Source: Candidatus Dormiibacterota bacterium (lineage in GTDB: Bacteria > Chloroflexota > Dormibacteria > Dormibacterales > Dormibacteraceae). From it: a stretch of DNA of 44,244 nucleotides. Numbering within the stretch: the first letter of the stretch is position 1; every line of letters starts with the position of its first letter. The position numbers and the translations under genes are program-made. The notes beneath the pieces were generated by a model. That model made no database searches, was not told where the DNA came from, and worked only from the letters and a program-made list of their open reading frames with translations. The stretch is taken from NCBI GenBank assembly GCA_036565325.1, contig DATCNF010000133.1, positions 1 to 44,244 on the forward strand. Reading direction: 5' to 3'. Shown in pieces: positions 1-44,244 of this stretch.

Positions 1-1014
1 CAGTACGGCTGGCCGCACCTGTATGACACCGCGTGCCTGGACGTCTCCGACATGGTGAGCGCGCTGAAGTCGCAGCTGGGCTCCGTCAACGCGGTCAACG
101 ACGCCTTCTGCAAGGTGGGCAGCAAGTACCTGGCCATCCCCTACTGCCAGGTGCCGAACGCTTGGAGCTACCGGACCGACCTCTGGTCGGCAGCCGGGCT
201 GAGCAACTACTTCACGAGTTGGGACGAGCTGGCGGCCGACGGCAAGCAGCTGAAGGACAAGGGCCAGCCGCCGATCGCGGTCAGCCTGGGCCACGCCTAC
301 GGCGACGCCATCACGATGTGGTACCCGGTGCTCTGGGACTTCGGCGGCCGCGAGGTCAGCCCCGACGGCAAGAAGGTGACCATCAACTCCAAGGAGACCC
401 TGGCCGCGGTCAACTGGGCGATCAACACCTGGAAGAGCGGCTACATCTCCCAGAACACGCTGAGCTGGCTCGACCCCGACAACAACCAGGCCTACCACTC
501 GGGCCTGATCACGGCCACCCTGAACGGCGCCTCCATCTACATCAAGGAGACCTACACCACCGCCACCAACCACAAGTACGCGCCGGTGACCAACAACGCG
601 GCCATGCCCAAGGGGCCCTCCGGCCTGGAGACGCTCAACCTGATCTTCAATCACGCGATCATGAAGTGGACGCCGGAGGCCGACACCGCCAAGGCCTTCA
701 TCGCCTACCTAATGCAGCAGGACAACTACACCAAGTGGCTCAACGCCTCGGTCGGCTACAACGCGGGGCCCTTCCAGAAGCTGGCCAGCGCCGACATCTT
801 CAACACCGACAAGAAGCTCAAGCCCTTCCTGGACGTGGTCGGCACCGGCAAGTGGCCGGGCTGGCCGGCACAGCCGAGCAAGGCGACCGCCCAGTCGCAG
901 GTGCAGTTCGTGATCGTGGACATGTTCGCCAAGGCGTGCACCTCGGGTGACGCCAAGAGCGCGATCGCGGACGCGGAGCAGAAGCTCAAGAGGATCTACG
1001 AGACCCCGGCCTAA
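1..1014 (+). CDS. ABC transporter extracellular solute-binding protein (family 1, carbohydrate type), 5' end cut by window edge
   Basis: Frame 1 is open from base 1 (QYGWPHLYDTACLDVSD precedes the Met at 52). The 320+ aa have solute-binding-protein composition, and two MalF/MalG-type permease genes follow on the same strand. Confidence 0.85.
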   Translation, partial: QYGWPHLYDTACLDVSDMVSALKSQLGSVNAVNDAFCKVGSKYLAIPYCQVPNAWSYRTDLWSAAGLSNYFTSWDELAADGKQLKDKGQPPIAVSLGHAYGDAITMWYPVLWDFGGREVSPDGKKVTINSKETLAAVNWAINTWKSGYISQNTLSWLDPDNNQAYHSGLITATLNGASIYIKETYTTATNHKYAPVTNNAAMPKGPSGLETLNLIFNHAIMKWTPEADTAKAFIAYLMQQDNYTKWLNASVGYNAGPFQKLASADIFNTDKKLKPFLDVVGTGKWPGWPAQPSKATAQSQVQFVIVDMFAKACTSGDAKSAIADAEQKLKRIYETPA

Positions 1015-1042
1015 CCGCCTGCGGGGGACGACCTAAAAACCA

Positions 1043-1963
1043 ATGGGAACGGCGATCAGCAGCTGGCGGTCGAAGGGCCTCCTGGGGCCGCGCATTCGCA
1101 TACTCGATCGCGAGGCGCCGCTTGGCTACCTGCTGCTGGCGCCCATGCTGCTGCTGCTCGTCATCTTCCTCGCCTATCCCTTCCTGTTCGGGATCTGGCT
1201 CTCGGTCACCAGCGCCCAGATCGGCGACAACGGCCATTTCATCGCCCTCGGCAACTACGCCTTCGAGCGCGGCGACACCGTGTTCATCCAGTCGTTCATC
1301 AACACCATGTCGTATGCCGCGGTGACAACGGTCGCCAAGCTGGGGCTGGGGCTGGTGATGGCGCTGCTCCTGAACCAGGTGTTTCCCGCCCAGCGTTTCG
1401 TGCGCGCCGCGCTGCTGCTGCCCTTCATCATCCCCAGCGTCCTCAGCACGCTGGCCTGGCGGTGGATGTTCGACCCCACCTTCAGCGTCGTCAACTGGGT
1501 CTCGATGCACTACTTCCACCTGGCCGGTGTCAACTGGCTGGGCACCACCAACACCGCGCTGGCGTCGATGATGATCGTCAACACCTGGCGCGGCATCCCC
1601 TTCTACGGGATCTCCTTCCTGGCCGGGCTGCAGACGATCCCCGTCGAGCTCTACGAGGCGGCGCGGGTCGACGGGGCCACCCGCTTCCAGCAGTTCCGGA
1701 CCATCACGCTGCCGATGCTGCGGCCGATCCTCGCGGTCGTGCTCCTGCTCTCGACCATCCTTACTTTCGGCGACTTCACGCTGCCCTACGTGCTCACCAA
1801 CTGCGCGCCTTACAACAGCACCTGCGTGCTCTCGACCTGGGCCTTCCAGATCGGCGTCAACGGCGGCTACATCGGGATCGGCGCCGCCATCTCGCTGGTG
1901 CTCTTCCCGCTGCTGACGGTGATCGTGGCCGGCGTGCTGGTCGGGCTGCGGAGCGAGAACTGA
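1043..1963 (+). CDS. ABC transporter permease (MalF/UgpA type)
   Basis: 306 aa, multi-TM, with an EAA-loop region YEAARVDGATRFQQFRTITLPML. Starts 28 nt after the SBP stop. Confidence 0.9.
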   Translation: MGTAISSWRSKGLLGPRIRILDREAPLGYLLLAPMLLLLVIFLAYPFLFGIWLSVTSAQIGDNGHFIALGNYAFERGDTVFIQSFINTMSYAAVTTVAKLGLGLVMALLLNQVFPAQRFVRAALLLPFIIPSVLSTLAWRWMFDPTFSVVNWVSMHYFHLAGVNWLGTTNTALASMMIVNTWRGIPFYGISFLAGLQTIPVELYEAARVDGATRFQQFRTITLPMLRPILAVVLLLSTILTFGDFTLPYVLTNCAPYNSTCVLSTWAFQIGVNGGYIGIGAAISLVLFPLLTVIVAGVLVGLRSEN

Positions 1964-2862
1964 TGGCGGCGAGCGGCGCGCTGGCCAGGCCCGGCAAGCG
2001 ACACGGGAAGCAGAAGCACGAGATCGGCGACACGCTGCTCGGACGCTGGTTCCGCGTCTACATCCCGGTGCTGATCTTCATCTTCGTCACGCTCTTCCCC
2101 TTCTACTGGATGGCGATCACGTCCATCAAGAGCGACTCCGAGCTGCTCGACCACACCCGCAATCCCCTGTTCGTGATCCAGCCCACGCTGCAGCACTACC
2201 AGGACCTCTTCACCAAGACCAACTTCCTGCACTGGACCCTGAACACGGCCATCGTGGCGGTGGTCTCGACCTCGCTCTCGCTGTTCTGCAGCATCCTGGC
2301 CGGCTACTCGCTGGCACGCCTCCGCTACCGGGGCGCCAACGCCATCGGGTGGGGCGTGTTCATCACCTACCTGGTGCCGCCGACGCTGCTCTTCCTGCCC
2401 CTGGCGCTGGTCATCAACCAGCTGCACCTGACCAACAACCTGTGGTCGCTGATCCTGACCTATCCGACCTTCCTGATCCCCTTCTGCACCTGGCTGCTGA
2501 TGGGCTACTTCCGGGGCATCCCGCGTGAGCTCGAAGAGGCCGCCCTGGTCGACGGCGCCACCCGTCTGCAGGCGATGGTGCGAATCGCGATCCCGCTGGC
2601 GCTGCCCGGCATCCTTTCGGCCGGCATGTTCGCCTTCACGCTCTCCTGGAACGAGTTCCTCTACTCGCTGATCTTCATGAGCGACACCGCCATGAAGACG
2701 ATCCCGGTGGGGGTGACCAGCGAGCTGATCCGCGGCGATGAGTTCTTCTGGGGCCAGCTGATGGCGGCCGCCCTGCTGGGCTCGATCCCGGTGGCGCTCC
2801 TCTACTCGTTCTTCGTCGACTACTTCGTGGCGGGCATGACCGCGGGGGCCGTCAAGGGGTAG
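1963..2862 (+). CDS. ABC transporter permease (MalG/UgpE type)
   Basis: ATG 1963 overlaps the upstream stop (TGATG). EAA loop ELEEAALVDGATRLQAMVRIAIPLA. The part of ORF 1462..2862 upstream of 1963 is an Arg/Pro-rich frame shadow over the previous gene. Confidence 0.9.
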   Translation: MAASGALARPGKRHGKQKHEIGDTLLGRWFRVYIPVLIFIFVTLFPFYWMAITSIKSDSELLDHTRNPLFVIQPTLQHYQDLFTKTNFLHWTLNTAIVAVVSTSLSLFCSILAGYSLARLRYRGANAIGWGVFITYLVPPTLLFLPLALVINQLHLTNNLWSLILTYPTFLIPFCTWLLMGYFRGIPRELEEAALVDGATRLQAMVRIAIPLALPGILSAGMFAFTLSWNEFLYSLIFMSDTAMKTIPVGVTSELIRGDEFFWGQLMAAALLGSIPVALLYSFFVDYFVAGMTAGAVKG

Positions 2863-2877
2863 CCGCCCGGCCCCCTG

Positions 2878-3699
2878 TCAGTGCTCGATGATCCCGGTGC
2901 CGATGCCGCGGGCGAAGCTGTCGGCGAAGAACGCGCATAGCAGGGCCACCGGCGTCGCCAGCAGGATGCCCGCCGCGAAGCTCTCGCCCGGGTTGTTGAT
3001 GTCGGCCGTGACCAGCGCGCCGAGTGCGCCCCACAGGGTCTGGCCGCTGGTCTCCTGGATGAAGGTGGTCGTGTACAGGTAGTCGTTGAAGACGATCGCG
3101 ACCGCAAAGACCGCGATCGTTCCCAGGGCCGGCCAGACCACCGGCAGCAGCACATGCCGGAGCACGCTGACCGCGCCCGCGCCGTCCGCATACGCGCTGT
3201 CCACCAGGTCCGGCGGCAGGCGGCGGAAGAACGACCACAGGACCCAGGTACCGAACGGGATCACCATGCTCGGGTAGGTCGCGACCAGCGCCCAGGGCGT
3301 GTTGAGCAGCTGCAGCCGGCTGAGCAGGCGGAGCAGGGGGATGAAGAGCACGCCCTGCGGCAGCAGGTAGGTGGCGAAGAAGACCAGCACCAGGCTGCGG
3401 CTGTAAGGCACCCGGAGGTAGGAGAGCGCGAACCCGGCCAGCAGGCTGGCAATCACGCTGAACAGGACGGTGGCGGCGGTCACGCCCGCGGTGTTGAGCA
3501 TCCAGCCGGTGAACTGCGGCTCCCGGAAGAGGACGACGAAGTTGGCCGCGGTCGGGTGGTCGGGCCACCAGGGGTTGCCGGTCGCGAGCGCGTCGGGCTC
3601 GGCCTTGAAGGCCTGGACCGCCATCCAGAAGATGGGCAGCAGCGACAGCATCACCATGGGAACCAGGACCAGCCAGCGCGCCGCGCTCCAGGCCCTCAA
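2878..3699 (-). CDS. ABC transporter permease (MalG type)
   Basis: Only the C-terminal ~270 aa of ORF 2878..4590 looks like a membrane protein (LPIFWMAVQAFK..., LVDSAYADGAGAVSVLRHVLLPVV). TTG 3699 overlaps the upstream stop (TTGA). ATG 3657 is the alternative start. Confidence 0.8.
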   Translation of the reverse strand: MRAWSAARWLVLVPMVMLSLLPIFWMAVQAFKAEPDALATGNPWWPDHPTAANFVVLFREPQFTGWMLNTAGVTAATVLFSVIASLLAGFALSYLRVPYSRSLVLVFFATYLLPQGVLFIPLLRLLSRLQLLNTPWALVATYPSMVIPFGTWVLWSFFRRLPPDLVDSAYADGAGAVSVLRHVLLPVVWPALGTIAVFAVAIVFNDYLYTTTFIQETSGQTLWGALGALVTADINNPGESFAAGILLATPVALLCAFFADSFARGIGTGIIEH

Positions 3700-4565
3700 T
3701 CGCGAACCAGGCGCAGCGCGACCAGGAGGGCCCCGACGTAGACCGGGATCATCACCAGCGCCACCGCAGCGCCGAATCCGATGGCGCCGGACAGGAGCGC
3801 GTTCTCGAACGCGTACGTGCTCACGATCTGCGACCTCCCCAGGGGCCCGCCGCGGGTGAGCAGCTCCACGGTTGCGAAATCGCCGAAGTTGCCCAGCACC
3901 GAGAGCAGGCAGCCGAGGATGGCGGCCGGCCGCAGGTAGGGCACCACGATGTGCAGGAAGCGGCGGGTGCGGCCGGCGCCGTCCACCGCCGCCGCGTCCA
4001 GGAGGTCGGTGGGCACCGAGCGCATGGCCGCCAGCAGCAGGACGCCGAAAAGCGCGCTGCCGTGCCAGACGTTGACGATGACCACACTGAGGAGGGGGAA
4101 GCGGCCTTTCCAGTCCACCGGCTGCGTCTCCAGGTGCGCTTGCAGCAGCAGCCAGTCCAGGGCGCCGTGCACGTTGCTGAAGAGGAAGTACCAGGCGATA
4201 GTGCCCAGCACGACGGGGAAGATGAAGGGCAGGAAGAGCGCGGCATAGACCAGCCGCCGGCCCCGGAATGGGCGCACCAGGGCGAGCGCCATCGCCAGCC
4301 CGAAGGCCAACTTGAGCAGGGTGCCGCTGACGGTGTAGACGGCGGTGTTCTGGAGCATCTGCCAGAAGCCGTCCAGCCCGGCCAGGGCCTGGAAGTTGGC
4401 CAGCCCGATGAAGCGGCCGTCGGTGCCGGGCGCCGCGTCGCTGAGGCTGAACCACAGCTCCAGGCCCAGCGCGTAGGCGATCGGCGCCATGCAGAGGATG
4501 GCCGCCGGCGCCAGGAAGAGGACCGCCAGTGCCCGCTGCCGTCGCCTCCGATAGGGGATCACCAT
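3696..4565 (-). CDS. ABC transporter permease (MalF type)
   Basis: 289 aa, multi-TM, EAA loop LLDAAAVDGAGRTRRFLHIVVPYL. Confidence 0.9.
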   Translation of the reverse strand: MVIPYRRRRQRALAVLFLAPAAILCMAPIAYALGLELWFSLSDAAPGTDGRFIGLANFQALAGLDGFWQMLQNTAVYTVSGTLLKLAFGLAMALALVRPFRGRRLVYAALFLPFIFPVVLGTIAWYFLFSNVHGALDWLLLQAHLETQPVDWKGRFPLLSVVIVNVWHGSALFGVLLLAAMRSVPTDLLDAAAVDGAGRTRRFLHIVVPYLRPAAILGCLLSVLGNFGDFATVELLTRGGPLGRSQIVSTYAFENALLSGAIGFGAAVALVMIPVYVGALLVALRLVRD

Positions 4566-4588
4566 CGTGAGCTACGATTTTCTCTGCC

Positions 4589-5647
<1,059 letters not shown>

Positions 5648-5651
5648 GTCC

Positions 5652-5687
5652 CCCTCCCCGCGCGCGGGGAGGGTAGGGGTGGGGACG
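5652..5687 (+). repeat. SD/anti-SD hairpin repeat, copy C (CCCTCCCCGCG/CGCGGGGAGGG palindrome plus G-rich tail TAGGGGTGGGGACG); also a terminator-like hairpin after the ATPase gene
   Basis: Perfect 22-nt palindrome at 5652-5673, starting 4 nt after the TGA at 5645-5647. The tail gives four G-runs (GGGG A GGG TA GGGG T GGGG), a G-quadruplex-type motif. The reverse complement matches copy D at 21789-21820. Confidence 0.7.
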
Positions 5688-5689
5688 GT

Positions 5690-6520
5690 GTGATCCCAGC
5701 AGCCCTGGCGCTGGTCCTCGGCGCGGCCGGGATGCACGCCGCCTGGAACGTGATGCTCAAGGGCTCCTCCGATCCCCTGCGGCTCTCGCTGCGCGCGCTG
5801 GTCACGGGGACCGTCCTCTTCGCGCCGCTGGTACTGGGGGCCTGGCTGGTCACCGGCCGCCCCGGCCTGCAGCCGGCGGGCTGGCTCTGCGTGGCCGGCT
5901 CGGCGGTCGCCGAGCTCTTCTACTTCGTCTTCCTCAGCCACGCCTACCGGCACGGCGAGCTGTCGTTCGTCTACCCGATCGCTCGCGGCACCGGTCCCCT
6001 GATCGCGGTGGCGGCCGGGCTCCTGATCCTGCGCGAGCGCCTGGGCGCGCTCCAACTGGTGGGAGTCGCCGCGCTGCTGCTTGGGATCTGGCTCGTGCGC
6101 CGGCCGGCGGGCGCCTCCGGACCCCTGCTGGCGGCCCTCGCCACCGGCCTCTTTATCGGCACTTACACGGTGATCGACAGGGTCGGCGTGCAGCAGGGAC
6201 CGCCCTGGCTCTACGGCTGGTTCGTGTTCGCGCTCAGCGTCGTCCTGCTGGCGGGCTGGGTGGCGCTATTCGGCGGCGACGGGGATGCCCCCGGCTGGCG
6301 ACGCTCCACGGTGGTCGGCTTCCTGATGACCGCCACCTTCTACCTGGTCCTGGTGGCGCTGGCGGTGGCGCCGGTCGCGGTGGTGGCGCCGGCCCGGGAG
6401 TCGGCGATCGTGCTGGTCAGCGCCTGGGGCGTGCTCCGCATGCGGGAGCGCGAGGGCCTGCCGCTCAAGCTGGGGGGCGCGGGGGCCATCCTGGCCGGCG
6501 TCGTCATGCTCGTGATCTAG
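5690..6520 (+). CDS. EamA/DMT-superfamily transporter
   Basis: 276 aa, about 10 hydrophobic helices in two similar halves, GTG start. Confidence 0.8.
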   Translation: MIPAALALVLGAAGMHAAWNVMLKGSSDPLRLSLRALVTGTVLFAPLVLGAWLVTGRPGLQPAGWLCVAGSAVAELFYFVFLSHAYRHGELSFVYPIARGTGPLIAVAAGLLILRERLGALQLVGVAALLLGIWLVRRPAGASGPLLAALATGLFIGTYTVIDRVGVQQGPPWLYGWFVFALSVVLLAGWVALFGGDGDAPGWRRSTVVGFLMTATFYLVLVALAVAPVAVVAPARESAIVLVSAWGVLRMREREGLPLKLGGAGAILAGVVMLVI

Positions 6521-6553
6521 GGTGAAAGATCCGAGCGCCGGCGCTCGGCTTGT

Positions 6554-7408
6554 TTACGGACGCAGCGCCGCGATCAGGCGCACGACTTCGTCGGTGAAAT
6601 CGCCGGGCGAGCCAGGTCCCCAGGCGACTGTCTGCACGATCGCCCAGCCGCGCGCCCGGGCCCGGTCCACGCCCGTCAGGTCGGTGAGCTGGTCGAACCG
6701 CCGGCGCACCCGGCGCGCCGGGTTGGGATCGCGGGCGAGGTCCGGGCGGCGGTCGCGGAGCAGCGCCGCCAGGTCGTACGCGGGGTCTCCGCTGATCGGT
6801 TTGGGATCGATCATCAGCCACGGCTCCCGGCCGCCCGCGAGCGCGTTTCCCTGGTGGAAGTCCTGGTGCAGCACGACCGGCGCCGGCGCCGGTTCCAGGA
6901 GGCCGGGGATCAGCTCCATCGCCTCTTCCACGGCGGGGTCGCCGGGCACCAGCTCCTGGGCCCAGCGGCGGGCGATCGACTCCAACGTCCGGTACCGCGA
7001 GCCGGGCGGCGGCGGCCGCCAGACCCGGCGCAGGATCGCGGCCGAGATCGCGTTAGCCCGTTCCTCCGGCAGTGTCCCGAGCGAGCGGTCGGCCTGCAGG
7101 CGCTCCAGCAGCAGCGCCCCGCGGCCGTCGTCGCAGAAGAGCCGTACCGCGCCTTCGCCGTCGAAGAGCCGCAGCGCGTCAGCCTCATGCTCGCTCTCCT
7201 CGTGGAAGCCCCAGCTGACCTTGAGCACCTGCTCCGCGCCCGCGTCGTAGACCACACTGGTGACGCCGGTTCCCAACACCGGGCCGAGCTCCAACGACCA
7301 CTCCTCGGCGAGCCGCTCCAGGCGCGCGGGAAGGTCCTCCAGCCAGCGCCGGCCGTCGGGAAACAGTCTCAGCGTCCGCTCGGCAAACGCCGAGGGCACG
7401 GCGGTCAA
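6554..7408 (-). CDS. Aminoglycoside phosphotransferase-fold kinase, APH(6)/hydroxyurea-kinase-like
   Basis: 284 aa. Has an EQVLKV lysine region, catalytic loop VLHQDFHQGNAL, and IDPKPISGDPAYDLA, in the order I recall for streptomycin 6-kinase-type enzymes. TTG start at 7408 (GTG 7399 is the alternative). Confidence 0.7.
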   Translation of the reverse strand: MTAVPSAFAERTLRLFPDGRRWLEDLPARLERLAEEWSLELGPVLGTGVTSVVYDAGAEQVLKVSWGFHEESEHEADALRLFDGEGAVRLFCDDGRGALLLERLQADRSLGTLPEERANAISAAILRRVWRPPPPGSRYRTLESIARRWAQELVPGDPAVEEAMELIPGLLEPAPAPVVLHQDFHQGNALAGGREPWLMIDPKPISGDPAYDLAALLRDRRPDLARDPNPARRVRRRFDQLTDLTGVDRARARGWAIVQTVAWGPGSPGDFTDEVVRLIAALRP

Positions 7409-7420
7409 TCGCCCTGACGG

Positions 7421-7488
7421 GACCCCGGGTATCCCGGGCTATCGGCCGTCATGACGCGTTAGACCCCGGACATCCCGGGCTATCCGCC
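7421..7488. repeat. Two 27-bp direct repeats (24/27 identical, 41-bp period) with a CCCGGG core, upstream of the kinase gene
   Basis: 7421-7447 GACCCCGGGTATCCCGGGCTATCGGCC and 7462-7488 GACCCCGGACATCCCGGGCTATCCGCC, located between the IlvD-family stop and the kinase start. Confidence 0.75.
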
Positions 7489-7533
7489 ACGCTAGCGCCC
7501 CCACCGCGCCCCTCCGGCCTGCTGCCCAGGCCA

Positions 7534-7554
7534 CCTCCCCCGCAAGCGGGGAGG
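7534..7554 (-). terminator. Terminator-like hairpin of the CCTCCCC/GGGGAGG type after the IlvD-family gene
   Basis: CCTCCCCCGC-AA-GCGGGGAGG (one bulged C), starting 4 nt after the minus-strand stop at 7558-7560. No U-tract. Confidence 0.5.
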
Positions 7555-7557
7555 AGT

Positions 7558-9225
7558 TCACCAGGTGACCGCGCCCTCGCTCGCGCTCTTGACCTGGGCC
7601 GCGTACTTGGCCATTACGCCCGTGCGGTACTGGGGTTCGGGCGGCGACCAGTCGCGCATGCGCTCGGCGATGTCCACGCCCTCCACGTCGATGGTGCGGT
7701 TGGCCACGTCGATCATGATCACGTCGCCGTCGCTGAGCGCCGCCAGCGGTCCCCCGACGGCGGCTTCGGGGGCCACGTGGCCGATCATGAAGCCCTGGGT
7801 GGCGCCCGAGAAGCGGCCGTCCGTGAGCAGCGCCACCGAATCGCCCAGGCCCTGGCCGACGATGGCGCCGGTGACCTGCAGCATCTCGCGCATACCGGGC
7901 CCCCCGCGCGGCCCCTCGTAGCGGATCACGACCACGTCTCCGGGGTGGACCTGGCGGTTCAGGACCGCCGCCAGGGCATCCTCCTCGCGGTTGAAGACCC
8001 GGGCCGGGCCGCGGTGGTTGTGGGGAAGGTGGTGGGCGATCTTGACGACCGCGCCCTCGGGTGCCAGGCGCCCCTTGAGGATGGCCAGTCCGCCCTCCTT
8101 GGAAAAGGGGTTGTCGAGCTGGCGCACCACCTCCTGGCCCGGCGTCTCGGTCACCGCCGCGCACTCCTCGGCCAGGGTCTTGCCGGTCACCGTCATGGCG
8201 TCGCCGTCCACGAAGCCGCCCTCGATCAGGCGCTGGGTGAGCACCGCGATCCCACCCGCCCGGTGCAGCTCGGGCGCCGCGAAGCGCCCGGCGGGCTTGA
8301 GGTCGCAGAGCAGCGGCGTGCGCCGCGAGATGCTGTCGATGTCGTCGACCGTGAACTGGATCCCCAGCTCGCGCGCGAACGCGATCAGGTGCAGCACCGC
8401 GTTGGTCGAGCCGCCCGAGGCCGCGACCGCCGCGGCCGCGTTCTCGAGCGCGCGCCGGTTGAGGATCTGTGAGGGGCGCCGGCCCGCCTCCAGCACGCGC
8501 ATCGCCAGCCGGCCGACCTCCTCGGAAGCATGGCGCTTGGCCGGATCCATGGCCGGGATCGAGTTGAAGCCGACCGGCGAGACGCCCAGCACCTCGAGCA
8601 CCATCGACATCGTGTTGGCGGTGTACTGGCCGCCGCAGGCGCCGGCGCCGGGGCAGGCCACAGCCTCCAGCTCGCGCAGGTCCTTCTCGCTCATTTTGCC
8701 CGCCGAGACCGCTCCGATCGCCTCGTACACCTCCCCCACCGCGACCTGGCGGCCGCGGAAGTTGCCGGCGTAGATGGAGCCCGCGTAGACCACCACGGCG
8801 GGGCGGTCGAGCCGCGCCACGGCCATCACCGCGGCGGGGTTGGTCTTGTCGCAGGAAGCGATGCAGACCAGGCCGTCGAAGTAGTGGCCGCGTGCCACCA
8901 GCTCGATTGAGTCGGCAATGAGCTCCCGCGAGACGAGGGATGTCTTCATGCCCTCGGTGCCCATCGTGATCCCGTCCGAGATCGCGATCGTGTTGTACTC
9001 CATGGGCGTCCCGCCCGCCTCGCGAACGCCCTTCTTGACGTGCTCCGCCAGCTCGCGGTGATTGAAGTTGCAGGGCATGGTCTCGATCCAGGAGTGCGCG
9101 ACGCCCAGGATCGGCTTCTCAAGGTCCTCGTGCGTGTAGCCGATGTTGAGCAGGAAGGAGCGCGCGGCCGCCCGTGGCACGCCGTCGTACAAGGTCCTGG
9201 ACAGGGCCCGCAGGTCCTCTGGCAT
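7558..9225 (-). CDS. IlvD/Edd-family dehydratase (dihydroxy-acid or sugar-acid dehydratase)
   Basis: Family motifs: SWIETMPCNFNH, AISDGITMGTEGM, ASCDKTNPA, CPGAGACGGQYTANTM. ATG 9225 overlaps the upstream stop (TGATG). The 21 extra N-terminal codons in the ORF track overlap the previous gene. Confidence 0.9.
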   Translation of the reverse strand: MPEDLRALSRTLYDGVPRAAARSFLLNIGYTHEDLEKPILGVAHSWIETMPCNFNHRELAEHVKKGVREAGGTPMEYNTIAISDGITMGTEGMKTSLVSRELIADSIELVARGHYFDGLVCIASCDKTNPAAVMAVARLDRPAVVVYAGSIYAGNFRGRQVAVGEVYEAIGAVSAGKMSEKDLRELEAVACPGAGACGGQYTANTMSMVLEVLGVSPVGFNSIPAMDPAKRHASEEVGRLAMRVLEAGRRPSQILNRRALENAAAAVAASGGSTNAVLHLIAFARELGIQFTVDDIDSISRRTPLLCDLKPAGRFAAPELHRAGGIAVLTQRLIEGGFVDGDAMTVTGKTLAEECAAVTETPGQEVVRQLDNPFSKEGGLAILKGRLAPEGAVVKIAHHLPHNHRGPARVFNREEDALAAVLNRQVHPGDVVVIRYEGPRGGPGMREMLQVTGAIVGQGLGDSVALLTDGRFSGATQGFMIGHVAPEAAVGGPLAALSDGDVIMIDVANRTIDVEGVDIAERMRDWSPPEPQYRTGVMAKYAAQVKSASEGAVTW

Positions 9226-9896
9226 CAGTGACGAACCCTCCTCATCTCGGCCAGCTGGGCGGGGTCGAACTCGGGCGAGCGGACCCACCGCAGCAGCTTC
9301 TGTTCGCGTTCGACCACGCGGTCGCAGGCGGCCGGCAGCTCCGCCGCTATCGCCTCCGGTATCGACAGCACGCCGTGCTGGTCGGCGGCCAGGAGGTCGC
9401 CCGGCCGCACGCTGAGCGCGCCCACCGACACCTCCTCGCCGGCCGCCAGCACGCGCACATAGGCGTGCGAGACCCCCGGTCCCCGAGCGAAGAACTGGAA
9501 GCCCATCTCGCGCGCCTCCTGGAGGTCGCGCACGCAGCCGTTGGTGATGGCGCCCACGCAGCCCAGCGCCTTGAAGATGGTGGCGTTGACCTCGCCCCAG
9601 AGCGAGCCGTGGCCGGGCGGGTCGTCGAGGTCCTGCACGACCACGAAGCGCGGCGCGGGCACCTCCTGCACGTGCCGCCAGAGCGGCGATTGGTCGTCGG
9701 TCCCCTGGCCGCGGGCGCGGATCAGCGCGGTCGCCGCGTAGCCGACAGCCGTGCCCAGCTCGGGGAAGAGGCAGCGGATGTCCATGGAGGCGAAGCCGGC
9801 GTCGCGCGGCCGGACGTCGAAGGTCTCGATGCCGTTGCTCAGCGTCGGCGTGTCGTAGCGCCGCAGCGCCTCTAAGACTTCGGGGCTCAACGTCAT
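9225..9896 (-). CDS. RraA-family protein (4-hydroxy-4-methyl-2-oxoglutarate aldolase / oxaloacetate decarboxylase-like)
   Basis: 223 aa. GSLWGEVNATIFKALGCVGAITNGCVRD matches the RraA/HMG-aldolase core. ATGA overlap with the upstream gene. Confidence 0.8.
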   Translation of the reverse strand: MTLSPEVLEALRRYDTPTLSNGIETFDVRPRDAGFASMDIRCLFPELGTAVGYAATALIRARGQGTDDQSPLWRHVQEVPAPRFVVVQDLDDPPGHGSLWGEVNATIFKALGCVGAITNGCVRDLQEAREMGFQFFARGPGVSHAYVRVLAAGEEVSVGALSVRPGDLLAADQHGVLSIPEAIAAELPAACDRVVEREQKLLRWVRSPEFDPAQLAEMRRVRH

Positions 9897-10681
9897 GCGT
9901 ATGAGGAGGTCGTCGGCTTGGCCTGCGGCTCGCCGGTCAGCCGCTTCACGACCTCGGTCGCGTTGGAGCGCAGGAAGACGGCGTCCGACGCCACGTTCAG
10001 CATCCGGAAGCCCTCGTCGCGCCAGGCGGCGGCGGTCTCCACGGTGCCGCAGTGGATGCCGGCCACGATGCCGCGGCGGTCACAGGCCTCGCGCACCGAG
10101 CTGATCAGGCGCCGGTGCTCGGGGTCGGTGGGATTGGCGCTGGGTGGCAGCCCGTGCGTGACGGCCATGTCGTTGGGCCCGACGTACACCGCGTCGATCC
10201 CAGGCACGGCCAGGATGGAGTCGAGGTCGGCGAGGGCCGCCGCCGTCTCGACCATCACGGCGCAGACCACGTCGCGGTTGGCCGACTGCGGGCTGAAACC
10301 GTCGACCTCGAGGGCGGCGCGGATGGGGCCCCAGGACCGGTAGCCCTGCGGCGGGTAGCGGCAGGCGCCGGTCGCGGCCCGGGCGTCCGCGACCGAGTTG
10401 ACCATGGGCACGACCACGCCCTGGGCCCCGGCGTCGAGCGCCTTCATGATGTGGTCGGGCTGGTTCCAGGGCACCCGCACGAACGCCGGCGTGCCGGTCC
10501 GCGACAGGGCCTGGAGCATGGGGACCATGGCGTCGTAGCCGATCAGGCCGTGCTGCATGTCGAGGCAGACCCAGTCGAAGCCGGCCATCCCCATCAGCTC
10601 CGCGCTGAAGGGCGAGGGGATCACGCACCAGCCGCCGACCGAGGCGCCGCCGCGGTCCCAGACCTCGCGCAGGCGGGCCAT
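9893..10681 (-). CDS. HpcH/HpaI-family 2-keto-3-deoxy-acid aldolase
   Basis: 262 aa. GGWCVIPSPFSAELMGMAGFDWVCLDMQHG, VRVPWNQPDHIMKALDAGAQGVVVPMV and VMVETAAAL are typical of the family. TGATG overlap with the upstream gene. Confidence 0.85.
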   Translation of the reverse strand: MARLREVWDRGGASVGGWCVIPSPFSAELMGMAGFDWVCLDMQHGLIGYDAMVPMLQALSRTGTPAFVRVPWNQPDHIMKALDAGAQGVVVPMVNSVADARAATGACRYPPQGYRSWGPIRAALEVDGFSPQSANRDVVCAVMVETAAALADLDSILAVPGIDAVYVGPNDMAVTHGLPPSANPTDPEHRRLISSVREACDRRGIVAGIHCGTVETAAAWRDEGFRMLNVASDAVFLRSNATEVVKRLTGEPQAKPTTSSYA

Positions 10682-11637
10682 CAGACCGGCACCTGGCGGC
10701 GGCCCACGCCGTTGACGACGTTGAAGGGCTCCTCCCCGTCGAGGACGCGCAGGAGGTTGGCGCGCACCATCTCCAGCGCGCGGGCCCGCGCCTGCTCGGT
10801 GGCGCCGCCGGCGTGCGGTGACAGGAAGACGTTCTCCATCGCCCGCAGCGGGGAGTCGGCCGGCAGCGGCTCGACCTCATAGACGTCGAGCGCGGCACCC
10901 GCCAGGTGGCCCTCGCGGAGCGCCGCGACCAGCGCGGCCTCGTCCACGATCGGGCCCCGAGCCGCGCTGACCAGGAACGCGCCCGGCTTCATGGCCGCCA
11001 GGGCGCGGGCGCCGATCAGGGCTCTGGTGTCATGGTCCAGCGGCGTGTGGACGGTCACGATGTCCGCCTCCGCCAGCAACTGGTCGAGCGGGACCTGGCG
11101 CGCGCCCAGGAAGCCGCGGGGGATGACATCCGTGAACAGAACCCGGCAGCCGAAACCGCTGAGCCGGGCGGCCACCGCCGCGCCCACGTTGCCGAGGCCG
11201 ATGATCCCGACCGTCTGGTAGCCCAGCTCCCGGCCGGTCAGCTCGGAGAAGGGCCAGCCGCCATCGTGCATCTTGCGGTCGCCATAGGCGCCGCGGCGCA
11301 GGAGGTTGAGCATGGCCATGACCACCCAGTCGGCGACCGCGTCCCGGTTGTAGGCGGCGCAGTTGGCGACCGGGATCCCGAGGTCGGCCGCCGCCCGATG
11401 GTCGATGGCGTCGAAGCCGACGGCGGGCACCTGGATCAGCCGGCAGCGGACCAGGCGCTCGAGGATCGGGCGATCGAGGCGGTGCTGATGGCGGTTGTCG
11501 CTGATCACCACCTCGGCGTCCGGCGCCAGCGCCAGCAAGGCGTCGGGGGCGGGCGGATCCGGCGCCGTCACGACGTCGATGGAACGACCCTCGAGCCAAC
11601 CCCTGACGACGGCCGGGTCCCACGGGCTCAGCAGCAT
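10681..11637 (-). CDS. D-isomer-specific 2-hydroxyacid dehydrogenase, NAD(P)-binding
   Basis: Rossmann motif GIIGLGNVGAAVAARL, then SAARGPIVDEAAL and the catalytic-His region FLSPHAGG. ATG 11637 (MLLSPWD) is preferred over the ORF-track start at 11769, which overlaps the upstream gene end. Confidence 0.85.
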   Translation of the reverse strand: MLLSPWDPAVVRGWLEGRSIDVVTAPDPPAPDALLALAPDAEVVISDNRHQHRLDRPILERLVRCRLIQVPAVGFDAIDHRAAADLGIPVANCAAYNRDAVADWVVMAMLNLLRRGAYGDRKMHDGGWPFSELTGRELGYQTVGIIGLGNVGAAVAARLSGFGCRVLFTDVIPRGFLGARQVPLDQLLAEADIVTVHTPLDHDTRALIGARALAAMKPGAFLVSAARGPIVDEAALVAALREGHLAGAALDVYEVEPLPADSPLRAMENVFLSPHAGGATEQARARALEMVRANLLRVLDGEEPFNVVNGVGRRQVPV

Positions 11638-11716
11638 CACGCGGGCGGCCAACGCTGGTGAGGCTACCAGCTTCGCCGAGCCCGGGTCGGCGGCTTGCGC
11701 CTGCCGGGGAGGAGGT

Positions 11717-12463
11717 CTAGCCGCCGGCGGTGTTGCGCCCGCCGGTGGCCACGAAACTGACGCAGTCACCCTCGTTCTTGAAGGGGGTGCCCTGGTCGTC
11801 GGTGACTTGTTGCCAGCCGCCGTCCCTGCAGTCCGCCTTGGAGGCCGGGGTCGGCGGCGGCGGGGGCGCCGCGGCGGTCAGCGTCGCCGCCACGTTGAGC
11901 TCGAAACCGCGGATGGTGAACGGGAAGGCGGTGGTCGAGCCGGCGGTAGGGGTCGGTGTGCCGCCCGCCATCTGGTAAAAGTCGCCCGTGAAGTTCAGGG
12001 TGAACGTCGCGCAGCCCGCGATCCCCGTGACGCGGAGCCCGAGCAGGTCTCCGGGCTGCACCGCGATCGGCTGGGCCAGCGTGAACGTGTTCACGCCGGA
12101 GCCCGCCGGGACGGTCTGAGCCGGGCTGATGCCGACCAGGTCGTAGCTGCCGGCAGTGGTGGTTGGGCGCCACACCTCCAGCGCCAGGTTGCCATCGAAA
12201 GAGGCGGACGCCTGGGTGCTCCAGTCGGTGATCACCCAACTGCCGGCGGGCACCACGTAGCTCGGCCCGGCCGAGGCCACCTGGACCGTGTCCATGCCAG
12301 TGCCGCCCGCGCACCCGCTGCCGTCCTTTGCCTGTCCGATGACCGTGGCCGCCGCCGCGCTGGAGGGCGCCCCCAGCAGCCCGAGTGCCGCCATCGCAGC
12401 GGCCGCCGCCAGCCGACCAAAGATGCGATTCCGTCTCCCACTAGCCATAGTGGCCATGGACAA
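11717..12463 (-). CDS. Hypothetical secreted protein (Tat-like signal, Pro-rich linker, C-terminal two-Cys module)
   Basis: N-terminus GRRNRIFGRLAAAAAMAALGLLGAPSSAAAA, a beta-rich body, a PPPPPTP linker, then CRDGGWQQVTDDQGTPFKNEGDCVSFV. High GC3 in this frame. Confidence 0.6.
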   Translation of the reverse strand: MSMATMASGRRNRIFGRLAAAAAMAALGLLGAPSSAAAATVIGQAKDGSGCAGGTGMDTVQVASAGPSYVVPAGSWVITDWSTQASASFDGNLALEVWRPTTTAGSYDLVGISPAQTVPAGSGVNTFTLAQPIAVQPGDLLGLRVTGIAGCATFTLNFTGDFYQMAGGTPTPTAGSTTAFPFTIRGFELNVAATLTAAAPPPPPTPASKADCRDGGWQQVTDDQGTPFKNEGDCVSFVATGGRNTAGG

Positions 12464-12511
12464 CGCCGCGTTGCGTCAAGTCTTGCGCCAGGCTGACAGA
12501 ATCGTGGGTGT

Positions 12512-13120
12512 ATGGCCGCACCTGTCGAGCTGGTCGTCTTCTCCGACTACGTCTGACCCTTCTGCTACATCGACTCGGTCCGGGTCGAGCAGTTGGAGCG
12601 CGAGGGACTGGTCGAGGTGACCTGGCTGCCGTTCGAGCTGCACCCGCAGGTGCCGGCCGCGGGCATCTCGCGCGAGCGCTACTTCGGCCCCGGCCGAAGC
12701 GAGCAGATGCGGGCTCACCTGCAGGCGGCAGCCGCCGAGGTCGGCCTCACCATGGAGGCTCGCGAGGTGCTCATCAACTCACGCCTGGCGCTGGCCACGG
12801 CGGAGTTCGCCCGCGAGCGGGGCGCCTACCAGGTGGCGCACCGCGCGCTCTTCGAGGCCCACTGGCACCTGACCGGAAAGCTCGAGAACGTGGAGGACCT
12901 GAAGCGGATCGCGGCTGGCTGCGGGCTCGATCCCGAGGAGCTGGGCGTGGCGCTGGCCGAGGGCCGTTACGAGCCGGTGCTCGACGAGAACAGGCGGGAG
13001 GCGGAGTCGATCGGCGTCAACGCGATCCCCGCCCACATCTTCGGCGGCCGCTACCTGGTCGTCGGCGCCCACCCCTATGAGCTGTTCCTGCAGGTGGTGG
13101 ACCGGCTCAGGACAGCTTGA
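12512..13120 (+). CDS. DsbA/FrnE-family thiol-disulfide oxidoreductase with in-frame TGA (12554-12556) at the first CxxC position; candidate selenoprotein (alternatively a nonsense pseudogene)
   Basis: From ATG 12512 the frame reads MAAPVELVVFSDYV-TGA-PFCYIDSVRVEQLEREGL and joins ORF 12593..13120 in the same frame. FSDYVCPFCY is the expected DsbA/FrnE N-terminal active-site context. The rest (WLPFELHP..., IPAHIFGGRYLVVGAHPYELF) is DsbA_FrnE-like. Confidence 0.6.
12570..12588 (+). promoter_or_regulatory. SECIS-like stem-loop 13 nt 3' of the in-frame UGA
   Basis: UCGACUC-GGUCC-GGGUCGA: 7 bp (one G.U) with a 5-nt loop starting GGU. The loop starts 20 nt after the UGA. Confidence 0.4.
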
Positions 13121-14180
13121 TCAGCGCGTCGACAAGGACGTTGGGTGCAGGCGGCGGGCCTTTTTGCAGAGGCGGGATGTTCTGGACGAGGTCGGTCAGC
13201 ACCACGTGCAGAGAGAACGGGCCCTTGGCCTCGTTGGGGACGCTGAAGAAGGCGAGCTGGTCGCCGCCGCCGCCGCCCTTGCCGTAGAAGGTCCCCCCGG
13301 CCCCGACCGCCGTCCGATATGCGCTGCCGTCGGCGCCGATCAGCTCCCACCGGGACAAATCCGCAACCAGCGGCGGGTTGGGGGCCGCGTCCACGTAGCT
13401 CTCGGCGCCGACCTGGTGGCTGCCTTCGACCGCGCTCACCAGCGGGCCCTTGTACGCGTAGTCGACGGCGAGCACCCGGATCGAGCCGCCTGAGAACGTG
13501 TAGCGGCCGGCGTCGGCCAGCGTGGCCGGCGGCGGGATCATGTCCGCGGCCGCCGGAGCCTTGACCCGAGCGCCGCTGTTCACGTGGTCGAAAACGATCC
13601 GGGTCGAGCCTTTCATGAAATCCATTCGGTACTGCAGCGGGTAGCCGTCGCGCTGGCCGATCCAGAGCCGGACGGTCGCCTGCGACCCCATCGTGCCCGG
13701 GTGCGCCACCAGCCGCCAGGCCCGGTCCACCGCCGATCCCTCCTGGCCCTCGACCTGGAACGGCCCCGACGCCGGCCAGCTGTCGAAGTAGACAGGGTTG
13801 CCGGGTGTGAAGCCGTAGCTCATGGCGGCGGCGCCCATCGACCAGCGGGGATGGCTCCAGCCGGCCAGCAGCTGGTTGTAAGCGGTGCCGTTGATCTCCC
13901 GGTATTCGCCGGGCAGGAACCCGCCCTTGGGGCCGGGGGGAATCGCCGTGACCTGGCTGAGTGCCCGCGCCGGCTTCAGCTCCACCGTGCCGCTGTTGCT
14001 GCTGTAGAGGGTCCCGTCGGGTCCCGTGAACTGGGTCACGTAATGCGCGTCGTTGATGCTCGCCTGGCCAGGCAGGGCGGCGATCTGGGCAGCGGAGAGG
14101 TCCGGGTGCAGCACCGGCACGTCCGCCGCGCAGCCGGCGACCAGGAACAGCAGGCCGACTGCCGCCAACGTGTGCCTCAC
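13107..14180 (-). CDS. Hypothetical lipoprotein
   Basis: Signal peptide with lipobox LLFLVAGC. 357 aa with no family I recognise. Lies 5 nt downstream of the aminotransferase gene. Its 3' end overlaps the convergent DsbA-like gene by 14 bp. Confidence 0.7.
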   Translation of the reverse strand: MRHTLAAVGLLFLVAGCAADVPVLHPDLSAAQIAALPGQASINDAHYVTQFTGPDGTLYSSNSGTVELKPARALSQVTAIPPGPKGGFLPGEYREINGTAYNQLLAGWSHPRWSMGAAAMSYGFTPGNPVYFDSWPASGPFQVEGQEGSAVDRAWRLVAHPGTMGSQATVRLWIGQRDGYPLQYRMDFMKGSTRIVFDHVNSGARVKAPAAADMIPPPATLADAGRYTFSGGSIRVLAVDYAYKGPLVSAVEGSHQVGAESYVDAAPNPPLVADLSRWELIGADGSAYRTAVGAGGTFYGKGGGGGDQLAFFSVPNEAKGPFSLHVVLTDLVQNIPPLQKGPPPAPNVLVDALIKLS

Positions 14181-14185
14181 GCCTT

Positions 14186-15505
14186 CTACAACGCGGCGGC
14201 GGTCACCTGGGTATCGGCCGTCGCGAGGGCCGCCTCGACCGCCTCCAATCCCGCGTCCAGCTCCTCTTCGGCGATCGTAAGCGGGGGCGCCAGGACGATC
14301 AAATTCCAGCGCGTCAGGGTGGAGACGTGGCGCTCGTTCAGCGTATGCCGGACGGCGGCCATGGCCGGCGTCACCGGGTCCTCCGTCCGCTGCGGCGAGA
14401 GCGGCTCACGAGTGGTCCGGTCGCGGACCAGCTCGATGCCGGCCAGCATCCCCAGCCCGCGCACCTCGCCCACCGAAGGGTGCCTCTCGGCCATCTCGCG
14501 CAGCCGCGCCAGCATTCGCTCGCCGAGTCGCGCCGCGCGCTCCGCGAGACCCTCCTCGATGTAGACCTCCATCACCGCGCAGCCGGCGGCGCAGGCCAGC
14601 GGGTGGGCGGCATAGGTCAGGCCGGCGCCCAGGTAGTGGTCGTCGAAATGACGCGCCACGCGGCTGCTGGTGATAGCGGCGCCCAGGGGCACGTAGCCGC
14701 TGGTGAGGCCCTTGGCCACGGTCATGATGTCGGGCACCACGCCCCAGTGCTCTGACGCGAACCAGCGGCCGGTGCGGCAGAAGCCGGTGATGACCTCGTC
14801 GAAGATCAGCAGCACCCCGTGGCGATCGCAGGTCTCGCGCAGCCGCCGCAGGTACTTGTCGGGCGGCACCACCAGCCCGGAGAGGCCGGTGATCGGCTCG
14901 ACCAGCACCGCGGCCACGGTCTGCGGGCCCTCGCCCACGATCGTGGCCTCGACCGCATCGGCGCAGGCCAGCGTGCAGGCATCTCGGTCGCGGCACAGCG
15001 GGCACCGATACCGGTAGGGGTCCAGCGTCTTGACGAAGCCCGCCGCGCCCGGCTCCGAGAAGACGCGCCGGTTCTCGCCGGTGGCCGTGATCGCGCCCAG
15101 CGTGGAGCCGTGGTAGCTCTGGTAGCGGGTCACGATCTTGAGCCGGCCGGTGGCCAGCCGCGCCATCCGGATCGCGTACTCGTTGGCCTCGGAGCCACCG
15201 TTCGTGAAGAAGACATGGTCGAGGTCGGCCGGGGTGACCTCGGCCAGCAACTCGGCCAGGCGGGTGGCGGGCGGGTTGGCGAAGCTGGGGCCGATCACCG
15301 GCAGGCGCGCCGCCTGGCGCTGGATCGCCTCCACCACCCGGGGATGGGCGTGCCCGACGTTCATGTAGGCCAGCTGCCCGGCGAGGTCGAGCCAGCGCGC
15401 ACCGCTGTCGTCGGTGAAGTAGCTGCCCGACGCCTCGGTCACCGTGAGCGGTTGGATGGCCCCCTGCACCGCCCAGGGATAGAGGCGGCGGTCGCGGGGT
15501 GCCAC
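14186..15505 (-). CDS. Class-III (omega) PLP-dependent aminotransferase
   Basis: 439 aa. FFTNGGSEANEYAIRMAR, LIFDEVITGF, and the PLP-lysine context DIMTVAKGLTSGY. GTG start. Confidence 0.9.
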   Translation of the reverse strand: MAPRDRRLYPWAVQGAIQPLTVTEASGSYFTDDSGARWLDLAGQLAYMNVGHAHPRVVEAIQRQAARLPVIGPSFANPPATRLAELLAEVTPADLDHVFFTNGGSEANEYAIRMARLATGRLKIVTRYQSYHGSTLGAITATGENRRVFSEPGAAGFVKTLDPYRYRCPLCRDRDACTLACADAVEATIVGEGPQTVAAVLVEPITGLSGLVVPPDKYLRRLRETCDRHGVLLIFDEVITGFCRTGRWFASEHWGVVPDIMTVAKGLTSGYVPLGAAITSSRVARHFDDHYLGAGLTYAAHPLACAAGCAVMEVYIEEGLAERAARLGERMLARLREMAERHPSVGEVRGLGMLAGIELVRDRTTREPLSPQRTEDPVTPAMAAVRHTLNERHVSTLTRWNLIVLAPPLTIAEEELDAGLEAVEAALATADTQVTAAAL

Positions 15506-15524
15506 GGCACGGATAATAGGCCGC
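15506..15524. promoter_or_regulatory. 19-bp divergent spacer with a shared TA-rich hexamer (GATAAT / TATTAT), each reading 7 nt from a GTG start; candidate bidirectional leaderless promoter
   Basis: Plus strand: GATAAT (15512-15517), 7 nt, GTG 15525. Minus strand: TATTAT (15518-15513), 7 nt, GTG 15505. No SD on either side. Confidence 0.4.
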
Positions 15525-16757
15525 GTGGCGGTCGCGGAAGCCCAGACGCTCGAGCGCCTGAACCGGCTGATCGGCCGCCTGCGGGCGCGCGTCCCCTTCT
15601 ACCGGGAGCGCCTCCCGGAGGCACCACTTGAGTCCCTCGAGCAGTTCGGCGAGCTGCCCTTCACCACCAAGGACGACTTCCGCCAGAACTATCCGTACGG
15701 CCTGCTCGCGGTGCCGCTGGAGGATGTGGTGCGGGTGCATGCTTCCAGCGGCACCACCGGCCGGCCCGTGCTCACGGCGTACACGCGCGGCGACCTCGAC
15801 CTGTGGGGCGAGTGCATGGAACGTGTGTACCGGGCCGGGGGCGTGGGTCCTGGCGACGTCGTGCAGAACGCTTACGGGTACGGGCTCTTCACCGGCGGCC
15901 TCGGCTTCCACCTCGGTGCCGAGCGCCTCGGCTGCACGGTGATCCCGACCAGTTCCGGGGTCACCCAGCGCCAGGTCATGCTGATCGCCGACCTCGGCAC
16001 CACCGTCCTCACCTGCACGCCCTCCTACGCGCTGGTGCTGGCGGAAGCCATCGCCGAGGAGTCCTCGCGCCCGCTCCTCAAGCTGCGGGTCGGCTTCTTC
16101 GGCGCCGAGCCCTGGACCGACGGCATGCGCCGCCAGATCCAGTACGGCCTCGGGCTGGAGGCCTTCGACATCTATGGCCTGACCGAGCTCGGGGGCCCGG
16201 GCGTGGCCGTGGAATGCCACCAGCACAACGGGCTGCACATCTCCGAGGACCACTTCTACGCAGAGACCGTCGACCCCGAAACCGGCCGGCCGCTGCCGCG
16301 CGGGGAGCCCGGCGAGCTGGTGCTCACCAGCCTCCGGCGGGAGGCCTCACCCGTGCTGCGCTATCGCACGCGGGACCGCACGATCCTGACCGAGGAGCCC
16401 TGTCCCTGCGGCAGCCCGTTCGTGCGTATGGTCAAGGTCCACGGCCGGACCGACGACATGATCGTGGTCCGGGGCGAGAACGTGTTCCCCAGCCAGATCG
16501 AGGGGATCCTGCTCTCCATCGAGGGCCTGACCGCGAACTACCAGATCGTGGTCGACCGCGAGGCCAAGCAGCTGGACAGCGTGGAGGTCGTGGTCGAGGC
16601 CGCCCCGCACACCGACCACGCCAGCCTCCAGCGCGAGGCCGAGGAGAAGATCCGGGAGACCATCGGCCTGCGGGCCGAGATCAGCATCCTGCCCCCGGGC
16701 GTGCTGCCCCGCAGCGAGGGCAAAGCAAAGCGCGTGATCGACCGACGTTCGCTATAA
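15525..16757 (+). CDS. Phenylacetate-CoA ligase family (PaaK-like) adenylating enzyme
   Basis: 410 aa. LPFTTKDDFRQNYPYGL, VHASSGTTGRPV, CTPSYALVLAE, YRTRDRT, RGENVFPSQIE, and a C-terminal KAKRVIDRR are typical PaaK/F390-synthetase motifs. Confidence 0.9.
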   Translation: MAVAEAQTLERLNRLIGRLRARVPFYRERLPEAPLESLEQFGELPFTTKDDFRQNYPYGLLAVPLEDVVRVHASSGTTGRPVLTAYTRGDLDLWGECMERVYRAGGVGPGDVVQNAYGYGLFTGGLGFHLGAERLGCTVIPTSSGVTQRQVMLIADLGTTVLTCTPSYALVLAEAIAEESSRPLLKLRVGFFGAEPWTDGMRRQIQYGLGLEAFDIYGLTELGGPGVAVECHQHNGLHISEDHFYAETVDPETGRPLPRGEPGELVLTSLRREASPVLRYRTRDRTILTEEPCPCGSPFVRMVKVHGRTDDMIVVRGENVFPSQIEGILLSIEGLTANYQIVVDREAKQLDSVEVVVEAAPHTDHASLQREAEEKIRETIGLRAEISILPPGVLPRSEGKAKRVIDRRSL

Positions 16758-16764
16758 GCGAGAC

Positions 16765-16837
16765 AACCTCCCCACTAGCTGGGGAGGTCCCTCGCAGCGA
16801 AGCTGCGAGGGGGTGGGGGCGATGTAAGCCCCCCACC
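16765..16837 (+). repeat. SD/anti-SD hairpin repeat, copy A (three consecutive hairpins) in a convergent intergenic spacer
   Basis: H1 CCTCCCCA-ctagc-TGGGGAGG (16767-16787). H2 CCCTCGCAGC-gaa-GCTGCGAGGG (16789-16811). H3 GGTGGGGGC-gatgtaa-GCCCCCCACC (16812-16837). Collinear with copy B at 21317-21375. Confidence 0.8.
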
Positions 16838-17562
16838 TAGCAGGCCCGGTCGGCGTCGCGGCCGGCCTTCAGGTACTGGACCAGCCACACCGGCGCGCCC
16901 GTGATCGAAGAGGCGCACATCAGCGCCGCCTCCGCCGGCGAGCCGGCGCCGGCCACCCAGTTGGCGTCGAGGCCCGGCGCCGACCAGCCGCCGGTGACCT
17001 CGGCCCACTGCCGCGCGGTGCTGTAGAGGCCGAGCATGGCACCGCGCGCCTTGAGGAAGTCGATCGCCCCGCGCAGCACCGATCGATTGAGGACCAGGTT
17101 GGCCGCCGACCAGCTGTTGGCGGTCTCCACGTCCAGCCACCAGGTGCGCACGCGCTGGCCGGTGGCGGTGTACAGCCAAGCCCTGGCCAGCTCCGCCTCG
17201 CTGCAGCCGATGGCGTAGGCCTGGCGCTCGAGGCTGGTGCCGCTGGCCGAGCCTGAGCGGACGCCGCAGCCGGCGGTGATGTGGGGGGCGTAGGTCGGCG
17301 AGTAGGCGGTGTTCATGTACACCGACGAGGTGCCCGGGGCGCCCGCCAGCTCGGCGGCCGCGCAGCCGTTGCGAGTGAAGGGCCGGCCGTTGGTCACCGC
17401 CACGATCGCGAACGCTCCGCGGGCCGGAGCGCCGCACTGGTAGACCGAGCTGTCATAGCCCACTGACCCGCGGGCGTACAGCGGGGAGGCGGCCAGCGCG
17501 GGGGCGGTCGTGACGGCGTAAGCCGCCAGCGCGAGGGTGACGGCGGCGACCAGGCGGGCCAT
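16837..17562 (-). CDS. Secreted glycoside-hydrolase-fold protein (GH25 / Rv2525c-DUF1906-like)
   Basis: ATG 17562 gives 241 aa with signal peptide MARLVAAVTLALAAYAVTTAPALA. GYDSSVYQCG, FAIVAVTNG, WWLDVE and VWLVQY follow the GH25-like pattern. The upstream part of ORF 16837..18015 is shadow. Confidence 0.55.
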   Translation of the reverse strand: MARLVAAVTLALAAYAVTTAPALAASPLYARGSVGYDSSVYQCGAPARGAFAIVAVTNGRPFTRNGCAAAELAGAPGTSSVYMNTAYSPTYAPHITAGCGVRSGSASGTSLERQAYAIGCSEAELARAWLYTATGQRVRTWWLDVETANSWSAANLVLNRSVLRGAIDFLKARGAMLGLYSTARQWAEVTGGWSAPGLDANWVAGAGSPAEAALMCASSITGAPVWLVQYLKAGRDADRAC

Positions 17563-17641
17563 GCCTCCACGAAACGGACCTGACCCGACAAGCTTGCGGC
17601 CCTTCGGTGAAGAGCTGTGAAGGCCGCGGTATCCTCGGCCG

Positions 17642-19087
17642 GTGGCCACCGGTCTGGTCGAGCGCCTGTCAGAGATCGTCGGGAACTCGTGGCTGGTCCG
17701 CGACCTCGAGGCGCTGGAGGAATACGGGCACGACGCCACCTTCATGGAGTCGGCGCCCCTGTGCGCGGTGAGGCCGGCCTCCACCGAGGAGGTGGCCGCG
17801 GTGGTGCGCGAGGCGGCGGCCGCCGGCGTGCCCGTGGTCGCCCGCGGGGCCGGGACCTCGCTGGTCGGCGGGCCGGTGCCGCTGGCCGCGGGCGTGGTGG
17901 TGAGCCTGGACCGGCTGACGGGCCTCGAGATCGATGCGCCGAACACGGTTGCCGTGGTGGGCGCGGGCGTGATCACGGCCGCCCTGGACGAGGCGGCGGC
18001 CGCGCATGGGCTCATGTACCCGCCCGACCCCGCCTCCTACGAGATGTCGACGATCGGCGGCAACGTGGCCTGCAACTCGGGCGGCATGCGCTGCGTGAAG
18101 TACGGCGTGACCGCCGACTACGTGATCGGGATGACGGTCGTGCTGGCAACCGGCGAGGTGCTGAGGCTGGGCGGGAAGCTGCGCAAGCGGGCGTCCGGGT
18201 ACCGCACCATGCAGCTCTTCATCGGCTCCGAGGGGACGCTTGGGATCGTGACCGAGGTGATCGTCAAGCTGATCCCCCGGCCGCGCTTCGTGGCCACCGC
18301 GATGGTCGGCTTCCGGCGCCTGGAGGACGCCGGCAGTGCCGTGGCGCGGGCCCTGGCGGCGGGTCACTTTCCGGCGGCCATCGAGATCCTGGACCGGGGC
18401 TCGCTGGAGCTGGTCGCCGAGAAGCTGCCGCCCGGCTTCGAGCCCGAGCTGCAGGCGGTGCTGATCGTCGAGCAGGACGGCAACGACGAGGAGTTCGTGC
18501 AGCTCGACCTCATGAAGATGGTCGAGGTCCTGGACGGCGCCGACAATAGGATCGCCCAGTCCTCTCTGGAGCGCGAGCGGCTCTGGGAGGCGCGGCGCTC
18601 GTTCGGCAAGGTGCTGATGTCGATGCCCAAGAACTTCTTCGCCGAGGACGTGGCGGTGCCGATCGCGGAGATCCCGGAGATGATCCGGCGGGTGCAGGAG
18701 CTGGCGCGCGCGACCGGGTTGCGGATCGTCACCGTTGGGCATGCCGGCGATGGCAACCTGCACCCCACGATCCTGTTCGAGGACTCGCAGCGCGGCCTGG
18801 TCTCGGGGGCGGCGGCGCAGATCTTCAGGGACGCGCTGGCGCTGGGCGGCTCGATCTCCGCCGAGCACGGGCTGGGGGCGCTGAAGCGCGATTACGCGGA
18901 GCTGGAGCACGGCGCGCTGGGCATGGAGCTGATGCGCAGGTTGAAGCAGGCCCTCGACCCGGCGGGCATCTTGAACCCGCACAAGGTCTTCCCCGAACGG
19001 CCGGCGGACGACGCCTTCCTGGAGTCGATGCCGGGCTGGCTGCCGGACCCTGAGCGGCGCCGCCGCAAGGCGGAGCTCGGGCTCTGA
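17642..19087 (+). CDS. FAD-linked oxidase (GlcD / D-lactate dehydrogenase family)
   Basis: 481 aa. PCMH-type FAD-binding domain (VVARGAGTSLVGGPVP, GGNVACNSGG) and a C-terminal FAD-oxidase domain (SAEHGLGALKRDY). GTG start 6 nt after TATCCT. Confidence 0.9.
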   Translation: MATGLVERLSEIVGNSWLVRDLEALEEYGHDATFMESAPLCAVRPASTEEVAAVVREAAAAGVPVVARGAGTSLVGGPVPLAAGVVVSLDRLTGLEIDAPNTVAVVGAGVITAALDEAAAAHGLMYPPDPASYEMSTIGGNVACNSGGMRCVKYGVTADYVIGMTVVLATGEVLRLGGKLRKRASGYRTMQLFIGSEGTLGIVTEVIVKLIPRPRFVATAMVGFRRLEDAGSAVARALAAGHFPAAIEILDRGSLELVAEKLPPGFEPELQAVLIVEQDGNDEEFVQLDLMKMVEVLDGADNRIAQSSLERERLWEARRSFGKVLMSMPKNFFAEDVAVPIAEIPEMIRRVQELARATGLRIVTVGHAGDGNLHPTILFEDSQRGLVSGAAAQIFRDALALGGSISAEHGLGALKRDYAELEHGALGMELMRRLKQALDPAGILNPHKVFPERPADDAFLESMPGWLPDPERRRRKAELGL

Positions 19088-19094
19088 GGCGCCC

Positions 19095-19616
19095 CTACTC
19101 CAGCAGCTTGTAGAGGTAGGTGGTGGCGCCTCGAGTCCCGTCACTGAGCAGCGAGTAGTCGGGGATCACGCCGGCCACCGTCCAACCCAGCTCGCGGTAG
19201 AGGCGCTCCGCGTCGCTGCCGGTCTGGGTGTCGAGGACCAGCGTGGTGCGGCCGCGCTCCCGCGCCAGCGCCTCGACCGCGTCCATGAGCGCGCGCCCTA
19301 TGCCCTGGCGGCGCGCCGACCGGTGCACCAGCAGCTTGGCGACCTCGGCGCGGAAGCGCCCGTTGGGCATCACCGAGGGGTGCAGCTGGACGGTGCCCAC
19401 CAGCGCGCCCTCGGCCCAGGCGCCGAGCAGCAGCACCCGGCCGGCGGCCACATCCGGCAGCAGCGAACGCCACCAGGCAGTGGCATCGACGGTCGAGAAA
19501 GGAATCACGAAGCCCACGCTCGCGCCCCCCTCCACGGCGTCGGCCAGGATCGAGGCCAGCGCGTCCAGCTCGCGTTCGGCGGCGGCCGCGTCGAGCGGGG
19601 CGATGTCGAGACTCAA
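19095..19616 (-). CDS. GNAT-family N-acetyltransferase
   Basis: Acetyl-CoA motif A LLVHRSARRQGIGRALMDAV. TTG 19616 overlaps the upstream stop (TTGA). The ORF-track start at 19706 overlaps the previous gene. Confidence 0.8.
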   Translation of the reverse strand: MSLDIAPLDAAAAERELDALASILADAVEGGASVGFVIPFSTVDATAWWRSLLPDVAAGRVLLLGAWAEGALVGTVQLHPSVMPNGRFRAEVAKLLVHRSARRQGIGRALMDAVEALARERGRTTLVLDTQTGSDAERLYRELGWTVAGVIPDYSLLSDGTRGATTYLYKLLE

Positions 19617-20068
19617 TCGACCAGGCGCAGCTGCATGAAGTAGTCGCGCGGCGTGAAGCCCGCCGCCGCGTACAGTGGCCGCCCGGCCTCCGTCGCCCGC
19701 AGCCACACGCGACCCCGCACTCCCGCCCCGCGTGCGAAGGCCAGCAGCTCCCCGAGCACGGCGTGCGCGACCCCGCGGCCCCGGAAACGGGGCTCGGTGT
19801 ACATGCTCGAGATGTAAGCCTCCGTGCCGCTGACGCCGGGCGACGGCGGCACCTCGTAGAGAGTGATGGCGCCGATCCCGGCGGGCACCCCATCGATCTC
19901 AGCGAGGAAGGCGGCGAGATCGTGACGATCGAGGCGGCCGGCAAGCCAGCCCGCGATCTCACGTTCGATCGTCGCCTCGTCCCAGTCGAAGGGCGGGGGT
20001 GACTGGCGGATGAAGGCCAAACGCAGCCGCGCCCAGGCCGCGACCTCGTCGGCGGTGACCCGGCGCAC
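19613..20068 (-). CDS. GNAT-family N-acetyltransferase
   Basis: MYTEPRFRGRGVAHAVLGELLAFA motif A. GTG 20068 lies 2 nt after the E2 stop. The upstream part of ORF 19613..20167 overlaps E2. Confidence 0.75.
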   Translation of the reverse strand: MRRVTADEVAAWARLRLAFIRQSPPPFDWDEATIEREIAGWLAGRLDRHDLAAFLAEIDGVPAGIGAITLYEVPPSPGVSGTEAYISSMYTEPRFRGRGVAHAVLGELLAFARGAGVRGRVWLRATEAGRPLYAAAGFTPRDYFMQLRLVD

Positions 20069-20070
20069 GT

Positions 20071-20898
20071 TCAGAGCCGCGCCAGCTCCTCTTCGACGCG
20101 CGCCAGCAGGCGGTCGGCGGCGTAGTCGTCGTACGCGCGGCGGTCGTAACACAGCGTGAGGAAACAACGTCCCTCGCGTATCGCTCCTTGCGCGAGGATG
20201 CCGGGCTCGCCCGGGTTCACCAGCGGAAACGCCATCAGGGCGCCGCCGCCGCCGACATTGGTGATCGTGAAGCCCCCGCCGGTCACCTCGTCCGGCCGGA
20301 GTCCCGCTGCCCGCGCCCGCGCTGCCAGATCGGCGATCCGGTCAGACACCTGGTCGAGGTCGAGCGCCGGCACGTCCTTCACCACCGGCACCAGCAGGCC
20401 GCCCGGCACCTCCACCGCCACGCCGACATTGGCGACCGGCACCGCCGCTGCCAGCGCCTTTACGAAGTAGGACGTCCAGCTCCGCGCACCGCGCTGGATG
20501 TGGGACACGTCGACCTCGCGCACGCAGGCGCCCTGGGGGATGCGTGCCCGCGCCTCCTGCATGCGCTCGGCGATGCGCCGTCGCATCGAGCTGAGGCCGC
20601 CGGCGGGCGCCGGGGCCACGGCGGCAGGCGGGGGCTGCGTCATCGCGTGGTGGACGCCGACCCGTGGCCCGTCATCCCCGATCCGCGCGATGACCTGGCC
20701 CACCGGCACCGTCTCGCCGGCCGCGACCAGGATCTCCAGCACCCCGTCCGCCGGCGCCTCCAGCTCGGAGTTGACCTTGTCGGTCTCGATCTCGACCAGC
20801 GGCTCGCCCTTGCGCACGGCCTCCCCGGCCTGCTTGAGCCAGCGCGAGACGGTTCCCTCGACCAGGGTGTCGGCCAGCTTGGGCAGCTCGACGTCCAT
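20071..20898 (-). CDS. Lipoyl-domain E2-like acyltransferase with shortened core, no PSBD, and Arg replacing the catalytic His
   Basis: Lipoyl domain with IETDKV. A Pro/Ala linker runs straight into the core (SSMRRRIAERM, GLLVPVVKD, GGGFTITNVGG). The position of DHRxxDG reads YDRRAYDD (Arg codon 20140-20142). Confidence 0.8.
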   Translation of the reverse strand: MDVELPKLADTLVEGTVSRWLKQAGEAVRKGEPLVEIETDKVNSELEAPADGVLEILVAAGETVPVGQVIARIGDDGPRVGVHHAMTQPPPAAVAPAPAGGLSSMRRRIAERMQEARARIPQGACVREVDVSHIQRGARSWTSYFVKALAAAVPVANVGVAVEVPGGLLVPVVKDVPALDLDQVSDRIADLAARARAAGLRPDEVTGGGFTITNVGGGGALMAFPLVNPGEPGILAQGAIREGRCFLTLCYDRRAYDDYAADRLLARVEEELARL

Positions 20899-20923
20899 GA
20901 CGCCGAGATTATCCGGGCGCCGC

Positions 20924-21313
20924 TTATGAGCTACTCGAACGCCGTCTGACCCAGATCAGCGCCGGCGCCCAGGTCAGGGCGCCGGCTGCCAGGAGCGCCC
21001 ACTCCAGCCCGCGTACGGCGGGCATCTCGACCAGGGCGCCGAAGATGCACATCGACGCCGCGCCCGCCAGCAGGAAGGCCCCCGGGAAGAGCGCCCAGGC
21101 GCTGTACCAGGGCGGGGCGCCTTCGCGGTCGCTGAGGCGGTCGGTGAGGATCACGGCCAGCGCCACCAGCAGCGCGGGCACGCTCATGCTCAGGGCCCAG
21201 GGCGCCTGGACTCCGCCCGCCATGGCCGCGATCAGGGGCTGGATGGCGCAAAGCGTGAGCCCAGCCGGAACCGTGAAAGCGAGCAGCCGAAGGGTGGCCG
21301 AGGCGGGGGGCAT
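20924..21313 (-). CDS. Small hypothetical membrane protein (about 4 TM)
   Basis: ATG 21313 overlaps the upstream stop (TGATG) and lies 7 nt after GGGGAGG. 129 aa, hydrophobic, high GC3. The upstream part of ORF 20924..21673 is shadow. Confidence 0.65.
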   Translation of the reverse strand: MPPASATLRLLAFTVPAGLTLCAIQPLIAAMAGGVQAPWALSMSVPALLVALAVILTDRLSDREGAPPWYSAWALFPGAFLLAGAASMCIFGALVEMPAVRGLEWALLAAGALTWAPALIWVRRRSSSS

Positions 21314-22803
21314 CAAACAACCTCCCCGCTCGCCGGGGAGGTCCCTCGCGGCGCAGCCGCGAGGGGGTGGGGACGTTCCGCCTCTAGCGACCGCTTGAGC
21401 ACGGCGAGAAAGCGCCCGGCGTCGGCGCCGTCGACGGCGCGGTGGTCGACCGACAGGGCCAGGTAAGCCTTGCCGTCGCGCACCGCTCCCACCCGGAGCG
21501 TCGCGCTCTGGCCCGGGCGCACTGCGGGGAGGCCGAGCAGGGAGCCGGAGCTGCCGTAGTCGACCAGGGTGAAGGTGCCGCCGCCGCGGGCGGGGGAGAG
21601 GAGGCCGAGGTCGAGGTCGATCGAGACCTGGTCGTGGAGCAGGATGCCGTCCCAGGTGAAGGTGGCGTTGCACTGGGGGACCGCCGCGCAGGCCTCGGCG
21701 ACCGCGGCCACCACCGCCTCCAGGTGGGCTTCGGGGAGTTCCACTTCGACGACGCTGGTTGCCTCGGGGATGGTGGTGTCGTACGGCTCCCCCACCCCAA
21801 CCCTCCCCGGGGGGGAGGGGGTCTGTTGCATCACCTTTCTAGCCGCCTCGGCGATTCCCCTTCGGTTAGGGATCACCGCGTCTTCCATGCGGTCGGCCAC
21901 CGGGATGCCCCCGATGTCGGGCATGGCGACGCGGGCGGGCGGGACGCGGAGCACGCCCGCTTCGGCGGCCAGGGCGCACAGCTCGGCGCCCAGGCCCATG
22001 GTCAGCGTGTCCTCGTGGACCACCAGGAGGCGGCCGGTCCGGCGCAATGCATTCAGGAGGCCTTCGCGGTCGAGCGGCAGCAGCCAGCGCAGGTCGAGCA
22101 CCTCGGCCTCGATCCCTTCGGCGGCCAGCTCCTCGGCCGCGGCCAGCGCCTCGTGCAGCATCATCCCCCAGCCCACGATGGTCAGGGCGTCGCCGGCGCG
22201 CGCGACCCGCAGCCGCCCGTCGTCGACCACGTGCTCGCCCTCCGGCACCGGGCCGCTGATCGCCCGGTAGGTGCGCTTGTGTTCCAGGAAGAGCACCGGG
22301 TCGGGGTCCCGGATGGCGGCGGTGAGCATCCCCTTGGCGTCGTCCGGGAACGACGGGGCCATCACCTTCAGCCCGGGGACGTGCGCGTAGAACGCCTCCA
22401 CGCTCTGGGAGTGGTAGGGGCCGCCCCGGAACCCGCCGCCGTAGGCGGTGCGCATGACCAGCGGGCACGTCCAATCGCCGCCGGTGCGGTAGCGGAGCCG
22501 GGCGGCTTCGCCGGCCAGGTGGTCCATGGCGGCGTGCATGAAGTCGGCGAACTGGATCTCAGCCACCGGCCGCAGGCCGCGCATGGCGATCCCCATCGAG
22601 ATGCCTGAGATCGCCAGCTCGGCCATCGGCATGTCGATGACGCGCTCGGGCCCGAAGCGGTCGAGCAGCCCCTCGGTGGCGCGGAAGACGCCACCCAGGC
22701 GCCCGATGTCCTCGCCCAGCAGGATGACGCGCTCGTCCCGCGTCATCTCCTCCGCGAGAGACTCGCGGACCGCGTCAAGAAGTGTGAGCGTACGTGTGCT
22801 CAA
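21313..22803 (-). CDS. 2-oxoacid (or acetoin) dehydrogenase E1 beta subunit fused to a partial E2 acyltransferase core domain
   Basis: Residues ~1-325 are E1 beta (LLGEDIGRLGGVF, MPMAELAISG, PSFPDDAKGML). A linker PSPPGRVGVG follows, then ~140 aa with GGTFTLVDYGS and LSVDHRAVDGADAGRFL (His codon 21442-21444). The last ~18 aa are encoded by repeat copy B. TTG start overlaps E1 alpha by 29 nt. Confidence 0.8.
   Translation of the reverse strand: MSTRTLTLLDAVRESLAEEMTRDERVILLGEDIGRLGGVFRATEGLLDRFGPERVIDMPMAELAISGISMGIAMRGLRPVAEIQFADFMHAAMDHLAGEAARLRYRTGGDWTCPLVMRTAYGGGFRGGPYHSQSVEAFYAHVPGLKVMAPSFPDDAKGMLTAAIRDPDPVLFLEHKRTYRAISGPVPEGEHVVDDGRLRVARAGDALTIVGWGMMLHEALAAAEELAAEGIEAEVLDLRWLLPLDREGLLNALRRTGRLLVVHEDTLTMGLGAELCALAAEAGVLRVPPARVAMPDIGGIPVADRMEDAVIPNRRGIAEAARKVMQQTPSPPGRVGVGEPYDTTIPEATSVVEVELPEAHLEAVVAAVAEACAAVPQCNATFTWDGILLHDQVSIDLDLGLLSPARGGGTFTLVDYGSSGSLLGLPAVRPGQSATLRVGAVRDGKAYLALSVDHRAVDGADAGRFLAVLKRSLEAERPHPLAAAPRGTSPASGEVV
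21317..21375 (+). repeat. SD/anti-SD hairpin repeat, copy B, inside the 3' coding tail of the E1beta-E2' gene
   Basis: H1 CCTCCCCG-ctcgc-CGGGGAGG (21321-21341). H2 CCCTCGCGGC-gca-GCCGCGAGGG (21343-21365), then GGTGGGGACG. Relative to copy A, both stems carry a two-sided A:T to G:C change. Confidence 0.8.
21789..21820 (-). repeat. SD/anti-SD hairpin repeat, copy D (inverted relative to copy C), in frame as the E1beta/E2' linker
   Basis: Plus strand: CCCCACCCCAACCCTCCCCGGGGGGGAGGGG, matching the reverse complement of copy C. Minus strand: CCCUCCCC/GGGGAGGG hairpin, then GGGAGG, 6 nt, in-frame GTG (21795), plus four G-runs. Confidence 0.7.
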
Positions 22804-23722
22804 GCACGTCCTCGGGGTCGCCTTCCGGCTGACCCTCCGCCCACTCGGCCGCCTCGGCGGCCACCGTCATCGCCTCCTCGTCGACAGCGTCGGTCCGCGC
22901 TGGGTCCAGCTGCTGACGCAGCAGCAGAAGGGGGTCGCGCCGCCGCGCCTCCTCGACCTCCTCGCGCGTCCGGTAGCGCGTGTCGTCGTCGTTGGACGTG
23001 TTGGGCAGGAACCGGTAGCAACGCGCCTCGATGTACGTCGGCCCCTCTCCGGCTCGGGCCCGCGCGATCGCGCGCTCGGCTGCATCGTGCATCGCCGCCA
23101 CCTCCATGCCGTCGACCGACTCCCCTGGGATGCCGTAGCCGGCGGCACGGGTGGCGATCTCCGGCTGGGCCGTCTCCAGGCGGGAGGGAACCGACTGCGT
23201 GTAGAAGTTGTTCTCGACGCAGAACACGCAGGGCAGCCGGTGGATGGCGGCGATGTTCATCGCCTCGTGCACCTCGCCCTTCTGGGCGCCGCCGTCTCCG
23301 AAGCTGATCCAGGTGACCTGGTCGGTGCCCAGCAGCTTCGATCCCCAGGCCACCCCGACGCCGTGGGTGACGTGGTTGGGCTGCGGGCCCTGCAGGCTGA
23401 CGATGCCGTGCCGGCGCGACCCCCAGTGCGCGTAGGGCTGGCGGCCGTGCGCGCAGGGGTCGTCGCGGCGCGCGAAGAAGTGCAGGAACACCTCGCGCGG
23501 GGTCAGCCCGAGCGCCAGCATCGCCGCCAGGTCGCGGTAGTGCGGGGCCACAAAGTCGTGGCCCGCGCGCAGGGCCAGCCCGTAACCGACGCCGATCGCC
23601 TCGTGCCCCGAGCTGGGCACGGCGAAATGCGCCCGTCCCGACCGCGCCAGCCGCCACATGCGCTCATCCATCTGGCGGGCTGTGGACATGACCTGGTAGG
23701 CGCGGTCGAGATCAAGAGTCAC
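22775..23722 (-). CDS. TPP-dependent 2-oxoacid (or acetoin) dehydrogenase E1 alpha subunit
   Basis: TPP motif GDGGAQKGEVHEAMNIAAIHRLPCVFCVENN. GTG 23722 overlaps the methyltransferase stop (GTGA). The upstream part of ORF 22775..23998 is shadow. Confidence 0.9.
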   Translation of the reverse strand: MTLDLDRAYQVMSTARQMDERMWRLARSGRAHFAVPSSGHEAIGVGYGLALRAGHDFVAPHYRDLAAMLALGLTPREVFLHFFARRDDPCAHGRQPYAHWGSRRHGIVSLQGPQPNHVTHGVGVAWGSKLLGTDQVTWISFGDGGAQKGEVHEAMNIAAIHRLPCVFCVENNFYTQSVPSRLETAQPEIATRAAGYGIPGESVDGMEVAAMHDAAERAIARARAGEGPTYIEARCYRFLPNTSNDDDTRYRTREEVEEARRRDPLLLLRQQLDPARTDAVDEEAMTVAAEAAEWAEGQPEGDPEDVLEHTYAHTS

Positions 23723-24552
23723 CGGCGTGTGATCAGCACCTGCGTGGACCCCTGAAGCTCGATCCGCCCCTCGCCGACCCGGGCGCGCACAACTTCCACC
23801 GCCCGCCTCGCGACCCGCTCCCGCTCCGCGGGCTCCAGCGCCTCCAGCCGCCAGGCGCAGGCCCACCAGCCGCAGGACTTGGCGACCAGGTCCTCCGGGC
23901 TTTCGTAGTGGATGGCTTCCTCGAAGGTGAGGACCAGCGGCTCCCGAAAACCCGCCGCCACCAGTGCCGCCCGCGCCCGGTCGGGATCCATCAGGCACTC
24001 GATCGTGGCCGTGCGGTCGGGCGTGGCCGGGGGCGCGGGAATCCCGGCCAGCGCCTCCTCGATGAGCCGGGCGGCCTCGCGGCCGTGGGAGCGGGCGGGG
24101 AGGCTGGCCGCGAACAGGCCGCCGTCGCGCAGCACGCGCCGCGCCTGCCAGAGCGCGCGCAGGAGGTTGGGGCAGAACTGCAGGCCGTGGCCGCAGGCCA
24201 CGGCGTCGAAGGTGGCGTCCGGGAACTCGAGCTCCTCGATGTCCATCTTCAGCACTTCGACCTGGCTGGGCGCCGCCTGGCGCAGGAGGTCGAGCATGCC
24301 GTCGGCGAGGTCCACCGCCACCACCTGGCCCGCAGGCCCCACGGCCTCCGCCAGCGGCAGGGTGAGCGTGCCCGGGCCGCAGGCCAGGTCCAGCACCCGG
24401 TCGCCCGGCCCCGCGCCCAGCGCCTCGACGACGTGGAACCGGCCGCGGTGCTCGCGGGGGTCCTGGATGCCCATGACGCGGTCCCGGTAGGCCTCCGCGT
24501 GGCGGCTGAAGACGCCGGCGAAAACCTCCTTCGAGCTCAGGGCGCCCGCCAT
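23719..24552 (-). CDS. Class I SAM-dependent methyltransferase (UbiE/Methyltransf_11-like)
   Basis: 277 aa. SAM motif I VLDLACGPGTLTL, then VVAVDLADGML and LRDGGLF. Confidence 0.85.
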   Translation of the reverse strand: MAGALSSKEVFAGVFSRHAEAYRDRVMGIQDPREHRGRFHVVEALGAGPGDRVLDLACGPGTLTLPLAEAVGPAGQVVAVDLADGMLDLLRQAAPSQVEVLKMDIEELEFPDATFDAVACGHGLQFCPNLLRALWQARRVLRDGGLFAASLPARSHGREAARLIEEALAGIPAPPATPDRTATIECLMDPDRARAALVAAGFREPLVLTFEEAIHYESPEDLVAKSCGWWACAWRLEALEPAERERVARRAVEVVRARVGEGRIELQGSTQVLITRR

Positions 24553-25703
24553 TCGGCCTCCAGGGCCAGGGCCACCTCCACCAGGCCGCGCTCGGCTCCG
24601 GAGCGGCCGACCACCTGTATGCCGACCGGCAGGCCGGTGGTGGGGGCCGGCAGGGTGATCACCGGCTGGCCGCTGACGTTGAAGGGCCGCGTGAACCCGA
24701 GCAGCGTGCCCCGCTCCAGGGTCTGCCCGATCACCGGTGCCACGTAGGGTGTCGCCGGCAGCAGGAGCGCGTCCAGGCCCTGCAGCGCGGCGTCGGCCTC
24801 GGCGCGCAGCCGGCTCATCTCCAGCAATGCCTCCACGTAGCGCTGCCGCGGCACCCGCGAGCCCTGCTCGAGCAGGCCGCGCACATCCGCGCCGTACTTT
24901 TCCGGGACCTTCTCGAACCAGCGCTGGTGATAGGCGTAGGCCTCCAGGAGCAGGATCGTGATCCCGGCCTCGTGCATGCGCTCGCGGTCGGGGAAGTCGA
25001 CCTCGGGGACGCGCGCGCTGACAGCGGCCCAGGCCCGGCCGGTGGTCTCGTCGAGCGCGAGCTGGCCGGCCCAGCCCCGGGGGACGCCGAGCTTGAGCTC
25101 GGCTCGGGCCCGCGGGCGGGCAGGAACCAGGTCGGTGAGCTCGCTCATGGCCTCCAGGGCGCGCGCCGCCGAGGCCACGTCGGGCGCCAGCGGCCCCAGA
25201 GTGTCCTGGGTGCGGCTGAGCGGGATCACCCCCTCCGTGTCGACCGTGCCCAGCGTCGGCTTGAAGCCGACCACACCGCAGAAAGCGGCGGGGATCCGGA
25301 TCGAGCCGCCGGTGTCGGAGCCCAGCGCCCAGTCGCAGATGCCCATGGCGACCGCCACCGCCGAGCCGCCCGAGGAGCCGCCGGCCACCCGCTCCGGGTC
25401 GTGGGGGTTGCGGATGGGGCCGTAGTGGGGGTTGTTGCTGGTGGCGCCGTAGGCGAACTCGTGGAGGCTGGCCTTGCCCATCACCACCGCGCCGTGGGCC
25501 CGCATGCGCTCGACCACGGGCGCGTCCCGCTCCGCGGGGACCCTGGGCATGATCACGCCGCCGGCCGTGGTCACGGTGCCGCGCACGTCGACCAGGTCCT
25601 TGACCGCCACCACCTGGCCCTCGCCCTGCTCCTCGGTCAGTGAGATGAAGGCGTTGAGGTGGGCGAGCTCGCGCGCCCGGGCGCGCGCATGATCGGGGGT
25701 CAT
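24537..25703 (-). CDS. Amidase-signature (AS) family amidase
   Basis: ATG 25703 gives 388 aa. VAVKDLVDV lysine, GGSSGGSAVAVA signature, GSDTGGSIRIPAAFCG. The upstream part of ORF 24537..27284 is shadow over the peptidase gene. Confidence 0.9.
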   Translation of the reverse strand: MTPDHARARARELAHLNAFISLTEEQGEGQVVAVKDLVDVRGTVTTAGGVIMPRVPAERDAPVVERMRAHGAVVMGKASLHEFAYGATSNNPHYGPIRNPHDPERVAGGSSGGSAVAVAMGICDWALGSDTGGSIRIPAAFCGVVGFKPTLGTVDTEGVIPLSRTQDTLGPLAPDVASAARALEAMSELTDLVPARPRARAELKLGVPRGWAGQLALDETTGRAWAAVSARVPEVDFPDRERMHEAGITILLLEAYAYHQRWFEKVPEKYGADVRGLLEQGSRVPRQRYVEALLEMSRLRAEADAALQGLDALLLPATPYVAPVIGQTLERGTLLGFTRPFNVSGQPVITLPAPTTGLPVGIQVVGRSGAERGLVEVALALEAEWRAP

Positions 25704-25714
25704 TGGCGGGCGGG

Positions 25715-27556
25715 CTACGCGTCCGGGGGGAGGCCGAAGTTCTTGAACAGGAAGGCGGCGATCAGCCTGTAGGCCTGCACCTGGTTGGCGCGCTTGCTGA
25801 AGTCGTGGCCCTCGTCCTCGAAGACGTGGTACTCGACGTCGCGGCCCAGCGCGCGCAGGGTCTCCACCATCTGGTCCGACTCCGGCTTGACCACCCGCGG
25901 GTCGCGCGCGCCCTGGAGCACCAGCAGCGGCGCCCGCACGCCCTCGACGTGGCTGATCGGCGAGCGCTGCATGAGCATCTCCGCGTCCTGGTCCGGGTCG
26001 CCCACCCACTTCTTCATCGAGGACCGCCAGTGGGGCGGCACGGCGCGCGCGAAGGTGACCAGGTTGGCGGGGCCCACCAGGTCGATGCCGCAGCGCCAGT
26101 AGTCGGGCAGCCGCGTCATCGCCGAGAGGGTGGCAAAGCCGCCGAACGACGCCCCGTAGATGGCGATGCGCTCGGAGTCGACCCAAGTTTGCTCGCGCAG
26201 CCACCTGGCCGCGTGCTCGATGTCCTTGAGCTCGGCCCCGCCCCAATCCCGGTGGATCAGCTTCTGGTAAGCCATCCCGTAGCCGGTGCTGCCGCGGATG
26301 TTGGGCGCCAGGATGGCCACGCCGCGGCTGAGCAGGTACTGATAGAAGGGCGAGCTGCGCGTGACCTGCGTGCGCTCCTGAGCCTCCGGGCCGCCGTGGA
26401 TAGAGAGCAGGACCGGGAGCCGGCCATCGGCGTGCTTGGGCCGGTACAGCCAGGCCGGCACCTGGAGACCGTCGAAGGTCGGATAGCGCACCAGCTCGGG
26501 CTCGACCAGCTCGACTTCCGGGATGCCACCCAGGAACGACTCCGTGACGCGGCTCACCAGCTGCTGGCGGAGGTCGGCGACGTAGACGTCGAAGGGCCGG
26601 GTGCCGGTACCCACCAGGCCCGCCACCCGGCGGCCGTCGCGGGAGACCGCGAACTGCATGCAGACGCCGGCCGGCATCTGCGGGAACTCGAGCTCGCGGT
26701 TGGCGGCCAGGTTGCGGGCGTGGAAGCGCGAGTAGCCGTCCTCGTTGACGGTGTAGGCGAGGATGCCGCGGTCGGCCGAGAGCGCCGCGTGCTCGATTCC
26801 CCACTCGAGGTGGATCAGCGGCTCCCGGGCGCCGGTCTCGAGGTCGATGACCTCGACGTAGTGGTGGTCGTGGCCGCGGTCGGTGACGTTGTAGAGGCGG
26901 CGGCCGTCGGCGCTGAAGCCGATCGCCAGGTTGAGCTGCTCGCCCTGGTGAGGCGTCAGGTCGCGGCGCCGGCCGGTGCCGACCTCGACCAGGTCGACGT
27001 GCTGGTCGGTGTTGCCGATCAGCTCGATCACGGCCGCCTGGCGGCCGTCGGGATGCCAGGCGGCCGCGTAGAACTTGCCCTCGGGGGCGTCCAGGACCAG
27101 GCTGTACTCCCCTTCCTCGATGTGCAGCTCGTAGAGGCTGACGTCGGTCGGCCGCTCCTGGTTGCCGGACATCAGCATCCGTCGGCCGTCGTCGGAGACC
27201 GGCCCCACCGAGTACTGGACGTCGGGGCGGTCGGTGACCGCGCGCGGCCAGCCGCCGCCGGCGGGCAGCAGATTGATCTGCCACTGCTCGGCGCCGTGGT
27301 GGTCGAGCTCGACCACGAACCCGTGCGGCGTCCAGGCGTGGTGGCGCACCGCCTCCTCCTCCTGCGTCGTCAGCTGGCGAGGCCAGCCGCCGGCCACCGG
27401 GGAGGTCCAGAGGTTGAACTGGCCGGAGCCGTCGTGGGTGTAGGAGACCTGCTCGGCGTCAGGCGAGAAGTCGAGGTTGTTGAGCATGTAGAAGCGCCGG
27501 AGGGCGAAGAACTGCTCGAAGCTCGGGCGGGCCGGGGCCTTGGTCTGGACGCTCAC
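25715..27556 (-). CDS. S9-family serine peptidase (prolyl oligopeptidase / acylaminoacyl-peptidase type)
   Basis: 613 aa. N-terminal beta-propeller-like region and a C-terminal alpha/beta hydrolase with nucleophile motif GASFGG and a DPRV...H region. GTG start directly abuts the coxG stop. Confidence 0.9.
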   Translation of the reverse strand: MSVQTKAPARPSFEQFFALRRFYMLNNLDFSPDAEQVSYTHDGSGQFNLWTSPVAGGWPRQLTTQEEEAVRHHAWTPHGFVVELDHHGAEQWQINLLPAGGGWPRAVTDRPDVQYSVGPVSDDGRRMLMSGNQERPTDVSLYELHIEEGEYSLVLDAPEGKFYAAAWHPDGRQAAVIELIGNTDQHVDLVEVGTGRRRDLTPHQGEQLNLAIGFSADGRRLYNVTDRGHDHHYVEVIDLETGAREPLIHLEWGIEHAALSADRGILAYTVNEDGYSRFHARNLAANRELEFPQMPAGVCMQFAVSRDGRRVAGLVGTGTRPFDVYVADLRQQLVSRVTESFLGGIPEVELVEPELVRYPTFDGLQVPAWLYRPKHADGRLPVLLSIHGGPEAQERTQVTRSSPFYQYLLSRGVAILAPNIRGSTGYGMAYQKLIHRDWGGAELKDIEHAARWLREQTWVDSERIAIYGASFGGFATLSAMTRLPDYWRCGIDLVGPANLVTFARAVPPHWRSSMKKWVGDPDQDAEMLMQRSPISHVEGVRAPLLVLQGARDPRVVKPESDQMVETLRALGRDVEYHVFEDEGHDFSKRANQVQAYRLIAAFLFKNFGLPPDA

Positions 27557-28237
27557 CTAGTTCGTGGGCTTGGCGCCGAAGAGCCGCCGGATGCGGTCCC
27601 AGAGCACCAGGAAGAAGAGGCTCAGCGCATTGACGGGCTTGGCGGTGGCCATCGGTCGCGGCGCGACCGGTGCGACCTGGGCGGGGGTGGCCGGCGCCGC
27701 CGTGGCCGCCGCGGCATCGGCGCCGGTGGCCGCCGCTTCCGCGACCGCCGGTGCTTCAGCCGCGCTCACTTCGATGGCGCCGGGCGCCCCCTCGCCTTCG
27801 AGGTTGGACTTGATGCAGGCGGCCATCTGGCTGACCAGGCGCCGGGAGACGTCCTCCATCACGCCGCGCCCGAAGTTGGCGACCCGGCCGGCAACTGTGA
27901 AGTCGGTCTCCAGCTTGACCGTGGAGCCGGCGCCGTCGGCCAGCACGCTCATGGTGGCGGTGGCGTTGGCGGAGCCGGGACCGGTGGTCTCGCGACCGCT
28001 GGCTTCCAGCTTCGCGATCCGCGCCGCGTCGTCCTTTTCGATGATCTTGGCGGTGCCGTTGTAGGCCACCGTGATGGGGCCGACCTTGATCTTCACCTTG
28101 CCCTTGAAGGTGGTCGGGTCGACTACCTCGGAGAGCTCGGCGCCCGGCATGCAGCCGACCACGCGGTTGATGTCGACCAGGAATGCAAAAACCGTGTCCG
28201 GCGGGGCGGCGACTGGGAACTGGTTCTCGATCTGCAT
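27557..28237 (-). CDS. coxG: CoxG/SRPBCC-family protein with Ala/Pro-rich linker and C-terminal hydrophobic tail
   Basis: N-terminal ~145 aa MQIENQFPVAAPPDTVFAFLVDINRVVGCMPGA... is CoxG-like. It is followed by an AP-rich low-complexity stretch and VNALSLFFLVLWDRIRRLF. Confidence 0.8.
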   Translation of the reverse strand: MQIENQFPVAAPPDTVFAFLVDINRVVGCMPGAELSEVVDPTTFKGKVKIKVGPITVAYNGTAKIIEKDDAARIAKLEASGRETTGPGSANATATMSVLADGAGSTVKLETDFTVAGRVANFGRGVMEDVSRRLVSQMAACIKSNLEGEGAPGAIEVSAAEAPAVAEAAATGADAAAATAAPATPAQVAPVAPRPMATAKPVNALSLFFLVLWDRIRRLFGAKPTN

Positions 28238-28258
28238 CAGGCCTGCGCCCTAAGGTAC

Positions 28259-28285
28259 TGCGAAATATACTGACCACGTTTCGCA
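28259..28285. promoter_or_regulatory. Inverted repeat TGCGAAA-N13-TTTCGCA enclosing TATACT/TATATT hexamers in the coxG/coxS divergent spacer; candidate operator plus promoters
   Basis: 7-bp perfect arms at 28259-28265 and 28279-28285. TATACT at 28266-28271. This is the only clearly AT-richer spacer in the window. coxS has its own SD (GGGAGG at 28362-28367, 6 nt before the ATG). Confidence 0.45.
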
Positions 28286-28373
28286 CGTTCGTCTGGTCTG
28301 GGGGTATAGCCAAGGGCGAACCTGCTATGCCGCGCTCTTCAACTTGTCCACCCACAACAGCGGGAGGTAGCGG

Positions 28374-28904
28374 ATGAAGCACAAGGTCGCGACCACCATC
28401 AATGGGAGGGGCCGGCAAGACGAAGTCGAGGCTCGACTCCTCCTCGTCCACTACATACGCGACGTCGCCGGCCTGACCGGCACCCATGTCGGGTGCGACA
28501 CCAGCCAGTGCGGCGCCTGCACGATCCTGGTCGATGGCAAGGCCATCAAGTCCTGCACCATGTTCGCCGTCCAGGCCGAGGGGCGCCAGCTCACGACCAT
28601 CGAGGGCCTGGCCGACGGGGACACGCTGCATCCCATCCAGCAGGCCTTCTGGGATGAGCACGGACTGCAGTGCGGCTACTGCACGCCCGGCTTCATCATG
28701 GCCGCCAAGTACCTCCTCGACACCAACCCCAGCCCCAGCGACGACGAGATCCGCAAGGGCCTGGAAGGCAACCTGTGCCGCTGCACCGGCTACGTCAACA
28801 TCATCAAGGCCGTGAAGACGGCCTCCCAGGTCATGGGTGGCGCGCAGCAGGCGAAGCCTGCGACCGCCGGCCAGCCGGTGGGCCAGCCCACGGCAGGGAG
28901 CTAG
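28374..28904 (+). CDS. coxS: Molybdenum hydroxylase small subunit, [2Fe-2S]-binding (CoxS/CutS-like)
   Basis: Both Fe-S cluster motifs are present: [10 protein letters not shown] and CGYCTPGF...CRCTGY. Confidence 0.95.
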
Positions 28905-28908
28905 AGCG

Positions 28909-31449
28909 ATGGCGATCAGCAAGATGATCGGCGCCAAGATCCATCGCCGCGAAGATCCCCGGCTGGTCTCCGGCGGCGGCCGCTACATGGACGACTTCAA
29001 ACGGCCCAACACCACCTACGCCGCTTTCATCCGCAGCCCTTACGCGCACGCCAAGATCCGGATGATCGACCCCACCGAGGCCAAGCAGGCGCCCGGGGTC
29101 GTGGCCGTGTTCACCGCGAAGGACTTCGAAGGCGTGCTGATGGGCCCGGCGCCGGTCGCGCCGGCCTTCGTGGCCGAGAAGCACACGGTTCCCGACCGGC
29201 CGCCGCTGCCGCTCGACGAGGTCGTCTACCAGGGCCAGCCCGTGGCCATGGTGATCGCCGAGTCGAAGGCCGAGGCCGCCGACGCGGCGGCGCTGGTCCA
29301 GGTCGACTACGAGCCGCTGCCCGCGGTCATGGACCTCGAGAAGGCCCTCGACCCCAGCAGCCCCAAGGCGCACACCGCGCTGCCCGACAACATCGCCTGG
29401 GACCTGGTCTACAACGCTGACGCCGACTCGAGCTTCGCCGAGGCCGAGGTCACCGTGAAGGAGCGGATCCTGCAGCAGCGCCTGGCGCCGACTCCAATGG
29501 AGACGCGCAGCGTGATGGCCGAGTGGAGCCCACACGAGGGCTCGATGACGCTCTGGCTCTCCAACCAGGGTCCCCACTTCATCCGCCTCTTCGTGGGCGG
29601 CGCGCTGGGGCTTCCCGAAAACCGCATGCGCGTCATCTCGCCCGATGTGGGCGGAGGCTTCGGCGCCAAGATCTGCCCCTACCCCGAGGACTACCTGGTG
29701 CCGGGGGCCGCCAAGATTCTCAAGCGACCGGTCAAGTGGACCGAGAGCCGCACCGAGTCGATCCAGGTCACCACCCACGGCCGCGGCCAGATCTTCGACG
29801 TCGAGGTCGCCGGCATGAAGGACGGCACGCTGCTGGGCATGAAGGTCACCCAGTACCTGGACGCGGGGGCCTACATCGGCACCTTCGGCGCCTTCCAGGC
29901 CTGCGCCTGCCTGCTGGCGGGTGGCGGCTACAAGTGGAAGCAGATCGCCGCCCGCACCATCGGCGTGCTCACCAACAAGGTTTCCACCGATCCCTACCGC
30001 GGCGCCGGCCGGCCCGAGGCCACCCACCTGGTGGAGCGCATGGTCGACGTCTTCGCTCGCGAGATCGGGATGGACCCCGCGGCGGTCCGCAAGAAGAACT
30101 TCGTCCAGCCCGGAGACTTCCCCTACACCCAGAACTTCGGGCTGGTCATGGACTCCGGCGACTACGAGCGCTCGCTCGACAAGGCGATGCAGATCGTCGG
30201 CTACGAGCAGGTGCGCAAGGAGCAGGAGGAGGGCCGTAAGCAGGGCCGCTATATCGGCATCGGGCTCTCCACCTGGATCGAGATCTGCGGCTTCGGCCCG
30301 GCGGCCGCCACCGCCCCGGCCACCGGCGGGATCGGGCTCGTGGAGTCGGCACAGGTACGCGTGTATCCCACCGGTTCGGTGACGGTCTGGACCGGCACCC
30401 ACTCGCACGGCCAGGGGCACGAGACCACGTTCAGCCAGATCGTGGCCGACACCCTGGGCATCCCCTACGACCAGATCGAGATCAAGCACGGCGACACCGG
30501 CGAAGGCACCGCCTTCGGCTACGGGACCTACGGGTCGCGCTCGCTGGCCGTCGGCGGGATGGCGATCAAGATGGCCTCGCAGAAGGTCGTCGACAAGGCC
30601 AAGCAGATCGCCGCCCATTCCTTCGAGGCGGCCGAAGAGGACGTCGTCTTCGAAGGCGGCGAGTTCTACGTCAAGGGCTCGCCCGACAACCGGCGCAAGA
30701 TCCAGGAGGTCGCGTTCGAGGCCTACGGCGCCGCGCTGCCGGAAGGCATGGAGCAAGGGCTGGAGGCGGTCGCCTACTTCGATCCGCCCAACTTCGTGTG
30801 GCCCTTCGGCGCCCACATCTGTGTGGTCGAGGTGGACATCGAGACGGGCGCCGTCAAGATGCTGAAGTACGTGGCCGTGGACGACTGCGGCAACGTGATC
30901 AACCCCATGATCGTGGAGGGCCAGCTGCACGGCGGAATCGCGCAGGGCATCGCCCAGGCCCTCTTCGAAGAAGTGATCTACGCGGAGGACGGCAGCCTGC
31001 GCACGGGCACGCTGCTCGACTACGCGATCCCCACGGCCAACGAGATGCCGCCGCTCACCCTAGACAGCACGGTGACCCCCTCGCCGACCAACGCGCTCGG
31101 CGTCAAGGGCATCGGTGAGGCGGGCACGATCGCGGCCAGCGGGGCCGTGATCAACGCCATCGTGGACGCGCTTTCGCCCCTTGGCGTGCGCCACGTCGAC
31201 ATGCCGGCCAGCCCGGACCGGCTCTGGAAGCAGCTGCAGGAGCACCGCACCGGCCTCGAGGGCTACCACACGGTGGCCGTCGCCGACACCCCCGAGGTTG
31301 ACGACGCGCCGCGCAAGGGCGGGCCCGAGTCCGAGCTGCCCGGCAGCCTGGACGAGGGCGAGATCGGCAAGACCGGCGGCAAGGCCGAGCCCGGCTCGGA
31401 AGGCTCGCCGCAGGAGGGGCCGCGCCACCAGAAGGACTACGACCGATGA
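28909..31449 (+). CDS. Molybdenum hydroxylase large subunit (xanthine dehydrogenase family; form-II CoxL-like) with ~65-aa acidic/Gly/Pro C-terminal extension
   Basis: ATG 28909 lies 8 nt after AGGGAG. Aldehyde-oxidase/XDH a/b-hammerhead and MoCo-binding domains are present. The active-site loop reads DPYRGAGRPEA (about 29989-30021). GIGEAGTIAA lies near the C-terminus. Confidence 0.9.
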   Translation: MAISKMIGAKIHRREDPRLVSGGGRYMDDFKRPNTTYAAFIRSPYAHAKIRMIDPTEAKQAPGVVAVFTAKDFEGVLMGPAPVAPAFVAEKHTVPDRPPLPLDEVVYQGQPVAMVIAESKAEAADAAALVQVDYEPLPAVMDLEKALDPSSPKAHTALPDNIAWDLVYNADADSSFAEAEVTVKERILQQRLAPTPMETRSVMAEWSPHEGSMTLWLSNQGPHFIRLFVGGALGLPENRMRVISPDVGGGFGAKICPYPEDYLVPGAAKILKRPVKWTESRTESIQVTTHGRGQIFDVEVAGMKDGTLLGMKVTQYLDAGAYIGTFGAFQACACLLAGGGYKWKQIAARTIGVLTNKVSTDPYRGAGRPEATHLVERMVDVFAREIGMDPAAVRKKNFVQPGDFPYTQNFGLVMDSGDYERSLDKAMQIVGYEQVRKEQEEGRKQGRYIGIGLSTWIEICGFGPAAATAPATGGIGLVESAQVRVYPTGSVTVWTGTHSHGQGHETTFSQIVADTLGIPYDQIEIKHGDTGEGTAFGYGTYGSRSLAVGGMAIKMASQKVVDKAKQIAAHSFEAAEEDVVFEGGEFYVKGSPDNRRKIQEVAFEAYGAALPEGMEQGLEAVAYFDPPNFVWPFGAHICVVEVDIETGAVKMLKYVAVDDCGNVINPMIVEGQLHGGIAQGIAQALFEEVIYAEDGSLRTGTLLDYAIPTANEMPPLTLDSTVTPSPTNALGVKGIGEAGTIAASGAVINAIVDALSPLGVRHVDMPASPDRLWKQLQEHRTGLEGYHTVAVADTPEVDDAPRKGGPESELPGSLDEGEIGKTGGKAEPGSEGSPQEGPRHQKDYDR

Positions 31450-31627
31450 CCCGGGCCGCACCGGGCCAGCCGGACGTCGACGACGCTCCCCGCCGCGGGG
31501 GGCCGCAGTCGCCGCTGCCGGGAAGCCTCGACGAGGGCCAGATCGCGGGCACCGGCGGCTCCGCCGAGCCCGGTTCCGAAGGCTCGCCGCAAGAAGGACC
31601 ACGCCACCAGGAGGATTACGACCAGTG
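31270..31627 (+). repeat. Tandem duplication, 2 x 179 bp, spanning the coxL 3' end and the junction to coxM
   Basis: GTTGACGACGCG... at 31297 recurs as GTCGACGACGCT... at 31476, and the stop codons at 31447-31449 and 31626-31628 are 179 nt apart. The encoded peptides match at about 42 of 52 aligned residues (my count). Confidence 0.85.
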
Positions 31628-31628
31628 A
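31446..31628 (+). CDS. 60-aa ORF paralogous to the CoxL C-terminal tail (acidic, Gly/Pro-rich)
   Basis: ATG overlaps the coxL stop (ATGA), and its own stop overlaps the coxM GTG (GTGA). Sequence: ...DVDDAPRRGGPQSPLPGSLDEGQIAGTGGSAEPGSEGSPQEGPRHQEDYDQ. Divergence from copy 1 is mostly synonymous in the last 14 codons. Confidence 0.5.
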   Translation: MTRAAPGQPDVDDAPRRGGPQSPLPGSLDEGQIAGTGGSAEPGSEGSPQEGPRHQEDYDQ

Positions 31629-32431
31629 TACCCGCTGCGTTCGAATACGCCCGCGCCTCCTCGGTGCAGGAGGCATCCGACCTGCTCGGCAAGTTCGGCG
31701 AGGACGCCAAGGTCCTCGCCGGCGGCCACAGCCTGATCCCGCTGATGCGGCTGCGCCTGGCGCAGCCGTCCGCGCTCGTGGACATCACCGGCGTCAAGGA
31801 GCTCTCCTACATCACGCGGGAGAACGGCAAGCTCCGGATCGGCGCCCTCACCCGCCACGTGGAGATCCACAACAGCGAGGAGATCAAGCAGAGCCTGCCG
31901 ATCCTGGCCGAGGTGGCCTCCGAGGTGGGGGACAACCAGGTGCGCAACATGGGCACCATCGGCGGCGTCATCGCGCACGCCGACTCGGCCGGCGACTACC
32001 CGACGCTCTGCGTCATGCTCGACGCCGAGATCGTCACCAACAAGCGGCGGCACGCCGCGCACGAGTTCTTCCAGGACCTCTTCACGACCCCCCTGGAGAA
32101 CGACGAGATCGTGTGCGAGGTCGTCTTCCCGGTGGCCAGCGGGGCGCACAAGTACATCAAGTTCCGGCGCCGCCTCTTCGACTGGGCGATCGTGGGCGCG
32201 GCCGCCCAGCGCACCGACCAGGGGTGGCGGATCGGGCTCACCAACGTGGGGCCGACGCCGGTCCGGGCGGTGGCGGTCGAGCAGGCGCTCGGCCAGGGTG
32301 CCTCGCCTTCAGAGGCTGCCGAGCACGCCTCGGACGGGCTCAACCCGAGCGGCGACATCCGGGCCACCCCCGAGTACAAGAAGCACCTGGCGAGGGTGCT
32401 GACACGACGCGCCATCGAACAGTCTCAATAG
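31625..32431 (+). CDS. coxM: Molybdenum hydroxylase medium subunit, FAD-binding (CoxM/CutM-like)
   Basis: GTG 31625 gives VIPAAFEYARASSVQEASDLL...AGGHSLIPLMRLRL, a typical CoxM N-terminus. The upstream part of ORF 31181..32431 is a frame shadow over the coxL tail. Confidence 0.9.
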   Translation: MIPAAFEYARASSVQEASDLLGKFGEDAKVLAGGHSLIPLMRLRLAQPSALVDITGVKELSYITRENGKLRIGALTRHVEIHNSEEIKQSLPILAEVASEVGDNQVRNMGTIGGVIAHADSAGDYPTLCVMLDAEIVTNKRRHAAHEFFQDLFTTPLENDEIVCEVVFPVASGAHKYIKFRRRLFDWAIVGAAAQRTDQGWRIGLTNVGPTPVRAVAVEQALGQGASPSEAAEHASDGLNPSGDIRATPEYKKHLARVLTRRAIEQSQ

Positions 32432-32466
32432 ACGCCGGACATGGGTGGGGGCCACGGCTGCACGCC

Positions 32467-32829
32467 GTGGCCCTCGCCACGGCGGCGCCGGGCACGGTGC
32501 TGATCGCCGTCCGGCTCTGGAGCGCGGCCGCCGGGGTAGCGGCTTCGGCGTTCCGGATGCTCGGGCCGTACGTGCACCCGGCTGCGATCACCCTCGTCGT
32601 GCTGGCATTGGCCCTCCTCGCACTGGCCGTCCCGGCCTGGCGCGGCAACCCCTTGGCGGTGGCCGCCGGCACCGCGCTGCTGGTGGTGGTCGCGCTGGTC
32701 AGCGCCCAGCTGGTCGTCGCCGACCGCTCCGCCTACCTCCTGCTGGGGGTGGCGCTGCTGGGCGCCGCCCCAGGCGCGTTCCTGGTGAGCGGCCCGGCGT
32801 TCTTCGACCCCGCCCGCACCCGGCGCTGA
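32467..32829 (+). CDS. Hypothetical small membrane protein
   Basis: The frame-1 tail of ORF 32113..32829 is hydrophobic (3-4 helices) with high GC3. GTG 32467 is the first plausible start after the coxM stop. Confidence 0.4.
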   Translation: MALATAAPGTVLIAVRLWSAAAGVAASAFRMLGPYVHPAAITLVVLALALLALAVPAWRGNPLAVAAGTALLVVVALVSAQLVVADRSAYLLLGVALLGAAPGAFLVSGPAFFDPARTRR

Positions 32830-32865
32830 GTTAGCCCCGGCACAGGTCCGGGTAGCCTTACTGCT

Positions 32866-33813
32866 GTGAACCGAGACTCACCCCACGAAACCTTGCGGTT
32901 TCGCGGGGACCCCGAGGACGGGGCCGCGCCCGCCTCCATCGACGACCTCATGGCGCGGCTGCGCGAGCGCAGCTACATCGGCGACCGCGCCCTCGCCACC
33001 TCGATCTACCTGGCCCTCAAGCTCGGCAAACCCCTCTTCATCGAAGGCGAGGCCGGGGTGGGCAAGACAGAGGCCGCCAAGGTCATGGCCGACGTCCTGG
33101 GCGCGCGCCTGATCCGGCTCCAGTGCTACGAAGGCATCGACCTCGCGCACGCGGTCTACGAGTGGAACTATCCCCGCCAGCTCCTGCACATCCGGCTCCT
33201 CAACGAGACCTCGGACCGGGGCGCTGCCGAGAAGCAGATCTACAGCCCGGAGTTCCTGCTCCGGCGGCCGCTGCTGGACGCCATCGACAACCACGACCCG
33301 GTGCCGCCGGTGCTCCTGATCGACGAGATCGACCGCTCGGACGAGGAGTTCGAGGCCTTCCTGCTCGAGGTCCTCAGCGAGTTCCAGATCTCGATCCCCG
33401 AGCTGGGCACCATCACCGCCACCCAGGCGCCCTTCGTGGTGATCACCTCCAACCGCACTCGCGAGGTCCACGACGCGCTCAAGCGCCGCTGCCTCTATCA
33501 CTGGATCGACTACCCGAACCTGGAGAAGGAGATCGCGATCGTGCGCGCCCGCGCGCCTGAGGCCGCCGAGGGCCTGGCCCGCGAGGTGGCCCAGCTGGTC
33601 CAGAACCTGCGGGGCATGGAGCTCTACAAGGTCCCCGGCGTGGCCGAGACGCTGGACTGGGCGCGCTCGCTGGCCGCGCTGGGCGCCACCAACCTGGATC
33701 CCCAGCTGGTCGACGCCACCCTGGGCGCGGCCCTCAAGTACCAGGAGGACCTGGAGAAGGCGCGCGAGAACCTGCCCGAGCTGGTGGCCAAATCTCGTAT
33801 CGGCGGTGGCTGA
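32866..33813 (+). CDS. coxD: MoxR-family AAA+ ATPase (CoxD-like)
   Basis: Walker A GEAGVGKT, Walker B VLLIDEIDR, FVVITSNRT. The start is uncertain: GTG 32866, TTG 32893 and ATG 32950 are all in frame, and the first ~12 codons have low GC3. Confidence 0.85.
   Translation: MNRDSPHETLRFRGDPEDGAAPASIDDLMARLRERSYIGDRALATSIYLALKLGKPLFIEGEAGVGKTEAAKVMADVLGARLIRLQCYEGIDLAHAVYEWNYPRQLLHIRLLNETSDRGAAEKQIYSPEFLLRRPLLDAIDNHDPVPPVLLIDEIDRSDEEFEAFLLEVLSEFQISIPELGTITATQAPFVVITSNRTREVHDALKRRCLYHWIDYPNLEKEIAIVRARAPEAAEGLAREVAQLVQNLRGMELYKVPGVAETLDWARSLAALGATNLDPQLVDATLGAALKYQEDLEKARENLPELVAKSRIGGG
32886..32903. promoter_or_regulatory. Inverted repeat CGAAACC-ttgc-GGTTTCG at the 5' edge of the coxD-like gene
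   Basis: Perfect 7-bp arms. It shares the CGAAA/TTTCG half-site with the coxG/coxS spacer repeat. Confidence 0.3.
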
Positions 33814-35017
33814 GCGCCCGCGCGCCGACCTCCTGCCGCGCCTGGCGACCTTCGCGCGGCTCCTCCATGACGCCGGCCTCGAGGCCGGCCCGGGCCGCCT
33901 GACCGACTCCGCGCGGGCCCTCGGGCACATCGACCTGCGCCTGCAGGAGGACTTTCGTAGCGCCCTGCGCTCGGTGTTCGTGAGCCGCAAGGAGGAGCTG
34001 CCCATCTTCGAGGCGGCCTTCGACATCTTCTGGGCGCCCCCCGACCCGCGCATCCTGGCCGGGGCCATCCCGGGGCGGCCGCGCCCGCTCCCGCTGCCGC
34101 CCGAGAAGGCCCGGGCCTGGATGCAGCTGCTCGGCCTCAACACCTCGCGCATGCCGCGCGAGCAGGAGGGCGAGCCCCCGCCGGCGACCAGCTCCGGCTA
34201 CAGCGCCCAGGAGCTGCTGCGGCGCAAGGACTTCGAGGACCTGACCTGGCAGGAGACCGAGCAGGTAAAGCGCCTGCTGCAGCAGTCGCCGTGGCGGATC
34301 GCGGAGCGGAAGACGCGCCGGGTGCGCCCCTCCTCGCGGGGCTCGGTCGACCTCCGGCGCACCGCGCGCCGCTCGATCCGGACCAGCGGCGAGATGGTCA
34401 CGCTGCTGCACCGGCAGCCGCGCCTGCGCCGGCGCCCGATCGTGCTCCTCTGCGACGTCAGCGGCTCGATGGAGAAGTACAGCCGGCTGCTGCTGATCTT
34501 CGCCCACGCCATCGCTCGGCGCGAGGACGTGGAAACCTTCGTCTTCTCCACCCGGCTGACGCGCATCACGCGCCTGCTTCGCCGGCGCGACCTCGACCGG
34601 GCGCTGGCGGATGTCAGCAAGCAGGTGCACGACTTCAGCGGCGGCACCCGGATCGGCCAGGCCCTGGCCGACTTCAACCGGCGCTGGGCGCGGCGCGTGC
34701 TGGGGCACGGCGCGGTCGTGATCGTGGTCAGCGACGGGTGGGATCGCGGCGACCCCTCCCAGCTCGAGCACGAGCTCTCGCGCCTGCATCGGATGGCACA
34801 TCGCCTGATCTGGCTCAACCCGCTGCTCGGCTCGGAGGGCTATGAGCCGCTGACGCGCGGCATGCAGGCCGCGCTGCCCCACACCGACGACTTCCTGGCC
34901 GCCCACAACCTGCAGGCGCTGGATGAATTGGGCCGGCTGCTGGCCGGTTTAAATCGTCATCGGCGCCCGCGGCACGCGGAGCGCGTGGCTAAGGTGGAGC
35001 AAGAGATCGATGCGTGA
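33806..35017 (+). CDS. coxE: VWA-domain protein (CoxE-like)
   Basis: 403 aa. MIDAS-type VLLCDVSGSM and VVIVVSDGWDRG. GTG start overlaps the coxD end by 8 nt. Confidence 0.85.
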   Translation: MAERPRADLLPRLATFARLLHDAGLEAGPGRLTDSARALGHIDLRLQEDFRSALRSVFVSRKEELPIFEAAFDIFWAPPDPRILAGAIPGRPRPLPLPPEKARAWMQLLGLNTSRMPREQEGEPPPATSSGYSAQELLRRKDFEDLTWQETEQVKRLLQQSPWRIAERKTRRVRPSSRGSVDLRRTARRSIRTSGEMVTLLHRQPRLRRRPIVLLCDVSGSMEKYSRLLLIFAHAIARREDVETFVFSTRLTRITRLLRRRDLDRALADVSKQVHDFSGGTRIGQALADFNRRWARRVLGHGAVVIVVSDGWDRGDPSQLEHELSRLHRMAHRLIWLNPLLGSEGYEPLTRGMQAALPHTDDFLAAHNLQALDELGRLLAGLNRHRRPRHAERVAKVEQEIDA

Positions 35018-35990
35018 AGTCCTGGACGAGTACCTGGCGTGGCGGCGGCAGATCCCGAAGGTCGAGATCGCGATCGCGACCGTGACCGAGACCTGGGGGT
35101 CGAGCCCGCGCCCGCTGGGCTCCAAGATGATCGTCAGCTCGGACGGCAAGATGGCGGGGTCGGTCTCCAACGGCTGCGTGGAGGGGGCCGTCTTCGAGGA
35201 AGCCCAAAAGGTGCTGGCGAGCGGCCAGTCAAAGCTGGTCGACTATGGCGTCGCCGATGAGACCGCATTCGAGGTCGGGCTGGCCTGCGGGGGCCACATC
35301 CAGGTCCTGATCGCGGTGGCCAGCGAGGTCCACGACAGCCTGGCCGAGAAGCTGGTGGAGAACCGCCCCTGCTACCTGGAGACCGACCTCGGCAACGGCG
35401 AAGCGGCGCTGCTGCTCAAGGCGCCCGACCGGGACCAGCCCTGGCGCGAGGGTGACCTCTTCGTCGAGCCCTTCGCCCGCCTGCCGCACATGGTGATCGT
35501 GGGCGCCATCCACATCGCGGTGCCCCTGCACCGGCTGGCCAAGCTGATGGGCTACCGGGTGACGGTGGTCGACGCCCGCGCCAAGTTCGCGACCGAGGAG
35601 CGCTTCCCGGAGGCGGACGAGGTGATCGTGGCCTGGCCGGACGAGGCGCTGGCGGGCATCCCGATCGACCGCTCGACGGCGGTCGTGATCCTGACCCACG
35701 ACCCCAAGTTCGACATGCCCGCGCTGCGCGCGGTGCTCGGCAAGGGGGCCGGGTACATCGGGGCCATCGGGTCCAACAAGACCAACGCCAACCGGTTCGA
35801 CGCGCTGCGCGAGGAGGGCTTCTCGGACGAGGCTCTGGCTGCGGTGCACGGGCCGATCGGTCTCGACCTGGGGGGCCGGGGTGCCGAGGAGACGGCGCTC
35901 GGGATCATGGCCGAGGTCACGGCCGCCCGCCACGGCGGGACGGGCCGGTTCATGCGCGAGGTGCGGGCGAAGCAGGCCGCCTCGGCCTAA
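35010..35990 (+). CDS. XdhC/CoxI-family molybdenum-enzyme maturation protein
   Basis: 326 aa. N-terminal XdhC_CoxI domain (ATVTETWGSSPRPLGSKMIV..GSVSNGCVE) and a C-terminal Rossmann-like domain (MVIVGAIHIAVPL). Confidence 0.85.
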   Translation: MREVLDEYLAWRRQIPKVEIAIATVTETWGSSPRPLGSKMIVSSDGKMAGSVSNGCVEGAVFEEAQKVLASGQSKLVDYGVADETAFEVGLACGGHIQVLIAVASEVHDSLAEKLVENRPCYLETDLGNGEAALLLKAPDRDQPWREGDLFVEPFARLPHMVIVGAIHIAVPLHRLAKLMGYRVTVVDARAKFATEERFPEADEVIVAWPDEALAGIPIDRSTAVVILTHDPKFDMPALRAVLGKGAGYIGAIGSNKTNANRFDALREEGFSDEALAAVHGPIGLDLGGRGAEETALGIMAEVTAARHGGTGRFMREVRAKQAASA

Positions 35991-36003
35991 GCAGCGGGCC
36001 AGA

Positions 36004-36077
36004 CCCACCCGCATTCCCCGGGAAATGTGCCGTGGGTGGGCGCCGAAACGCGGCATTCCCCGGGTAATGCGTTTTGG
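36004..36077. terminator. Two tandem hairpins between convergent genes, each with GCATTCCCCGGG(A/T)AATG in its loop
   Basis: Hairpin 1: CCCACCC (36004-36010) pairs with GGGTGGG (36034-36040). Hairpin 2: CCGAAACGC (36043-36051) pairs with GCGTTTTGG (36069-36077; 9 bp, one G.T). Loop motifs at 36011-36027 and 36053-36069 are 42 bp apart. Confidence 0.55.
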
Positions 36078-36100
36078 GCGGCCCGCGGGGGGGTCTCCCT

Positions 36101-36961
36101 TTACTCCGCCAGGCGGCGGAGCTCGTCCATGTTCGCCTTGTCCGGGCCCTCTCCGGCGCCCGGGACCTCGAGGACGAACGGCGTGTCGCGCAGGCGCGGG
36201 TCGTGGAGGAGCGCCCGGAAGCCGTCCTCTCCGATCTCGCCCTGGCCGATGTTGGCGTGGCGGTCGCGGTTGGAGCCGAGGCCGGTCTGGGAGTCGTTGG
36301 CATGGATCGCCTCCAACCTCTCGATCCCCACCACGCGGTGCCACTCGTCGAGCGTCCTCTCCGCCGTCTCCACGGTGCGCAGGTCGTAGCCCGAGGCGAA
36401 GGCGTGGCAGGTGTCGAAGCAGACCCCGGCGCGCGGGTCGTCGACCGCGTCCAGCAGGGCGCGCACCTCCTCGAAACGGGCGCCCACGCAGCCCCCCAGG
36501 CCGGCGTTGTTCTCGATCAGCAGGTGCGCGGTCTGGGGGTCGGCGCGCTCCATCACCCGCAGCAGGTGCTCGCGGATCTGGGGCAGGACTTTCTCGAAGC
36601 CCTGGCCCTTGTGGCTGCCGGTGTGGAAGATCACGCCCGTGATCCCGAGCTGGTCGGCGGCGGCCAGGTAGCCCGCCAGGGTCGATTCCGAGCGCTGGCG
36701 CAGGGTGGCGTCGTCGCCGGCCAGGTTGATCAGGTAGACGGCATGGAAGAAGAAGGGCGGATTGCCGGCCGCGTCGGCGGCCTCCTTGAACTTGGCGATG
36801 CGCTCCTCGTCGAGCTTGGGCGAGCCCCAGAATCCGGGTGGCGTGGGGTGGCACTGGATCGACACCGCGCCCATGGCCGCGGCGCGGCCGAAGGCCAGGT
36901 GGAGGCCGCCCGAAGAGTCGACGTGGGCGCCGAGAATGGGCACCCGCCGATTGTGCCCCAT
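36101..36961 (-). CDS. nfo: Deoxyribonuclease IV (endonuclease IV)
   Basis: ATG 36961 gives 286 aa. VPILGAHV, FFFHAVYLINLA, IFHTGSH, LLIENNAG, FDTCHAF and HANDS are the AP-endonuclease-2 metal-ligand motifs. The upstream part of ORF 36101..37990 is shadow. Confidence 0.9.
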   Translation of the reverse strand: MGHNRRVPILGAHVDSSGGLHLAFGRAAAMGAVSIQCHPTPPGFWGSPKLDEERIAKFKEAADAAGNPPFFFHAVYLINLAGDDATLRQRSESTLAGYLAAADQLGITGVIFHTGSHKGQGFEKVLPQIREHLLRVMERADPQTAHLLIENNAGLGGCVGARFEEVRALLDAVDDPRAGVCFDTCHAFASGYDLRTVETAERTLDEWHRVVGIERLEAIHANDSQTGLGSNRDRHANIGQGEIGEDGFRALLHDPRLRDTPFVLEVPGAGEGPDKANMDELRRLAE

Positions 36962-37003
36962 GCGGGGAGGGGGGGCCCTGAGAGTACCCTGCGCGGGTCC
37001 CCG

Positions 37004-37942
37004 ATGGCCGTCTTCCTGATGAGCGACCTCGACCTGCCGCTCCGCGACCGGACCTATCGAGAACCGGAGGGTCCGCACGTGCTCCTGGTGCGTGGTCGCG
37101 AGCTCGACGATGCGCTCGAGCACCTCGATGCGCGGCCCGATTGCCGGGCCCTGGGGATCATCGGCCCGGTCGCCGGCGACGTGCCCGACCTCGCCCTCGT
37201 GCAGGGCCGCCGCCTCCTCGTCTGCTGCGAGGACGGGCCCCGGATGCGCGAGCTGGCGGAGGCGGGGATGAACGCCGGCGCGGAGGTTGAATGGCTGCGC
37301 TCCGACAAGCCGGACTTCGACCGCCTGGCGGCCTGGGCCCTGCCGGTGGTCGGCGTGGTGCTGGCGGCGGGGGCGGCCACCCGGATGGGCAGCAACAAGC
37401 TGCTGCTCGACGCCGGCGGCCAGCCGCTGGTCTGCCACGTGGTGGAGGCGGCGTCCGAGGGGGGCTGCCACCACGTGATCGCCGTCTATTCCCAGCCCGG
37501 CGTGCGCGAGGCCATCGGCAACTCCGCGCTCTGCGTCGAGAACCCGCAGGCGGCCACCGGCCAGGCCTCCTCGCTGCGGGTGGGGCTGGCCGCCGTGCCC
37601 GAGGACATGGCCGGCGCGCTGATCCTGCTCGGAGACCAGCCACTGGTCGGCTCGCGCACGGTCGAGGTCGTCCTCCGGGCCTGGCGCCGCGAGGGCGCGC
37701 GGCCCGCGGTCGCGACCTCCTACAACGGCAAGAAGAAGGACTGGCGCCCGCCCGTCCTGCTCGACCGCGCCCTCTGGCCGGAGCTCATGAACCTGGAGGG
37801 GGATGCCGGCGCCCGGCAGGTCCTGGAGGGGCGGCCGGAGTTGGTCGATACTGTGCATTCGGCCGGCCGGCCGGACGACGTCGACACTCCCGAGGACTAT
37901 GCCAAGATCGTCCACCTCTTCCCTGGAGAGAGCCCGCGCTGA
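37004..37942 (+). CDS. MobA/MocA-like molybdenum cofactor nucleotidyltransferase with 88-aa N-terminal extension
   Basis: The core is VVGVVLAAGAATRMGSNKLL...LLGDQPLV. ATG 37004 opens a high-GC3 frame. An internal GGAGG (37258-37262) lies 5 nt before in-frame ATG 37268, which would give a canonical ~224-aa protein. Confidence 0.75.
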   Translation: MAVFLMSDLDLPLRDRTYREPEGPHVLLVRGRELDDALEHLDARPDCRALGIIGPVAGDVPDLALVQGRRLLVCCEDGPRMRELAEAGMNAGAEVEWLRSDKPDFDRLAAWALPVVGVVLAAGAATRMGSNKLLLDAGGQPLVCHVVEAASEGGCHHVIAVYSQPGVREAIGNSALCVENPQAATGQASSLRVGLAAVPEDMAGALILLGDQPLVGSRTVEVVLRAWRREGARPAVATSYNGKKKDWRPPVLLDRALWPELMNLEGDAGARQVLEGRPELVDTVHSAGRPDDVDTPEDYAKIVHLFPGESPR

Positions 37943-39119
37943 CCAGCTGAAGCAGCTGCGCGAGGGGCTGCCCGCGGTGCTCCGTGGCAACCGGTTCTAC
38001 CGCGCCCGGCTGCACGACGTCCGGAGCTGGGACGACTTCGAGCGCCTGCCCTTCACCACCAAGCCCGAGCTGGTGGCCGACCAGGCCGGCACTCCGCCCT
38101 TCGGCACCAACCTGACCTTCCCCCTCGACCGCTACGTCCGCCTGCACCAGACCTCAGGGTCCAGCGGCCAGGCGCCGCTGCGCTGGCTGGACACCGCCGA
38201 GTCCTGGGGGTGGTGGCGCCGGATCTGGGCCGAGCACGTGTACAGCGCGGCCGGTGTCGGTGCCCGCGACCGCGTCTTCCTGGCCTTCTCGTTCGGGCCC
38301 TTCATCGGTTTCTGGTCGGCCTTCGCGGGCGCTGAGCAACTGGGAGCGCTGGTGATCCCGGGCGGCGCCATGAGCACCGAGCAGCGGGCGCGGGCGATCA
38401 TGGAGCTCGGCGCCACCGTGCTCTGCTGCACGCCGACCTACGCCCTCCGCCTGGCCGAGGTGGGGACCGGGTTGGGCATCGACCTCTCCGCCTCGCCGCT
38501 GCGGGTGACCATCCACGCCGGCGAGCCGGGCGCCAGCATCCCGGCCACCCGCGACGCCATCGACCGCGCCTTCGGCGCCTACGCCATGGATCACAGCGGG
38601 ATGACCGAGCTGGGCCCGACCGGGTTCAGCTGTGTGATGCGCGACGGCCTGCACCTCATCGAGTCGGAGTTCATCTTCGAGGTCATCGACGAAGAACTCG
38701 TGGCCACCAACCTCGGGCGCTGGGGCTCGCCGCTGATCCGCTACCGGACCGGCGACCGGGTGCGGCTCTCGCGCGAGCCGTGCCCCTGCGGCAGCCCCTT
38801 CCCGAAGCTGGTGGGCGGGATCCTGGGCCGGGTCGACGACATGGTCACGGTGCGCGGCGTCAATCTCTACCCATCGCAGGTGGAGGACATCGTGCGCCGC
38901 CACCCCGAGGTGGTCGAGTTCGTGCTCGAGCACCGGCGGGAGCGGCAGATGGACGAGGTGACCCTGGTGATCGAGTGCACGGACGGGGCCGTCGTCGCGG
39001 AGCGCTTGGAGGCGGAGCTGCGCCAGGCGCTGGGGGCGCGCATCGGCGTGCGCCAGGTCGAGCTGGGAACCCTGCCCCGCGCCGAGCTGAAGGCCAAGCG
39101 CTTGATTAGGATCAGCTGA
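37899..39119 (+). CDS. Phenylacetate-CoA ligase family (PaaK-like) adenylating enzyme, second copy
   Basis: LPFTTKPELV, LHQTSGSSGQAP, CTPTYALRLAE, YRTGDRV, RGVNLYPSQVE, C-terminal KAKRLIRIS. ATG 37899 overlaps the MocA-like gene by 44 nt. Confidence 0.85.
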   Translation: MPRSSTSSLERARADQLKQLREGLPAVLRGNRFYRARLHDVRSWDDFERLPFTTKPELVADQAGTPPFGTNLTFPLDRYVRLHQTSGSSGQAPLRWLDTAESWGWWRRIWAEHVYSAAGVGARDRVFLAFSFGPFIGFWSAFAGAEQLGALVIPGGAMSTEQRARAIMELGATVLCCTPTYALRLAEVGTGLGIDLSASPLRVTIHAGEPGASIPATRDAIDRAFGAYAMDHSGMTELGPTGFSCVMRDGLHLIESEFIFEVIDEELVATNLGRWGSPLIRYRTGDRVRLSREPCPCGSPFPKLVGGILGRVDDMVTVRGVNLYPSQVEDIVRRHPEVVEFVLEHRRERQMDEVTLVIECTDGAVVAERLEAELRQALGARIGVRQVELGTLPRAELKAKRLIRIS

Positions 39120-40687
39120 TGGCAGTGACCGAGAAGGCGGCGAAGGCGGTGCGCCACCAGCTTCCCTACCGCGACGAGTTGACGCCGGTGTCCTTCCTGG
39201 AGCGTTCGGGGCAGGTACATGCCGAGCGGATCGCGGCGGTCGACGGGGAGCGCAGCTGGACCTACGCCGAGTTCCGCTCGCGCTCGCGCCGGTTCGCCCA
39301 CGCGCTGCGCAAGGCGGGGCTCCGGAAAGGCGACCGCATCGCCTTCCTGGCCGTCAACTCGCAGCCCCTGCTGCTCGCCCACTTCGGCATCCCCCAGGCG
39401 GGCGGCGTGATCGTCGCCATCAACACCCGCCTCTCCCCGGACGAGGTCGCCTACATCCTCGAGCACTCGGGCTCGACGATGGTTTTCTTCTCGCCGGAGC
39501 TGGAGCCGATGCTGGCCGGCGCGCCGGCCGCGATGCGCCGCTTCAACCTGGCGGCAGATTTCGAGCCCTTCCTGGAGACCGGCTCGGAGGAGCCGGTTGA
39601 GTCCTGGCTGGTGGACGAGTACGAGACCATCGCGATCGACTACACGTCCGGCACCACCGGCCGCCCCAAGGGCGTCATGTACCACCACCGGGGCGCCTAC
39701 CTGAACGCGCTCGCGATGGCCCTCGACCAGCGCCTCGACGCCGGCTCCACGTACCTGTGGACGCTCCCCATGTTCCACTGCAACGGCTGGTGCTTCACGT
39801 GGGCGACGATCGCTGTCGGCGCGCGCAACTTCTGCATCCCGAAGGTCGATCCGCCCCAGATCTGGCAGCTGCTGCGCAGCGAGGCCGACTGGCATTTCTG
39901 CGGCGCGCCCACGGTCCTGACGATGCTCGTCAACGACCCCGCTGCTGCCCGCCTCGAGAGACCCGCGCGCCTGTTCACGGCCGGAGCGCCGCCCTCGCCG
40001 ACTCTGATCGCCACCATGCAGGAGCTGAACTTCCAGCTCGACCACGTGTACGGGCTGACCGAGACCTACGGGCCGTTCACCATCAACGTCTCCCCGCCCG
40101 ACGCCGACGCCCCGGCGCGTGCCCGCCAGGGCTACCCCAACCTGGTGGCCGGCCAGGTGCGGATCATCGACGAGAAGATGCAGGACGTGCCCGCCGATGC
40201 GGAGACCCTGGGCGAGGTGGCGATGCGCGGCAACGTGGTCATGAAGGGCTACTTCGAGAACCCGGAGGCCACGGAGCTTGCCTTTGCGGGCGGCTGGTTC
40301 CACTCCGGCGACGTCGGCGTCATCCACCCCGACGGCCAGATCGAGCTGCGCGACCGCAAGAAGGACATCATCATCTCGGGCGGCGAGAACATCTCGACGA
40401 TCGAGGTCGAGCAGGCGATCGCGTCCCACCCCGCCGTCATGGAGTGCGCGGTGATCGCCATCCCCGACGAGCGTTGGGGCGAGGTGCCCAAGGCGTTCGT
40501 GACACTGAAGCCGGGCAAGAGCGCCACCGAAGCCGAGATCGTCGAGCACGTGCGCTCCAAGATCGCCAAGTTCAAAGCGCCCAAGGCGGTCGAGTTCGGC
40601 GAATTGCCGAAGACCTCGACCGGCAAGGTCCAGAAGTTCGTGCTCCGCGACCGCGAGTGGAAGGGGCGCGAGAAGCGCATCAACTGA
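39119..40687 (+). CDS. AMP-dependent acyl-CoA synthetase/ligase
   Basis: 522 aa. AMP-binding motif YTSGTTGRPKGV, YGLTET, WFHSGDVG, PKTSTGKVQKF. ATG overlaps the upstream stop (TGATG). Confidence 0.9.
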   Translation: MAVTEKAAKAVRHQLPYRDELTPVSFLERSGQVHAERIAAVDGERSWTYAEFRSRSRRFAHALRKAGLRKGDRIAFLAVNSQPLLLAHFGIPQAGGVIVAINTRLSPDEVAYILEHSGSTMVFFSPELEPMLAGAPAAMRRFNLAADFEPFLETGSEEPVESWLVDEYETIAIDYTSGTTGRPKGVMYHHRGAYLNALAMALDQRLDAGSTYLWTLPMFHCNGWCFTWATIAVGARNFCIPKVDPPQIWQLLRSEADWHFCGAPTVLTMLVNDPAAARLERPARLFTAGAPPSPTLIATMQELNFQLDHVYGLTETYGPFTINVSPPDADAPARARQGYPNLVAGQVRIIDEKMQDVPADAETLGEVAMRGNVVMKGYFENPEATELAFAGGWFHSGDVGVIHPDGQIELRDRKKDIIISGGENISTIEVEQAIASHPAVMECAVIAIPDERWGEVPKAFVTLKPGKSATEAEIVEHVRSKIAKFKAPKAVEFGELPKTSTGKVQKFVLRDREWKGREKRIN

Positions 40688-41592
40688 GGACGCGCCGGCT
40701 CGGCCTCTCGATCCCGGGCGAGCGCATGCCACTGTCCGAGGTGCCGGCGCTGGCGGCGCGCGCCGAGGCGCTCGGCTACACGGATCTCTGGTCGTTCGAG
40801 ATCAACATGTTCGACGGCTTCACGCCGCTGGCGGCGGCCGCCGCCACGACCCGCGAGGTGCGCCTGGGCACCGCCATCGTGCCGGTCTTCTTCCGGCCGC
40901 CGGGGCTGCTGGCCATGCAGGCGGCGGCCATGGCCGAGCTGGCGCCCAGGCGCTTCGTGCTCGGGGTCGGCTCCTCGACCCCGGTCGTGGTGGAGCAGTG
41001 GATGGGGGTGCCCTTCGGCCCGCCCGTGAAAGCGGTCCGCGAGACGGTGGTCGCGGTCCGGGCGCTGCTGGCCGGGGAGAAGGTGGGCGGGATGCGCCTG
41101 GCGCGGCCACCCGGGCAGCGGCCGCCGATCTGGATGGCGGCGCTCGGAGAGCGCATGGCCGCCGCCGCGCGCGAGCTCGCGGACGGGATCTGCCTGTACA
41201 TGGTCGGGCCCGGCCTGATCCGCGAGATCGTGGGCGACCAGGACTCCATGTGCCGGATCAACGTCATCCACGGGGAGGCAAAGGCGGCGCGGACGCTGGC
41301 CCGCCGCACGATCACCACCTACGCGCTGGTGCCCTTCTACGCCCGGGTGCTGGCCCGCCAGGGGTTCGGTGAGGAGATCAAGGCGATCCTCGAGCGCTGG
41401 GCGGCCGGCGATCGCGCCGCGGCGACCGGCCAGGTCTCCGACGCCATGGTCGCCGAGCTCACGCTGACGGGCTCGATCGACACCATCGGCGCCGGGCTGC
41501 AGCGCTACTGGGACGCCGGCCTGGGCTGTCCTGTTCTGGCCATCACCGGCGATCACGAGCCGCTGATCGACGCGCTCGCCCCCGGGCGGTGA
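40657..41592 (+). CDS. Luciferase-like monooxygenase (LLM) family oxidoreductase, possibly F420- or FMN-dependent
   Basis: RRLGLSIPGE...AEALGYTDLWSFE...GVGSS is the LLM TIM-barrel N-terminus. The start is ambiguous: GTG 40657 overlaps the upstream gene by 31 nt, and ATG 40726 would delete the first beta-strand. Confidence 0.7.
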   Translation: MEGAREAHQLRTRRLGLSIPGERMPLSEVPALAARAEALGYTDLWSFEINMFDGFTPLAAAAATTREVRLGTAIVPVFFRPPGLLAMQAAAMAELAPRRFVLGVGSSTPVVVEQWMGVPFGPPVKAVRETVVAVRALLAGEKVGGMRLARPPGQRPPIWMAALGERMAAAARELADGICLYMVGPGLIREIVGDQDSMCRINVIHGEAKAARTLARRTITTYALVPFYARVLARQGFGEEIKAILERWAAGDRAAATGQVSDAMVAELTLTGSIDTIGAGLQRYWDAGLGCPVLAITGDHEPLIDALAPGR

Positions 41593-41747
41593 GCCTCGAC
41601 GACCTGGCCGAGTTCGCGCTCCGGCCCTCGAGATTCCTGCCGCGAACTGTTCCGGCGCCGGCGCTCGGCTGGTTCCTAGGTGTGGCCGACCGTGCGAGCG
41701 CCGGCGCCCGGACGGCGAAGCCCCCGCCCGTGGGCGCCCTGGGTTGT

Positions 41748-43082
41748 CTAGCTATCAGGTTCGGTGAGCTCGGTACGCAAGAGCTTGCCGCCCTCGCTGC
41801 GGGGCAGGCGGTCGACGAAGACGAAGCGCCTGGGCACCTTGAATCCGGCCAGCCGCTCCCGCGCGAACGCCGCCAGCTCCTCACCGCCGGCTCCCTCGCC
41901 GACGACCCGTGCCTCCAGCACCTGGCCCCAGGTGGGGTCCGGGACCCCGACCACGGCAGCGTCGCGGACCGCGGGGTGGGCGCGGAGCACCTCCTCCACC
42001 TCCAGCGGCTGCACGTTCTCCCCCCCGGTGATGATGGCGTCGTCCAGGCGGCCCGTCACCTCGAGTGCCCCGCCGGCGCGGATCCGGCCGCCGTCGCCGG
42101 ATCGGAATTGGCCTCCTTCGGGCGCCGGCCGGACTGCCGCGTTGACGTAGCCCGGCGACAGGACCGGCCCGCCCACCACGATCTCGCCGTCGACCACCTC
42201 GACGGTGGCTCGCGAATGGGCGAAGCCGGCCGTGCCGGCCAGCTCCTCGGCCGCGCCCGGCGGCACCGTGGCAACTTGTGACCCGGTCTCGCTGAGACCG
42301 TAGGTGGGACAGACCTGGAGGCCCAGGCGCGCCCAGGCGCGCACGTTCTCGGCGGGTGCCGGGGCGCCTCCGAGCAGGATCGCCCGCGCCCGCAGGAGCG
42401 GCTCCAGCCCGCCCGCGTCGAGGAGGCGGACCAGCATGGTCGGAACCAGGGAGAGCAGCGTGCAGCGCTCGCGGGCGAGCGCCTCCAGCACCCGTTCCGC
42501 GTCGAATCGCTCCAGCACCGTGACCGGCTGGTTGGAGACCGCCGAGCGGACCAGGATCGCCAGCCCGCCCACGTGATGGGGTGCCAGGCAGAGCAGCCAG
42601 CGGTCGTCCGGGGTGGAGGCCAGGCTCTCCTGGCAGCCCTCGGCCGAGGCGAGCAGGTTGGCCGCGGTGAGGCGCACGCCCTTGGGCGGCCCGGTCGTGC
42701 CCGACGTGTAGACGATGCAGGCGTCCCCTTCGGCGCCGCCGGCCGCCCCCTCGCGAAGGGCCGGCTCACCGTCCGCGACCAGCACGCGCGGGCCGCAGTC
42801 GGCCAGCAGGCGTTCGATCACGGATGGGGGCGCCCGCATGGGCAGCGGGACGAAGGCATAGCCCTGGCGCAGGCAGGCGAAGAGGAGCGCGGCGAAGCGG
42901 GCTCCGGCGGGCTCCCGGACCGCGACCCGGTCGCAGGGCTGCACGCCCAGCCGCTGCAGCCGGCGCGCCCAGGCCGTCGCCAGCCCGTCGAGGTCGAACC
43001 AGCTGATCCAGAAGCCCGCGCCGGCATCGACCAGCGCCCGGCGCGGCCCGTCCCTACGGCTCCTCTCCCGCAGTAGGTCCAT
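41748..43082 (-). CDS. menE: O-succinylbenzoate-CoA ligase-like AMP-binding enzyme
   Basis: 444 aa. [35 protein letters not shown]. The short MenE-type length and the position divergent from menB support the call. Confidence 0.75.
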
Positions 43083-43128
43083 GGAGTACGATCAGCACGT
43101 TACTAGCAATCGCTCTAGGAGTGCTGAC

Positions 43129-43947
43129 TTGTACGATTGGGTGCGCAGCGGCGAGTACGAGGACATCCTCTACGAGACCCTGGATGGGGCCATCGCCAAG
43201 ATCACGATCAACCGCCCGGAGGTGCGCAACGCCTTCCGGCCCACCACCCTGTTCGAGCTCGGCCACGCCTTCAACGTGGCCCGCGACGACCCCCAGGTCG
43301 GGGTCGTCATCCTGACGGGAGCCGGCGACCAGGCCTTCTGCTCGGGCGGCGACCAGCGCATCCGGGGCGACGACGGCTACCGCGACCCCAAGGGCGTCGG
43401 CCGCCTCAACGTGCTCGACCTCCAGGTCCAGATCCGGCGCACACCCAAGCCGGTGGTCGCGATGGTCGCCGGCTACGCGATCGGCGGCGGCCACGTCCTC
43501 CACATCGTCTGCGACCTCACGATCGCCGCCGACAACGCCCGCTTCGGGCAGACCGGGCCCCGGGTCGGCAGCTTCGACGGCGGGTACGGTTCGGGCCTGC
43601 TGGCGCGGATCGTGGGCCAGAAGAAAGCGCGCGAGATCTGGCTGCTCTGCGAGCAGTACGACGCCCAGGAGGCGCTCCAGATGGGTCTCGTCAACAAGGT
43701 GGTGCCGCTGGCCGACCTGGAGCGGGAGACCGTGGCCTGGAGCCGGAAGATGCTCGAGCACAGCCCCCTCGCCCTGCGCATGATCAAGGCCAGCATGAAC
43801 GCGGCCGACGACGGGTTGGCGGGGATCCAGCAGCTGGCCGGCGACGCCACGCTCCTCTACTACATGAGCGAGGAGGCGCAGGAGGGCCGCGACGCCTACG
43901 TCAACAAGCGGCCGCCCGACTTCTCGAAGTTCCCCAAGCGTCCCTAG
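43129..43947 (+). CDS. menB: 1,4-dihydroxy-2-naphthoyl-CoA synthase
   Basis: [58 protein letters not shown] are MenB hallmarks. I prefer TTG 43129 (AGGAG 7 nt upstream) over ATG 43081, because the first 16 codons from 43081 have unusually low GC3. Confidence 0.9.
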
Positions 43948-43957
43948 GACGCGGCCA

Positions 43958-44244
43958 ATGCAGGTGGTCGAGATGCGTCCCGCCCTCACCCCGGCCCGGG
44001 TCTGGTGGCTGGCTGCCCGGCCGGCCACCCTCGCCGCTTCGGTGTCCCCGGTGCTGGTGGGGACGGCGGTCGCGGTCCACGGCGGCGGCGCCCGCTTCGG
44101 CGCCGGGATCGCCGCGCTGGTGGTCGCCATCGCGATGCAGCTGGGCGTCAACTACGCCAACGACTACTCCGACTTCGTGCGCGGCGCCGACACCCCGCGC
44201 CGGCGGGGCCCCGTGCGCGCGGCCGCCTCGGGCCTGGTGCCACC
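43958..44244 (+). CDS. menA: 1,4-dihydroxy-2-naphthoate polyprenyltransferase, 3' end cut by window edge
   Basis: ATG 43958 opens MQVVEMRPALTPARVWWLAARPATLAASVSPVLVG...QLGVNYANDYSDFVRGAD, the UbiA-fold MenA N-terminus with the NDYxD motif. The frame stays open to the window end, so it is absent from the ORF track. Confidence 0.85.
   Translation, partial: MQVVEMRPALTPARVWWLAARPATLAASVSPVLVGTAVAVHGGGARFGAGIAALVVAIAMQLGVNYANDYSDFVRGADTPRRRGPVRAAASGLVP

Follow-up and report, generated by a model that had tools for sequence, protein, structure and literature searches.

Analysis of a 44,244-nt stretch of DNA from a Candidatus Dormiibacterota bacterium (hereafter the window) indicates that positions 12512-13120 probably encode a SECIS-dependent, selenocysteine (Sec)-containing oxidoreductase of the DsbA/FrnE type, a reading to which we assign, on the evidence of sequence comparison, a probability of about 0.92. 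Both the ORF list for the window and the public gene calls on identical contigs place the start of this gene at TTG 12593, yielding a product of 175 aa. From ATG 12512, the same frame reads MAAPVELVVFSDYV-TGA(12554-12556)-PFCYIDSVRVEQLEREGL and stays open to 13118-13120, and the 27 residues dropped by the TTG start belong to the DSBA domain. We conclude that the public 175-aa annotation is wrong, and that the gene is one of 202 codons, probably for a SECIS-dependent selenoprotein. Its features, all on the plus strand, are as follows.

12512..13120, + strand: full coding sequence of the predicted DsbA/FrnE-like selenoprotein, 202 codons including Sec15, then a TGA stop; complete PF01323 domain
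12512..12514, + strand: start codon ATG; no in-frame start lies between it and the stop upstream
12554..12556, + strand: predicted Sec-encoding UGA, residue 15; 24 of 27 related loci also have TGA here
12554..12565, + strand: redox motif U-P-F-C (Sec15, Cys18), lying over C-P-W-C of FrnE
12570..12588, + strand: SECIS-like hairpin, overlapping codons I-D-S-V-R-V-E; same offset in 25 of 25 Sec-type sequences
12593..13120, + strand: 175-aa ORF, a truncated call from TTG 12593 without the active site; annotation artefact
13028..13030, + strand: Pro173, aligned with the Pro of the FrnE G-V-P segment
13118..13120, + strand: true stop codon of the gene, also TGA

In most of the relatives described below, the first in-frame start likewise lies 11-20 codons 5' of the TGA. 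A scan of the window for in-frame TGA codons with coding-like GC3 on both sides returned two sites, the one at 12554-12556 and an ordinary stop at 5645, and no further candidate for a selenoprotein gene in the 44 kb.

Having read the frame through the TGA, we compared its product with known folds. The PF01323 (DSBA) profile covers residues 7-194 of the read-through protein, over profile positions 2-188 of 191 (E 4.2e-29), and the closest solved relative is Deinococcus radiodurans FrnE (PDB 5cnw), which aligns over residues 5-195 with an E-value of 3e-18. In this alignment, 'wSDIACPWCYIGKRRFE' of FrnE lies over 'fSDYV[TGA]PFCYIDSVRVE'. Because the CPWC of FrnE falls over U-P-F-C, the TGA occupies the position of the N-terminal cysteine of the CxxC motif. 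Further along, the FrnE segment 'GITGVPFFVLGG' aligns over 'GVNAIPAHIFGG', such that the G-V-P of FrnE matches A-I-P in the present protein. The proline of this segment, Pro173, is probably that of the cis-Pro loop of the thioredoxin fold, which faces the active site. The product contains only two cysteines, C18 and C137, the second of which is not conserved. With 14 residues before Sec15 there is no room for a signal peptide, so the protein is probably cytoplasmic. No NCBIfam family matched the read-through product above its threshold.

These results bear out what the initial annotation had proposed from the letters of the window: that a coding-like frame runs from ATG 12512 through the TGA (it does, as a 202-codon frame with a complete DSBA-fold product), that ORF calling truncates the gene at TTG 12593 (the start found in both the ORF list and the public calls), that the product is a thioredoxin-fold oxidoreductase of the DsbA/FrnE type (as the PF01323 and 5cnw matches agree), and that the TGA replaces the nucleophilic first cysteine of CxxC to give UPFC (the column being confirmed by alignment with Cys-type FrnE).

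Scanning a single genome for each GTDB species gave 28 loci, each of which was read upstream in frame. An in-frame TGA is present at exactly the same column in 24 of the 27 related loci (L001-L024), flanked as SDY[VIL]-TGA-P[FW]C. Their labels are Dormibacterota, Chloroflexota, Gaiellales (Actinomycetota) and Bacillota, and their protein identity to the window's product ranges from 80-82% down to about 32%. The motif U-P-[FW]-C is kept in all Sec-type loci, and none of the related loci has a frameshift or an extra stop 3' of the TGA. Cysteine is found at the U column in the most distant relatives, two from Steroidobacteraceae (L025 and L026) reading SDVVCPWCY, and a third (L027) reading CPYS. 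Across the Dormibacterota loci, gene order is conserved, with IlvD-RraA-HpcH-2-hydroxyacid dehydrogenase on one side and aminotransferase-PaaK-FAD oxidase on the other. This synteny indicates that the loci are orthologues, and that the TGA has been retained over a long divergence.

Inspection of the codons 5' of the TGA, which lie outside the annotated gene, revealed synonymous variation: serine is written TCC, TCT, TCG, TCA or AGC, aspartate GAC or GAT, valine GTC or GTT, phenylalanine TTC or TTT, and leucine CTG, CTC or CTA. The segment upstream of the TGA is evolving as coding sequence, under protein-level selection. A homologue search of a database of 5.8 billion proteins, from which the 120 best matches were examined, showed that at least 107 of these begin just 3' of the U column, at starts that are inconsistent from one homologue to the next (2, 4, 5, 10 or 15 residues before a WLPF anchor). 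A full-length Cys form appeared just once among the 120 best matches (P0010, 67% identity, FSAYVCPWCY); in this clade, the Sec form is by far the more numerous. One further match, a 227-aa protein from a Logan assembly (P0011), reads '...SSSPTTFDPWCYIDSVRV'; it was called in a different frame where it runs into the active site, which suggests that the assembly has an indel near the TGA or that the call is shifted in frame there.

The second element of the locus is the hairpin UCGACUC-GGUCC-GGGUCGA at 12570-12588, which begins 13 nt after the TGA and comprises 7 bp, including one G-U pair; its minimum free energy (MFE) fold has 8 bp closing a 3-nt GUC loop. The segment 12554-12600 folds with an MFE of -19.1 kcal/mol (z = -2.25), a value matched by 5 of 200 shuffles, and in this window of 71% GC a comparable hairpin lies at the same offset after about 3% of all positions and after 29 of the 870 TGA triplets. 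The signal from the single sequence is therefore weak and does not serve as primary evidence; the significance of the hairpin comes instead from its conservation and covariation across relatives.

A hairpin is found at the same offset in all 25 Sec-type sequences. Covariation was measured for an 8-pair stem on an ungapped alignment (A1), in which 95% of stem cells are paired; displacing the 3' arm by 1-3 columns lowers this to 19-53%. Both sides have changed in four of the eight pairs (A-U to G-C; U-A to C-G or G-C; C-G to A-U; G-C to C-G), and the observed covariation score was reached by none of 500 shuffles. In divergent lineages, the stem GACUC/GGGUC is replaced by GGCCAG/CUGGCC, GGCGAG/CUCGUC or GGCCU/GGGCC. 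As these stem changes occur where the encoded peptide differs as well, pairing appears to be kept independently of the protein sequence. The initial annotation had described a 7-bp stem with a 5-nt loop 13 nt downstream of the TGA and had likened it to a bacterial SECIS; its coordinates and sequence are as given there, and conservation of the TGA together with a covarying hairpin in 24 related genomes agrees with the prediction that it is one.

A G stands within the first two loop nucleotides of the window's hairpin and of every other Sec-type hairpin outside three Gaiellales loci; for two of these G-bearing sequences (L016 and L017) the loops were assigned by eye, the outermost pair being broken and the inner stems closing GUC or GUU loops. 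The loop G is treated as common to bacterial SECIS elements in a study of the Sargasso Sea (PMC1088965). The three Gaiellales loci (L022-L024) have the loops CCG, ACCGC and CCU, in hairpins about 16-35 nt after the TGA, and may follow a lineage-specific rule of SelB recognition.

Two other structures were noted in this region. A candidate lower SECIS helix, which in the MFE fold pairs nucleotides 9-12 with 36-39, was 67% paired across the alignment with no compensatory changes, and was rejected. In the two Steroidobacteraceae loci of Cys type (L025:2932-2995 and L026:2932-2995), a weak 5-bp hairpin lies near the SECIS offset after the TGC/TGT codon; this could be a chance fold in GC-rich DNA or a fossil SECIS.

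Several explanations other than Sec insertion might account for a TGA at this position. Single-base mistakes occur in metagenome assemblies, and an error at 12556 in base calling or assembly, with TGC as the true codon, would produce the observed triplet. However, 16 contigs carry a gene for the identical 175-aa product, and six of these, which come from different samples and assemblers (ENA k119, Logan SRR1586306) and diverge from the window by 0-0.45% elsewhere, all have the TGA followed by an identical hairpin; since TGA also stands in all 24 orthologues, the chance of such an error is negligible. A true TGC was a concern that the initial annotation had raised itself, and at the level of assemblies the codon is TGA in each of the six independent ones. 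A real TGC-to-TGA change might alternatively have inactivated a Cys-type DsbA/FrnE gene that is now decaying, an event that needs just one transversion; the close homologue P0010 does have cysteine. We regard a nonsense pseudogene as extremely unlikely, given that the TGA recurs at the identical column in 24 genomes at species level, spread over several phyla and with the frame 3' of it intact, at loci that are not copies of one sequence (32-82% identity), that the upstream codons are under protein-level selection, that the hairpin covaries, and that the same pattern of truncation recurs in no fewer than 107 of the best 120 homologues from the environment. Decay of this locus among relatives, which had also been put forward as a sign against a selenoprotein, was seen 3' of the TGA in none of them. 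Nor has UGA been reassigned genome-wide, as TGA is an ordinary stop here: the gene itself ends in it, as do 10 of 25 orthologues and roughly half of the window's GC3-supported ORFs. Conservation, covariation, the six assemblies and the TGA stops together exclude a pseudogene, a sequencing error and a codon reassignment.

Two further alternatives concern the product. Public gene callers annotate a 175-aa protein, and it is conceivable that a DsbA-like domain without CxxC, starting near TTG 12593, is the real product, with the upstream region acting as a leader peptide or regulatory hairpin. Such a protein would be without strand beta1 and the entire active site, whereas the domain aligns from residue 7; moreover, the called starts disagree among homologues and the upstream peptide keeps an in-frame active-site context, SDY[VI]-x-P[FW]C, all of which makes this option very unlikely. 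The UGA might, on the other hand, be recoded to a residue other than Sec. SelB-dependent insertion of cysteine by a non-canonical tRNA has been reported for some bacteria, and read-through by a near-cognate Trp or Cys tRNA would be another route. The sequence indicates recoding rather than which residue is inserted, and no Sec machinery was observed in the regions searched, which amount to about 63 kb of one genome. Against this stand the covarying hairpin at SECIS spacing with its loop G, which is the signature of canonical Sec insertion, and an established selenoprotein family that shares the UxxC motif; plain read-through would have no use for the hairpin and would leave tryptophan at a catalytic position. 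With nothing in its favor, we consider recoding to a residue other than Sec to be improbable.

The search for the Sec machinery itself covered the window and its immediate surroundings. ARAGORN and Rfam returned no tRNA gene or RNA family in the 44-kb window, and a Pfam scan found no SelA, SelB or SelD among its 40 ORFs. Extending the search by about 9 kb at each end likewise gave no Sec machinery and no tRNA, and there are no tRNA genes in the 27 related loci. Because this search for selA, selB, selC and selD spans about 63 kb of one genome, it speaks neither way on the genome as a whole. The ORFs of the window encode ABC transporters, IlvD, aldolases, dehydrogenases, a coxG/S/L/M/D/E/F-type Mo-hydroxylase cluster and CoA ligases.

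Under the favored reading of a Sec-containing protein, the product would be a cytoplasmic, FrnE-type thiol-disulfide oxidoreductase of the DsbA family, with Sec as its nucleophilic active-site residue (U15-P-F-C18). The UGA at 12554-12556 would be recoded locally, the hairpin at 12570-12588 serving as a bacterial SECIS by bringing SelB-GTP-Sec-tRNA(Sec) to the ribosome while the UGA occupies the A site. In the predicted chemistry, Sec15 and Cys18 alternate between a selenol/thiol pair and a selenenylsulfide, and may thereby reduce or isomerize disulfides in substrates. We infer Sec insertion, SelB binding, the cytoplasmic location and this redox chemistry, whereas the sequences themselves show the gene structure, the fold, the active-site column, the conserved TGA with its covarying hairpin, the selection upstream and the ordinary use of TGA as a stop.

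Proteins of this kind have precedents. COG2761 we take to be the FrnE-type COG. A DsbA-like selenoprotein family assigned to it, with nine sequences, a UxxC motif and predicted SECIS elements, was described in the Sargasso Sea selenoproteome in 2005 (PMC1088965). A census in 2006 placed a DsbA-like selenoprotein in Anaeromyxobacter, Desulfovibrio desulfuricans and Desulfotomaculum reducens (PMC1794560), one in 2016 counted 45 sequences from 41 organisms (PMC5029168), and a 2026 review lists a 'DsbA-like protein form 1' with PF01323 and UxxC, noting the family in Asgard archaea too (PMC13188914). The present gene shares with form 1 the Pfam domain, a UxxC motif with Sec predicted at the first cysteine, a stem-loop right after the UGA and widespread Cys homologues; it agrees with that family in every feature that defines it at the sequence level, and is a predicted member of it. 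The examples of the family named in these papers come from marine metagenomes and from mostly anaerobic Deltaproteobacteria and Clostridia, whereas the loci found here carry Dormibacterota, Chloroflexota and Gaiellales labels.

Two other selenoprotein groups were compared and set aside. 'Form 2' (DxxUP) shares a Sec-containing PF01323 domain, but its motif and the position of Sec differ from those of UxxC. The Rcas_1661 family (NCBIfam NF041057) is also thioredoxin-like and includes selenoproteins, but scored 45.5 bits against a cut-off of 190, matching residues 89-198, that is, the C-terminal half only; moreover, the family is named as a lipoprotein, whereas the N terminus of the present protein is too short to hold a signal peptide. 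The comparison with D. radiodurans FrnE shows a common DSBA fold, a common CPWC/UPFC column and a common proline of the G-V-P segment. FrnE has cysteine where the present protein is predicted to have Sec, and is 260 aa long with a C-terminal extension that the 202-aa protein does not have. This extension of FrnE carries a second pair of cysteines.

The hairpin can be set beside the SECIS of Escherichia coli fdhF in the same manner. By our count, the loop of the fdhF element is G22-G23-U24-C25; the loop here is G24-G25-U26-C27-C28. The published element (PMC8659212) has a 17-nt upper stem-loop located 11 nt from the UGA, U17 being bulged and the loop containing G23/U24, so that the description in the initial annotation of a short fdhF stem-loop about 11 nt after the UGA with a GGUC loop was broadly right. 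Both elements are hairpins within the ORF, just 3' of the UGA, with a short upper stem-loop and a G-U in the apical loop. They differ in their spacers (13 nt here, 11 nt in fdhF) and in that the present stem is continuous, with no bulged U in its 5' arm and no conserved lower helix; the Gaiellales variants, in addition, have different loops. As the Sargasso Sea paper names the loop G alone as common, the missing bulge weakens the description 'fdhF-type' but not that of a bacterial SECIS.

The DsbA-like UxxC family has been catalogued since 2005, so the gene represents a known kind; its modest novelty lies in the lineage, the closest relatives bearing the label Dormibacterota, and in how far the Sec form prevails in this clade. 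No paper linking Dormibacterota and selenocysteine was found in the literature searched, in which a co-mention of 'selen' proved to be SELENBP1, in a methods list. Whether the Sec form is ancestral, vertically inherited and nearly fixed across Dormibacterota and neighboring Chloroflexota and Gaiellales we judge to be an even bet. If it is, Dormibacterota, a soil phylum, would be an unrecognized Sec-decoding phylum with a selenoprotein truncated in essentially all public annotations, and the Gaiellales loops would point to a different rule of SelB-SECIS recognition in that order.

The main value of the present result lies in the corrected annotation, with 202 codons in place of 175 and a predicted active site of U-P-F-C. 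Among the 120 closest entries, at least 107 are cut short likewise, some of them NCBI records named 'DsbA family protein' from Dormibacteraeota MAGs, and NCBIfam has no model that captures this DsbA/FrnE-like selenoprotein. A Sec-containing product would also imply that these soil lineages need selenium and carry the Sec machinery, and would slightly widen the distribution known for selenium use; the understanding of Sec decoding and of DsbA-family chemistry is unchanged.

Some other features of the window and its surroundings were recorded. A Mo-hydroxylase (CO-dehydrogenase-like) cluster spans 27557-37940 and comprises genes for a coxG-like protein, small [2Fe-2S], large MoCo and FAD subunits, an AAA protein (CoxD-like), a VWA CoxE-like protein, an XdhC/CoxF-like protein and a MobA-like NTP transferase. 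On contig k119_313840 of ERZ27248540, which derives from the same population, an IS-type transposase gene (HTH_23/rve; L036:6624-7607) follows the EamA gene; at the counterpart position in the window (6520-6620) lies an APH(6)-like kinase gene (6554-7438, minus strand), a difference that probably reflects either the insertion of an IS in some strains or a break in the assembly. Immediately to the right of the window (L038:3669-9954), adjoining an AMP-ligase gene at 41748-43082, is a run of genes for chorismate-binding, TPP-enzyme, alpha/beta hydrolase, MR_MLE, UbiA prenyltransferase and enoyl-CoA hydratase proteins, which from its Pfam domains looks like a menaquinone-biosynthesis set.

Follow-up and report, generated by a model that had tools for sequence, protein, structure and literature searches.

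Probable class II purine-motif triplex repeats, with a hairpin-bearing long form, in a Candidatus Dormibacterota contig

What kind of repeat do the CCTCCCC/GGGGAGG hairpins represent that recur in the 44,244-nt stretch of DNA analyzed here (the window)? Their host is a population of Candidatus Dormibacterota, an uncultured soil phylum. The earlier note on this DNA had listed five related hairpins, all quoted sequences of which are present at their positions, and had recognized no described family in them. That last statement does not stand, as the architecture is that of the class II purine-motif intrastrand triplex motif already described for BoxC/PIT/TM_ECO (PMC4666352). We consider it probable that the five copies are such elements, a GC-rich kind of BoxC/PIT/TM dispersed repeat in Candidatus Dormibacterota.

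Five elements and their genomic sites

Using the pattern CCTCCCC-N3-12-GGGGAGG we found five hairpins in the window, all of them perfect, while 0.02 were expected from shuffled sequences. A tolerant search (at most one mismatch in the pyrimidine arm and in the third arm) returned exactly five copies, A to E, again perfect throughout, compared to 1.35 mostly imperfect matches in Markov-simulated windows. Shuffles and simulations together rule out a chance origin of the five copies. The elements and their parts are as follows.

16763–16821, plus strand: element A, long form (DNA fold −31.9 kcal/mol, z = −7.6)
16767–16773, plus: pyrimidine arm of A, CCTCCCC
16774–16780, plus: loop between pyrimidine and purine arms of A
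16781–16787, plus: purine arm of A, GGGGAGG, then T at 16788
16789–16811, plus: loop-2 hairpin of A, CCCTCGCAGC-GAA-GCTGCGAGGG
16812–16818, plus: third arm of A, GGTGGGG
16812–16837, plus: third hairpin of A, in whose minimum free energy structure the third arm GGTGGGGGC pairs with downstream GCCCCCCACC
21317–21375, plus: element B, long form
21321–21327, plus: pyrimidine arm of B
21335–21341, plus: purine arm of B, then T at 21342
21343–21365, plus: loop-2 hairpin of B
21366–21372, plus: third arm of B, GGTGGGG
5650–5684, plus: element C, short form
5652–5659, plus: pyrimidine arm of C, CCCTCCCC, then loop GCGCGC
5666–5673, plus: purine arm of C, GGGGAGGG, then a 3-nt loop 2
5677–5684, plus: third arm of C, GGGTGGGG
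21789–21821, minus: element D, short form
21819–21812, minus: pyrimidine arm of D, CCCTCCCC, then loop CCC
21808–21801, minus: purine arm of D, GGGGAGGG, then a 3-nt loop 2
21797–21790, minus: third arm of D, GGGTGGGG
7509–7554, minus: element E, long form
7554–7548, minus: pyrimidine arm of E, CCTCCCC, then loop GCTTGCG
7540–7534, minus: purine arm of E, GGGGAGG, then T at 7533
7532–7516, minus: loop-2 hairpin of E, GGCCTG-GGCAG-CAGGCC
7515–7509, minus: third arm of E, GGAGGGG, with A instead of T opposite the A-T pair
7498–7504, minus: second candidate third arm of E, GGTGGGG, 4 nt past the first (read directly from the sequence)

In all five copies the third arm mirrors the purine arm perfectly, G-C pairs facing G and A-T pairs facing T or A, and every copy is thus a class II purine-motif intrastrand triplex motif. 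The ITxF definition of Holder et al. 2015 (PMC4666352) asks for a stem of 6–15 nt with at most one mismatch and loops of 1–6 nt; the arms found here measure 7–8 nt without mismatches in 5/5 copies, and the third arm, placed 3' of the purine arm and antiparallel to it, follows the pairing rule perfectly in each. The GGGGTGGGG tail noticed earlier is no loose appendage: it is the third arm, and its mirror relation to the purine arm, which had been overlooked, is the defining feature. Likewise, the family of five stands, although the copy at 7534–7554, previously taken for a short relative, is a complete long-form element reading from 7554 to 7509 on the minus strand. In the long form (A, B and E) loop 2 consists of a single T and a hairpin (24 nt in A and B, 18 nt in E), while C and D have the classical short form with a loop 2 of 3 nt and a loop 1 of 6 and 3 nt, respectively. 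C and D stay within the loop limits of 1–6 nt (ITxF) or 0–10 nt (Hoyne and Maher), and A, B and E exceed them.

Three elements lie just behind genes. A is located 9 nt past the TAA stop (16755–16757) of an AMP-binding/PaaK-like gene, between convergent genes; the last base of the GCCCCCCACC downstream of it overlaps the stop codon (16837–16839) of the minus-strand gene. The third hairpin of A may be the remnant of an inverted partner element, and viral matches also show similar G-tail/CCCCAC hairpins. C sits in the 42-nt spacer separating an ABC ATPase gene (stop 5645–5647) from an EamA gene (GTG at 5690), and E begins 3 nt past the ilvD stop (7560–7558). The other two lie in frame within the ORF at 21313–22803. 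B runs antisense within the 3' end of this minus-strand E1beta-fusion ORF, where it is a 60-nt in-frame insertion adding 20 codons directly ahead of a TGATG stop/start overlap, and D is translated (…QQTPSPPGRVGVGEP…) in the linker joining the E1beta and E2-like C-terminal domains. We rejected the idea that D and B caused this E1beta-E2 fusion by rearrangement, as the fusion is kept in element-free relatives. In Dormibacterota-type soil bacteria we found in-frame elements in the E1beta fusion, in DnaX and in an OadA-like carboxylase.

Mirror symmetry and conserved pairing

We next consider how far arms and hairpins are constrained. A (16763–16821) and B (21317–21375) are collinear over 59 nt with 88% identity, and their seven differences comprise four in two compensated pairs, two in loops and one past the third arm, so that no pair is broken. 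The two-sided changes pointed out before are confirmed: the closing pair of hairpin 1 is A:T in A and G:C in B, and hairpin 2 reads CCCTCGCAGC/GCTGCGAGGG in A and CCCTCGCGGC/GCCGCGAGGG in B. Pairing kept through two-sided changes holds well beyond this pair of elements. In a set of 15 loop-2 hairpins of equal length, taken from other contigs, 98.9% of the cells are paired and 5 of 6 pairs are altered on both sides, a result that 0 of 500 shuffles equalled. This same-length subset and per-sequence folding were used because the mixed-length MAFFT alignment of long forms was not structure-consistent; the subset omits nine sequences of the 16-nt class, as their spacing reflected another possible third arm within the hairpin. 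Relatives of A and B from soil metagenomes carry the stems CCGCC/GGCGG, CCGGC/GCCGG and CGCGGC/GCCGCG. Selection for pairing had been read from the changes in A and B; compensatory changes in palindromes can also come from templated (quasi-palindrome) mutation without selection.

In total we counted 118–135 long-form instances with many different arm sequences. The first base of loop 2 is T in 52 of 56 long forms, and 41% of the second loops have a closing helix of 4 bp or more, compared to 4% of control segments. For the mirror rule we analyzed 789 asymmetric pyrimidine/purine hairpins; these loci were collected by motif scans and are not a random genome sample, while the mirror/direct comparison is internal. 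Among them, third arms matching at 90% or more fit a mirror copy better in 100 cases and a direct one in 5, and 47 are tied. The rule is also obeyed by complex arms, for instance GGGGTTGAGGG after GGGAGAAGGGG and AGGGGGAGTT after AAGAGGGGGA. Opposite an A-T pair the third arm carries T in 72, A in 11 and C in 2 cases; E and L125 have A. As the triplex rule does not demand T, its preference over A suggests either sequence-specific recognition or shared descent.

Relation to known repeats and distribution

The closest described elements are BoxC, PIT and TM_ECO, which Holder et al. 2015 (PMC4666352) equate and for which they define class II motifs (see also Bachellier et al.; Hoyne and Maher 2000). 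They occur in E. coli and other Proteobacteria with the same one-strand arm order, and like the window elements they are GC-rich, dispersed, variable in copy number among relatives, sometimes arranged as inverted pairs and so far without an assigned function. The same study reports triplex formation of TM_ECO in vitro (CD/NMR) together with instability and inverted pairs, whereas triplex signals were not seen in duplex DNA or by in vivo DMS footprinting. There are also differences. The stem reads CC(C)TCCCC/GGGGAGG(G)/GG(G)TGGGG here and CCCTCNCCC/GGGNGAGGG in TM_ECO, and the pattern CCCTCNCCC-N3-6-GGGNGAGGG-N3-GGGNGAGGG has no match in the window. The host is a member of the Dormibacterota rather than of the Proteobacteria, loop 2 has 18–24 nt with a hairpin in 3 of 5 copies instead of 3 nt, and B and D lie inside coding sequence while TM_ECO is reported to be always intergenic. 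Moreover, the 4-1-4 motif is common in viral contigs, in contrast to TM_ECO, reported without phage or plasmid association.

The words themselves have been met in archaea: the identical GGGGAGGGG/GGGGTGGGG/CCCCTCCCC triad (G4-A-G4 / G4-T-G4 / C4-T-C4) was studied in Methanomicrobiaceae (PMC8044849), where an equilibrium of hairpin, antiparallel triplex and G-quadruplex was found in vitro (S1/CD). These recurrent PQS repeats share GGGGGTGGGG, GGGGAGGGGG and CCCCCTCCCC with the window and are multi-copy and intergenic, but their order is third, purine and pyrimidine arm (class I instead of class II), and a hairpin within the loop as in the long form is not described. REP/BIME elements resemble those of the window as short GC-rich palindromes just 3' of genes with lineage-specific proliferation and compensated pairing, but lack a third mirror arm; neither a GTAG-type foot next to any of the five copies nor a RAYT gene linked to them in the 44 kb was found. 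In H-DNA-forming homopurine mirror repeats, purine and third arm likewise form a mirror repeat with G·G-C and T/A·A-T rules. There, a mirror repeat in supercoiled duplex suffices, whereas the window elements carry the pyrimidine partner on the same strand, so that the whole fold can form from single-stranded DNA. A further likeness, limited to the mode of tolerance in genes, concerns the palindromic elements (RPEs) of Rickettsia, which Ogata and colleagues are said to have described in 2000: reportedly 100–150 bp long, structured, AT-rich and without triplex architecture, they lie in frame within protein genes and add peptides at tolerant positions. BoxC, PIT and triplex motifs became known some 30 years ago, and to our knowledge no function has been assigned to them.

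The comparison with Rfam suggested earlier matched no family: there was no hit at gathering score in the whole window or on 11 contigs dense in long forms, and E-value mode around A to D gave only a chance match to mir-1268 (E = 0.37). The long form is not described in the papers citing Holder et al. or those found by sequence strings, a search in which subscription journals are mostly uncovered. The long form is widespread; neither of the published search definitions covers it, and it has no match in Rfam. We give little credence to the further-reaching view that it constitutes an undescribed, phylogenetically widespread class of structured ssDNA elements that colonizes coding linkers in frame and in which three-way covariation reflects recognition of the antiparallel triplex rather than of a hairpin or quadruplex alone, e.g. 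by a mobilizing or processing enzyme.

In one scan, the pattern CCTCCCC-N-GGGGAGG-N-GGGGTGGGG was found in more than 120 viral contigs with GC contents from 41 to 73%, which speaks against a genome-specific REP/MITE. A host search of viral contigs rich in long forms against PLSDB gave no match for one (L108) and a weak Methylobacterium match for another (L120). Density is lineage-specific, with 5 elements per 44 kb in the window and 2 per ~330 kb in related MAG loci. Comparison with relatives reveals sites polymorphic for insertion: against L123–L125, B is an insertion of exactly 60 nt, A is missing from the orthologous 13-nt spacer of L123, and the site of D is occupied by a long form, a short form or nothing in different relatives, with long forms in L124 and L125 and none in L123 or relatives further away. 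A was found in 8 strain-level contigs, and C also in the relatives L121 and L122. Within the window CCCTCGC...GCGAGGG occurs only in A and B; this idiosyncratic hairpin is common to them and to L365, L367 and L374 at different loci. All 16 near-identical contigs carry A, B and D, giving no strain-level empty site, and neither a target-site duplication, a terminal repeat nor a candidate mobilizing enzyme was found; at filled and empty sites of B, with flanks only ~75–80% identical, no duplication is visible. The elements appear to be mobile, judging from comparisons at ~75–85% identity.

Alternative explanations and proposed behavior

The G-rich arms could instead reflect selection for a four-G-tract quadruplex (purine arm plus tail) that is restrained by the upstream C-rich arm and has its effect on transcription or translation. 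A role of this kind has been proposed for the E. coli motif, which has been presented as a G-quadruplex/hairpin switch (Kaplan et al. 2016, PMC5100583). C and D, reading GGGG-A-GGG-TA/TT-GGGG-T-GGGG, are excellent motifs with four tracts of at least three G and short loops (1–7 nt); in the ViennaRNA quadruplex model the three-tier quadruplex lies slightly below the hairpin (−27.4 vs −24.0 and −29.3 vs −24.7 kcal/mol), and related sequences form quadruplexes in vitro (PMC5100583, PMC8044849). Yet a quadruplex does not need the third arm to mirror non-G positions of the second, which it does by 100 to 5, and any base could be a quadruplex loop though C interrupts in only 2 of 85 cases. A, B and E have 2-G tracts (GGGGAGG, GGTGGGG) or a long central loop and lack the four-tract motif; since such tracts allow only weak two-tier quadruplexes, a quadruplex accounts poorly for the long forms, and B has the double hairpin as its minimum free energy structure. 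We regard the switch as an unlikely account of the family. Somewhat less probable still is a role in RNA, as factor-independent terminators without U-tracts or REP-like barriers shielding upstream mRNA from 3' exonucleases, even though A, C and E start 9, 2–4 and 3 nt past stop codons in sense orientation to the upstream gene, the hairpins fold very stably and many metagenome relatives likewise lie past stop codons or between convergent genes. None of the five elements is followed by a T-run or called in a terminator and promoter scan that did detect a canonical hairpin plus T-tract at 6531–6548; B and D lie within an operon's ORF upstream of co-oriented genes, B is antisense to transcription, and an RNA hairpin leaves the mirror arm unexplained. 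RNA reportedly does not form triplexes of the purine motif (PMC4666352), and PIT elements in E. coli had no terminator or promoter activity according to the summary of Hoyne and Maher 2002 given there.

The reading as Shine-Dalgarno and anti-Shine-Dalgarno words, in which CCTCCCC would mask the GGAGG site of a downstream gene, is very improbable. The minus strand of B does place GGGGAGG 7 nt ahead of a small-ORF ATG (GGGGAGGTTGTTTGATG), and C stands 17 nt ahead of the EamA GTG. But for A and E a convergent gene or a 90-nt gap leaves no start codon within reach downstream, D forms part of a coding linker, the five copies fail to show a consistent 5–10 nt spacing to start codons, TGATG coupling is kept in relatives without B, and in phage-like contigs and distant phyla the same motif is found whatever the context. 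A homopurine arm rich in G inevitably contains GGAGG-like words; the resemblance is incidental, a product of homopurine/homopyrimidine composition. Unlikely, too, is an origin in place, in which elements would not be copied but would arise and change at homopurine tracts through replication slippage and mutation templated by hairpins. Such processes would fit L361, where the unit CTCCTCCCCGCTTGG is triplicated in tandem beside an element, the G-run of A, differing in length among strains, and the D linker, with a short form in the window and long forms in L124 and L125; templated correction would likewise yield 'compensatory' changes. Against this stand the 88% identity of A and B over 59 nt including an arbitrary 10-bp loop-2 hairpin, its recurrence at a third unrelated locus in other metagenomes, the clean 60-nt block of B, and conserved flanks (ACAA…, …ACG) that move together with the element.

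We return to the proposed triplex elements, which would be copied as units. In a single-stranded state, as during replication, in a transcription bubble or in recombination, the first two arms would pair as a hairpin and the third would fold back antiparallel into its major groove, forming G·G-C and T·A-T triplets; a G-quadruplex could compete in short copies, and in the long form a T and a hairpin of free sequence but conserved pairing stand between the second and third arms. That the triplex forms from the element strand is proposed by analogy with the in vitro work on TM_ECO and the methanogen repeats; it may never form in cells. Elements would be copied to new sites and persist where harm is small, i.e. 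a few nucleotides past stop codons or in frame in disordered protein linkers and tails. Most likely they are selfish or neutral structured DNA promoting local insertions and deletions; we infer that they have no regulatory role and are neither terminator- nor translational-regulator-like.

Our findings do not overturn current views but widen a known class and offer cleaner material for biophysical and instability tests. To a family already known they add the hairpin-in-loop long form, a large part of the family that published searches with loops of at most 6–10 nt miss, as well as in-frame coding copies and an uncultured phylum as host. The mirror rule holds for many arm sequences and provides comparative evidence of a constraint on the repeats by the geometry of the triplex itself, rather than by hairpin or G-quadruplex potential alone, and the in-frame copies show that such elements can supply linker peptides to proteins in an uncultured phylum.

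Repeat copies in the window and their anatomy

In the 44-kb window the pattern CCTCCCC-N3-12-GGGGAGG occurs five times, compared with 0.02 occurrences expected from dinucleotide-preserving shuffles. The hairpin family described in the earlier note is therefore real, and the sequences quoted there were found where it had placed them. A tolerant search (at most one mismatch per outer arm) returned exactly the same five copies, all of them perfect; simulated windows gave 1.35 matches under this search, mostly imperfect. Each element consists, on one strand, of a pyrimidine arm, loop 1, a purine arm, loop 2 and a G-rich third arm.

Copies of the repeat in the window
A, 16763-16821, plus strand: long form; CCTCCCC, loop, GGGGAGG, T, 10-bp hairpin, GGTGGGG
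B, 21317-21375, plus strand: long form, arranged as A
C, 5650-5684, plus strand: short form; CCCTCCCC, loop, GGGGAGGG, three bases, GGGTGGGG
D, 21789-21821, minus strand: short form, arranged as C
E, 7509-7554, minus strand: long form, complete; CCTCCCC gcttgcg GGGGAGG T GGCCTG-ggcag-CAGGCC GGAGGGG; third-arm A, not T

Copies A and B are collinear, as had been claimed; they align over 59 nt with 88% identity, and within the window only these two share a second hairpin, CCCTCGC…GCGAGGG. Four of their seven differences form two compensated pairs, which confirms both two-sided stem changes read from the sequence; of the remaining three, two fall within loops and one lies beyond the last arm. The supposed short relative at 7534-7554 turned out to be part of E, a complete long-form element on the minus strand.

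In all five copies the third arm mirrors the purine arm: each G faces a G, and each A faces a T or an A. Antiparallel purine-motif triple helices follow this same rule (G·G-C, T·A-T, A·A-T). The GGGGTGGGG tail, taken earlier for a mere ending, is this third arm, aligned in register with the purine arm. The arm order pyrimidine, purine, reverse-Hoogsteen is that of the class II intrastrand triplex motif (Holder et al., PMC4666352). Although the earlier note recognized no described family, the elements belong to a known kind, the BoxC/PIT/TM repeats, and methanogen repeats with the same stem word have already been studied. The comparison with Rfam that the note proposed was run, and no family was matched by the window, the elements or contigs rich in the long form. 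Taken together, the description of the feature was correct and its interpretation only partly so.

Mirror symmetry of the third arm

When the arms are symmetric, a mirror copy, as expected for a triplex, looks the same as a direct copy (an alternative hairpin) and as simple richness in G (a quadruplex), and for this reason asymmetric arms were chosen. From all motif-scan loci collected we took 789 perfect pyrimidine/purine hairpins with an asymmetric arm and scored the downstream sequence against a mirror and a direct template, requiring a third-arm match of at least 90%. Among the third arms passing this threshold the mirror template fitted better in 100 cases and the direct template in 5, with 47 ties. 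Scans with 3-1-6 and 6-1-3 arms pointed in the same direction, and the mirror rule was also obeyed by complex arms.

Complex arms obeying the mirror rule
Purine arm GGGAGAAGGGG; third arm GGGGTTGAGGG
Purine arm GGGGGAAGGG; third arm GGGATGGGGG
Purine arm GAGGAGGGG; third arm GGGGTGGAG
Purine arm AAGAGGGGGA; third arm AGGGGGAGTT

A quadruplex as the basis of the repeat would not predict this excess of mirror over direct copies. With the ViennaRNA quadruplex model C and D do have a competitive three-tier G4, but they are the only such copies: the long forms in the window have tracts of two Gs, which allow two-tier quadruplexes only, and for B the double hairpin stays the optimum. We therefore regard a quadruplex basis as unlikely. 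The best reading of the data is that triplex geometry limits which variants persist.

The long form and its spread

Allowing loop 2 to reach about 45 nt across the motif-scan loci collected, we found 118-135 long-form instances on many stems (CCCTCCCC, CCTCCCCC, CCTTCTCCC, CCCTCTCCC and others). In 52 of 56 clear cases the first base of loop 2 is T, followed by a hairpin that varies freely in sequence and length. A helix of 4 bp or more closes 41% of long-form loops versus 4% of random segments of the same length. Across 15 loop-2 hairpins of equal length, pairing holds in 98.9% of cells and two-sided changes are seen at 5 of 6 pairs, a level reached by 0 of 500 shuffles and lost in the slid controls, so that the maintained pairing proposed for A and B is not only right but general. 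A scan of metagenomes for the A/B subtype yielded 19 soil contigs from about 11 loci; among their inner stems are CCGCC/GGCGG, CCGGC/GCCGG and CGCGGC/GCCGCG. The published searches, as described in PMC4666352, limited loops to 1-6 nt (ITxF) or 0-10 nt (Hoyne and Maher), and the long form would thus have escaped them; no description of it was found in the literature searched.

Scanning IMG/VR with CCTCCCC-N3-9-GGGGAGG-N0-30-GGGGTGGGG gave at least 120 matching contigs; the matches listed include both short and long forms and range from 41 to 73% GC. The motif is not specific to one genome. The first two scans together supplied a pool of 162 distinct perfect CCCCTCCCC/GGGGAGGGG hairpins; in 84 of them (52%) a short third arm is present on one side and not on the other, a share to be read with the fact that the pool contains loci picked by the first scan, whose pattern specified the tail. 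Opposite the A-T pair the third arm has T in 72 cases, A in 11 and C in 2. Contigs often end at an element or within a few dozen bases of one (the end of L390; many IMG/VR and metagenome loci, such as L006, L035, L041, L068, L226, L330, L338, L362, L366 and L368), which suggests that the repeats break short-read assemblies.

Genomic sites, coding copies and possible role

The E1beta protein of the window shares 84-86% identity with Candidatus Dormibacterota MAGs, with extended synteny; many soil metagenomes, as well as GCA_036723905.1, contain near-identical contigs. At the site of A the related locus L123 has the flanking convergent genes 13 nt apart and no element. B is a clean 60-nt block, absent from L123 and two further relatives (L124, L125), that lies between the last sense codon and a TGATG stop/start overlap and adds 20 codons. 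D occupies the linker within an E1beta/E2-like fusion whose conservation extends over Dormibacterota and Eremiobacterota. In the window this linker holds the short form; L124 and L125 have a long form there, with the third arms GGTGGGGG and GGAGGGGG respectively, and L123 and more distant relatives have no element. The linkers differ in length by multiples of three. The predicted peptides spanning the elements are TPSPPGRVGVGEP (D) and RPHPLAAAPRGTSPASGEVV (B). The window has 5 elements in 44 kb and the related MAG loci have 2 in about 330 kb; further copies are frequent on contigs with the A/B subtype. All copies are fixed in 16 strain-level contigs, where variation is limited to the length of a G-run and one change in a loop. 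In the strain contigs L384, L388 and L389 the T of the third arm of A is preceded by 6 Gs versus 5 in the window (16808-16813), which reflects either genuine variation of the homopolymer or a sequencing artefact where the structure lies.

The fusion gene (21313-22803, minus strand) joins E1beta (Transket_pyr and Transketolase_C) in frame to a fragment of about 150 residues whose match is confined to the C-terminal third of the E2 acyltransferase catalytic domain. Dormibacterota and Eremiobacterota MAGs (L123-L142) retain the fusion whether or not its linker holds the repeat. The downstream E2 gene (20071-20898, minus strand) encodes just 275 aa, a lipoyl domain and a partial catalytic domain. 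Between them a hydrophobic 129-aa ORF (20924-21313, minus strand), translationally coupled through TGATG and without a Pfam match, is present in L123 and L124 and absent in the Eremiobacterota loci. Elsewhere in the window, a 159-nt tandem duplication (31291-31449 and 31470-31628, 77% identity) lies at the 3' end of a coxL-like molybdopterin dehydrogenase gene, closely followed by the gene for the FAD-binding subunit. The 99.9% identical strain contig L121 departs from the window directly after the EamA gene, from 6524, with an rve-family transposase (IS; L121 6524-7645) in place of the aminoglycoside/hydroxyurea kinase-like gene.

The long-form element also occurs in frame in the linkers of two other proteins encoded on soil metagenome contigs.

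In-frame copies on soil metagenome contigs
DnaX, L359/L364/L373 (L359 7740-7789): peptide residues 415-432, between domain III and the C-terminal domain
OadA/PycB-like carboxylase, L357/L372 (L357 1124-1173), opposite orientation: residues 578-596, Pro/Ala-rich region before the biotinyl domain

Both element strands are almost without A and T, so that stop codons are rare and the encoded peptides are rich in Pro, Gly, Ser and Arg, which suits linkers. At about 3200-3282 of contig L361 the pyrimidine-arm-plus-loop unit CTCCTCCCCGCTTGG is tandemly triplicated ahead of one element, and whole elements in tandem were seen at other loci (L358, L370). On L365 (6643-6743) and L374 (5554-5654) two long-form elements lie inverted 10 nt apart, the same arrangement as reported for TM_ECO pairs in E. 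coli.

A terminator scan of the window found no T-tract at any of the five copies. Downstream of the EamA gene there is a canonical terminator-like hairpin ending in a T-rich tail (6531-6548, plus strand), which indicates that this organism uses ordinary intrinsic terminators. B and D lie within the coding sequence of an operon. The Shine-Dalgarno likeness pointed out earlier is explained by the base composition of the purine arm, and no start codon lies within range of most copies. The E. coli relatives are reported to form a stable triplex in vitro, to give no sign of one in duplex DNA or in vivo, to have neither promoter nor terminator activity, and to be associated with an excess of local rearrangement (PMC4666352). 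Our best reading is that the elements are selfish or neutral structured DNA. As to the copy mechanism and any cellular role, we infer that an element may be copied to new sites by some route, would survive beside stop codons and in linkers, and may foster small insertions and deletions, while triplex geometry would limit the variants that persist. New for this kind of repeat are the host phylum, the loop-2 hairpin variant with its wide spread, the in-frame coding copies and the size of the mirror-rule signal.

Follow-up and report, generated by a model that had tools for sequence, protein, structure and literature searches.

A candidate split E2 active site in two soil bacterial phyla: an E1 beta chain fused to a minimised acyltransferase domain and its lipoyl-bearing partner

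The stretch of DNA analysed here (the window; 44,244 nucleotides) derives from a Candidatus Dormiibacterota bacterium and harbours a 2-oxoacid dehydrogenase module on its reverse strand. The module comprises the gene for an E1 alpha subunit, a gene in which E1 beta is joined to a CAT-fold acyltransferase domain termed E2c, and a gene for a separate lipoyl protein with an E2-type core, termed E2L (Table 1).

Table 1. Genes, domains and linkers of the module in the window.
Feature	Position	Strand	Evidence
E1 alpha subunit, 315 aa	22775..23722	(-)	PF00676 E1_dh, E = 9e-63 (Pfam)
E1 beta part of fusion, residues 1-326, TTG start	21826..22803	(-)	PF02779 at 7-180, PF02780 at 196-317
E1 beta-to-E2c linker, residues 327-348	21760..21825	(-)	pLDDT <50 at residues 336-348
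E2c, minimised CAT-fold acyltransferase domain, residues 349-476	21376..21759	(-)	PF00198, 51.7 bits
Fusion C-terminal tail, unconserved, and stop codon	21313..21375	(-)	20% mean pairwise identity; pLDDT <50
Hydrophobic 129-aa ORF between fusion and E2L	20924..21313	(-)	no Pfam match
E2L lipoyl domain, residues 1-75	20674..20898	(-)	PF00364, 63.8 bits
E2L disordered linker, residues 76-100	20599..20673	(-)	pLDDT <50 at residues 77-102; no PF02817 match
E2L minimised His-less CAT-fold core, residues 101-275, and stop codon	20071..20598	(-)	PF00198, 108.5 bits

The E1 component is an alpha/beta-type ThDP enzyme. The true start of E1 alpha is a GTG codon at position 23722, which overlaps the stop codon of an upstream methyltransferase gene (GTGA), and the ThDP motif GDG-X26-NN is visible in the translation. 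A mechanically listed ORF of 407 aa was discarded as an over-extended version of this gene (homologues 312-315 aa). The closest structures to the E1 beta part in Foldseek are the E1 beta chains of PDH and BCKDH complexes (1w85_B and 1um9_B; 44-46% identity, E = 1e-30). No substrate-specific subfamily was reached with the models NF006667 (297 versus a cut-off of 321 bits) and NF008854 (285.6 versus 454) for E1 beta, and E1 alpha scores 270.8 bits against TIGR03181, where the cut-off is 411.

The fusion gene (21313..22803, reverse strand) is a single uninterrupted frame of 496 codons, which encodes E1 beta in full, followed by a flexible linker of about 20 residues and the 128-residue E2c, in line with the E1 beta plus in-frame E2 domain read from this ORF in the preliminary description. 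Three Pfam domains are found in succession, Transket_pyr (residues 7-180, 145.7 bits), Transketolase_C (196-317, 111.1 bits) and 2-oxoacid_dh (408-475), the last well above its cut-off of 23 bits, and hhalign pairs E2c with canonical E2 cores at a probability of 99.7%; the profile check thus identifies the tail of the ORF as an E2 core. Over this tail, GC3 amounts to 0.91 in frame versus 0.54 and 0.77 in the other two frames. Among 60 homologues, E2c is nearly as well conserved as the C-terminal domain of E1 beta (mean pairwise identity 69% versus 72%), the linker preceding it measures 18-43 residues (median 20.5, 44% identity), and the poorly conserved C-terminal tail 0-27 residues.

The tail had been taken for the C-terminal half of an E2 core, about 140 aa in length. 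The assignment to the E2 core stands, but the domain is not a half: its N-terminal 47 residues alone align to canonical H3 through beta-F (probability 95%, E = 2.6e-8), and E2c therefore represents a whole core from which segments were removed. It lacks the N-terminal strand together with H1, as well as helix H2 and the region running from the end of beta-F to that of H4; the alignment begins at canonical core column 26, and the AF2 model has no helix before the strand at residues 349-355. What remains includes the last part of H3 (P..N), beta-C/D and an unabridged DHRAxDGA..A..FL segment, and the domain is modelled as a compact unit with a pLDDT of about 90. Its motif DHRAVDG contains the catalytic His454, and the codon CAC is read at 21442..21444, as described earlier for an intact DHRxxDG. 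At the canonical Ser/Thr-Asn position the Ser/Thr is lost, and Val414-Asp415 (codons 21559..21564) is found instead.

E2L is encoded by the ORF 20071..20898 (reverse strand) and consists of a lipoyl domain, a disordered linker of 25 residues and a minimised E2 core. Pfam assigns residues 2-73 to Biotin_lipoyl and matches 2-oxoacid_dh in two stretches, while the peripheral-subunit-binding domain (PSBD; E3_binding, PF02817) gave no match at E <= 0.01, which agrees with the original reading of a lipoyl protein devoid of a PSBD. The lipoyl-lysine is Lys41 in IETDKV (codon 20776..20778), located in an all-beta model, and 117 of 120 E2L homologues have the corresponding [ED][TS][DE]K motif. Across homologues the linker between the domains varies from 16 to 43 residues (median 25), shares a mean identity of 26% and is likewise modelled as disordered.

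The E2L core aligns with canonical cores over columns 11-230 of 237 (hhalign probability 100%) and resembles E2 core structures with a Foldseek TM of 0.65-0.70. It retains H1 (MRRRIAERM), H4, the NP..ILA segment and Thr213-Asn214 (Thr codon 20260..20262), whereas H2 is largely missing, as are the end of H3 and beta-C/D. The catalytic His is replaced by Arg253 (codon CGC, 20140..20142). The protein ends at helix H6 (canonical column 230/237), without the C-terminal knob residues that form trimer-trimer contacts, and in most homologues the C-terminal tail has a length of 0. In an alignment of 54 sequences Y251, D252, R253 and N214 are invariant, T213 is nearly so, and H1 and H4 are nearly invariant.

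The hydrophobic 129-aa ORF begins with an ATG that overlaps the stop codon of the fusion gene (TGATG), and it is called as a gene in L002. Among 12 related loci it occurs only in the window/L002 and in L012 (60% identity), and it is probably a lineage-specific insertion outside the core of the module. In the window, as at all related loci examined, the E2L gene lies near the fusion gene; it usually follows immediately downstream, and often the stop and start codons overlap. The genes neighbouring the module differ between loci, with GNAT acetyltransferases, CoA ligases and an aminotransferase among them. As reported initially for the window, no E3-type gene was detected among its candidate ORFs scanned with Pfam, which covered all large stretches except ABC-permease-like ORFs.

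The module is conserved in Dormibacterota and Eremiobacterota, two phyla of soil bacteria. The three-domain architecture PF02779-PF02780-PF00198 was recovered from at least 120 protein clusters of 467-538 aa, and in 8 of 10 species-representative genomes spanning both phyla the fusion appears in frame as a single tblastn HSP. On truncated contigs, too, the junction is in frame. On two long-read MAG contigs (L001 and L011) the locus is frameshifted, and gene callers yield a stand-alone E2 fragment of 153 or 211 aa; on L001 the frameshifts extend throughout E1 alpha and E1 beta as well, a pattern typical of assembly error. That a frameshift in sequencing or the loss of a stop codon created the fusion, and that both cores are degenerating remnants, is rejected as practically inconceivable despite these broken loci, since the junction is in frame in 8 independent genomes and in no fewer than 120 clusters of varied origin, GC3 is biased over the tail and purifying selection is evident by domain.

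E2c and E2L have each lost elements that the other has kept. In the 120 best clusters for the fusion, DHRA[VIL]DG is found without exception and Val or Ile occupies the Ser/Thr position in 119; among 120 E2L homologues, 117 read YDR, with Arg at the His position (3 gave no match), and keep [ST]N. When the cores are aligned profile to profile with canonical E2 cores, among them SucB and AceF of E. coli, YDRRAYDD falls on YDHRLIDG, and hence the Arg on the catalytic His, as first supposed; FTLVD of E2c and FTITN of E2L fall on the catalytic FTI[ST]N strand. The latter contrast had been noted for the two window proteins, and the reciprocal pattern turns out to be nearly universal in both families. 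In E. coli the catalytic Ser/Thr on this strand corresponds to T323 of E2o and S551 of E2p (PMC5986005). The two cores further share a 12-residue shortening of a hairpin and align without gaps from GGxFT to the end, and from both the C-terminal 3-10 helix, the knob that makes trimer-trimer contacts in 24- and 60-mers, is absent in the alignment. Neither the fusion protein nor E2L has a PSBD.

These patterns are best read as a mixed E2c/E2L core with composite active sites, which would carry covalently tethered E1 in a small, PSBD-less complex, a reading to which we give about an even chance. It builds on the geometry of E. coli E2p, where the His/Asp pair and the Ser/lipoyl entrance come from neighbouring subunits. 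The preliminary description had stated that the catalytic His and the Ser/Thr of CAT-fold trimers stem from different subunits, and this is true of E. coli E2p: there, S551 is contributed by the subunit that also docks the lipoyl domain through its H1 and shapes the lipoamide entrance, and H603' and D607' come from its neighbour (PMC8421416). By analogy, E2c and E2L would join in a CAT-type oligomer of mixed composition, with a heterotrimer as the simplest form, in which an acyl-transfer channel would form only where the Thr/H1/lipoyl-entrance face of E2L meets the His/Asp face of E2c, an arrangement that would fit the canonical interface. The fusion would hold E1 covalently on the core and may thereby render a PSBD unnecessary; the lipoyl arm of E2L would swing from the E1 site to the composite E2 site and back, the particle would remain small rather than grow into a 24- or 60-mer, and E3, encoded elsewhere, would act without a dedicated docking domain. 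Both cores most likely originated by duplication of one already-shortened E2, followed by reciprocal loss.

In its strictest form, the mixed-core reading implies an obligately heteromeric E2, whose active site would be split between two polypeptides that each lack the other's half: the E1 beta-fused mini-domain would supply His/Asp, and E2L would supply Thr, the helix that docks the lipoyl domain and the larger part of the substrate channel. Both the fusion of E1 beta to an E2 core and the reciprocal division of the catalytic residues of E2 would then be without precedent, a proposal that we put forward tentatively, at slightly less than even confidence; a published description of the fusion plus E2L architecture was not found in the literature. 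Trimerisation of E2c on its own appears unlikely, since it lacks the N-terminal strand and the following helix, the two elements to whose absence the authors attributed the failure of an OdhA/KGD construct to form a functional E2o assembly (PMC10415282). There is precedent for a mixed trimer in humans, where E2 and its catalytically inactive paralogue E3BP form E2-E2-E3BP heterotrimers (PMC466950). Against a mixed core speak the single-chain models, in which E2c and E2L each resemble self-contained domains, and the geometry of the assembly: a cyclic E2c/E2L trimer would have three interfaces, at least two of them non-canonical, and several stoichiometries are conceivable.

Alternatively, homotrimers of E2c might be the sole acyltransferase. 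E2L would then only carry the lipoyl group, and its pseudo-catalytic core would trimerise by itself or dock at another site, as AceF does for OdhA or E3BP in mammals. The complete DHRAVDG motif in all 120 clusters and the compact modelled domain would suit such an enzyme, and OdhA shows that an E1-fused CAT domain with lipoyl groups supplied in trans is viable. In E. coli E2o, moreover, T323A retains 45% of complex activity and H375A only 2% (PMC5986005), a cost of about 2-fold for loss of the Thr versus about 50-fold for loss of the His, so that a His-bearing E2c could act without a partner Thr. We nevertheless regard this arrangement as rather unlikely: E2c is devoid of the N-terminal strand and H1, whose absence from the OdhA/KGD construct its authors linked to the failed E2o assembly, and H1 docks the lipoyl domain in E2p; the near-invariant H1, H4 and Thr-Asn of E2L, together with its fixed Arg, would be unexplained in a mere carrier, as would the conserved VDYG strand of E2c.

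Two further explanations are each improbable. E2c could be a non-catalytic docking module that takes the place of the PSBD by linking E1 covalently to an E2L core; E2L would then be weakly catalytic with its Arg, or another enzyme would transfer the acyl group. The heavy truncation of E2c and the existence of pseudo-catalytic core-binding domains such as E3BP would agree with this, and some substitutions of His375 in E. coli E2o (Trp, Gly) stay active; yet Arg was not among the active substitutions recovered in that saturation screen (PMC5986005), and a D-H-R-A-x-D-G motif unchanged in all 120 clusters is unexpected for a domain that serves docking only. It is similarly doubtful that the module makes no acyl-CoA at all, the acyl group being passed to another acceptor or released, and the CAT-like domains serving a different transfer reaction. 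Helix H2, which carries a conserved Arg in canonical cores that binds the CoA 3'-phosphate (Arg480 in CgE2p), has been deleted from E2c, and in E2L no more than a short loop with a single conserved Arg is left of it, which makes CoA binding uncertain for the mixed core as well, and the variable neighbours with their GNAT acetyltransferases, CoA ligases and aminotransferase might also point that way. The pantetheine-channel motifs (DHRxxDG, GGxFT, NP..IL), however, are otherwise kept across the pair, and there is no conserved gene for another acceptor that travels with the module in both phyla.

Among known systems, the module comes nearest to OdhA of actinobacteria and to the E2/E3BP core of mammals. 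In OdhA/KGD (the E2o-E1o “two-in-one” 2-oxoglutarate dehydrogenase; PMC10415282), as here, a ThDP-dependent E1 and a CAT-fold domain reside on one polypeptide that lacks a lipoyl domain and a PSBD, and the lipoyl group is provided in trans by a separate protein; OdhA/KGD forms a small assembly rather than a 24- or 60-mer, as the present module probably would. The fusion is nevertheless not of the OdhA/KGD type. OdhA carries a full-size, catalytically complete E2o at the N-terminus of a homodimeric E1o, whereas the E1 part here is an E1 beta chain of the heterotetramer type (PF02779/PF02780 only) with a truncated 128-residue CAT domain at its C-terminus; and the lipoyl donor of OdhA, AceF, is a fully active E2p, in contrast to an E2L core with Arg in place of the catalytic His. 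The mammalian E2/E3BP core (PMC466950) likewise includes a lipoyl-bearing, pseudo-catalytic paralogue in mixed trimers, although co-assembly would be a prediction for the present pair. E3BP, however, has an E3-binding domain and a complete, self-sufficient E2 partner, while here a PSBD is absent and the loss is reciprocal, not one-sided.

Alphaproteobacterial PdhB (NF008854) resembles the fusion in that E1 beta is joined to an E2-type domain, which in PdhB is an N-terminal lipoyl domain and here a C-terminal acyltransferase core; along the 464 positions of this model, the lipoyl domain of E2L matches 4-103 and the E1 beta part of the fusion 140-463. Another non-canonical covalent E1-E2 link, the LB-PS-E2-E1o fusion of Thermoleophilia, emerged from a survey of domain architectures (bioRxiv 10.1101/2020.07.24.212647), but it retains lipoyl domains, a PSBD and a full E2 core joined to E1o. 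With respect to the canonical E2 of PDH, OGDH and BCKDH (PF00198), both cores are unambiguous members by score and fold, yet each is about 50-100 residues shorter, one is without the Ser/Thr and the other without the His, and the PSBD and the C-terminal knob are missing.

2-Oxoacid dehydrogenase complexes have long been viewed as assemblies around a homo-oligomeric, self-sufficient E2 core, to which a PSBD recruits E1 and E3, and actinobacterial OdhA and trimeric E2p are recent, much-noted exceptions. The module would represent a third, independent departure, with E1 covalently tethered via its beta chain, the catalytic residues divided between two cores, and these E2-type cores cut down to about 130 and 175 residues. 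Should the split site prove real, the module would offer a natural minimal system to define what the CAT fold needs for assembly, lipoyl docking and CoA binding, and to study how E3 operates when no docking domain is present; it would also illustrate clearly how subfunctionalisation can take place inside an oligomeric active site. At present the proteins are annotated as plain “E1 beta”, “transketolase C-terminal domain protein” or “2-oxoglutarate dehydrogenase E2”, and metabolic reconstructions of Dormibacterota and Eremiobacterota therefore probably mislabel them.

The fusion of a complete E1 beta subunit to a catalytic domain of the CAT fold (the E2 acyltransferase core, PF00198), termed E2c in the following, is genuine, as proposed in the preliminary description. 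Pfam assigns both E1 beta domains to the encoded protein (PF02779 at residues 7-180, PF02780 at 196-317) and, after a short linker, PF00198 at residues 408-475 (51.7 bits, cut-off 23). Over the linker and tail, GC3 amounts to 0.91 in frame versus 0.54 and 0.77 in the other frames. When genomes were scanned at one per species, ten true relatives emerged (loci L003-L012), all in metagenome-assembled genomes (MAGs) of Dormibacterota and Eremiobacterota (Elarobacter), and in eight of them a single tblastn HSP in one frame starts at E1 beta residue 1-4 and ends at residue 474-490. The full ORF, used as protein query, yielded at least 120 clusters (90% identity) of 467-538 aa, each harbouring PF02779, PF02780 and PF00198; these originate from JGI, ENA, NCBI and Logan assemblies, with E-values of about 1e-202 at the last matches listed. 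The same in-frame junction is found in short fragments on small contigs. The conservation of this junction in frame across 8 genomes and at least 120 clusters, together with the GC3 values, rules out a frameshift or lost-stop artefact.

The named exceptions to the unbroken HSP, L001 and the L001-like locus L011, lie on long-read contigs in which E1 alpha and E1 beta are frameshifted throughout. In these MAG contigs multiple frameshifts are scattered across E1 alpha, E1 beta and E2c (L001, 4075..6536; L011, 4022..6400), and gene callers give a spurious antisense ORF and a “stand-alone” E2 fragment of 153 or 211 aa; the frameshifts probably reflect assembly indel error, not pseudogenisation. Short search matches looked like independent mini-E2 genes, yet are explained by contig ends, in-frame E1 beta sequence or frameshifts: the window's own short match (P0001) is truncated by a contig end, many others are accompanied by in-frame E1 beta sequence, and the matches P0023 and P0034 sit on long-read contigs with frameshifts all through the locus.

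The genes of the module form a tightly packed operon on the minus strand of the window, which includes the separate lipoyl protein, termed E2L. A 407-aa ORF for E1 alpha (22775..23998(-)) is an over-extended mechanical call, and homologues match the shorter length. The small ORF wedged between the fusion and E2L encodes about four hydrophobic segments and gave no match in Pfam; of the 12 related loci, only the window/L002 and L012 (60% identity) have it.

Genes of the 2-oxoacid dehydrogenase module and their boundaries in the window
Feature	Coordinates	Strand	Length	Remarks
SAM-methyltransferase	23719..24552	-		operon member
E1 alpha	22775..23722	-	315 aa	GTG start at 23722 overlaps methyltransferase stop (GTGA)
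Fusion E1 beta-E2c	21313..22803	-	496 codons	TTG start at 22803, overlapping the 3' end of E1 alpha by 29 nt
Hydrophobic ORF	20924..21313	-	129 codons	ATG overlaps fusion stop codon (TGATG)
E2L lipoyl protein	20071..20898	-	275 codons	
Two GNAT genes		-		part of the same operon

E2L comprises a lipoyl domain (residues 2-73, with IETDKV) and PF00198 as two stretches (108.5 bits). The absence of a peripheral-subunit-binding domain (PSBD) from E2L, noted earlier, holds: Pfam detected no PSBD in the linkers of either protein, and a hidden one is further ruled out by the shortness of the linkers and their disorder in the models. AlphaFold2 models E2c (residues 349-476) with pLDDT around 90 behind a disordered linker (336-348), and E2L as lipoyl domain, disordered linker (77-102) and core (104-274, pLDDT around 90). 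The E2L core superimposes on solved E2 cores with TM 0.65-0.70, and in Foldseek the E1 beta part of the fusion resembles E1 beta of PDH and BCKDH (44-46% identity). Since the whole fusion model retrieved only matches of E1 beta and transketolase type, Foldseek provides no independent fold check of E2c.

The architecture of both cores was resolved by hhalign-type profile-profile alignments with 65 canonical catalytic domains, E. coli SucB and AceF among them (237 columns). E2c aligns to columns 26-234 with a probability of 99.7%; the N-terminal exchanged strand is missing together with helix H1, a 20-residue deletion takes out H2, a 32-residue deletion takes out the end of beta-F and H4, and the beta-hairpin preceding the DHR strand is shortened. 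The tail had been described as the C-terminal half of an E2 core. However, its first 47 residues match canonical H3 through beta-F on their own (probability 95%, E = 2.6e-8), and therefore E2c is a minimised whole core rather than a half. The E2L core aligns to columns 11-230 (probability 100%) and retains H1 and H4, with 14 residues missing from H2 and a further deletion of 18 that takes away the end of H3 and beta-C/D. The hairpin shortening is identical in both proteins, which align without gaps from GGxFT to the C-terminus, and these shared features point to a duplication of one already-shortened E2. Mean pairwise identity is 69% in E2c, 72% in the E1 beta C-domain, 44% in the fusion linker and 20% in the fusion tail, and in E2L 66% in the core, 68% in the lipoyl domain and 26% in the linker; both E2c and the E2L core are under purifying selection.

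The two cores have lost different catalytic residues in a reciprocal manner. In canonical E2 the catalytic Ser/Thr is the residue after FTI in FTI[ST]N (mutagenic primers, PMC5986005), a placement that we checked on the E. coli genes (E2o T323, mature numbering; E2p S551), and the catalytic His lies in DHRxxDG. E2c reads DHRAVDG with His454 intact (CAC, 21442..21444), but carries Val414-Asp415 in place of Ser/Thr-Asn, whereas E2L retains Thr213-Asn214 and reads YDRRAYDD, where Arg253 (CGC, 20140..20142) aligns with the catalytic His in the profile alignment. Both codons had been named correctly, and the reciprocal pattern is family-wide: among the clusters listed, E2c has DHRA[VIL]DG in 120/120 and its Ser/Thr position is occupied by Val or Ile in 119/120, and 117/120 listed E2L homologues contain the YDR motif, the other three being without match. 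Across 54 aligned E2L sequences Y251, D252 and R253 are invariant and [ST]N is kept; R106, R108, A110 and E111 of H1 are invariant, too. Also invariant are two non-canonical faces, the VDYG strand in E2c and CYDR...AD.LL in E2L.

In canonical E2, helix H2 carries an Arg that binds the CoA 3'-phosphate (Arg480 in CgE2p) and forms a conserved column in the alignment. E2L has in its stead a loop of 8 residues, one of them a nearly invariant Arg (R136, codon 20491..20493), and E2c, where H2 is deleted, has a nearly invariant His (fusion residue 360) at the start of H3; these two residues are candidate substitutes in CoA binding. The absence of H2 from E2c and its reduction in E2L place CoA binding by the pair in doubt.

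The E2L family (median 277 aa) is as abundant as the fusion family. The window, all ten GTDB relatives, L001 and L002 carry the E2L gene next to the fusion, and in two further genomes it is found directly downstream of the fusion in one and 3.8 kb away in the other. Gene order varies: the fusion gene precedes E1 alpha in L008 and L087, two related loci, and in L087 (10001..16015) E2L follows 3.8 kb downstream beyond three unrelated genes, and then, with a 4-nt overlap, an FAD-linked oxidase (PF01565/PF02913). The window, too, has a member of this oxidase family, convergent to the operon (17642..19087). As stated before, the scanned ORFs of the window include no E3 gene, and none was found within 10 kb of the module in three other genomes.

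The E1 subunits score under the NCBIfam PDH cut-offs. Substrate assignment from gene context was dropped, because the neighbourhoods are unlike between the phyla: one phylum has a Liv-type ABC transporter, Ldh_2 and thiolase, the other a methyltransferase, GNATs and an FAD oxidase. The window itself is rich in CoA-thioester metabolism, with four AMP-binding (acyl-CoA ligase-type) genes across 15525..16757, 37803..40687 and 41748..43082, two of them PaaK-like (PF14535), and an enoyl-CoA hydratase at 43081..43947. A run of dihydroxy-acid/6-phosphogluconate dehydratase-family, RraA-like aldolase, HpcH/HpaI aldolase and D-2-hydroxyacid dehydrogenase genes (7558..11769(-)) may constitute a sugar-acid or 2-oxoacid pathway and could supply 2-oxoacids, a putative tie to the module. 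An operon of the CO-dehydrogenase/xanthine-dehydrogenase family (27557..35990) codes for CoxG, a [2Fe-2S] subunit, a large molybdopterin subunit (870 aa) and an FAD subunit, together with an AAA ATPase, VWA CoxE and XdhC; in L087 a comparable cluster adjoins the module.

With the tail as query, 1.84 billion representatives gave only 17 matches at E <= 1e-10, mostly short fragments and none a full-length fusion. Below these, scores drop to the level usual for ordinary E2 proteins, and candidate distant relatives or other architectures of E2c were thus discarded. The family is abundant in soil metagenomes and phylogenetically narrow, and databases label its members generically (“E1 component beta subunit”, “transketolase C-terminal domain-containing protein”, “2-oxo acid dehydrogenase subunit E2”). 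The literature searched described neither a fusion of E1 beta to an E2 core nor a reciprocal loss of E2 catalytic residues; the known systems nearest to the module are OdhA/KGD, the E2/E3BP core, the Thermoleophilia LB-PS-E2-E1o fusion and the alphaproteobacterial lipoyl-E1 beta (NF008854).

The preliminary description had seen in the two proteins complementary parts of a possible mixed core; the observation is confirmed, and there is partial support for the interpretation. According to the cryo-EM structure of E. coli E2p, H603' and D607' come from the subunit neighbouring the supplier of S551, and it is at the N-terminal tip of H1 in the S551 subunit that the lipoyl domain docks; this subunit also forms the lipoamide entrance (PMC8421416). 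E2L keeps exactly the set of the S551 subunit (H1, Thr-Asn), and E2c exactly the His/Asp set. Complementation is not chemically obligatory, since the E. coli E2o complex retains 45% of its activity with T323A and 60% with H375W, versus 2% with H375A (PMC5986005). An OdhA-like organization, where E2c is active alone and E2L serves only as carrier, hence stays plausible. Yet, E2c lacks the N-terminal strand and H1, and an OdhA/KGD construct without this strand and the helix after it yielded no functional E2o assembly, for which its authors blame that absence (PMC10415282); by analogy, a self-sufficient E2c homotrimer is doubtful. Human E2/E3BP is an established case of heterotrimers that combine catalytic E2 with an inactive paralogue (PMC466950).

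Given the reciprocal retention, the E2p geometry, the doubtful homotrimer and the E2/E3BP precedent, we favour a mixed CAT-type oligomer of E2c and E2L, where an active channel would form as the Thr/H1 face of E2L meets the His/Asp face of E2c. The invariant non-canonical faces would fit a conserved structural interface between the two, and a pairing of Arg253 (E2L) with Asp415 (E2c) is a guess. As both cores are devoid of the conserved C-terminal knob residues that make trimer-trimer contacts, the particle is expected to be small, and the fusion would tether E1 to this core, replacing the PSBD.

Follow-up and report, generated by a model that had tools for sequence, protein, structure and literature searches.

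In the 44,244-nucleotide stretch of Dormibacterota DNA analysed here (the window), one copy of a dispersed hairpin repeat, copy D, lies in frame inside an intact gene joining an E1beta domain to a short E2-type catalytic domain (E2'). We consider, with a probability of roughly 0.8, that copy D is a tolerated passenger inserted into the linker of an already fused gene and not a relic of the fusion itself. Comparison of homologues shows that the E1beta-E2cat fusion long predates copy D and has a far wider distribution.

The fused gene and its neighbours are organised as follows:

20071..20898, minus strand: 275-aa E2 comprising a lipoyl domain and a catalytic domain of reduced length (Pfam)
20924..21313, minus strand: 129-aa ORF whose start overlaps the stop of the fused gene, kept in orthologous loci
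21373..21786, minus strand: short E2-type catalytic domain, about residues 340-477 of the fused ORF, with a DHRAVDG motif
21823..22803, minus strand: E1beta part, residues 1-327 of the fused ORF (Pfam, PDB alignment, AlphaFold2)
22775..23722, minus strand: E1alpha, 315 aa (Pfam)

The TGA of the fused gene (21315-21313) and the ATG of the next gene have an A in common, and E1alpha overlaps the start of E1beta by 29 nt, likewise in orthologues. The 129-aa ORF has no Pfam match, the 275-aa E2 has no E3_binding (PSBD) match, and the E2' domain of the fused ORF contains neither a lipoyl domain nor a PSBD. A related organisation is that of actinobacterial OdhA/Kgd, in which an E2o catalytic domain is fused to E1o. 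The Dormibacterota protein similarly associates an E2-type domain without lipoyl domain with E1, relying on a separate lipoylated E2; unlike OdhA/Kgd, it belongs to a heterotetrameric E1, carries a shortened E2' domain at the C-terminus of its E1beta part and has fused counterparts in other phyla.

Pfam assigns Transket_pyr and Transketolase_C to residues 7-317 and 2-oxoacid_dh to residues 408-475, PDB E1beta chains (324-325 aa) match residues 6-326, and AlphaFold2 places the final E1beta helix at 314-326 and the first E2' strand at 351-355, with pLDDT below 50 at 333-348 (linker) and 478-496 (C-terminal tail). Copy D is therefore located precisely at the E1beta/E2' junction, as the first-pass annotation had proposed. 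Its peptide falls in the linker between helix and strand, which is predicted to be disordered, and recognisable domains flank it on both sides within an intact ORF, the configuration of an in-frame intragenic repeat.

On the minus strand (21821-21788) copy D reads CCCCC-T-CCCCCCC-GGGG-A-GGG-TT-GGGG-T-GGGGG-A. The translation originally given for it is correct: from 21819 to 21790 (minus), CCC TCC CCC CCG GGG AGG GTT GGG GTG GGG encodes PSPPGRVGVG, and since 21819 is a first codon position in ORF 21313..22803 (minus), this peptide corresponds to P329-G338 of 496 aa. The element and its parts are:

21788..21822, minus strand: copy D, short-form repeat of 32 bases (sequence, pattern count, depth and loose contig ends)
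21819-21812, minus strand: C-arm CCCTCCCC
21811-21809, minus strand: loop CCC
21808-21801, minus strand: G-arm GGGGAGGG
21800-21799, minus strand: spacer TT
21798-21789, minus strand: mirror G-tail GGGGTGGGGG
21793..21807, minus strand: SD-like GGGAGG (21807-21802), 6-nt spacer and in-frame GTG (21795-21793), at repeat consensus positions

Loose contig ends in the source soil metagenome put its boundaries at 21788/90 and 21821/25. Logan contigs of 4/4 source runs end or start within copy D and none shown spans it; as these contigs break within the repeat, the length of the C7 run is known from the assembly alone.

Copy D belongs to a family built from a C-arm CCTCCCC and a G-arm GGGGAGG separated by a loop, then either a spacer of 2-3 nt or a second hairpin, and finally a mirroring G-tail GGWGGGG. 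The window contains five occurrences of the pattern CCTCCCC-N3-12-GGGGAGG, where 0.02 would be expected; the same pattern followed by the GGWGGGG tail gives six matches at five sites (two of them overlapping, at 7534), for an expectation of 0.00. A C-rich arm, a short loop and the complementary first two G-tracts are present in 5/5 window copies and in the intact orthologous copies. Besides copy D, the window contains:

5648..5687, plus strand: copy C, short form, sense orientation
7499..7557, minus strand: long-form copy directly past the stop of an IlvD/Edd dehydratase gene (7558-9288, minus strand), sense orientation
16763..16821, plus strand: long-form copy 6 nt past the stop of an AMP-binding ligase gene, sense orientation
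21317..21375, plus strand: long-form copy (hairpin 1, hairpin 2 and GGTGGGG), antisense to the fused gene

Copy C had been recognised at first pass as the same short-form element on the opposite genome strand (5653-5684, plus), which is the case; it fills the 42-nt gap between the stop of a MalK-like ABC ATPase (5647) and the GTG of an EamA transporter (5690). Three window copies are intergenic, whereas copy D is inside an ORF and translated. The copy at 21317..21375 provides the final ~20 codons of the fused gene (RPHPLAAAPRGTSPASGEVV), just upstream of the TGA, and coincides with a depth peak in the source metagenome. Word depth in the four source soil metagenome runs is 10-13 in the flanks of copy D and 224-662 at 21802-21825 (bin means per run), an excess of about 50-fold, with flanks that are unrelated from copy to copy, and the family has dozens of copies in the source community. 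In two window copies, copy C and the one at 21321, the tail passes into GGGGACG and is followed by GACG, or CGTC on the opposite strand. No GTAG tag was found at the repeat copies, and comparison of the CGTC tag with the REP superfamilies of Di Nocera et al. gave no matching consensus there (PMC3733652). No Rfam family reached its gathering score in the window, six repeat-bearing loci gave only chance sub-threshold matches to Rfam, mostly with miRNA-hairpin models, and the literature searched contained no description of this repeat family in Dormibacterota.

The distribution of the element among homologues indicates the order of events. E1beta and 2-oxoacid_dh domains are fused in 120/120 best homologues from several phyla, the fusion being found in more than 100 homologues of Dormibacterota, Eremiobacterota and others. 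The repeat signature is present in only five of the 111 parsed linkers (P0001, P0002, P0006, P0007 and P0008), the remaining ones being unrelated and short, with a median of 9 residues past the final E1beta helix. At the DNA level, the element occupies the same codon position as in the window in L001-L006, L128 and L129, and is limited to one Dormibacterota subclade with constant site and orientation (nine loci). It is absent at this level from the fused outgroups L007 (77% identity) and L130 (75%). Copy D is thus an insertion and not ancestral sequence, as L007, L130 and more than 100 further homologues are without the insert, and since a single subclade carries the repeat while the outgroups do not, it entered an existing linker.

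Within the subclade, conservation is observed at the nucleotide level and not at the peptide level. Three frames are used for the G-arm, whose translation gives GRV in the window, GEV in L001, L002, L003 and L005, and GGG in L006, and the loops are wholly different between orthologous loci. Four-fold site identity in the same gene is 0.59-0.74 among the seven element-bearing loci (0.61-0.74 versus the window); despite this near-saturated synonymous divergence, all 14 arm positions are intact in 6/9 lineages. The copies of L004, L128 and L129 have decayed, so the enzyme does not require copy D. The subtype of hairpin 2 varies between orthologous sites (CCCTCGC/GCGAGGG versus CCGGCCC/GGGCCGG), with fully compensated stems.

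These patterns probably reflect a single sense-orientation insertion into an unconstrained interdomain linker in the ancestor of the subclade. The copy could have persisted because its C- and G-runs translate into Pro, Ser, Gly and Arg, which are typical linker residues, with selection retaining only the frame-preserving length variants. GGGAGG, GTG and the G-quadruplex (G4) motif would then be features of every copy and not adaptations of this gene. The arms may have been kept via gene conversion or template switching with other copies, or via structure-level selection. A point against a single insertion is the difference of hairpin 2 subtype, which could stem from several separate insertions at a hotspot.

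Pure neutrality fails to explain the intact arms in six of the nine lineages, and a nucleic-acid-level function in situ is therefore possible. According to this alternative, which we consider rather unlikely without dismissing it, the copy would be kept for its structure and the peptide would be a by-product; for instance, an mRNA hairpin or G4 at the domain boundary might pause ribosomes or shape mRNA decay, or a cellular factor might bind a hairpin, triplex or G4 in the DNA. The invariance of the arms despite diverged four-fold sites and a shifting G-arm frame, the compensated differences of hairpin 2 and the mirroring of the G-arm by the tail across phyla are all consistent with it. So are the predicted energies of the short form: the ViennaRNA MFE is -29.3 kcal/mol with G4 allowed versus -24.7 kcal/mol without, making the predicted G4 4.6 kcal/mol more stable than the hairpin. 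Conversely, decay has been tolerated in three lineages, more than 100 homologues function without the copy, the second copy of the same gene has the opposite orientation, and concerted evolution with other copies accounts equally well for both the conservation and the subtype swaps.

The folding analyses also qualify two earlier statements on the structure of copy D. The four-run G4 motif announced there is present (GGGG-A-GGG-TT-GGGG-T-GGGGG), copy C having GGGG-A-GGG-TA-GGGG-T-GGGG, and 1-2-1 loops are found in two of the seven G4 motifs of the window, both of them repeat copies. The long-form copies fail the four-tract 1/2-3/1 criterion because hairpin 2 takes the place of the middle loop. 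Altogether, the window has no more G4 motifs than a first-order Markov model predicts (7 versus 10.1 +/- 3.3), and general G4 enrichment was dropped as an argument for that reason. The hairpin energy of the short form is no better than that of shuffled sequences (z = -0.41), and thermodynamic significance is claimed for the long form alone (z = -3.5 and -4.3). That the G4 could compete with the hairpin is supported by the predicted energies and by published in vitro analogues; the remark is sound yet generic to the family and not specific to this locus, as E. coli and methanogens have elements built in the same way. Likewise, the pairing of the SD-like motif with CCCUCCCC is one of several near-equal pairings, whereas the predicted minimum pairs the outer C-run with the tail. 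The G-tail mirrors the G-arm (GGGGAGG versus GGTGGGG) as in mirror repeats of the H-DNA triplex type, and orthologous tails have T or A at the position facing the A-T pair.

It had also been suggested that copy D could allow internal initiation and thereby yield a separate E2' protein. In such a reading the repeat would act as an internal ribosome binding site, the separate protein would have 160 residues, and the hairpin or the G4 would set the product ratio. The GGGAGG-GTTGGG-GTG arrangement is indeed in frame within copy D, combining a strong SD-like motif, a 6-nt spacer of optimal length and a start codon; a product from V337 would be complete, the E2' fold being predicted to begin at residue 351, and the G-tail of copy C lies 4 nt before the GTG of the gene that follows. 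Nevertheless, of the nine loci only two, the window and L004, have an in-frame start codon downstream of the G-arm, in L004 only about 1 nt past the G-run; L001, L002, L003, L005, L006, L128 and L129 lack any in-frame ATG, GTG or TTG there. Initiation at 21795 is thus not borne out by the orthologues, in which the start codon is not kept. Moreover, the G-arm occupies three different frames across orthologues, homologues without the repeat show no comparable signal, and GGGAGG, GTG and the four G-runs all form part of the repeat consensus (G-arm and GGTGGGG tail), the SD-like motif and GTG being invariant at all genomic sites of the family. From these sequence comparisons, an internal start appears very improbable. 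The sequence occurs in DNA runs only; among the RNA runs listed, none shares more than 7% of its words.

The first-pass annotation had further interpreted copy D as an intergenic repeat between separate E1beta and E2' cistrons, absorbed when they fused. The element does start two codons past the end of free-standing E1beta proteins, the intergenic copies of the window sit 5-10 nt past stop codons, and the copy at 21317-21375 was truly absorbed at the 3' end of the same ORF. This scenario is contradicted by the fused architecture of all 120 best homologues in several phyla, by linkers that are short, unrelated and without repeat signature in all but five of the 111 parsed cases, by the nearest outgroups (L007 and L130), fused without the element, and by the lack of any unfused orthologue in the loci examined. 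Unrelated linkers in proteins with the same fusion are the very observation that the annotation had set against its own proposal, which is in practice already refuted and retains only a slim residual likelihood. An assembly artefact, with a contig misjoined across the repeat and an unreal fused ORF, could be evoked from the Logan contigs ending or starting within the element in 4/4 source runs, but has next to no chance of being correct in view of nine independent assemblies of other samples in which the same fused gene carries the element at this position and in frame, of more than 100 homologues fused likewise without it, and of a continuous frame with a GC3 of 0.92 over the whole ORF.

The interpretation of copy D as a passenger of the linker places it among several known types of repeats. 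Enterobacterial and pseudomonad REP/BIME are short GC-rich palindromes thought to act on mRNA stability, gyrase or other DNA-level processes. The family described here is similarly placed just past stop codons between co-directional genes; REPs, in contrast, are without mirror G-tail and G4 potential, and have a known mobilising enzyme (RAYT), whereas none is known for the window family. Rickettsia palindromic elements (RPE), reportedly described by Ogata et al. in 2000, are said to be dispersed and in frame within intact genes. Copy D shares with RPE and with intragenic GTAG/CGTC REPs the in-frame palindromic insert at a tolerant site (10-30 extra residues in those systems) and the existence of orthologues without the insert, but belongs to a separate sequence family. 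In-frame REP/RPE copies inside genes have been documented before (Di Nocera et al. 2013, PMC3733652).

The closest architectures are found in E. coli and methanogens. HPG1 and HPG2 of E. coli are "G-quadruplex-hairpin-duplex switch" motifs, with hairpin/G4 switching in vitro (Kaplan et al. 2016, PMC5100583). As in copy D, four G-tracts with 1 / 2-3 / 1 loops are preceded, at a distance of about 3 nt, by the end of a C-rich arm (GGGAGAGGG-TTA or CC-GGGTGAGGG in E. coli, GGGGAGGG-TT-GGGGTGGGGG in copy D); they are also dispersed and multi-copy (median of 19 places per genome), and the window family is, like them, mostly between genes. They differ by their tract letters (GGGAGAGGG versus GGGGAGG) and by being reported as intergenic, RefSeq annotating no feature under the matches listed, whereas the window has one copy translated in frame and another forming an ORF end; moreover, the family described here often takes the long form, with its nested second hairpin. 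The literature searched contained no report of in-frame HPG/BoxC-type copies. A G4-like string at 43979-43997 resembles HPG2 but has no C-arm, and was rejected as a family member. From copy number, we take HPG1/HPG2 to be probably BoxC. BoxC is 56 bp long and present in 32 copies (PMC2267715). In Methanomicrobiaceae, recurrent PQS (rPQS) with an adjacent C-rich track form hairpin, antiparallel triplex and G4 according to CD and S1 analyses (PMC8044849). Their letters are nearly identical (GGGGGGTGGGGG-CA-GGGGAGGGGG-CTCG-CCCCCTCCCC) and they are near gene ends like the window copies, differing in their mirrored order (tail, G-arm, loop, C-arm), in their archaeal hosts and in being all reported as intergenic. 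The elements are too short for phylogeny, and their shared architecture may reflect either homology or convergence.

A cross-phylum scan of contigs extended this comparison to at least 153 distinct elements, found at over 120 loci; some high-GC matches may be due to chance, the reliable ones being those of low-GC genomes (cyanobacteria, 39-47% GC) and of multi-copy loci. GGGGAGG...GGTGGGG is common to the 153 distinct elements listed, and the lengths of their arm and tail G-tracts covary (n2 versus m1, Spearman 0.71, p = 2e-24), m1 being equal to n2 or n2+1 in nearly all of them. The spacers TTA, TT and CC predominate in this sample, and the same architecture is shown to occur in many bacterial phyla. 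In-frame copies with Pfam domains on both sides exist in genes of other phyla, in T2SSE ATPase, AroE, PurL, MetH and FtsX permease genes, and conserved motifs, read by eye, resume downstream of the in-frame copy in GlnE-like and P-type ATPase genes. It is conceivable, although we hold it with some doubt, that the hairpin with mirror G-tail represents one pan-prokaryotic class of elements, recurrently found in frame in linkers or loops of essential genes (E1beta-E2cat, MetH, AroE, PurL, T2SS ATPase, P-type ATPase and GlnE-like) and structure-dependently maintained, either by gene conversion or replacement between copies or by selection for the hairpin, G4 or triplex. If true, this class would be a cross-phylum counterpart of the Rickettsia palindromic elements.

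The repeat at this locus is neither the scar of a gene fusion nor a designed internal start site. The analysis ties a Dormibacterota repeat to a hairpin/G4/triplex motif separately described in E. coli and methanogens, and shows that such a motif can exist within coding sequence as a linker peptide. The nine orthologous copies, which are intact, subtype-swapped or decayed, constitute a natural series that could help to distinguish structure selection from concerted evolution. For genome annotation, Pro/Ser/Gly-rich sequences of the SSPLxGEV or TSPxSGE type, whether inserts or C-terminal tails, correspond in these phyla to translated repeats rather than to protein motifs.

Read on the minus strand from 21821 to 21788, the repeat copy studied here (copy D) is CCCCC T CCCCCCC GGGG A GGG TT GGGG T GGGGG A. 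In the 496-aa ORF 21313..22803(-) a codon begins at position 21819, and the translation, P329-S-P-P-G-R-V-G-V-G338, confirms the peptide proposed in the first-pass annotation. Its location between two domains was confirmed as well. Transket_pyr and Transketolase_C cover residues 7-317 and the 2-oxoacid_dh catalytic domain, in its C-terminal part only, residues 408-475 (Pfam); residues 6-326 align with solved E1beta chains of 324-325 residues; and in an AlphaFold2 model built with 34 homologues the last E1beta helix spans 314-326 and the second domain (E2') begins with a strand at 351. Copy D is the exact E1beta/E2' junction, and the stretch it encodes is predicted to be disordered, with pLDDT below 50 across residues 333-348.

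The 44-kb window contains five occurrences of the pattern CCTCCCC-N3-12-GGGGAGG where 0.02 are expected, an expectation falling to 0.00 once a downstream GGWGGGG is required, and copy D thus belongs to a real repeat, far above chance. A short form (hairpin, 2 nt, G-tail) and a long form (same hairpin, second hairpin, G-tail) are present:

Repeat copies in the window and the operon carrying copy D
21789-21820, minus strand: copy D, short form, in the linker of the fused gene
5648-5687 (5653-5684 in the narrower delimitation), plus strand: copy C, short form, intergenic
16763-16821, plus strand: long form, intergenic
7499-7557, minus strand: long form, intergenic
21317-21375, plus strand: long form, antisense to the fused gene at its 3' end
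20071-23722, minus strand: operon of E1alpha, the E1beta-E2' fusion, a 129-aa ORF and a 275-aa E2

Each of the three intergenic copies follows a gene confirmed by Pfam, lies in the sense orientation and begins 5-10 nt past the stop codon. The 42 nt that separate a MalK-like ATPase gene from an EamA transporter gene are filled entirely by copy C, whose G-tail stops 4 nt short of the GTG start of the transporter gene. In four runs of the source soil metagenome, word depth is 10-13 on unique flanks, and bin-mean depth reaches 224-662, depending on the run, over 21802-21825 and 106-269 over 21322-21345. At 21788/90 and 21821/25, dozens of contigs pass from the element into unrelated sequence.

When one genome per species was scanned for CCTCCCC-N3-12-GGGGAGG-N1-30-GGTGGGG, at least 120 loci were returned, the matches listed coming from Alpha-, Beta-, Gamma- and Deltaproteobacteria, Cyanobacteria (39-47% GC), Bacteroidota, Chloroflexota, Planctomycetota, Nitrospirota and others, with several copies in many loci. 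Part of the single matches in high-GC genomes may be due to chance, but the low-GC and multi-copy matches are not. Among 153 distinct elements from more than 120 loci, the spacer between G-arm and tail measures 2-3 nt in 96, mostly TT, TTA, CA or CC, and 88% of the long spacers are themselves stable hairpins. The G-run that follows the A in the G-arm and the one that precedes the T in the tail covary in length (Spearman 0.71, p = 2e-24), indicating that the tail is the mirror image of the G-arm; this is the layout of an intramolecular triplex of the purine-motif type, and just as much that of a G4 with 1-3-1 loops.

This architecture is already known from E. coli and methanogens, and no matching family was retrieved in an Rfam search. 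In Methanomicrobiaceae it occurs in mirrored order, as GGGGGGTGGGGG-CA-GGGGAGGGGG-CTCG-CCCCCTCCCC, and forms a hairpin, an antiparallel triplex or a G4 according to CD and S1 probing (PMC8044849). The E. coli motif GGGAGAGGG-TTA-GGGTGAGGG (13 copies, with a -CC- variant in 5 copies) shares the C-arm and G-tract architecture: a C-rich arm precedes each motif by about 3 nt, and CD showed a switch between hairpin and G4. Kaplan et al. 2016 (PMC5100583), who described it, refrained from assigning it a function. Of 5426 complete E. coli genomes, 5409 contain a match to a composite of this motif, with a median of 19 places, and no annotated feature underlies the matches listed. Judging by copy number and sequence, we infer that this motif is probably the old BoxC family. 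BoxC was described as 56 bp in 32 copies (PMC2267715).

The Shine-Dalgarno-like run, the GTG and the G4 motif of copy D would be properties of this repeat rather than of the fused gene, every copy at every site having both the G-arm (GGGGAGG) and the tail (GGTGGGG). GGGAGG (21807-21802) is followed after 6 bases by an in-frame GTG (21795-21793), from which separate synthesis of E2' had been proposed. This internal initiation is unsupported and is not conserved, since among the linker copies an in-frame start codon 3' of the G-arm occurs only in the window and L004, where it lies about 1 base past the G-run, and since the codons of the G-arm fall in any of the three frames (window, GGG AGG GTT; L001, L002, L003 and L005, GGG GAG GTC; L006, GGG GGA GGT). 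In this one genome it could still occur, though this is unlikely. As for the pairing of the Shine-Dalgarno-like arm in a hairpin, the predicted minimum pairs the outer C-run with the tail instead of that arm. The short-form hairpin has no stability advantage over shuffled versions of its C- and G-runs (z = -0.41), whereas the long form has a significant one over its shuffles (z = -3.5 and -4.3). Competition between G4 and hairpin is plausible, the motif of copy D being canonical and its G4-containing fold predicted at -29.3 kcal/mol against -24.7 for the best hairpin (ViennaRNA), but it would be generic to the repeat family. G4 motifs are unenriched in the window (7 observed, 10.1 +/- 3.3 expected).

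The proposal that the repeat was absorbed when two cistrons fused is refuted by the orthologue comparison, chosen beforehand as the refuting test, which revealed the same fusion with unrelated linkers. All 120 best database matches (65-90% identity; sources named Dormibacteraeota, Eremiobacteraeota/Elarobacter and others) carry the three Pfam domains in a single protein of 467-538 residues. An alignment of 34 of them displays two strongly conserved domains, including DHRAVDG, and a hypervariable linker; the repeat signature is restricted to 5 of 111 parsed linkers (P0001, P0002, P0006, P0007 and P0008), the others being short and unrelated, with a median of 9 residues past the last E1beta helix. 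In the DNA of ten orthologous loci compared with the window, the order amidase, methyltransferase, E1alpha, fused gene is conserved, followed in most by a gene of about 129-131 aa (uncalled in L005 and L130).

Linker copies in the orthologous loci
L001: CCTCCCC GCTCGGC GGGGAGG T CCCTCGC GCA GCGAGGG GGAGGGGG
L002, L003, L005: CCTCCCC, 7-nt loop, GGGGAGG T CCGGCCC GSA GGGCCGG GGWGGGG
L006: short form, resembling the window copy
L004, L128, L129: decayed copies, still recognisable

The linker DNA of the fused genes of L007 (77% identity) and L130 (75%) bears no trace of the element. In a neighbour-joining tree of the conserved parts, the nine element-bearing genes form one clade, with L007 and L130 outside; given this clade and its element-free fused outgroups, a single insertion into a pre-existing linker is the simplest history, and the E1beta-E2' fusion is older than the repeat.

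The persistence of copy D calls for a separate explanation. In the fused gene, identity at four-fold degenerate sites is only 0.59-0.74 among the seven element-bearing loci compared (0.61-0.74 against the window), which is near saturation given the GC3 of 0.92; all 14 arm positions are nevertheless kept in six of nine lineages while loops and reading frame vary, so conservation acts at the nucleotide rather than the peptide level. Selection for a structure functioning in situ could maintain the arms, and we rank it second because the enzyme evidently dispenses with the element, as shown by the decayed copies and by the homologues, more than 100, that have no element. Concerted evolution with the numerous copies elsewhere also fits and is favoured by the distribution of hairpin-2 subtypes. 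Hairpin 2 exists in two fully compensated subtypes, a (CCCTCGC/GCGAGGG) and b (CCGGCCC/GGGCCGG), which are swapped between orthologous sites: in the linker, L001 has type a, L002, L003 and L005 type b, and the window and L006 none; in the C-terminal copy, type a is found in the window and L003 and type b in L001. This distribution, off the gene tree, suggests replacement or conversion between copies. The C-terminal copy (21317-21375) forms the last ~20 codons of the ORF, directly upstream of its stop, whose TGA shares one A with the ATG of the next gene; the residues it encodes have pLDDT below 50, and this copy occurs in the window, L001, L003, L004 and L128, the locus DNA of L002, L005, L006, L007 and L129 lacking it. 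The reading ranked first is that one copy entered an existing interdomain linker and would have stayed as a tolerated passenger, possibly refreshed by conversion from other copies.

The fused gene, joining E1beta to a shortened, lipoyl-less E2 catalytic domain, is noteworthy apart from the repeat. Its operon has orthologues in L007 (9076-12652) and L130 (2037-5289), and the fusion is widespread in Dormibacterota and Eremiobacterota. The 129-aa ORF next to it has no Pfam match; the 275-aa E2 has a lipoyl and a shortened catalytic domain and no Pfam match to E3_binding/PSBD, for which the fusion may substitute in tethering E1 to the core. Elsewhere in the window, the 915-aa ORF 24537-27284 (-) encodes an amidase (residues 529-901 by Pfam), and its upstream extension is spurious. 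This extension shares its DNA, in a different frame, with part of the candidate ORF 25715-27556 (-); the latter corresponds, by length and position only, to the peptidase S9-type gene of the orthologues, in which amidase and peptidase are two separate genes. A 159-nt direct repeat (31291-31449 and 31470-31628, 77% identity, spacing 179) lies at the overlap of the candidate ORFs 28837-31449 (+) and 31181-32431 (+).

Several of the 167 scanned elements from other genomes, among the matches listed, also sit within long ORFs, seven of them in a real gene by Pfam:

In-frame elements in other genes
L039 3699-3751: T2SSE ATPase, a single Pfam match spanning the element
L065 504-534: AroE, Pfam domains on either side
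L070 5367-5398: PurL, Pfam domains on either side
L122 3343-3372: MetH, between the pterin-binding and B12-cap domains (Pfam)
L011 4092-4178: FtsX permease, Pfam domains on either side
L095 1366-1409: GlnE-like protein, downstream conserved motifs read by eye
L123 4640-4670: P-type ATPase, just before VAMVGDG, downstream motifs read by eye

In-frame placement is not confined to the fused gene: elements with the architecture of copy D also lie in frame in real genes from unrelated phyla. Palindromic repeats that sit in frame within genes are of a known kind, represented by the RPEs of Rickettsia. The intragenic GTAG/CGTC REPs are another example (PMC3733652). This in-frame presence within genes, known for RPEs and REPs, had no description in the literature we found for the hairpin/G-tail family, of which copy D is an in-frame "stowaway" with an already described architecture.

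What the first reader, a model, noticed from the sequence alone, without database searches (positions are those of the whole stretch)
31270..31628. 179-bp tandem duplication at the coxL/coxM junction creates a 60-aa ORF that copies the CoxL tail, with mostly synonymous divergence
The last ~52 codons of coxL (PEVDDAPRKGGPESELPGSLDEGEIGKTGGKAEPGSEGSPQEGPRHQKDYDR) recur 179 nt later as ORF 31446..31628 (PDVDDAPRRGGPQSPLPGSLDEGQIAGTGGSAEPGSEGSPQEGPRHQEDYDQ). Both copies end in a stop that overlaps the next start (ATGA, then GTGA), so the gene-junction signal was duplicated too. In the last 14 codons I count 5 synonymous and 2 replacement differences (cag/caa, gag/gaa, ggg/gga, ccg/cca, gac/gat). 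This argues that both peptides are translated and under purifying selection. Copy 2 prefers A/T-ending codons, which is odd for this genome. The tail itself, about 65 aa and acidic/Gly/Pro-rich, is not part of canonical CoxL proteins.
Basis: seen in the sequence. Interest (0 to 1): 0.65.

Follow-up and report, generated by a model that had tools for sequence, protein, structure and literature searches.

The report
New small gene from coxL-tail duplication
A 179-base tandem duplication across the coxL/coxM gene junction of an uncultured soil Dormibacterota bacterium created a 60-codon gene that copies the disordered tail of CoxL; several diverged lineages keep it under purifying selection, so it is a clean small case of gene birth whose function is still unknown.

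Summary
Bases 31291-31449 (last 52 codons of coxL plus TGA) recur at 31470-31628. The offset is exactly 179 nt and 120/156 coding bases match. It is not an assembly artefact. Four public runs each give a contig spanning both copies. The exact 60-aa protein occurs in 24 blocks of assemblies. At least three or four diverged lineages show the same architecture without indels. Between orthologues, ORF60 has dN/dS 0.16-0.19, and variable sites fall 7/6/24 by codon position. These values resemble coxL and coxM, so ORF60 is translated and constrained. Its first five codons (MTRAA) appear to derive from coxM (MIPAA). The 3n-1 unit length puts the copied tail in frame behind the old coxM start. The 64-aa tail lies outside all CoxL models and structures. 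It occurs, in single copy, only in a Dormibacterota subclade. The A/T-ending codons of copy 2 are the normal pattern just upstream of coxM's start. One related population has a single c1/c2 hybrid tail, best read as collapse by recombination. The peptide is acidic and predicted to be disordered, and its function is unknown. The enzyme is form-II-like, not a proven CO dehydrogenase.

The parts
28374..28904 (+). coxS-like [2Fe-2S] small subunit
   Evidence: Pfam Fer2/Fer2_2 on the identical gene in L081. NCBIfam hits to the gamma/iron-sulfur subunits of the xanthine dehydrogenase family.
28909..31449 (+). Form-II-type coxL-like molybdopterin large subunit (846 aa). The core is 28909-31254 and the C-terminal tail is 31255-31446.
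   Evidence: Pfam Ald_Xan_dh_C, MoCoBD_1 and MoCoBD_2. TIGR02416 scores 717 bits against a cut-off of 991. The best PDB match is 8uem_A, and all matches end at residue 772-782.
31255..31446 (+). 64-aa acidic Gly/Pro/Glu-rich tail of CoxL (pI 4.5, GRAVY -1.3)
   Evidence: Composition. The tail lies outside all family and structure matches. It occurs as a single copy in 10 of 80 related loci. Orthologue dN/dS is 0.05-0.16.
31291..31449 (+). Repeat copy 1: last 52 codons of coxL plus TGA
   Evidence: the repeat finder family D1; alignment.
31431..31436 (+). Shine-Dalgarno-like GAAGGA upstream of the ORF60 ATG. It is weakened relative to the GGAGGA in the equivalent place of copy 2 and of L076.
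   Evidence: Read from the sequence. It is conserved in L087 and L088.
31446..31449 (+). ATGA overlap: coxL stop and ORF60 start (formerly the coxM start)
   Evidence: The same ATGA junction joins coxL to coxM in nearly all single-copy relatives.
31446..31628 (+). ORF60, a 60-codon chimeric gene (MTRAAPGQ + 52 tail codons)
   Evidence: Called as a gene in JGI and ENA assemblies. It is intact in L087, L088 and the X6 contig. dN/dS is 0.16-0.19. AlphaFold2 gives pLDDT 62.5 and pTM 0.14, coil throughout.
31446..31460 (+). Head of ORF60, probably derived from coxM codons 1-5 (MTRAA against MIPAA)
   Evidence: ATGACCCGGGCCGCA against the L076 coxM start ATGATCCCAGCCGCA matches 12/15 in frame, and similarity stops after nt 15. 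This is an inference.
31461..31469 (+). Three junction codons (PGQ) of unclear origin
   Evidence: Only 3/9 bases match 31282-31290 at offset 179. The origin is not resolved.
31470..31628 (+). Repeat copy 2: 52 tail codons plus TGA
   Evidence: the repeat finder family D1.
31609..31615 (+). Shine-Dalgarno AGGAGGA for coxM, embedded in codons Q-E-D of ORF60
   Evidence: Read from the sequence. A GGAGG is present 8-12 nt before the coxM start in the relatives listed.
31625..31628 (+). GTGA overlap: ORF60 stop and coxM start
31625..32431 (+). coxM-like FAD-binding medium subunit (268 aa, GTG start)
   Evidence: Pfam FAD_binding_5 and CO_deh_flav_C. The N-terminus VIPAAFEYA is conserved in relatives.

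Best explanation
An ancestral coxS-coxL-coxM operon of a soil or permafrost Dormibacterota lineage underwent a 179-bp tandem duplication. In that ancestor, coxL carried a disordered acidic C-terminal tail and ended in an ATGA overlap with coxM. The duplicated unit held the last 52 tail codons, the ATGA junction and about the first five codons of coxM. The unit is 3n-1 bases long, which cancels the -1 frame offset between coxL and coxM. The second tail copy therefore sits in frame behind the old coxM start codon. The result is a 60-codon chimeric gene: the coxM start plus 5 codons, 3 junction codons, and 52 tail codons. It is translationally coupled to coxL upstream (ATGA, SD GAAGGA). It hands ribosomes to coxM downstream (GTGA, SD AGGAGGA inside its last codons). 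The gene is translated, and its acidic, disordered peptide is under purifying selection. Shown: the anatomy, independent assembly, persistence in several lineages, and coding constraint. Inferred: the breakpoints, and the function. The most likely function is that the free peptide acts in trans on whatever partner the CoxL tail contacts through its conserved end (GSPQEGPRHQ-x-DYD). That partner would be within the CoxSLM complex or its accessory proteins CoxG, CoxD or CoxE. The repeat can collapse again by recombination between the copies.
For: The repeat and both stop/start overlaps are confirmed. The exact ORF60 protein is encoded in 24 blocks of public assemblies, always between coxL and coxM. 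In each of four runs a Logan contig spans both copies with 0 differences and no joint. L087, L088 and the 1183-nt X6 contig are diverged lineages (91-96% nt identity) with the same architecture and no indels. ORF60 orthologue dN/dS is 0.156, 0.173 and 0.187, with p<=4e-4 against neutrality. Variable sites fall 7/6/24 by codon position, and the other two frames give dN/dS of about 2. In the X6 lineage 9 of the 10 listed differences inside ORF60 are third positions, and in the X16 lineage 5 of 5. There is no concerted evolution: c1-c2 dS is 0.84-0.91 within genomes and 0.79-0.87 between genomes. Using L076 as outgroup, both copies changed about equally: 9 c1-derived and 6 c2-derived fixed differences. 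The ORF60 head matches the ancestral coxM start at 12/15 nt in frame. Tails of single-copy relatives are themselves under purifying selection, with dN/dS 0.04-0.5. The peptide is acidic (pI 4.2, GRAVY -1.3) and AlphaFold2 predicts no fold.
Against: There is no direct evidence of translation. The runs labelled RNA looked like DNA metagenomes, and the one true metatranscriptome did not cover ORF60. Function is pure inference: ORF60 hits no NCBIfam model, carries no Pfam annotation in the assemblies, and has no homologue outside its own cluster among 1.84 billion representatives. A related population carries a single hybrid tail and no ORF60, so the gene is dispensable at least there. ORF60's SD is weaker than coxM's, and copy 1 has lost the low-GC3 signature of a strong initiation region. 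This may mean low expression. The c1-c2 synonymous divergence (0.8-0.9) exceeds the coxL-core dS to the single-copy relatives L001 (0.53) and L076 (0.62). The dating of the duplication is therefore unsettled.
Confidence: 0.75

Rival explanations
1. ORF60 is a passive bridge. It is translated only because ribosomes leaving coxL must travel to the coxM start. Selection keeps it open, keeps the coxM Shine-Dalgarno in its last codons, and keeps the peptide harmless (hydrophilic, disordered). The peptide itself does nothing.
For: Both stop/start overlaps are retained. The last codons of ORF60 contain the coxM SD and show the low GC3 typical of the region upstream of coxM in 74 loci. A single-copy hybrid without ORF60 exists in a close relative. 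ORF60's own SD is weakened.
Against: A pure spacer should show dN/dS near 1 away from the SD. Yet dN/dS is 0.16-0.19 over the whole ORF, close to the CoxL tail (0.05-0.16) and the coxM 5' end (0.06-0.26). Blocks far from the SD are invariant in three lineages despite synonymous change (PGQPDVDDAPR, GSL-x-EG-x-I-x-GTGG). coxM has its own strong SD and so does not obviously need the bridge.
Confidence: 0.18
2. The duplication is much older than it looks and predates the split from L001 and L076. The single-copy tails in those relatives would be secondary collapses, so ORF60 is repeatedly gained or lost rather than a recent invention.
For: c1-c2 dS (0.8-0.9) is larger than the coxL-core dS between the window and L001 (0.53) or L076 (0.62). 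Collapse by recombination is observed directly in the X7/X9 contig. L076 resembles copy 2 at its 3' end (HQEDYD; CAA and GGT codons) and copy 1 at its 5' end (LEGYH..), as a hybrid would.
Against: c1 and c2 are closer to each other (120/156 nt, dN 0.147) than either is to L076 (108 and 107/156, dN 0.32 and 0.25). All ten tail-bearing relatives in 80 loci are single copy. No ORF60-like protein exists outside the narrow cluster. dS estimates on 52 codons at GC3 0.83-0.94 are very noisy.
Confidence: 0.2
3. The tandem repeat is an assembly or binning artefact, or ORF60 is a decaying pseudo-copy that happens to stay open in a GC-rich genome.
For: Long spurious ORFs are common in this 71% GC window. 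Tandem Repeats Finder did not report the repeat.
Against: The copies share no exact stretch longer than about 14 nt, so k-mer assemblers cannot confuse them. Independent assemblies agree: 24 blocks and four Logan runs. Diverged lineages keep length, frame, start and stop. Third-position bias and dN/dS are far below 1. The antisense ORFs 31437-31676 and 31060-31797 have their wobble position on ORF60 codon positions 1 and 2, which does not fit the variation. ORF 31151-31552 shares the wobble position but ends inside ORF60 (my arithmetic coordinates).
Confidence: 0.02

Closest known systems
Gene birth by partial tandem duplication (chimeric new genes)
   Same: A segment spanning parts of two adjacent genes is duplicated head to tail. 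A new reading frame is assembled from the start of one gene and the end of the other, and selection then retains it.
   Different: Here the unit crosses a 4-base stop/start overlap and its 3n-1 length restores the frame. The product is only 60 aa and both translational couplings survive. I know of no described case with this geometry (from my own knowledge; literature search found none). It is in an uncultured bacterium, so function is untested.
Form II cox (coxSLM) clusters of the xanthine dehydrogenase / Mo-CODH family
   Same: The gene order is S-L-M, the CoxL motif is PYRGAGR, and accessory coxG, coxD-like AAA+, coxE-like VWA and XdhC/CoxI genes are present. Form II is defined by coxSLM order and AYRGAGR in PMC7645674.
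   Different: Canonical form II and form I CoxL have no C-terminal tail, and no small ORF lies between coxL and coxM. The substrate is unknown; PMC7645674 calls the function of form II 'still uncertain'.
Small proteins encoded inside operons of the enzyme complexes they bind (for example CydX in cydABX, KdpF in kdpFABC; from my own knowledge, not tested here)
   Same: A very short ORF sits between or next to the structural genes of a multi-subunit enzyme, is translationally coupled, and is easily missed by annotation.
   Different: Those are hydrophobic single-helix membrane peptides that are not paralogous to a neighbour. ORF60 is acidic, has only 10% hydrophobic residues, is predicted to be disordered, and is a paralogue of the neighbour's tail.
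Disordered C-terminal linkers ending in a short conserved docking peptide (for example the SSB acidic tip and the FtsZ C-terminal peptide; from my own knowledge, a lead only)
   Same: A low-complexity Gly/Pro/acidic stretch with fast-evolving sequence ends in a well-conserved terminal block. GSPQEGPRHQ-x-DYD is identical in c1, c2 and L076 despite synonymous changes.
   Different: No partner is known. Part of the terminal conservation is explained by the embedded coxM Shine-Dalgarno. No binding test was possible.

Membership tests
Form I aerobic CO dehydrogenase large subunit (CoxL, TIGR02416) | Score at or above the curated NCBIfam cut-off | tested here: not met
   717.4 bits against a cut-off of 991.15.
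Form I aerobic CO dehydrogenase large subunit (CoxL, TIGR02416) | Active-site signature AYXCSFR and gene order coxMSL (PMC7645674) | tested here: not met
   The sequence has DPYRGAGRPEA, and the order is coxS-coxL-(ORF60)-coxM.
Form II cox cluster (putative CODH, function uncertain) | coxSLM order and AYRGAGR-type signature (PMC7645674) | tested here: met
   S-L-M order. The motif is PYRGAGR, with one residue different at the first position.
Xanthine dehydrogenase / aldehyde oxidase family molybdopterin subunit | Ald_Xan_dh_C, MoCoBD_1 and MoCoBD_2 domains, with partner Fer2_2 and FAD_binding_5 subunits | tested here: met
   Pfam annotations of the identical genes in L081-L086. PDB homologues are 8uem, 1ffu, 1n5w and 1t3q.
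Tandem duplication | Two head-to-tail copies with similarity far above background at a single offset | tested here: met
   159-nt copies, 77% identity, spacing 179. Identity is 68% at offset 179 against 24-37% at other offsets.
Tandem duplication | Not an assembly artefact: independent data contain both copies and the junction | tested here: met
   24 assembly blocks. Contigs from four runs span 31204-31756 with 0 differences. Diverged lineages L087, L088 and X6 carry it.
Genuine protein-coding small ORF | Start codon with a ribosome-binding site or coupling; ORF conserved in length and frame among orthologues | tested here: met
   ATG inside ATGA, with GAAGGA 10-15 nt upstream. The ORF is 60 codons with the same start and stop in the window, L087 and L088.
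Genuine protein-coding small ORF | Purifying selection on the encoded amino acids (dN/dS well below 1 in that frame only) | tested here: met
   dN/dS is 0.156-0.187 with p<=4e-4. The other frames give about 2. Variable sites fall 7/6/24 by codon position.
Genuine protein-coding small ORF | Direct detection of the product (ribosome footprints or peptides) | not testable with these tools
   No proteomic data are available. The RNA-labelled runs were uninformative.
Known protein families (NCBIfam, Pfam annotations, 1.84 billion representatives) | Significant match of ORF60 to any described family or to proteins outside its own cluster | tested here: not met
   0 NCBIfam families. No Pfam family on the called gene. 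Only P0001, its own cluster, was found.

The most novel reading that the evidence does not exclude
ORF60 is a new accessory micro-subunit or regulator of a form-II Mo-hydroxylase. As a free copy of the CoxL tail, it would compete or cooperate with the tethered tail for one docking site. Candidate sites are the positively charged face of CoxG and the CoxD AAA+/CoxE maturation machinery. It would thereby tune membrane attachment or cofactor maturation. This would make it a documented case of a disordered enzyme tail being 'liberated' into a trans-acting peptide by a single junction-spanning duplication.
Probability: 0.2. Interest if true: 0.6.

Novelty: new variant of a known kind. Interest (0 to 1): 0.45.

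Why it matters
This is an unusually clean natural example of how a bacterial micro-protein gene can arise in one step. The duplication crosses an overlapping stop/start (ATGA). Its 3n-1 length automatically gives the copy a start codon, a ribosome-binding site, the right reading frame and a coupled exit into the next gene. The comparative data show three stages: the single-copy ancestor-like state, the duplicated state held under purifying selection in several lineages, and a collapsed hybrid. It also flags an undescribed, conserved, disordered C-terminal tail on form-II CoxL-like enzymes of Dormibacterota, a phylum of interest for trace-gas metabolism in cold and dry soils. The biochemical importance is unknown and may be small.

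Tried and rejected
- Tandem Repeats Finder at minimum score 30 did not report the 179-nt array. Direct offset scans and the repeat finder did.
- The word-indexed homologue search found only one relative. The exhaustive profile search of 1.84 billion representatives found only the same cluster. There is therefore no wider family.
- The metagenome scan returned one extra locus, L088.
- Expression evidence was not usable. Three runs labelled 'RNA?' contain contigs up to 123 kb and are probably DNA. The true metatranscriptome X23 covered only conserved coxL and coxM parts of other taxa. The 390-580-nt 'skips' seen there and are homologues from other species that lack the tail, not deletions.
- AlphaFold2 on ORF60 gave no fold, so no fold search was run. 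Multimer docking was not possible with the single-chain tool.
- An RNA-structure explanation was rejected. The 20-nt spacer hairpin CCCGG..CCGGG is not kept in L087 or L088, and variation is concentrated at codon position 3.
- Antisense ORFs were rejected because their wobble phase does not fit the variation, or because they end inside ORF60.
- An encapsulin-type cargo peptide (LPGSL resembles GSL motifs, from memory) was considered. The 20 further window proteins scanned against Pfam and the Pfam families recorded for the cox-cluster genes show no encapsulin, and the motif is not conserved in related tails. I dropped the idea.
- Gene conversion between the copies was rejected, because paralogues within a genome are no closer than between genomes.
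- The paper on cryptic bacterial microproteins (PMC11188072) had nothing on an origin by duplication of neighbouring genes.
Full report
**1. What is in the sequence**

The region lies in a plus-strand operon. Its genes are:
- coxS (28374-28904)
- coxL (28909-31449)
- a 60-codon ORF (31446-31628)
- coxM (GTG start, 31625-32431)
- a 120-aa ORF without family hits (32467-32829)
- a MoxR/CoxD-like AAA+ gene (32866-33813)
- a VWA/CoxE-like gene (33806-35017)
- an XdhC/CoxI-like gene

coxG lies divergently upstream at 27557-28237.

The repeat finder reports a two-copy direct repeat of 159 nt, at 31291-31449 and 31470-31628, with 77% identity and spacing 179. Identity over 200 nt is 68% at offset 179 and 24-37% at the neighbouring offsets. 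Copy 1 is the last 52 codons of coxL plus its TGA. Copy 2 is codons 9-60 of the small ORF plus its TGA. coxL ends in ATGA and the small ORF ends in GTGA.

**2. It is not an artefact**

The two copies share no exact run longer than about 14 nt. The exact 60-aa protein is encoded in 24 blocks of public assemblies from JGI and ENA soil and permafrost metagenomes, always between coxL and coxM. In four public runs a Logan contig spans both copies with zero differences and no joint.

**3. Both copies code, and ORF60 is constrained in its own right**

Between the paralogues, differences fall 7/6/23 by codon position, and dN/dS is 0.16 with dS 0.91. A paralogue comparison cannot separate the two branches, so I looked for orthologues.
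- L087 is a 958-bp JGI contig at 91% nt identity. Its ORF60 is P0001, 85% identical at the amino-acid level.
- L088 is a 1092-bp contig at 92% nt identity, with ORF60 87% identical.

Both have the same architecture with no indel.

Pairwise dN/dS values are as follows:

| Region | dN/dS |
|---|---|
| ORF60 | 0.156, 0.173, 0.187 |
| CoxL tail | 0.05-0.16 |
| coxL core end | 0.02-0.13 |
| coxM 5' end | 0.06-0.26 |

For ORF60 the binomial p against neutrality is 5e-5 to 4e-4. The other two frames of the ORF60 region give dN/dS of about 2. Variable sites in ORF60 fall 7/6/24 by codon position.

Contigs of further lineages add support. In X6 (1183 nt, spanning the whole region) 9 of the 10 listed differences inside ORF60 are at third positions. 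In X16, 5 of 5 are.

Paralogues within a genome are no more alike than between genomes: dS is 0.84-0.91 against 0.79-0.87. Gene conversion therefore does not explain the similarity. With the single-copy tail of L076 as outgroup, fixed paralogue differences are 9 c1-derived, 6 c2-derived and 4 ambiguous. Copy 2 is not decaying faster than copy 1.

**4. Anatomy of the duplication (partly inferred)**

In nearly all of 80 related loci, mostly Dormibacterota MAGs, coxL overlaps coxM by ATGA or GTGA. coxM begins ATGATCCCNGCNGCNTTCGAATAC, encoding MIPAAFEYA. ORF60 begins ATGACCCGGGCCGCA (MTRAA). This matches the L076 coxM start at 12 of 15 nt in frame, and similarity then stops.

The simplest model is a unit of 179 bp running from within the tail (about 31282-31291) to 15 nt into coxM. 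The coxM frame is -1 relative to coxL, and 179 = 3n-1. The second tail copy therefore lands in the frame of the first (old coxM) start codon. ORF60 is thus a chimera of three parts:
- the coxM initiation region plus five codons
- three junction codons of unclear origin (31461-31469)
- 52 tail codons

The downstream copy of the junction (now GTGA) still starts coxM.

**5. The tail**

All NCBIfam and PDB matches of CoxL end at residue 772-782 of 846. About 60 of 80 related loci end 0-3 residues after the core. Ten loci (L001, L006, L008-L012, L017, L074, L076) carry a 55-80-aa Gly/Pro/Gln/Glu-rich tail, always single copy. These tails evolve fast but under purifying selection, with dN/dS 0.04-0.5. 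They share short motifs such as PG-S/T and GTGG, and a terminal G-x-PQ-x-G...QE block.

Only L076 has the window's tail type: LEGYH... GTGGRAEPGSEGSPQEGPRHQEDYDE, 63% identical. L001 has the closest core but a different tail type.

The tail and ORF60 are both acidic (pI 4.5 and 4.2) and hydrophilic (GRAVY -1.3), with 10-14% hydrophobic residues. AlphaFold2 predicts coil for ORF60 (pLDDT 62.5, pTM 0.14), apart from one turn at residues 55-59.

**6. The 'odd' codons**

Copy 2 has GC3 0.83 against 0.94 for copy 1. The overall difference is not significant (9 against 3 A/T-ending codons, Fisher p=0.12). It is concentrated in the last 14 codons, at 0.64 against 0.93.

In 74 related loci the last 14 codons of coxL before the coxM start have GC3 0.77, against 0.89 for the preceding 200 codons (Wilcoxon p=6e-13). 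L076 already has CAA and GGT at the corresponding codons. The pattern is therefore the ordinary signature of the initiation region of coxM. The AGGAGGA Shine-Dalgarno lies in codons Q-E-D, and local folding is weaker (-11.2 against -16.9 kcal/mol).

Copy 1, now upstream of ORF60, has lost this signature, and its SD is reduced to GAAGGA. This hints that ORF60 is initiated less strongly than coxM.

**7. A collapsed form**

In runs X7/X9 (apparently the same data) a 315-nt contig joins 31383 to 31563. It skips exactly 179 nt, with 11 nt fitting both sides. Nothing in those runs covers 31388-31555.

Re-laid on a shorter reference, the contig runs through a single tail into ...CAGTGATACCCGCTGCG, which is coxM. 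I reconstructed it from the listed differences. I then scored it at the sites that are fixed between all c1 and all c2 copies. It is c1-type at 9 of 11 such sites in nt 1-93, and c2-type at 4 of 4 such sites in nt 94-156. Its 123 nt of coxM are identical to the window, where L087 differs at 7 sites and L088 at 2.

This lineage is therefore nested among the duplicated ones. Its single c1/c2 hybrid tail is best read as a deletion by recombination between the copies. The caveats are that depth is 3.3x, this is one observation, and one difference was not listed.

**8. What the enzyme is**

CoxL scores 717 bits against TIGR02416 (cut-off 991) and 712 bits against glyceraldehyde dehydrogenase alpha (cut-off 790). 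It has PYRGAGR rather than AYXCSFR, and the gene order is S-L-M. These are the marks of 'form II' cox clusters, whose function is described as uncertain (PMC7645674). The name coxL should be read in that sense.

**9. Function**

Nothing identifies a partner. The tail's terminal block is identical in c1, c2 and L076 despite synonymous changes. Only part of that conservation is explained by the embedded SD.

I therefore favour a disordered linker with a terminal docking motif, and ORF60 as a free copy acting in trans. The bridge-ORF rival, in which the peptide has no role, remains possible, and the collapsed variant favours it. CoxG of Mycobacterium smegmatis has a lysine-rich, positively charged face (PMC12202499). 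An acidic tail could contact such a face, but this is speculation.

**10. Unsettled**

The c1-c2 dS (0.8-0.9) exceeds the coxL-core dS to the single-copy relatives L001 (0.53) and L076 (0.62). A three-point decomposition puts most synonymous change on copy 2 and most replacement change on copy 1. There are two possible readings. Either the duplication is older than those splits and has collapsed repeatedly, or copy 2 changed its synonymous sites faster. Fifty-two codons at extreme GC3 cannot decide between them.

**11. Verdict**

This is a lineage-restricted micro-gene born by a junction-spanning tandem duplication. It is under purifying selection and its function is unknown. Interest is moderate.

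Noticed in passing
window 32467-32829 (+): A 120-aa ORF lies between coxM and the coxD-like AAA+ gene. By eye it is hydrophobic and likely has several membrane helices. It has no NCBIfam or Pfam family, and it is conserved in all L081-L086 contigs. It could be a membrane partner of the enzyme.
   Followed up: partly
window 27557-28237 (-): The CoxG homologue has an Ala/Pro-rich linker and a hydrophobic C-terminal end, the same layout as described for M. smegmatis CoxG (PMC12202499). It hits Pfam COXG but no NCBIfam model.
   Followed up: partly
L001 6341-6547 compared with window 31255-31446: L001 has the closest CoxL core (dN 0.099), yet its tail is of a different type from the window's. The more distant L076 (dN 0.164) shares the window's tail type. 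Tail and core histories therefore look discordant, through fast tail turnover or recombination.
   Followed up: partly
coxL/coxM junctions of L001-L080; window 31609-31615: The coxM Shine-Dalgarno (GGAGG) is embedded in the last codons of coxL across the clade, read as Q-E-G or Q-E-D. This explains the recurrent 'QEG/QED' ending of otherwise divergent tails and the local drop in GC3.
   Followed up: yes
runs X7/X9, laid on window 31255-31747: A natural single-copy c1/c2 hybrid tail exists without ORF60. It carries six amino-acid changes relative to the parental copies (P>K, E>K, K>H, T>S, K>Q, E>Q). This is more than in the c1 copies of L087 or L088.
   Followed up: partly
window 21313-22803 (-) and 20071-20898 (-): The E1-beta-like (transketolase-domain) ORF carries a C-terminal extension of about 170 aa. 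Residues 408-473 of that extension are 41% identical to the C-terminal end of the adjacent lipoyl/E2 acyltransferase ORF. This may be another partial duplication or fusion in the same window.
   Followed up: partly
window 6554-7408 (-): An ORF matches Pfam APH_6_hur (aminoglycoside/hydroxyurea resistance kinase family, E=1.5e-36). It sits among transporter and central-metabolism genes.
   Followed up: no
window 31322-31347 and 31514-31539: An imperfect inverted repeat (26 nt, 77% complementary) links copy 1 and copy 2. It arises from the near-palindromic GCTGCC(C/G)GG(C/A)AGC in each copy. No conservation test was done.
   Followed up: no
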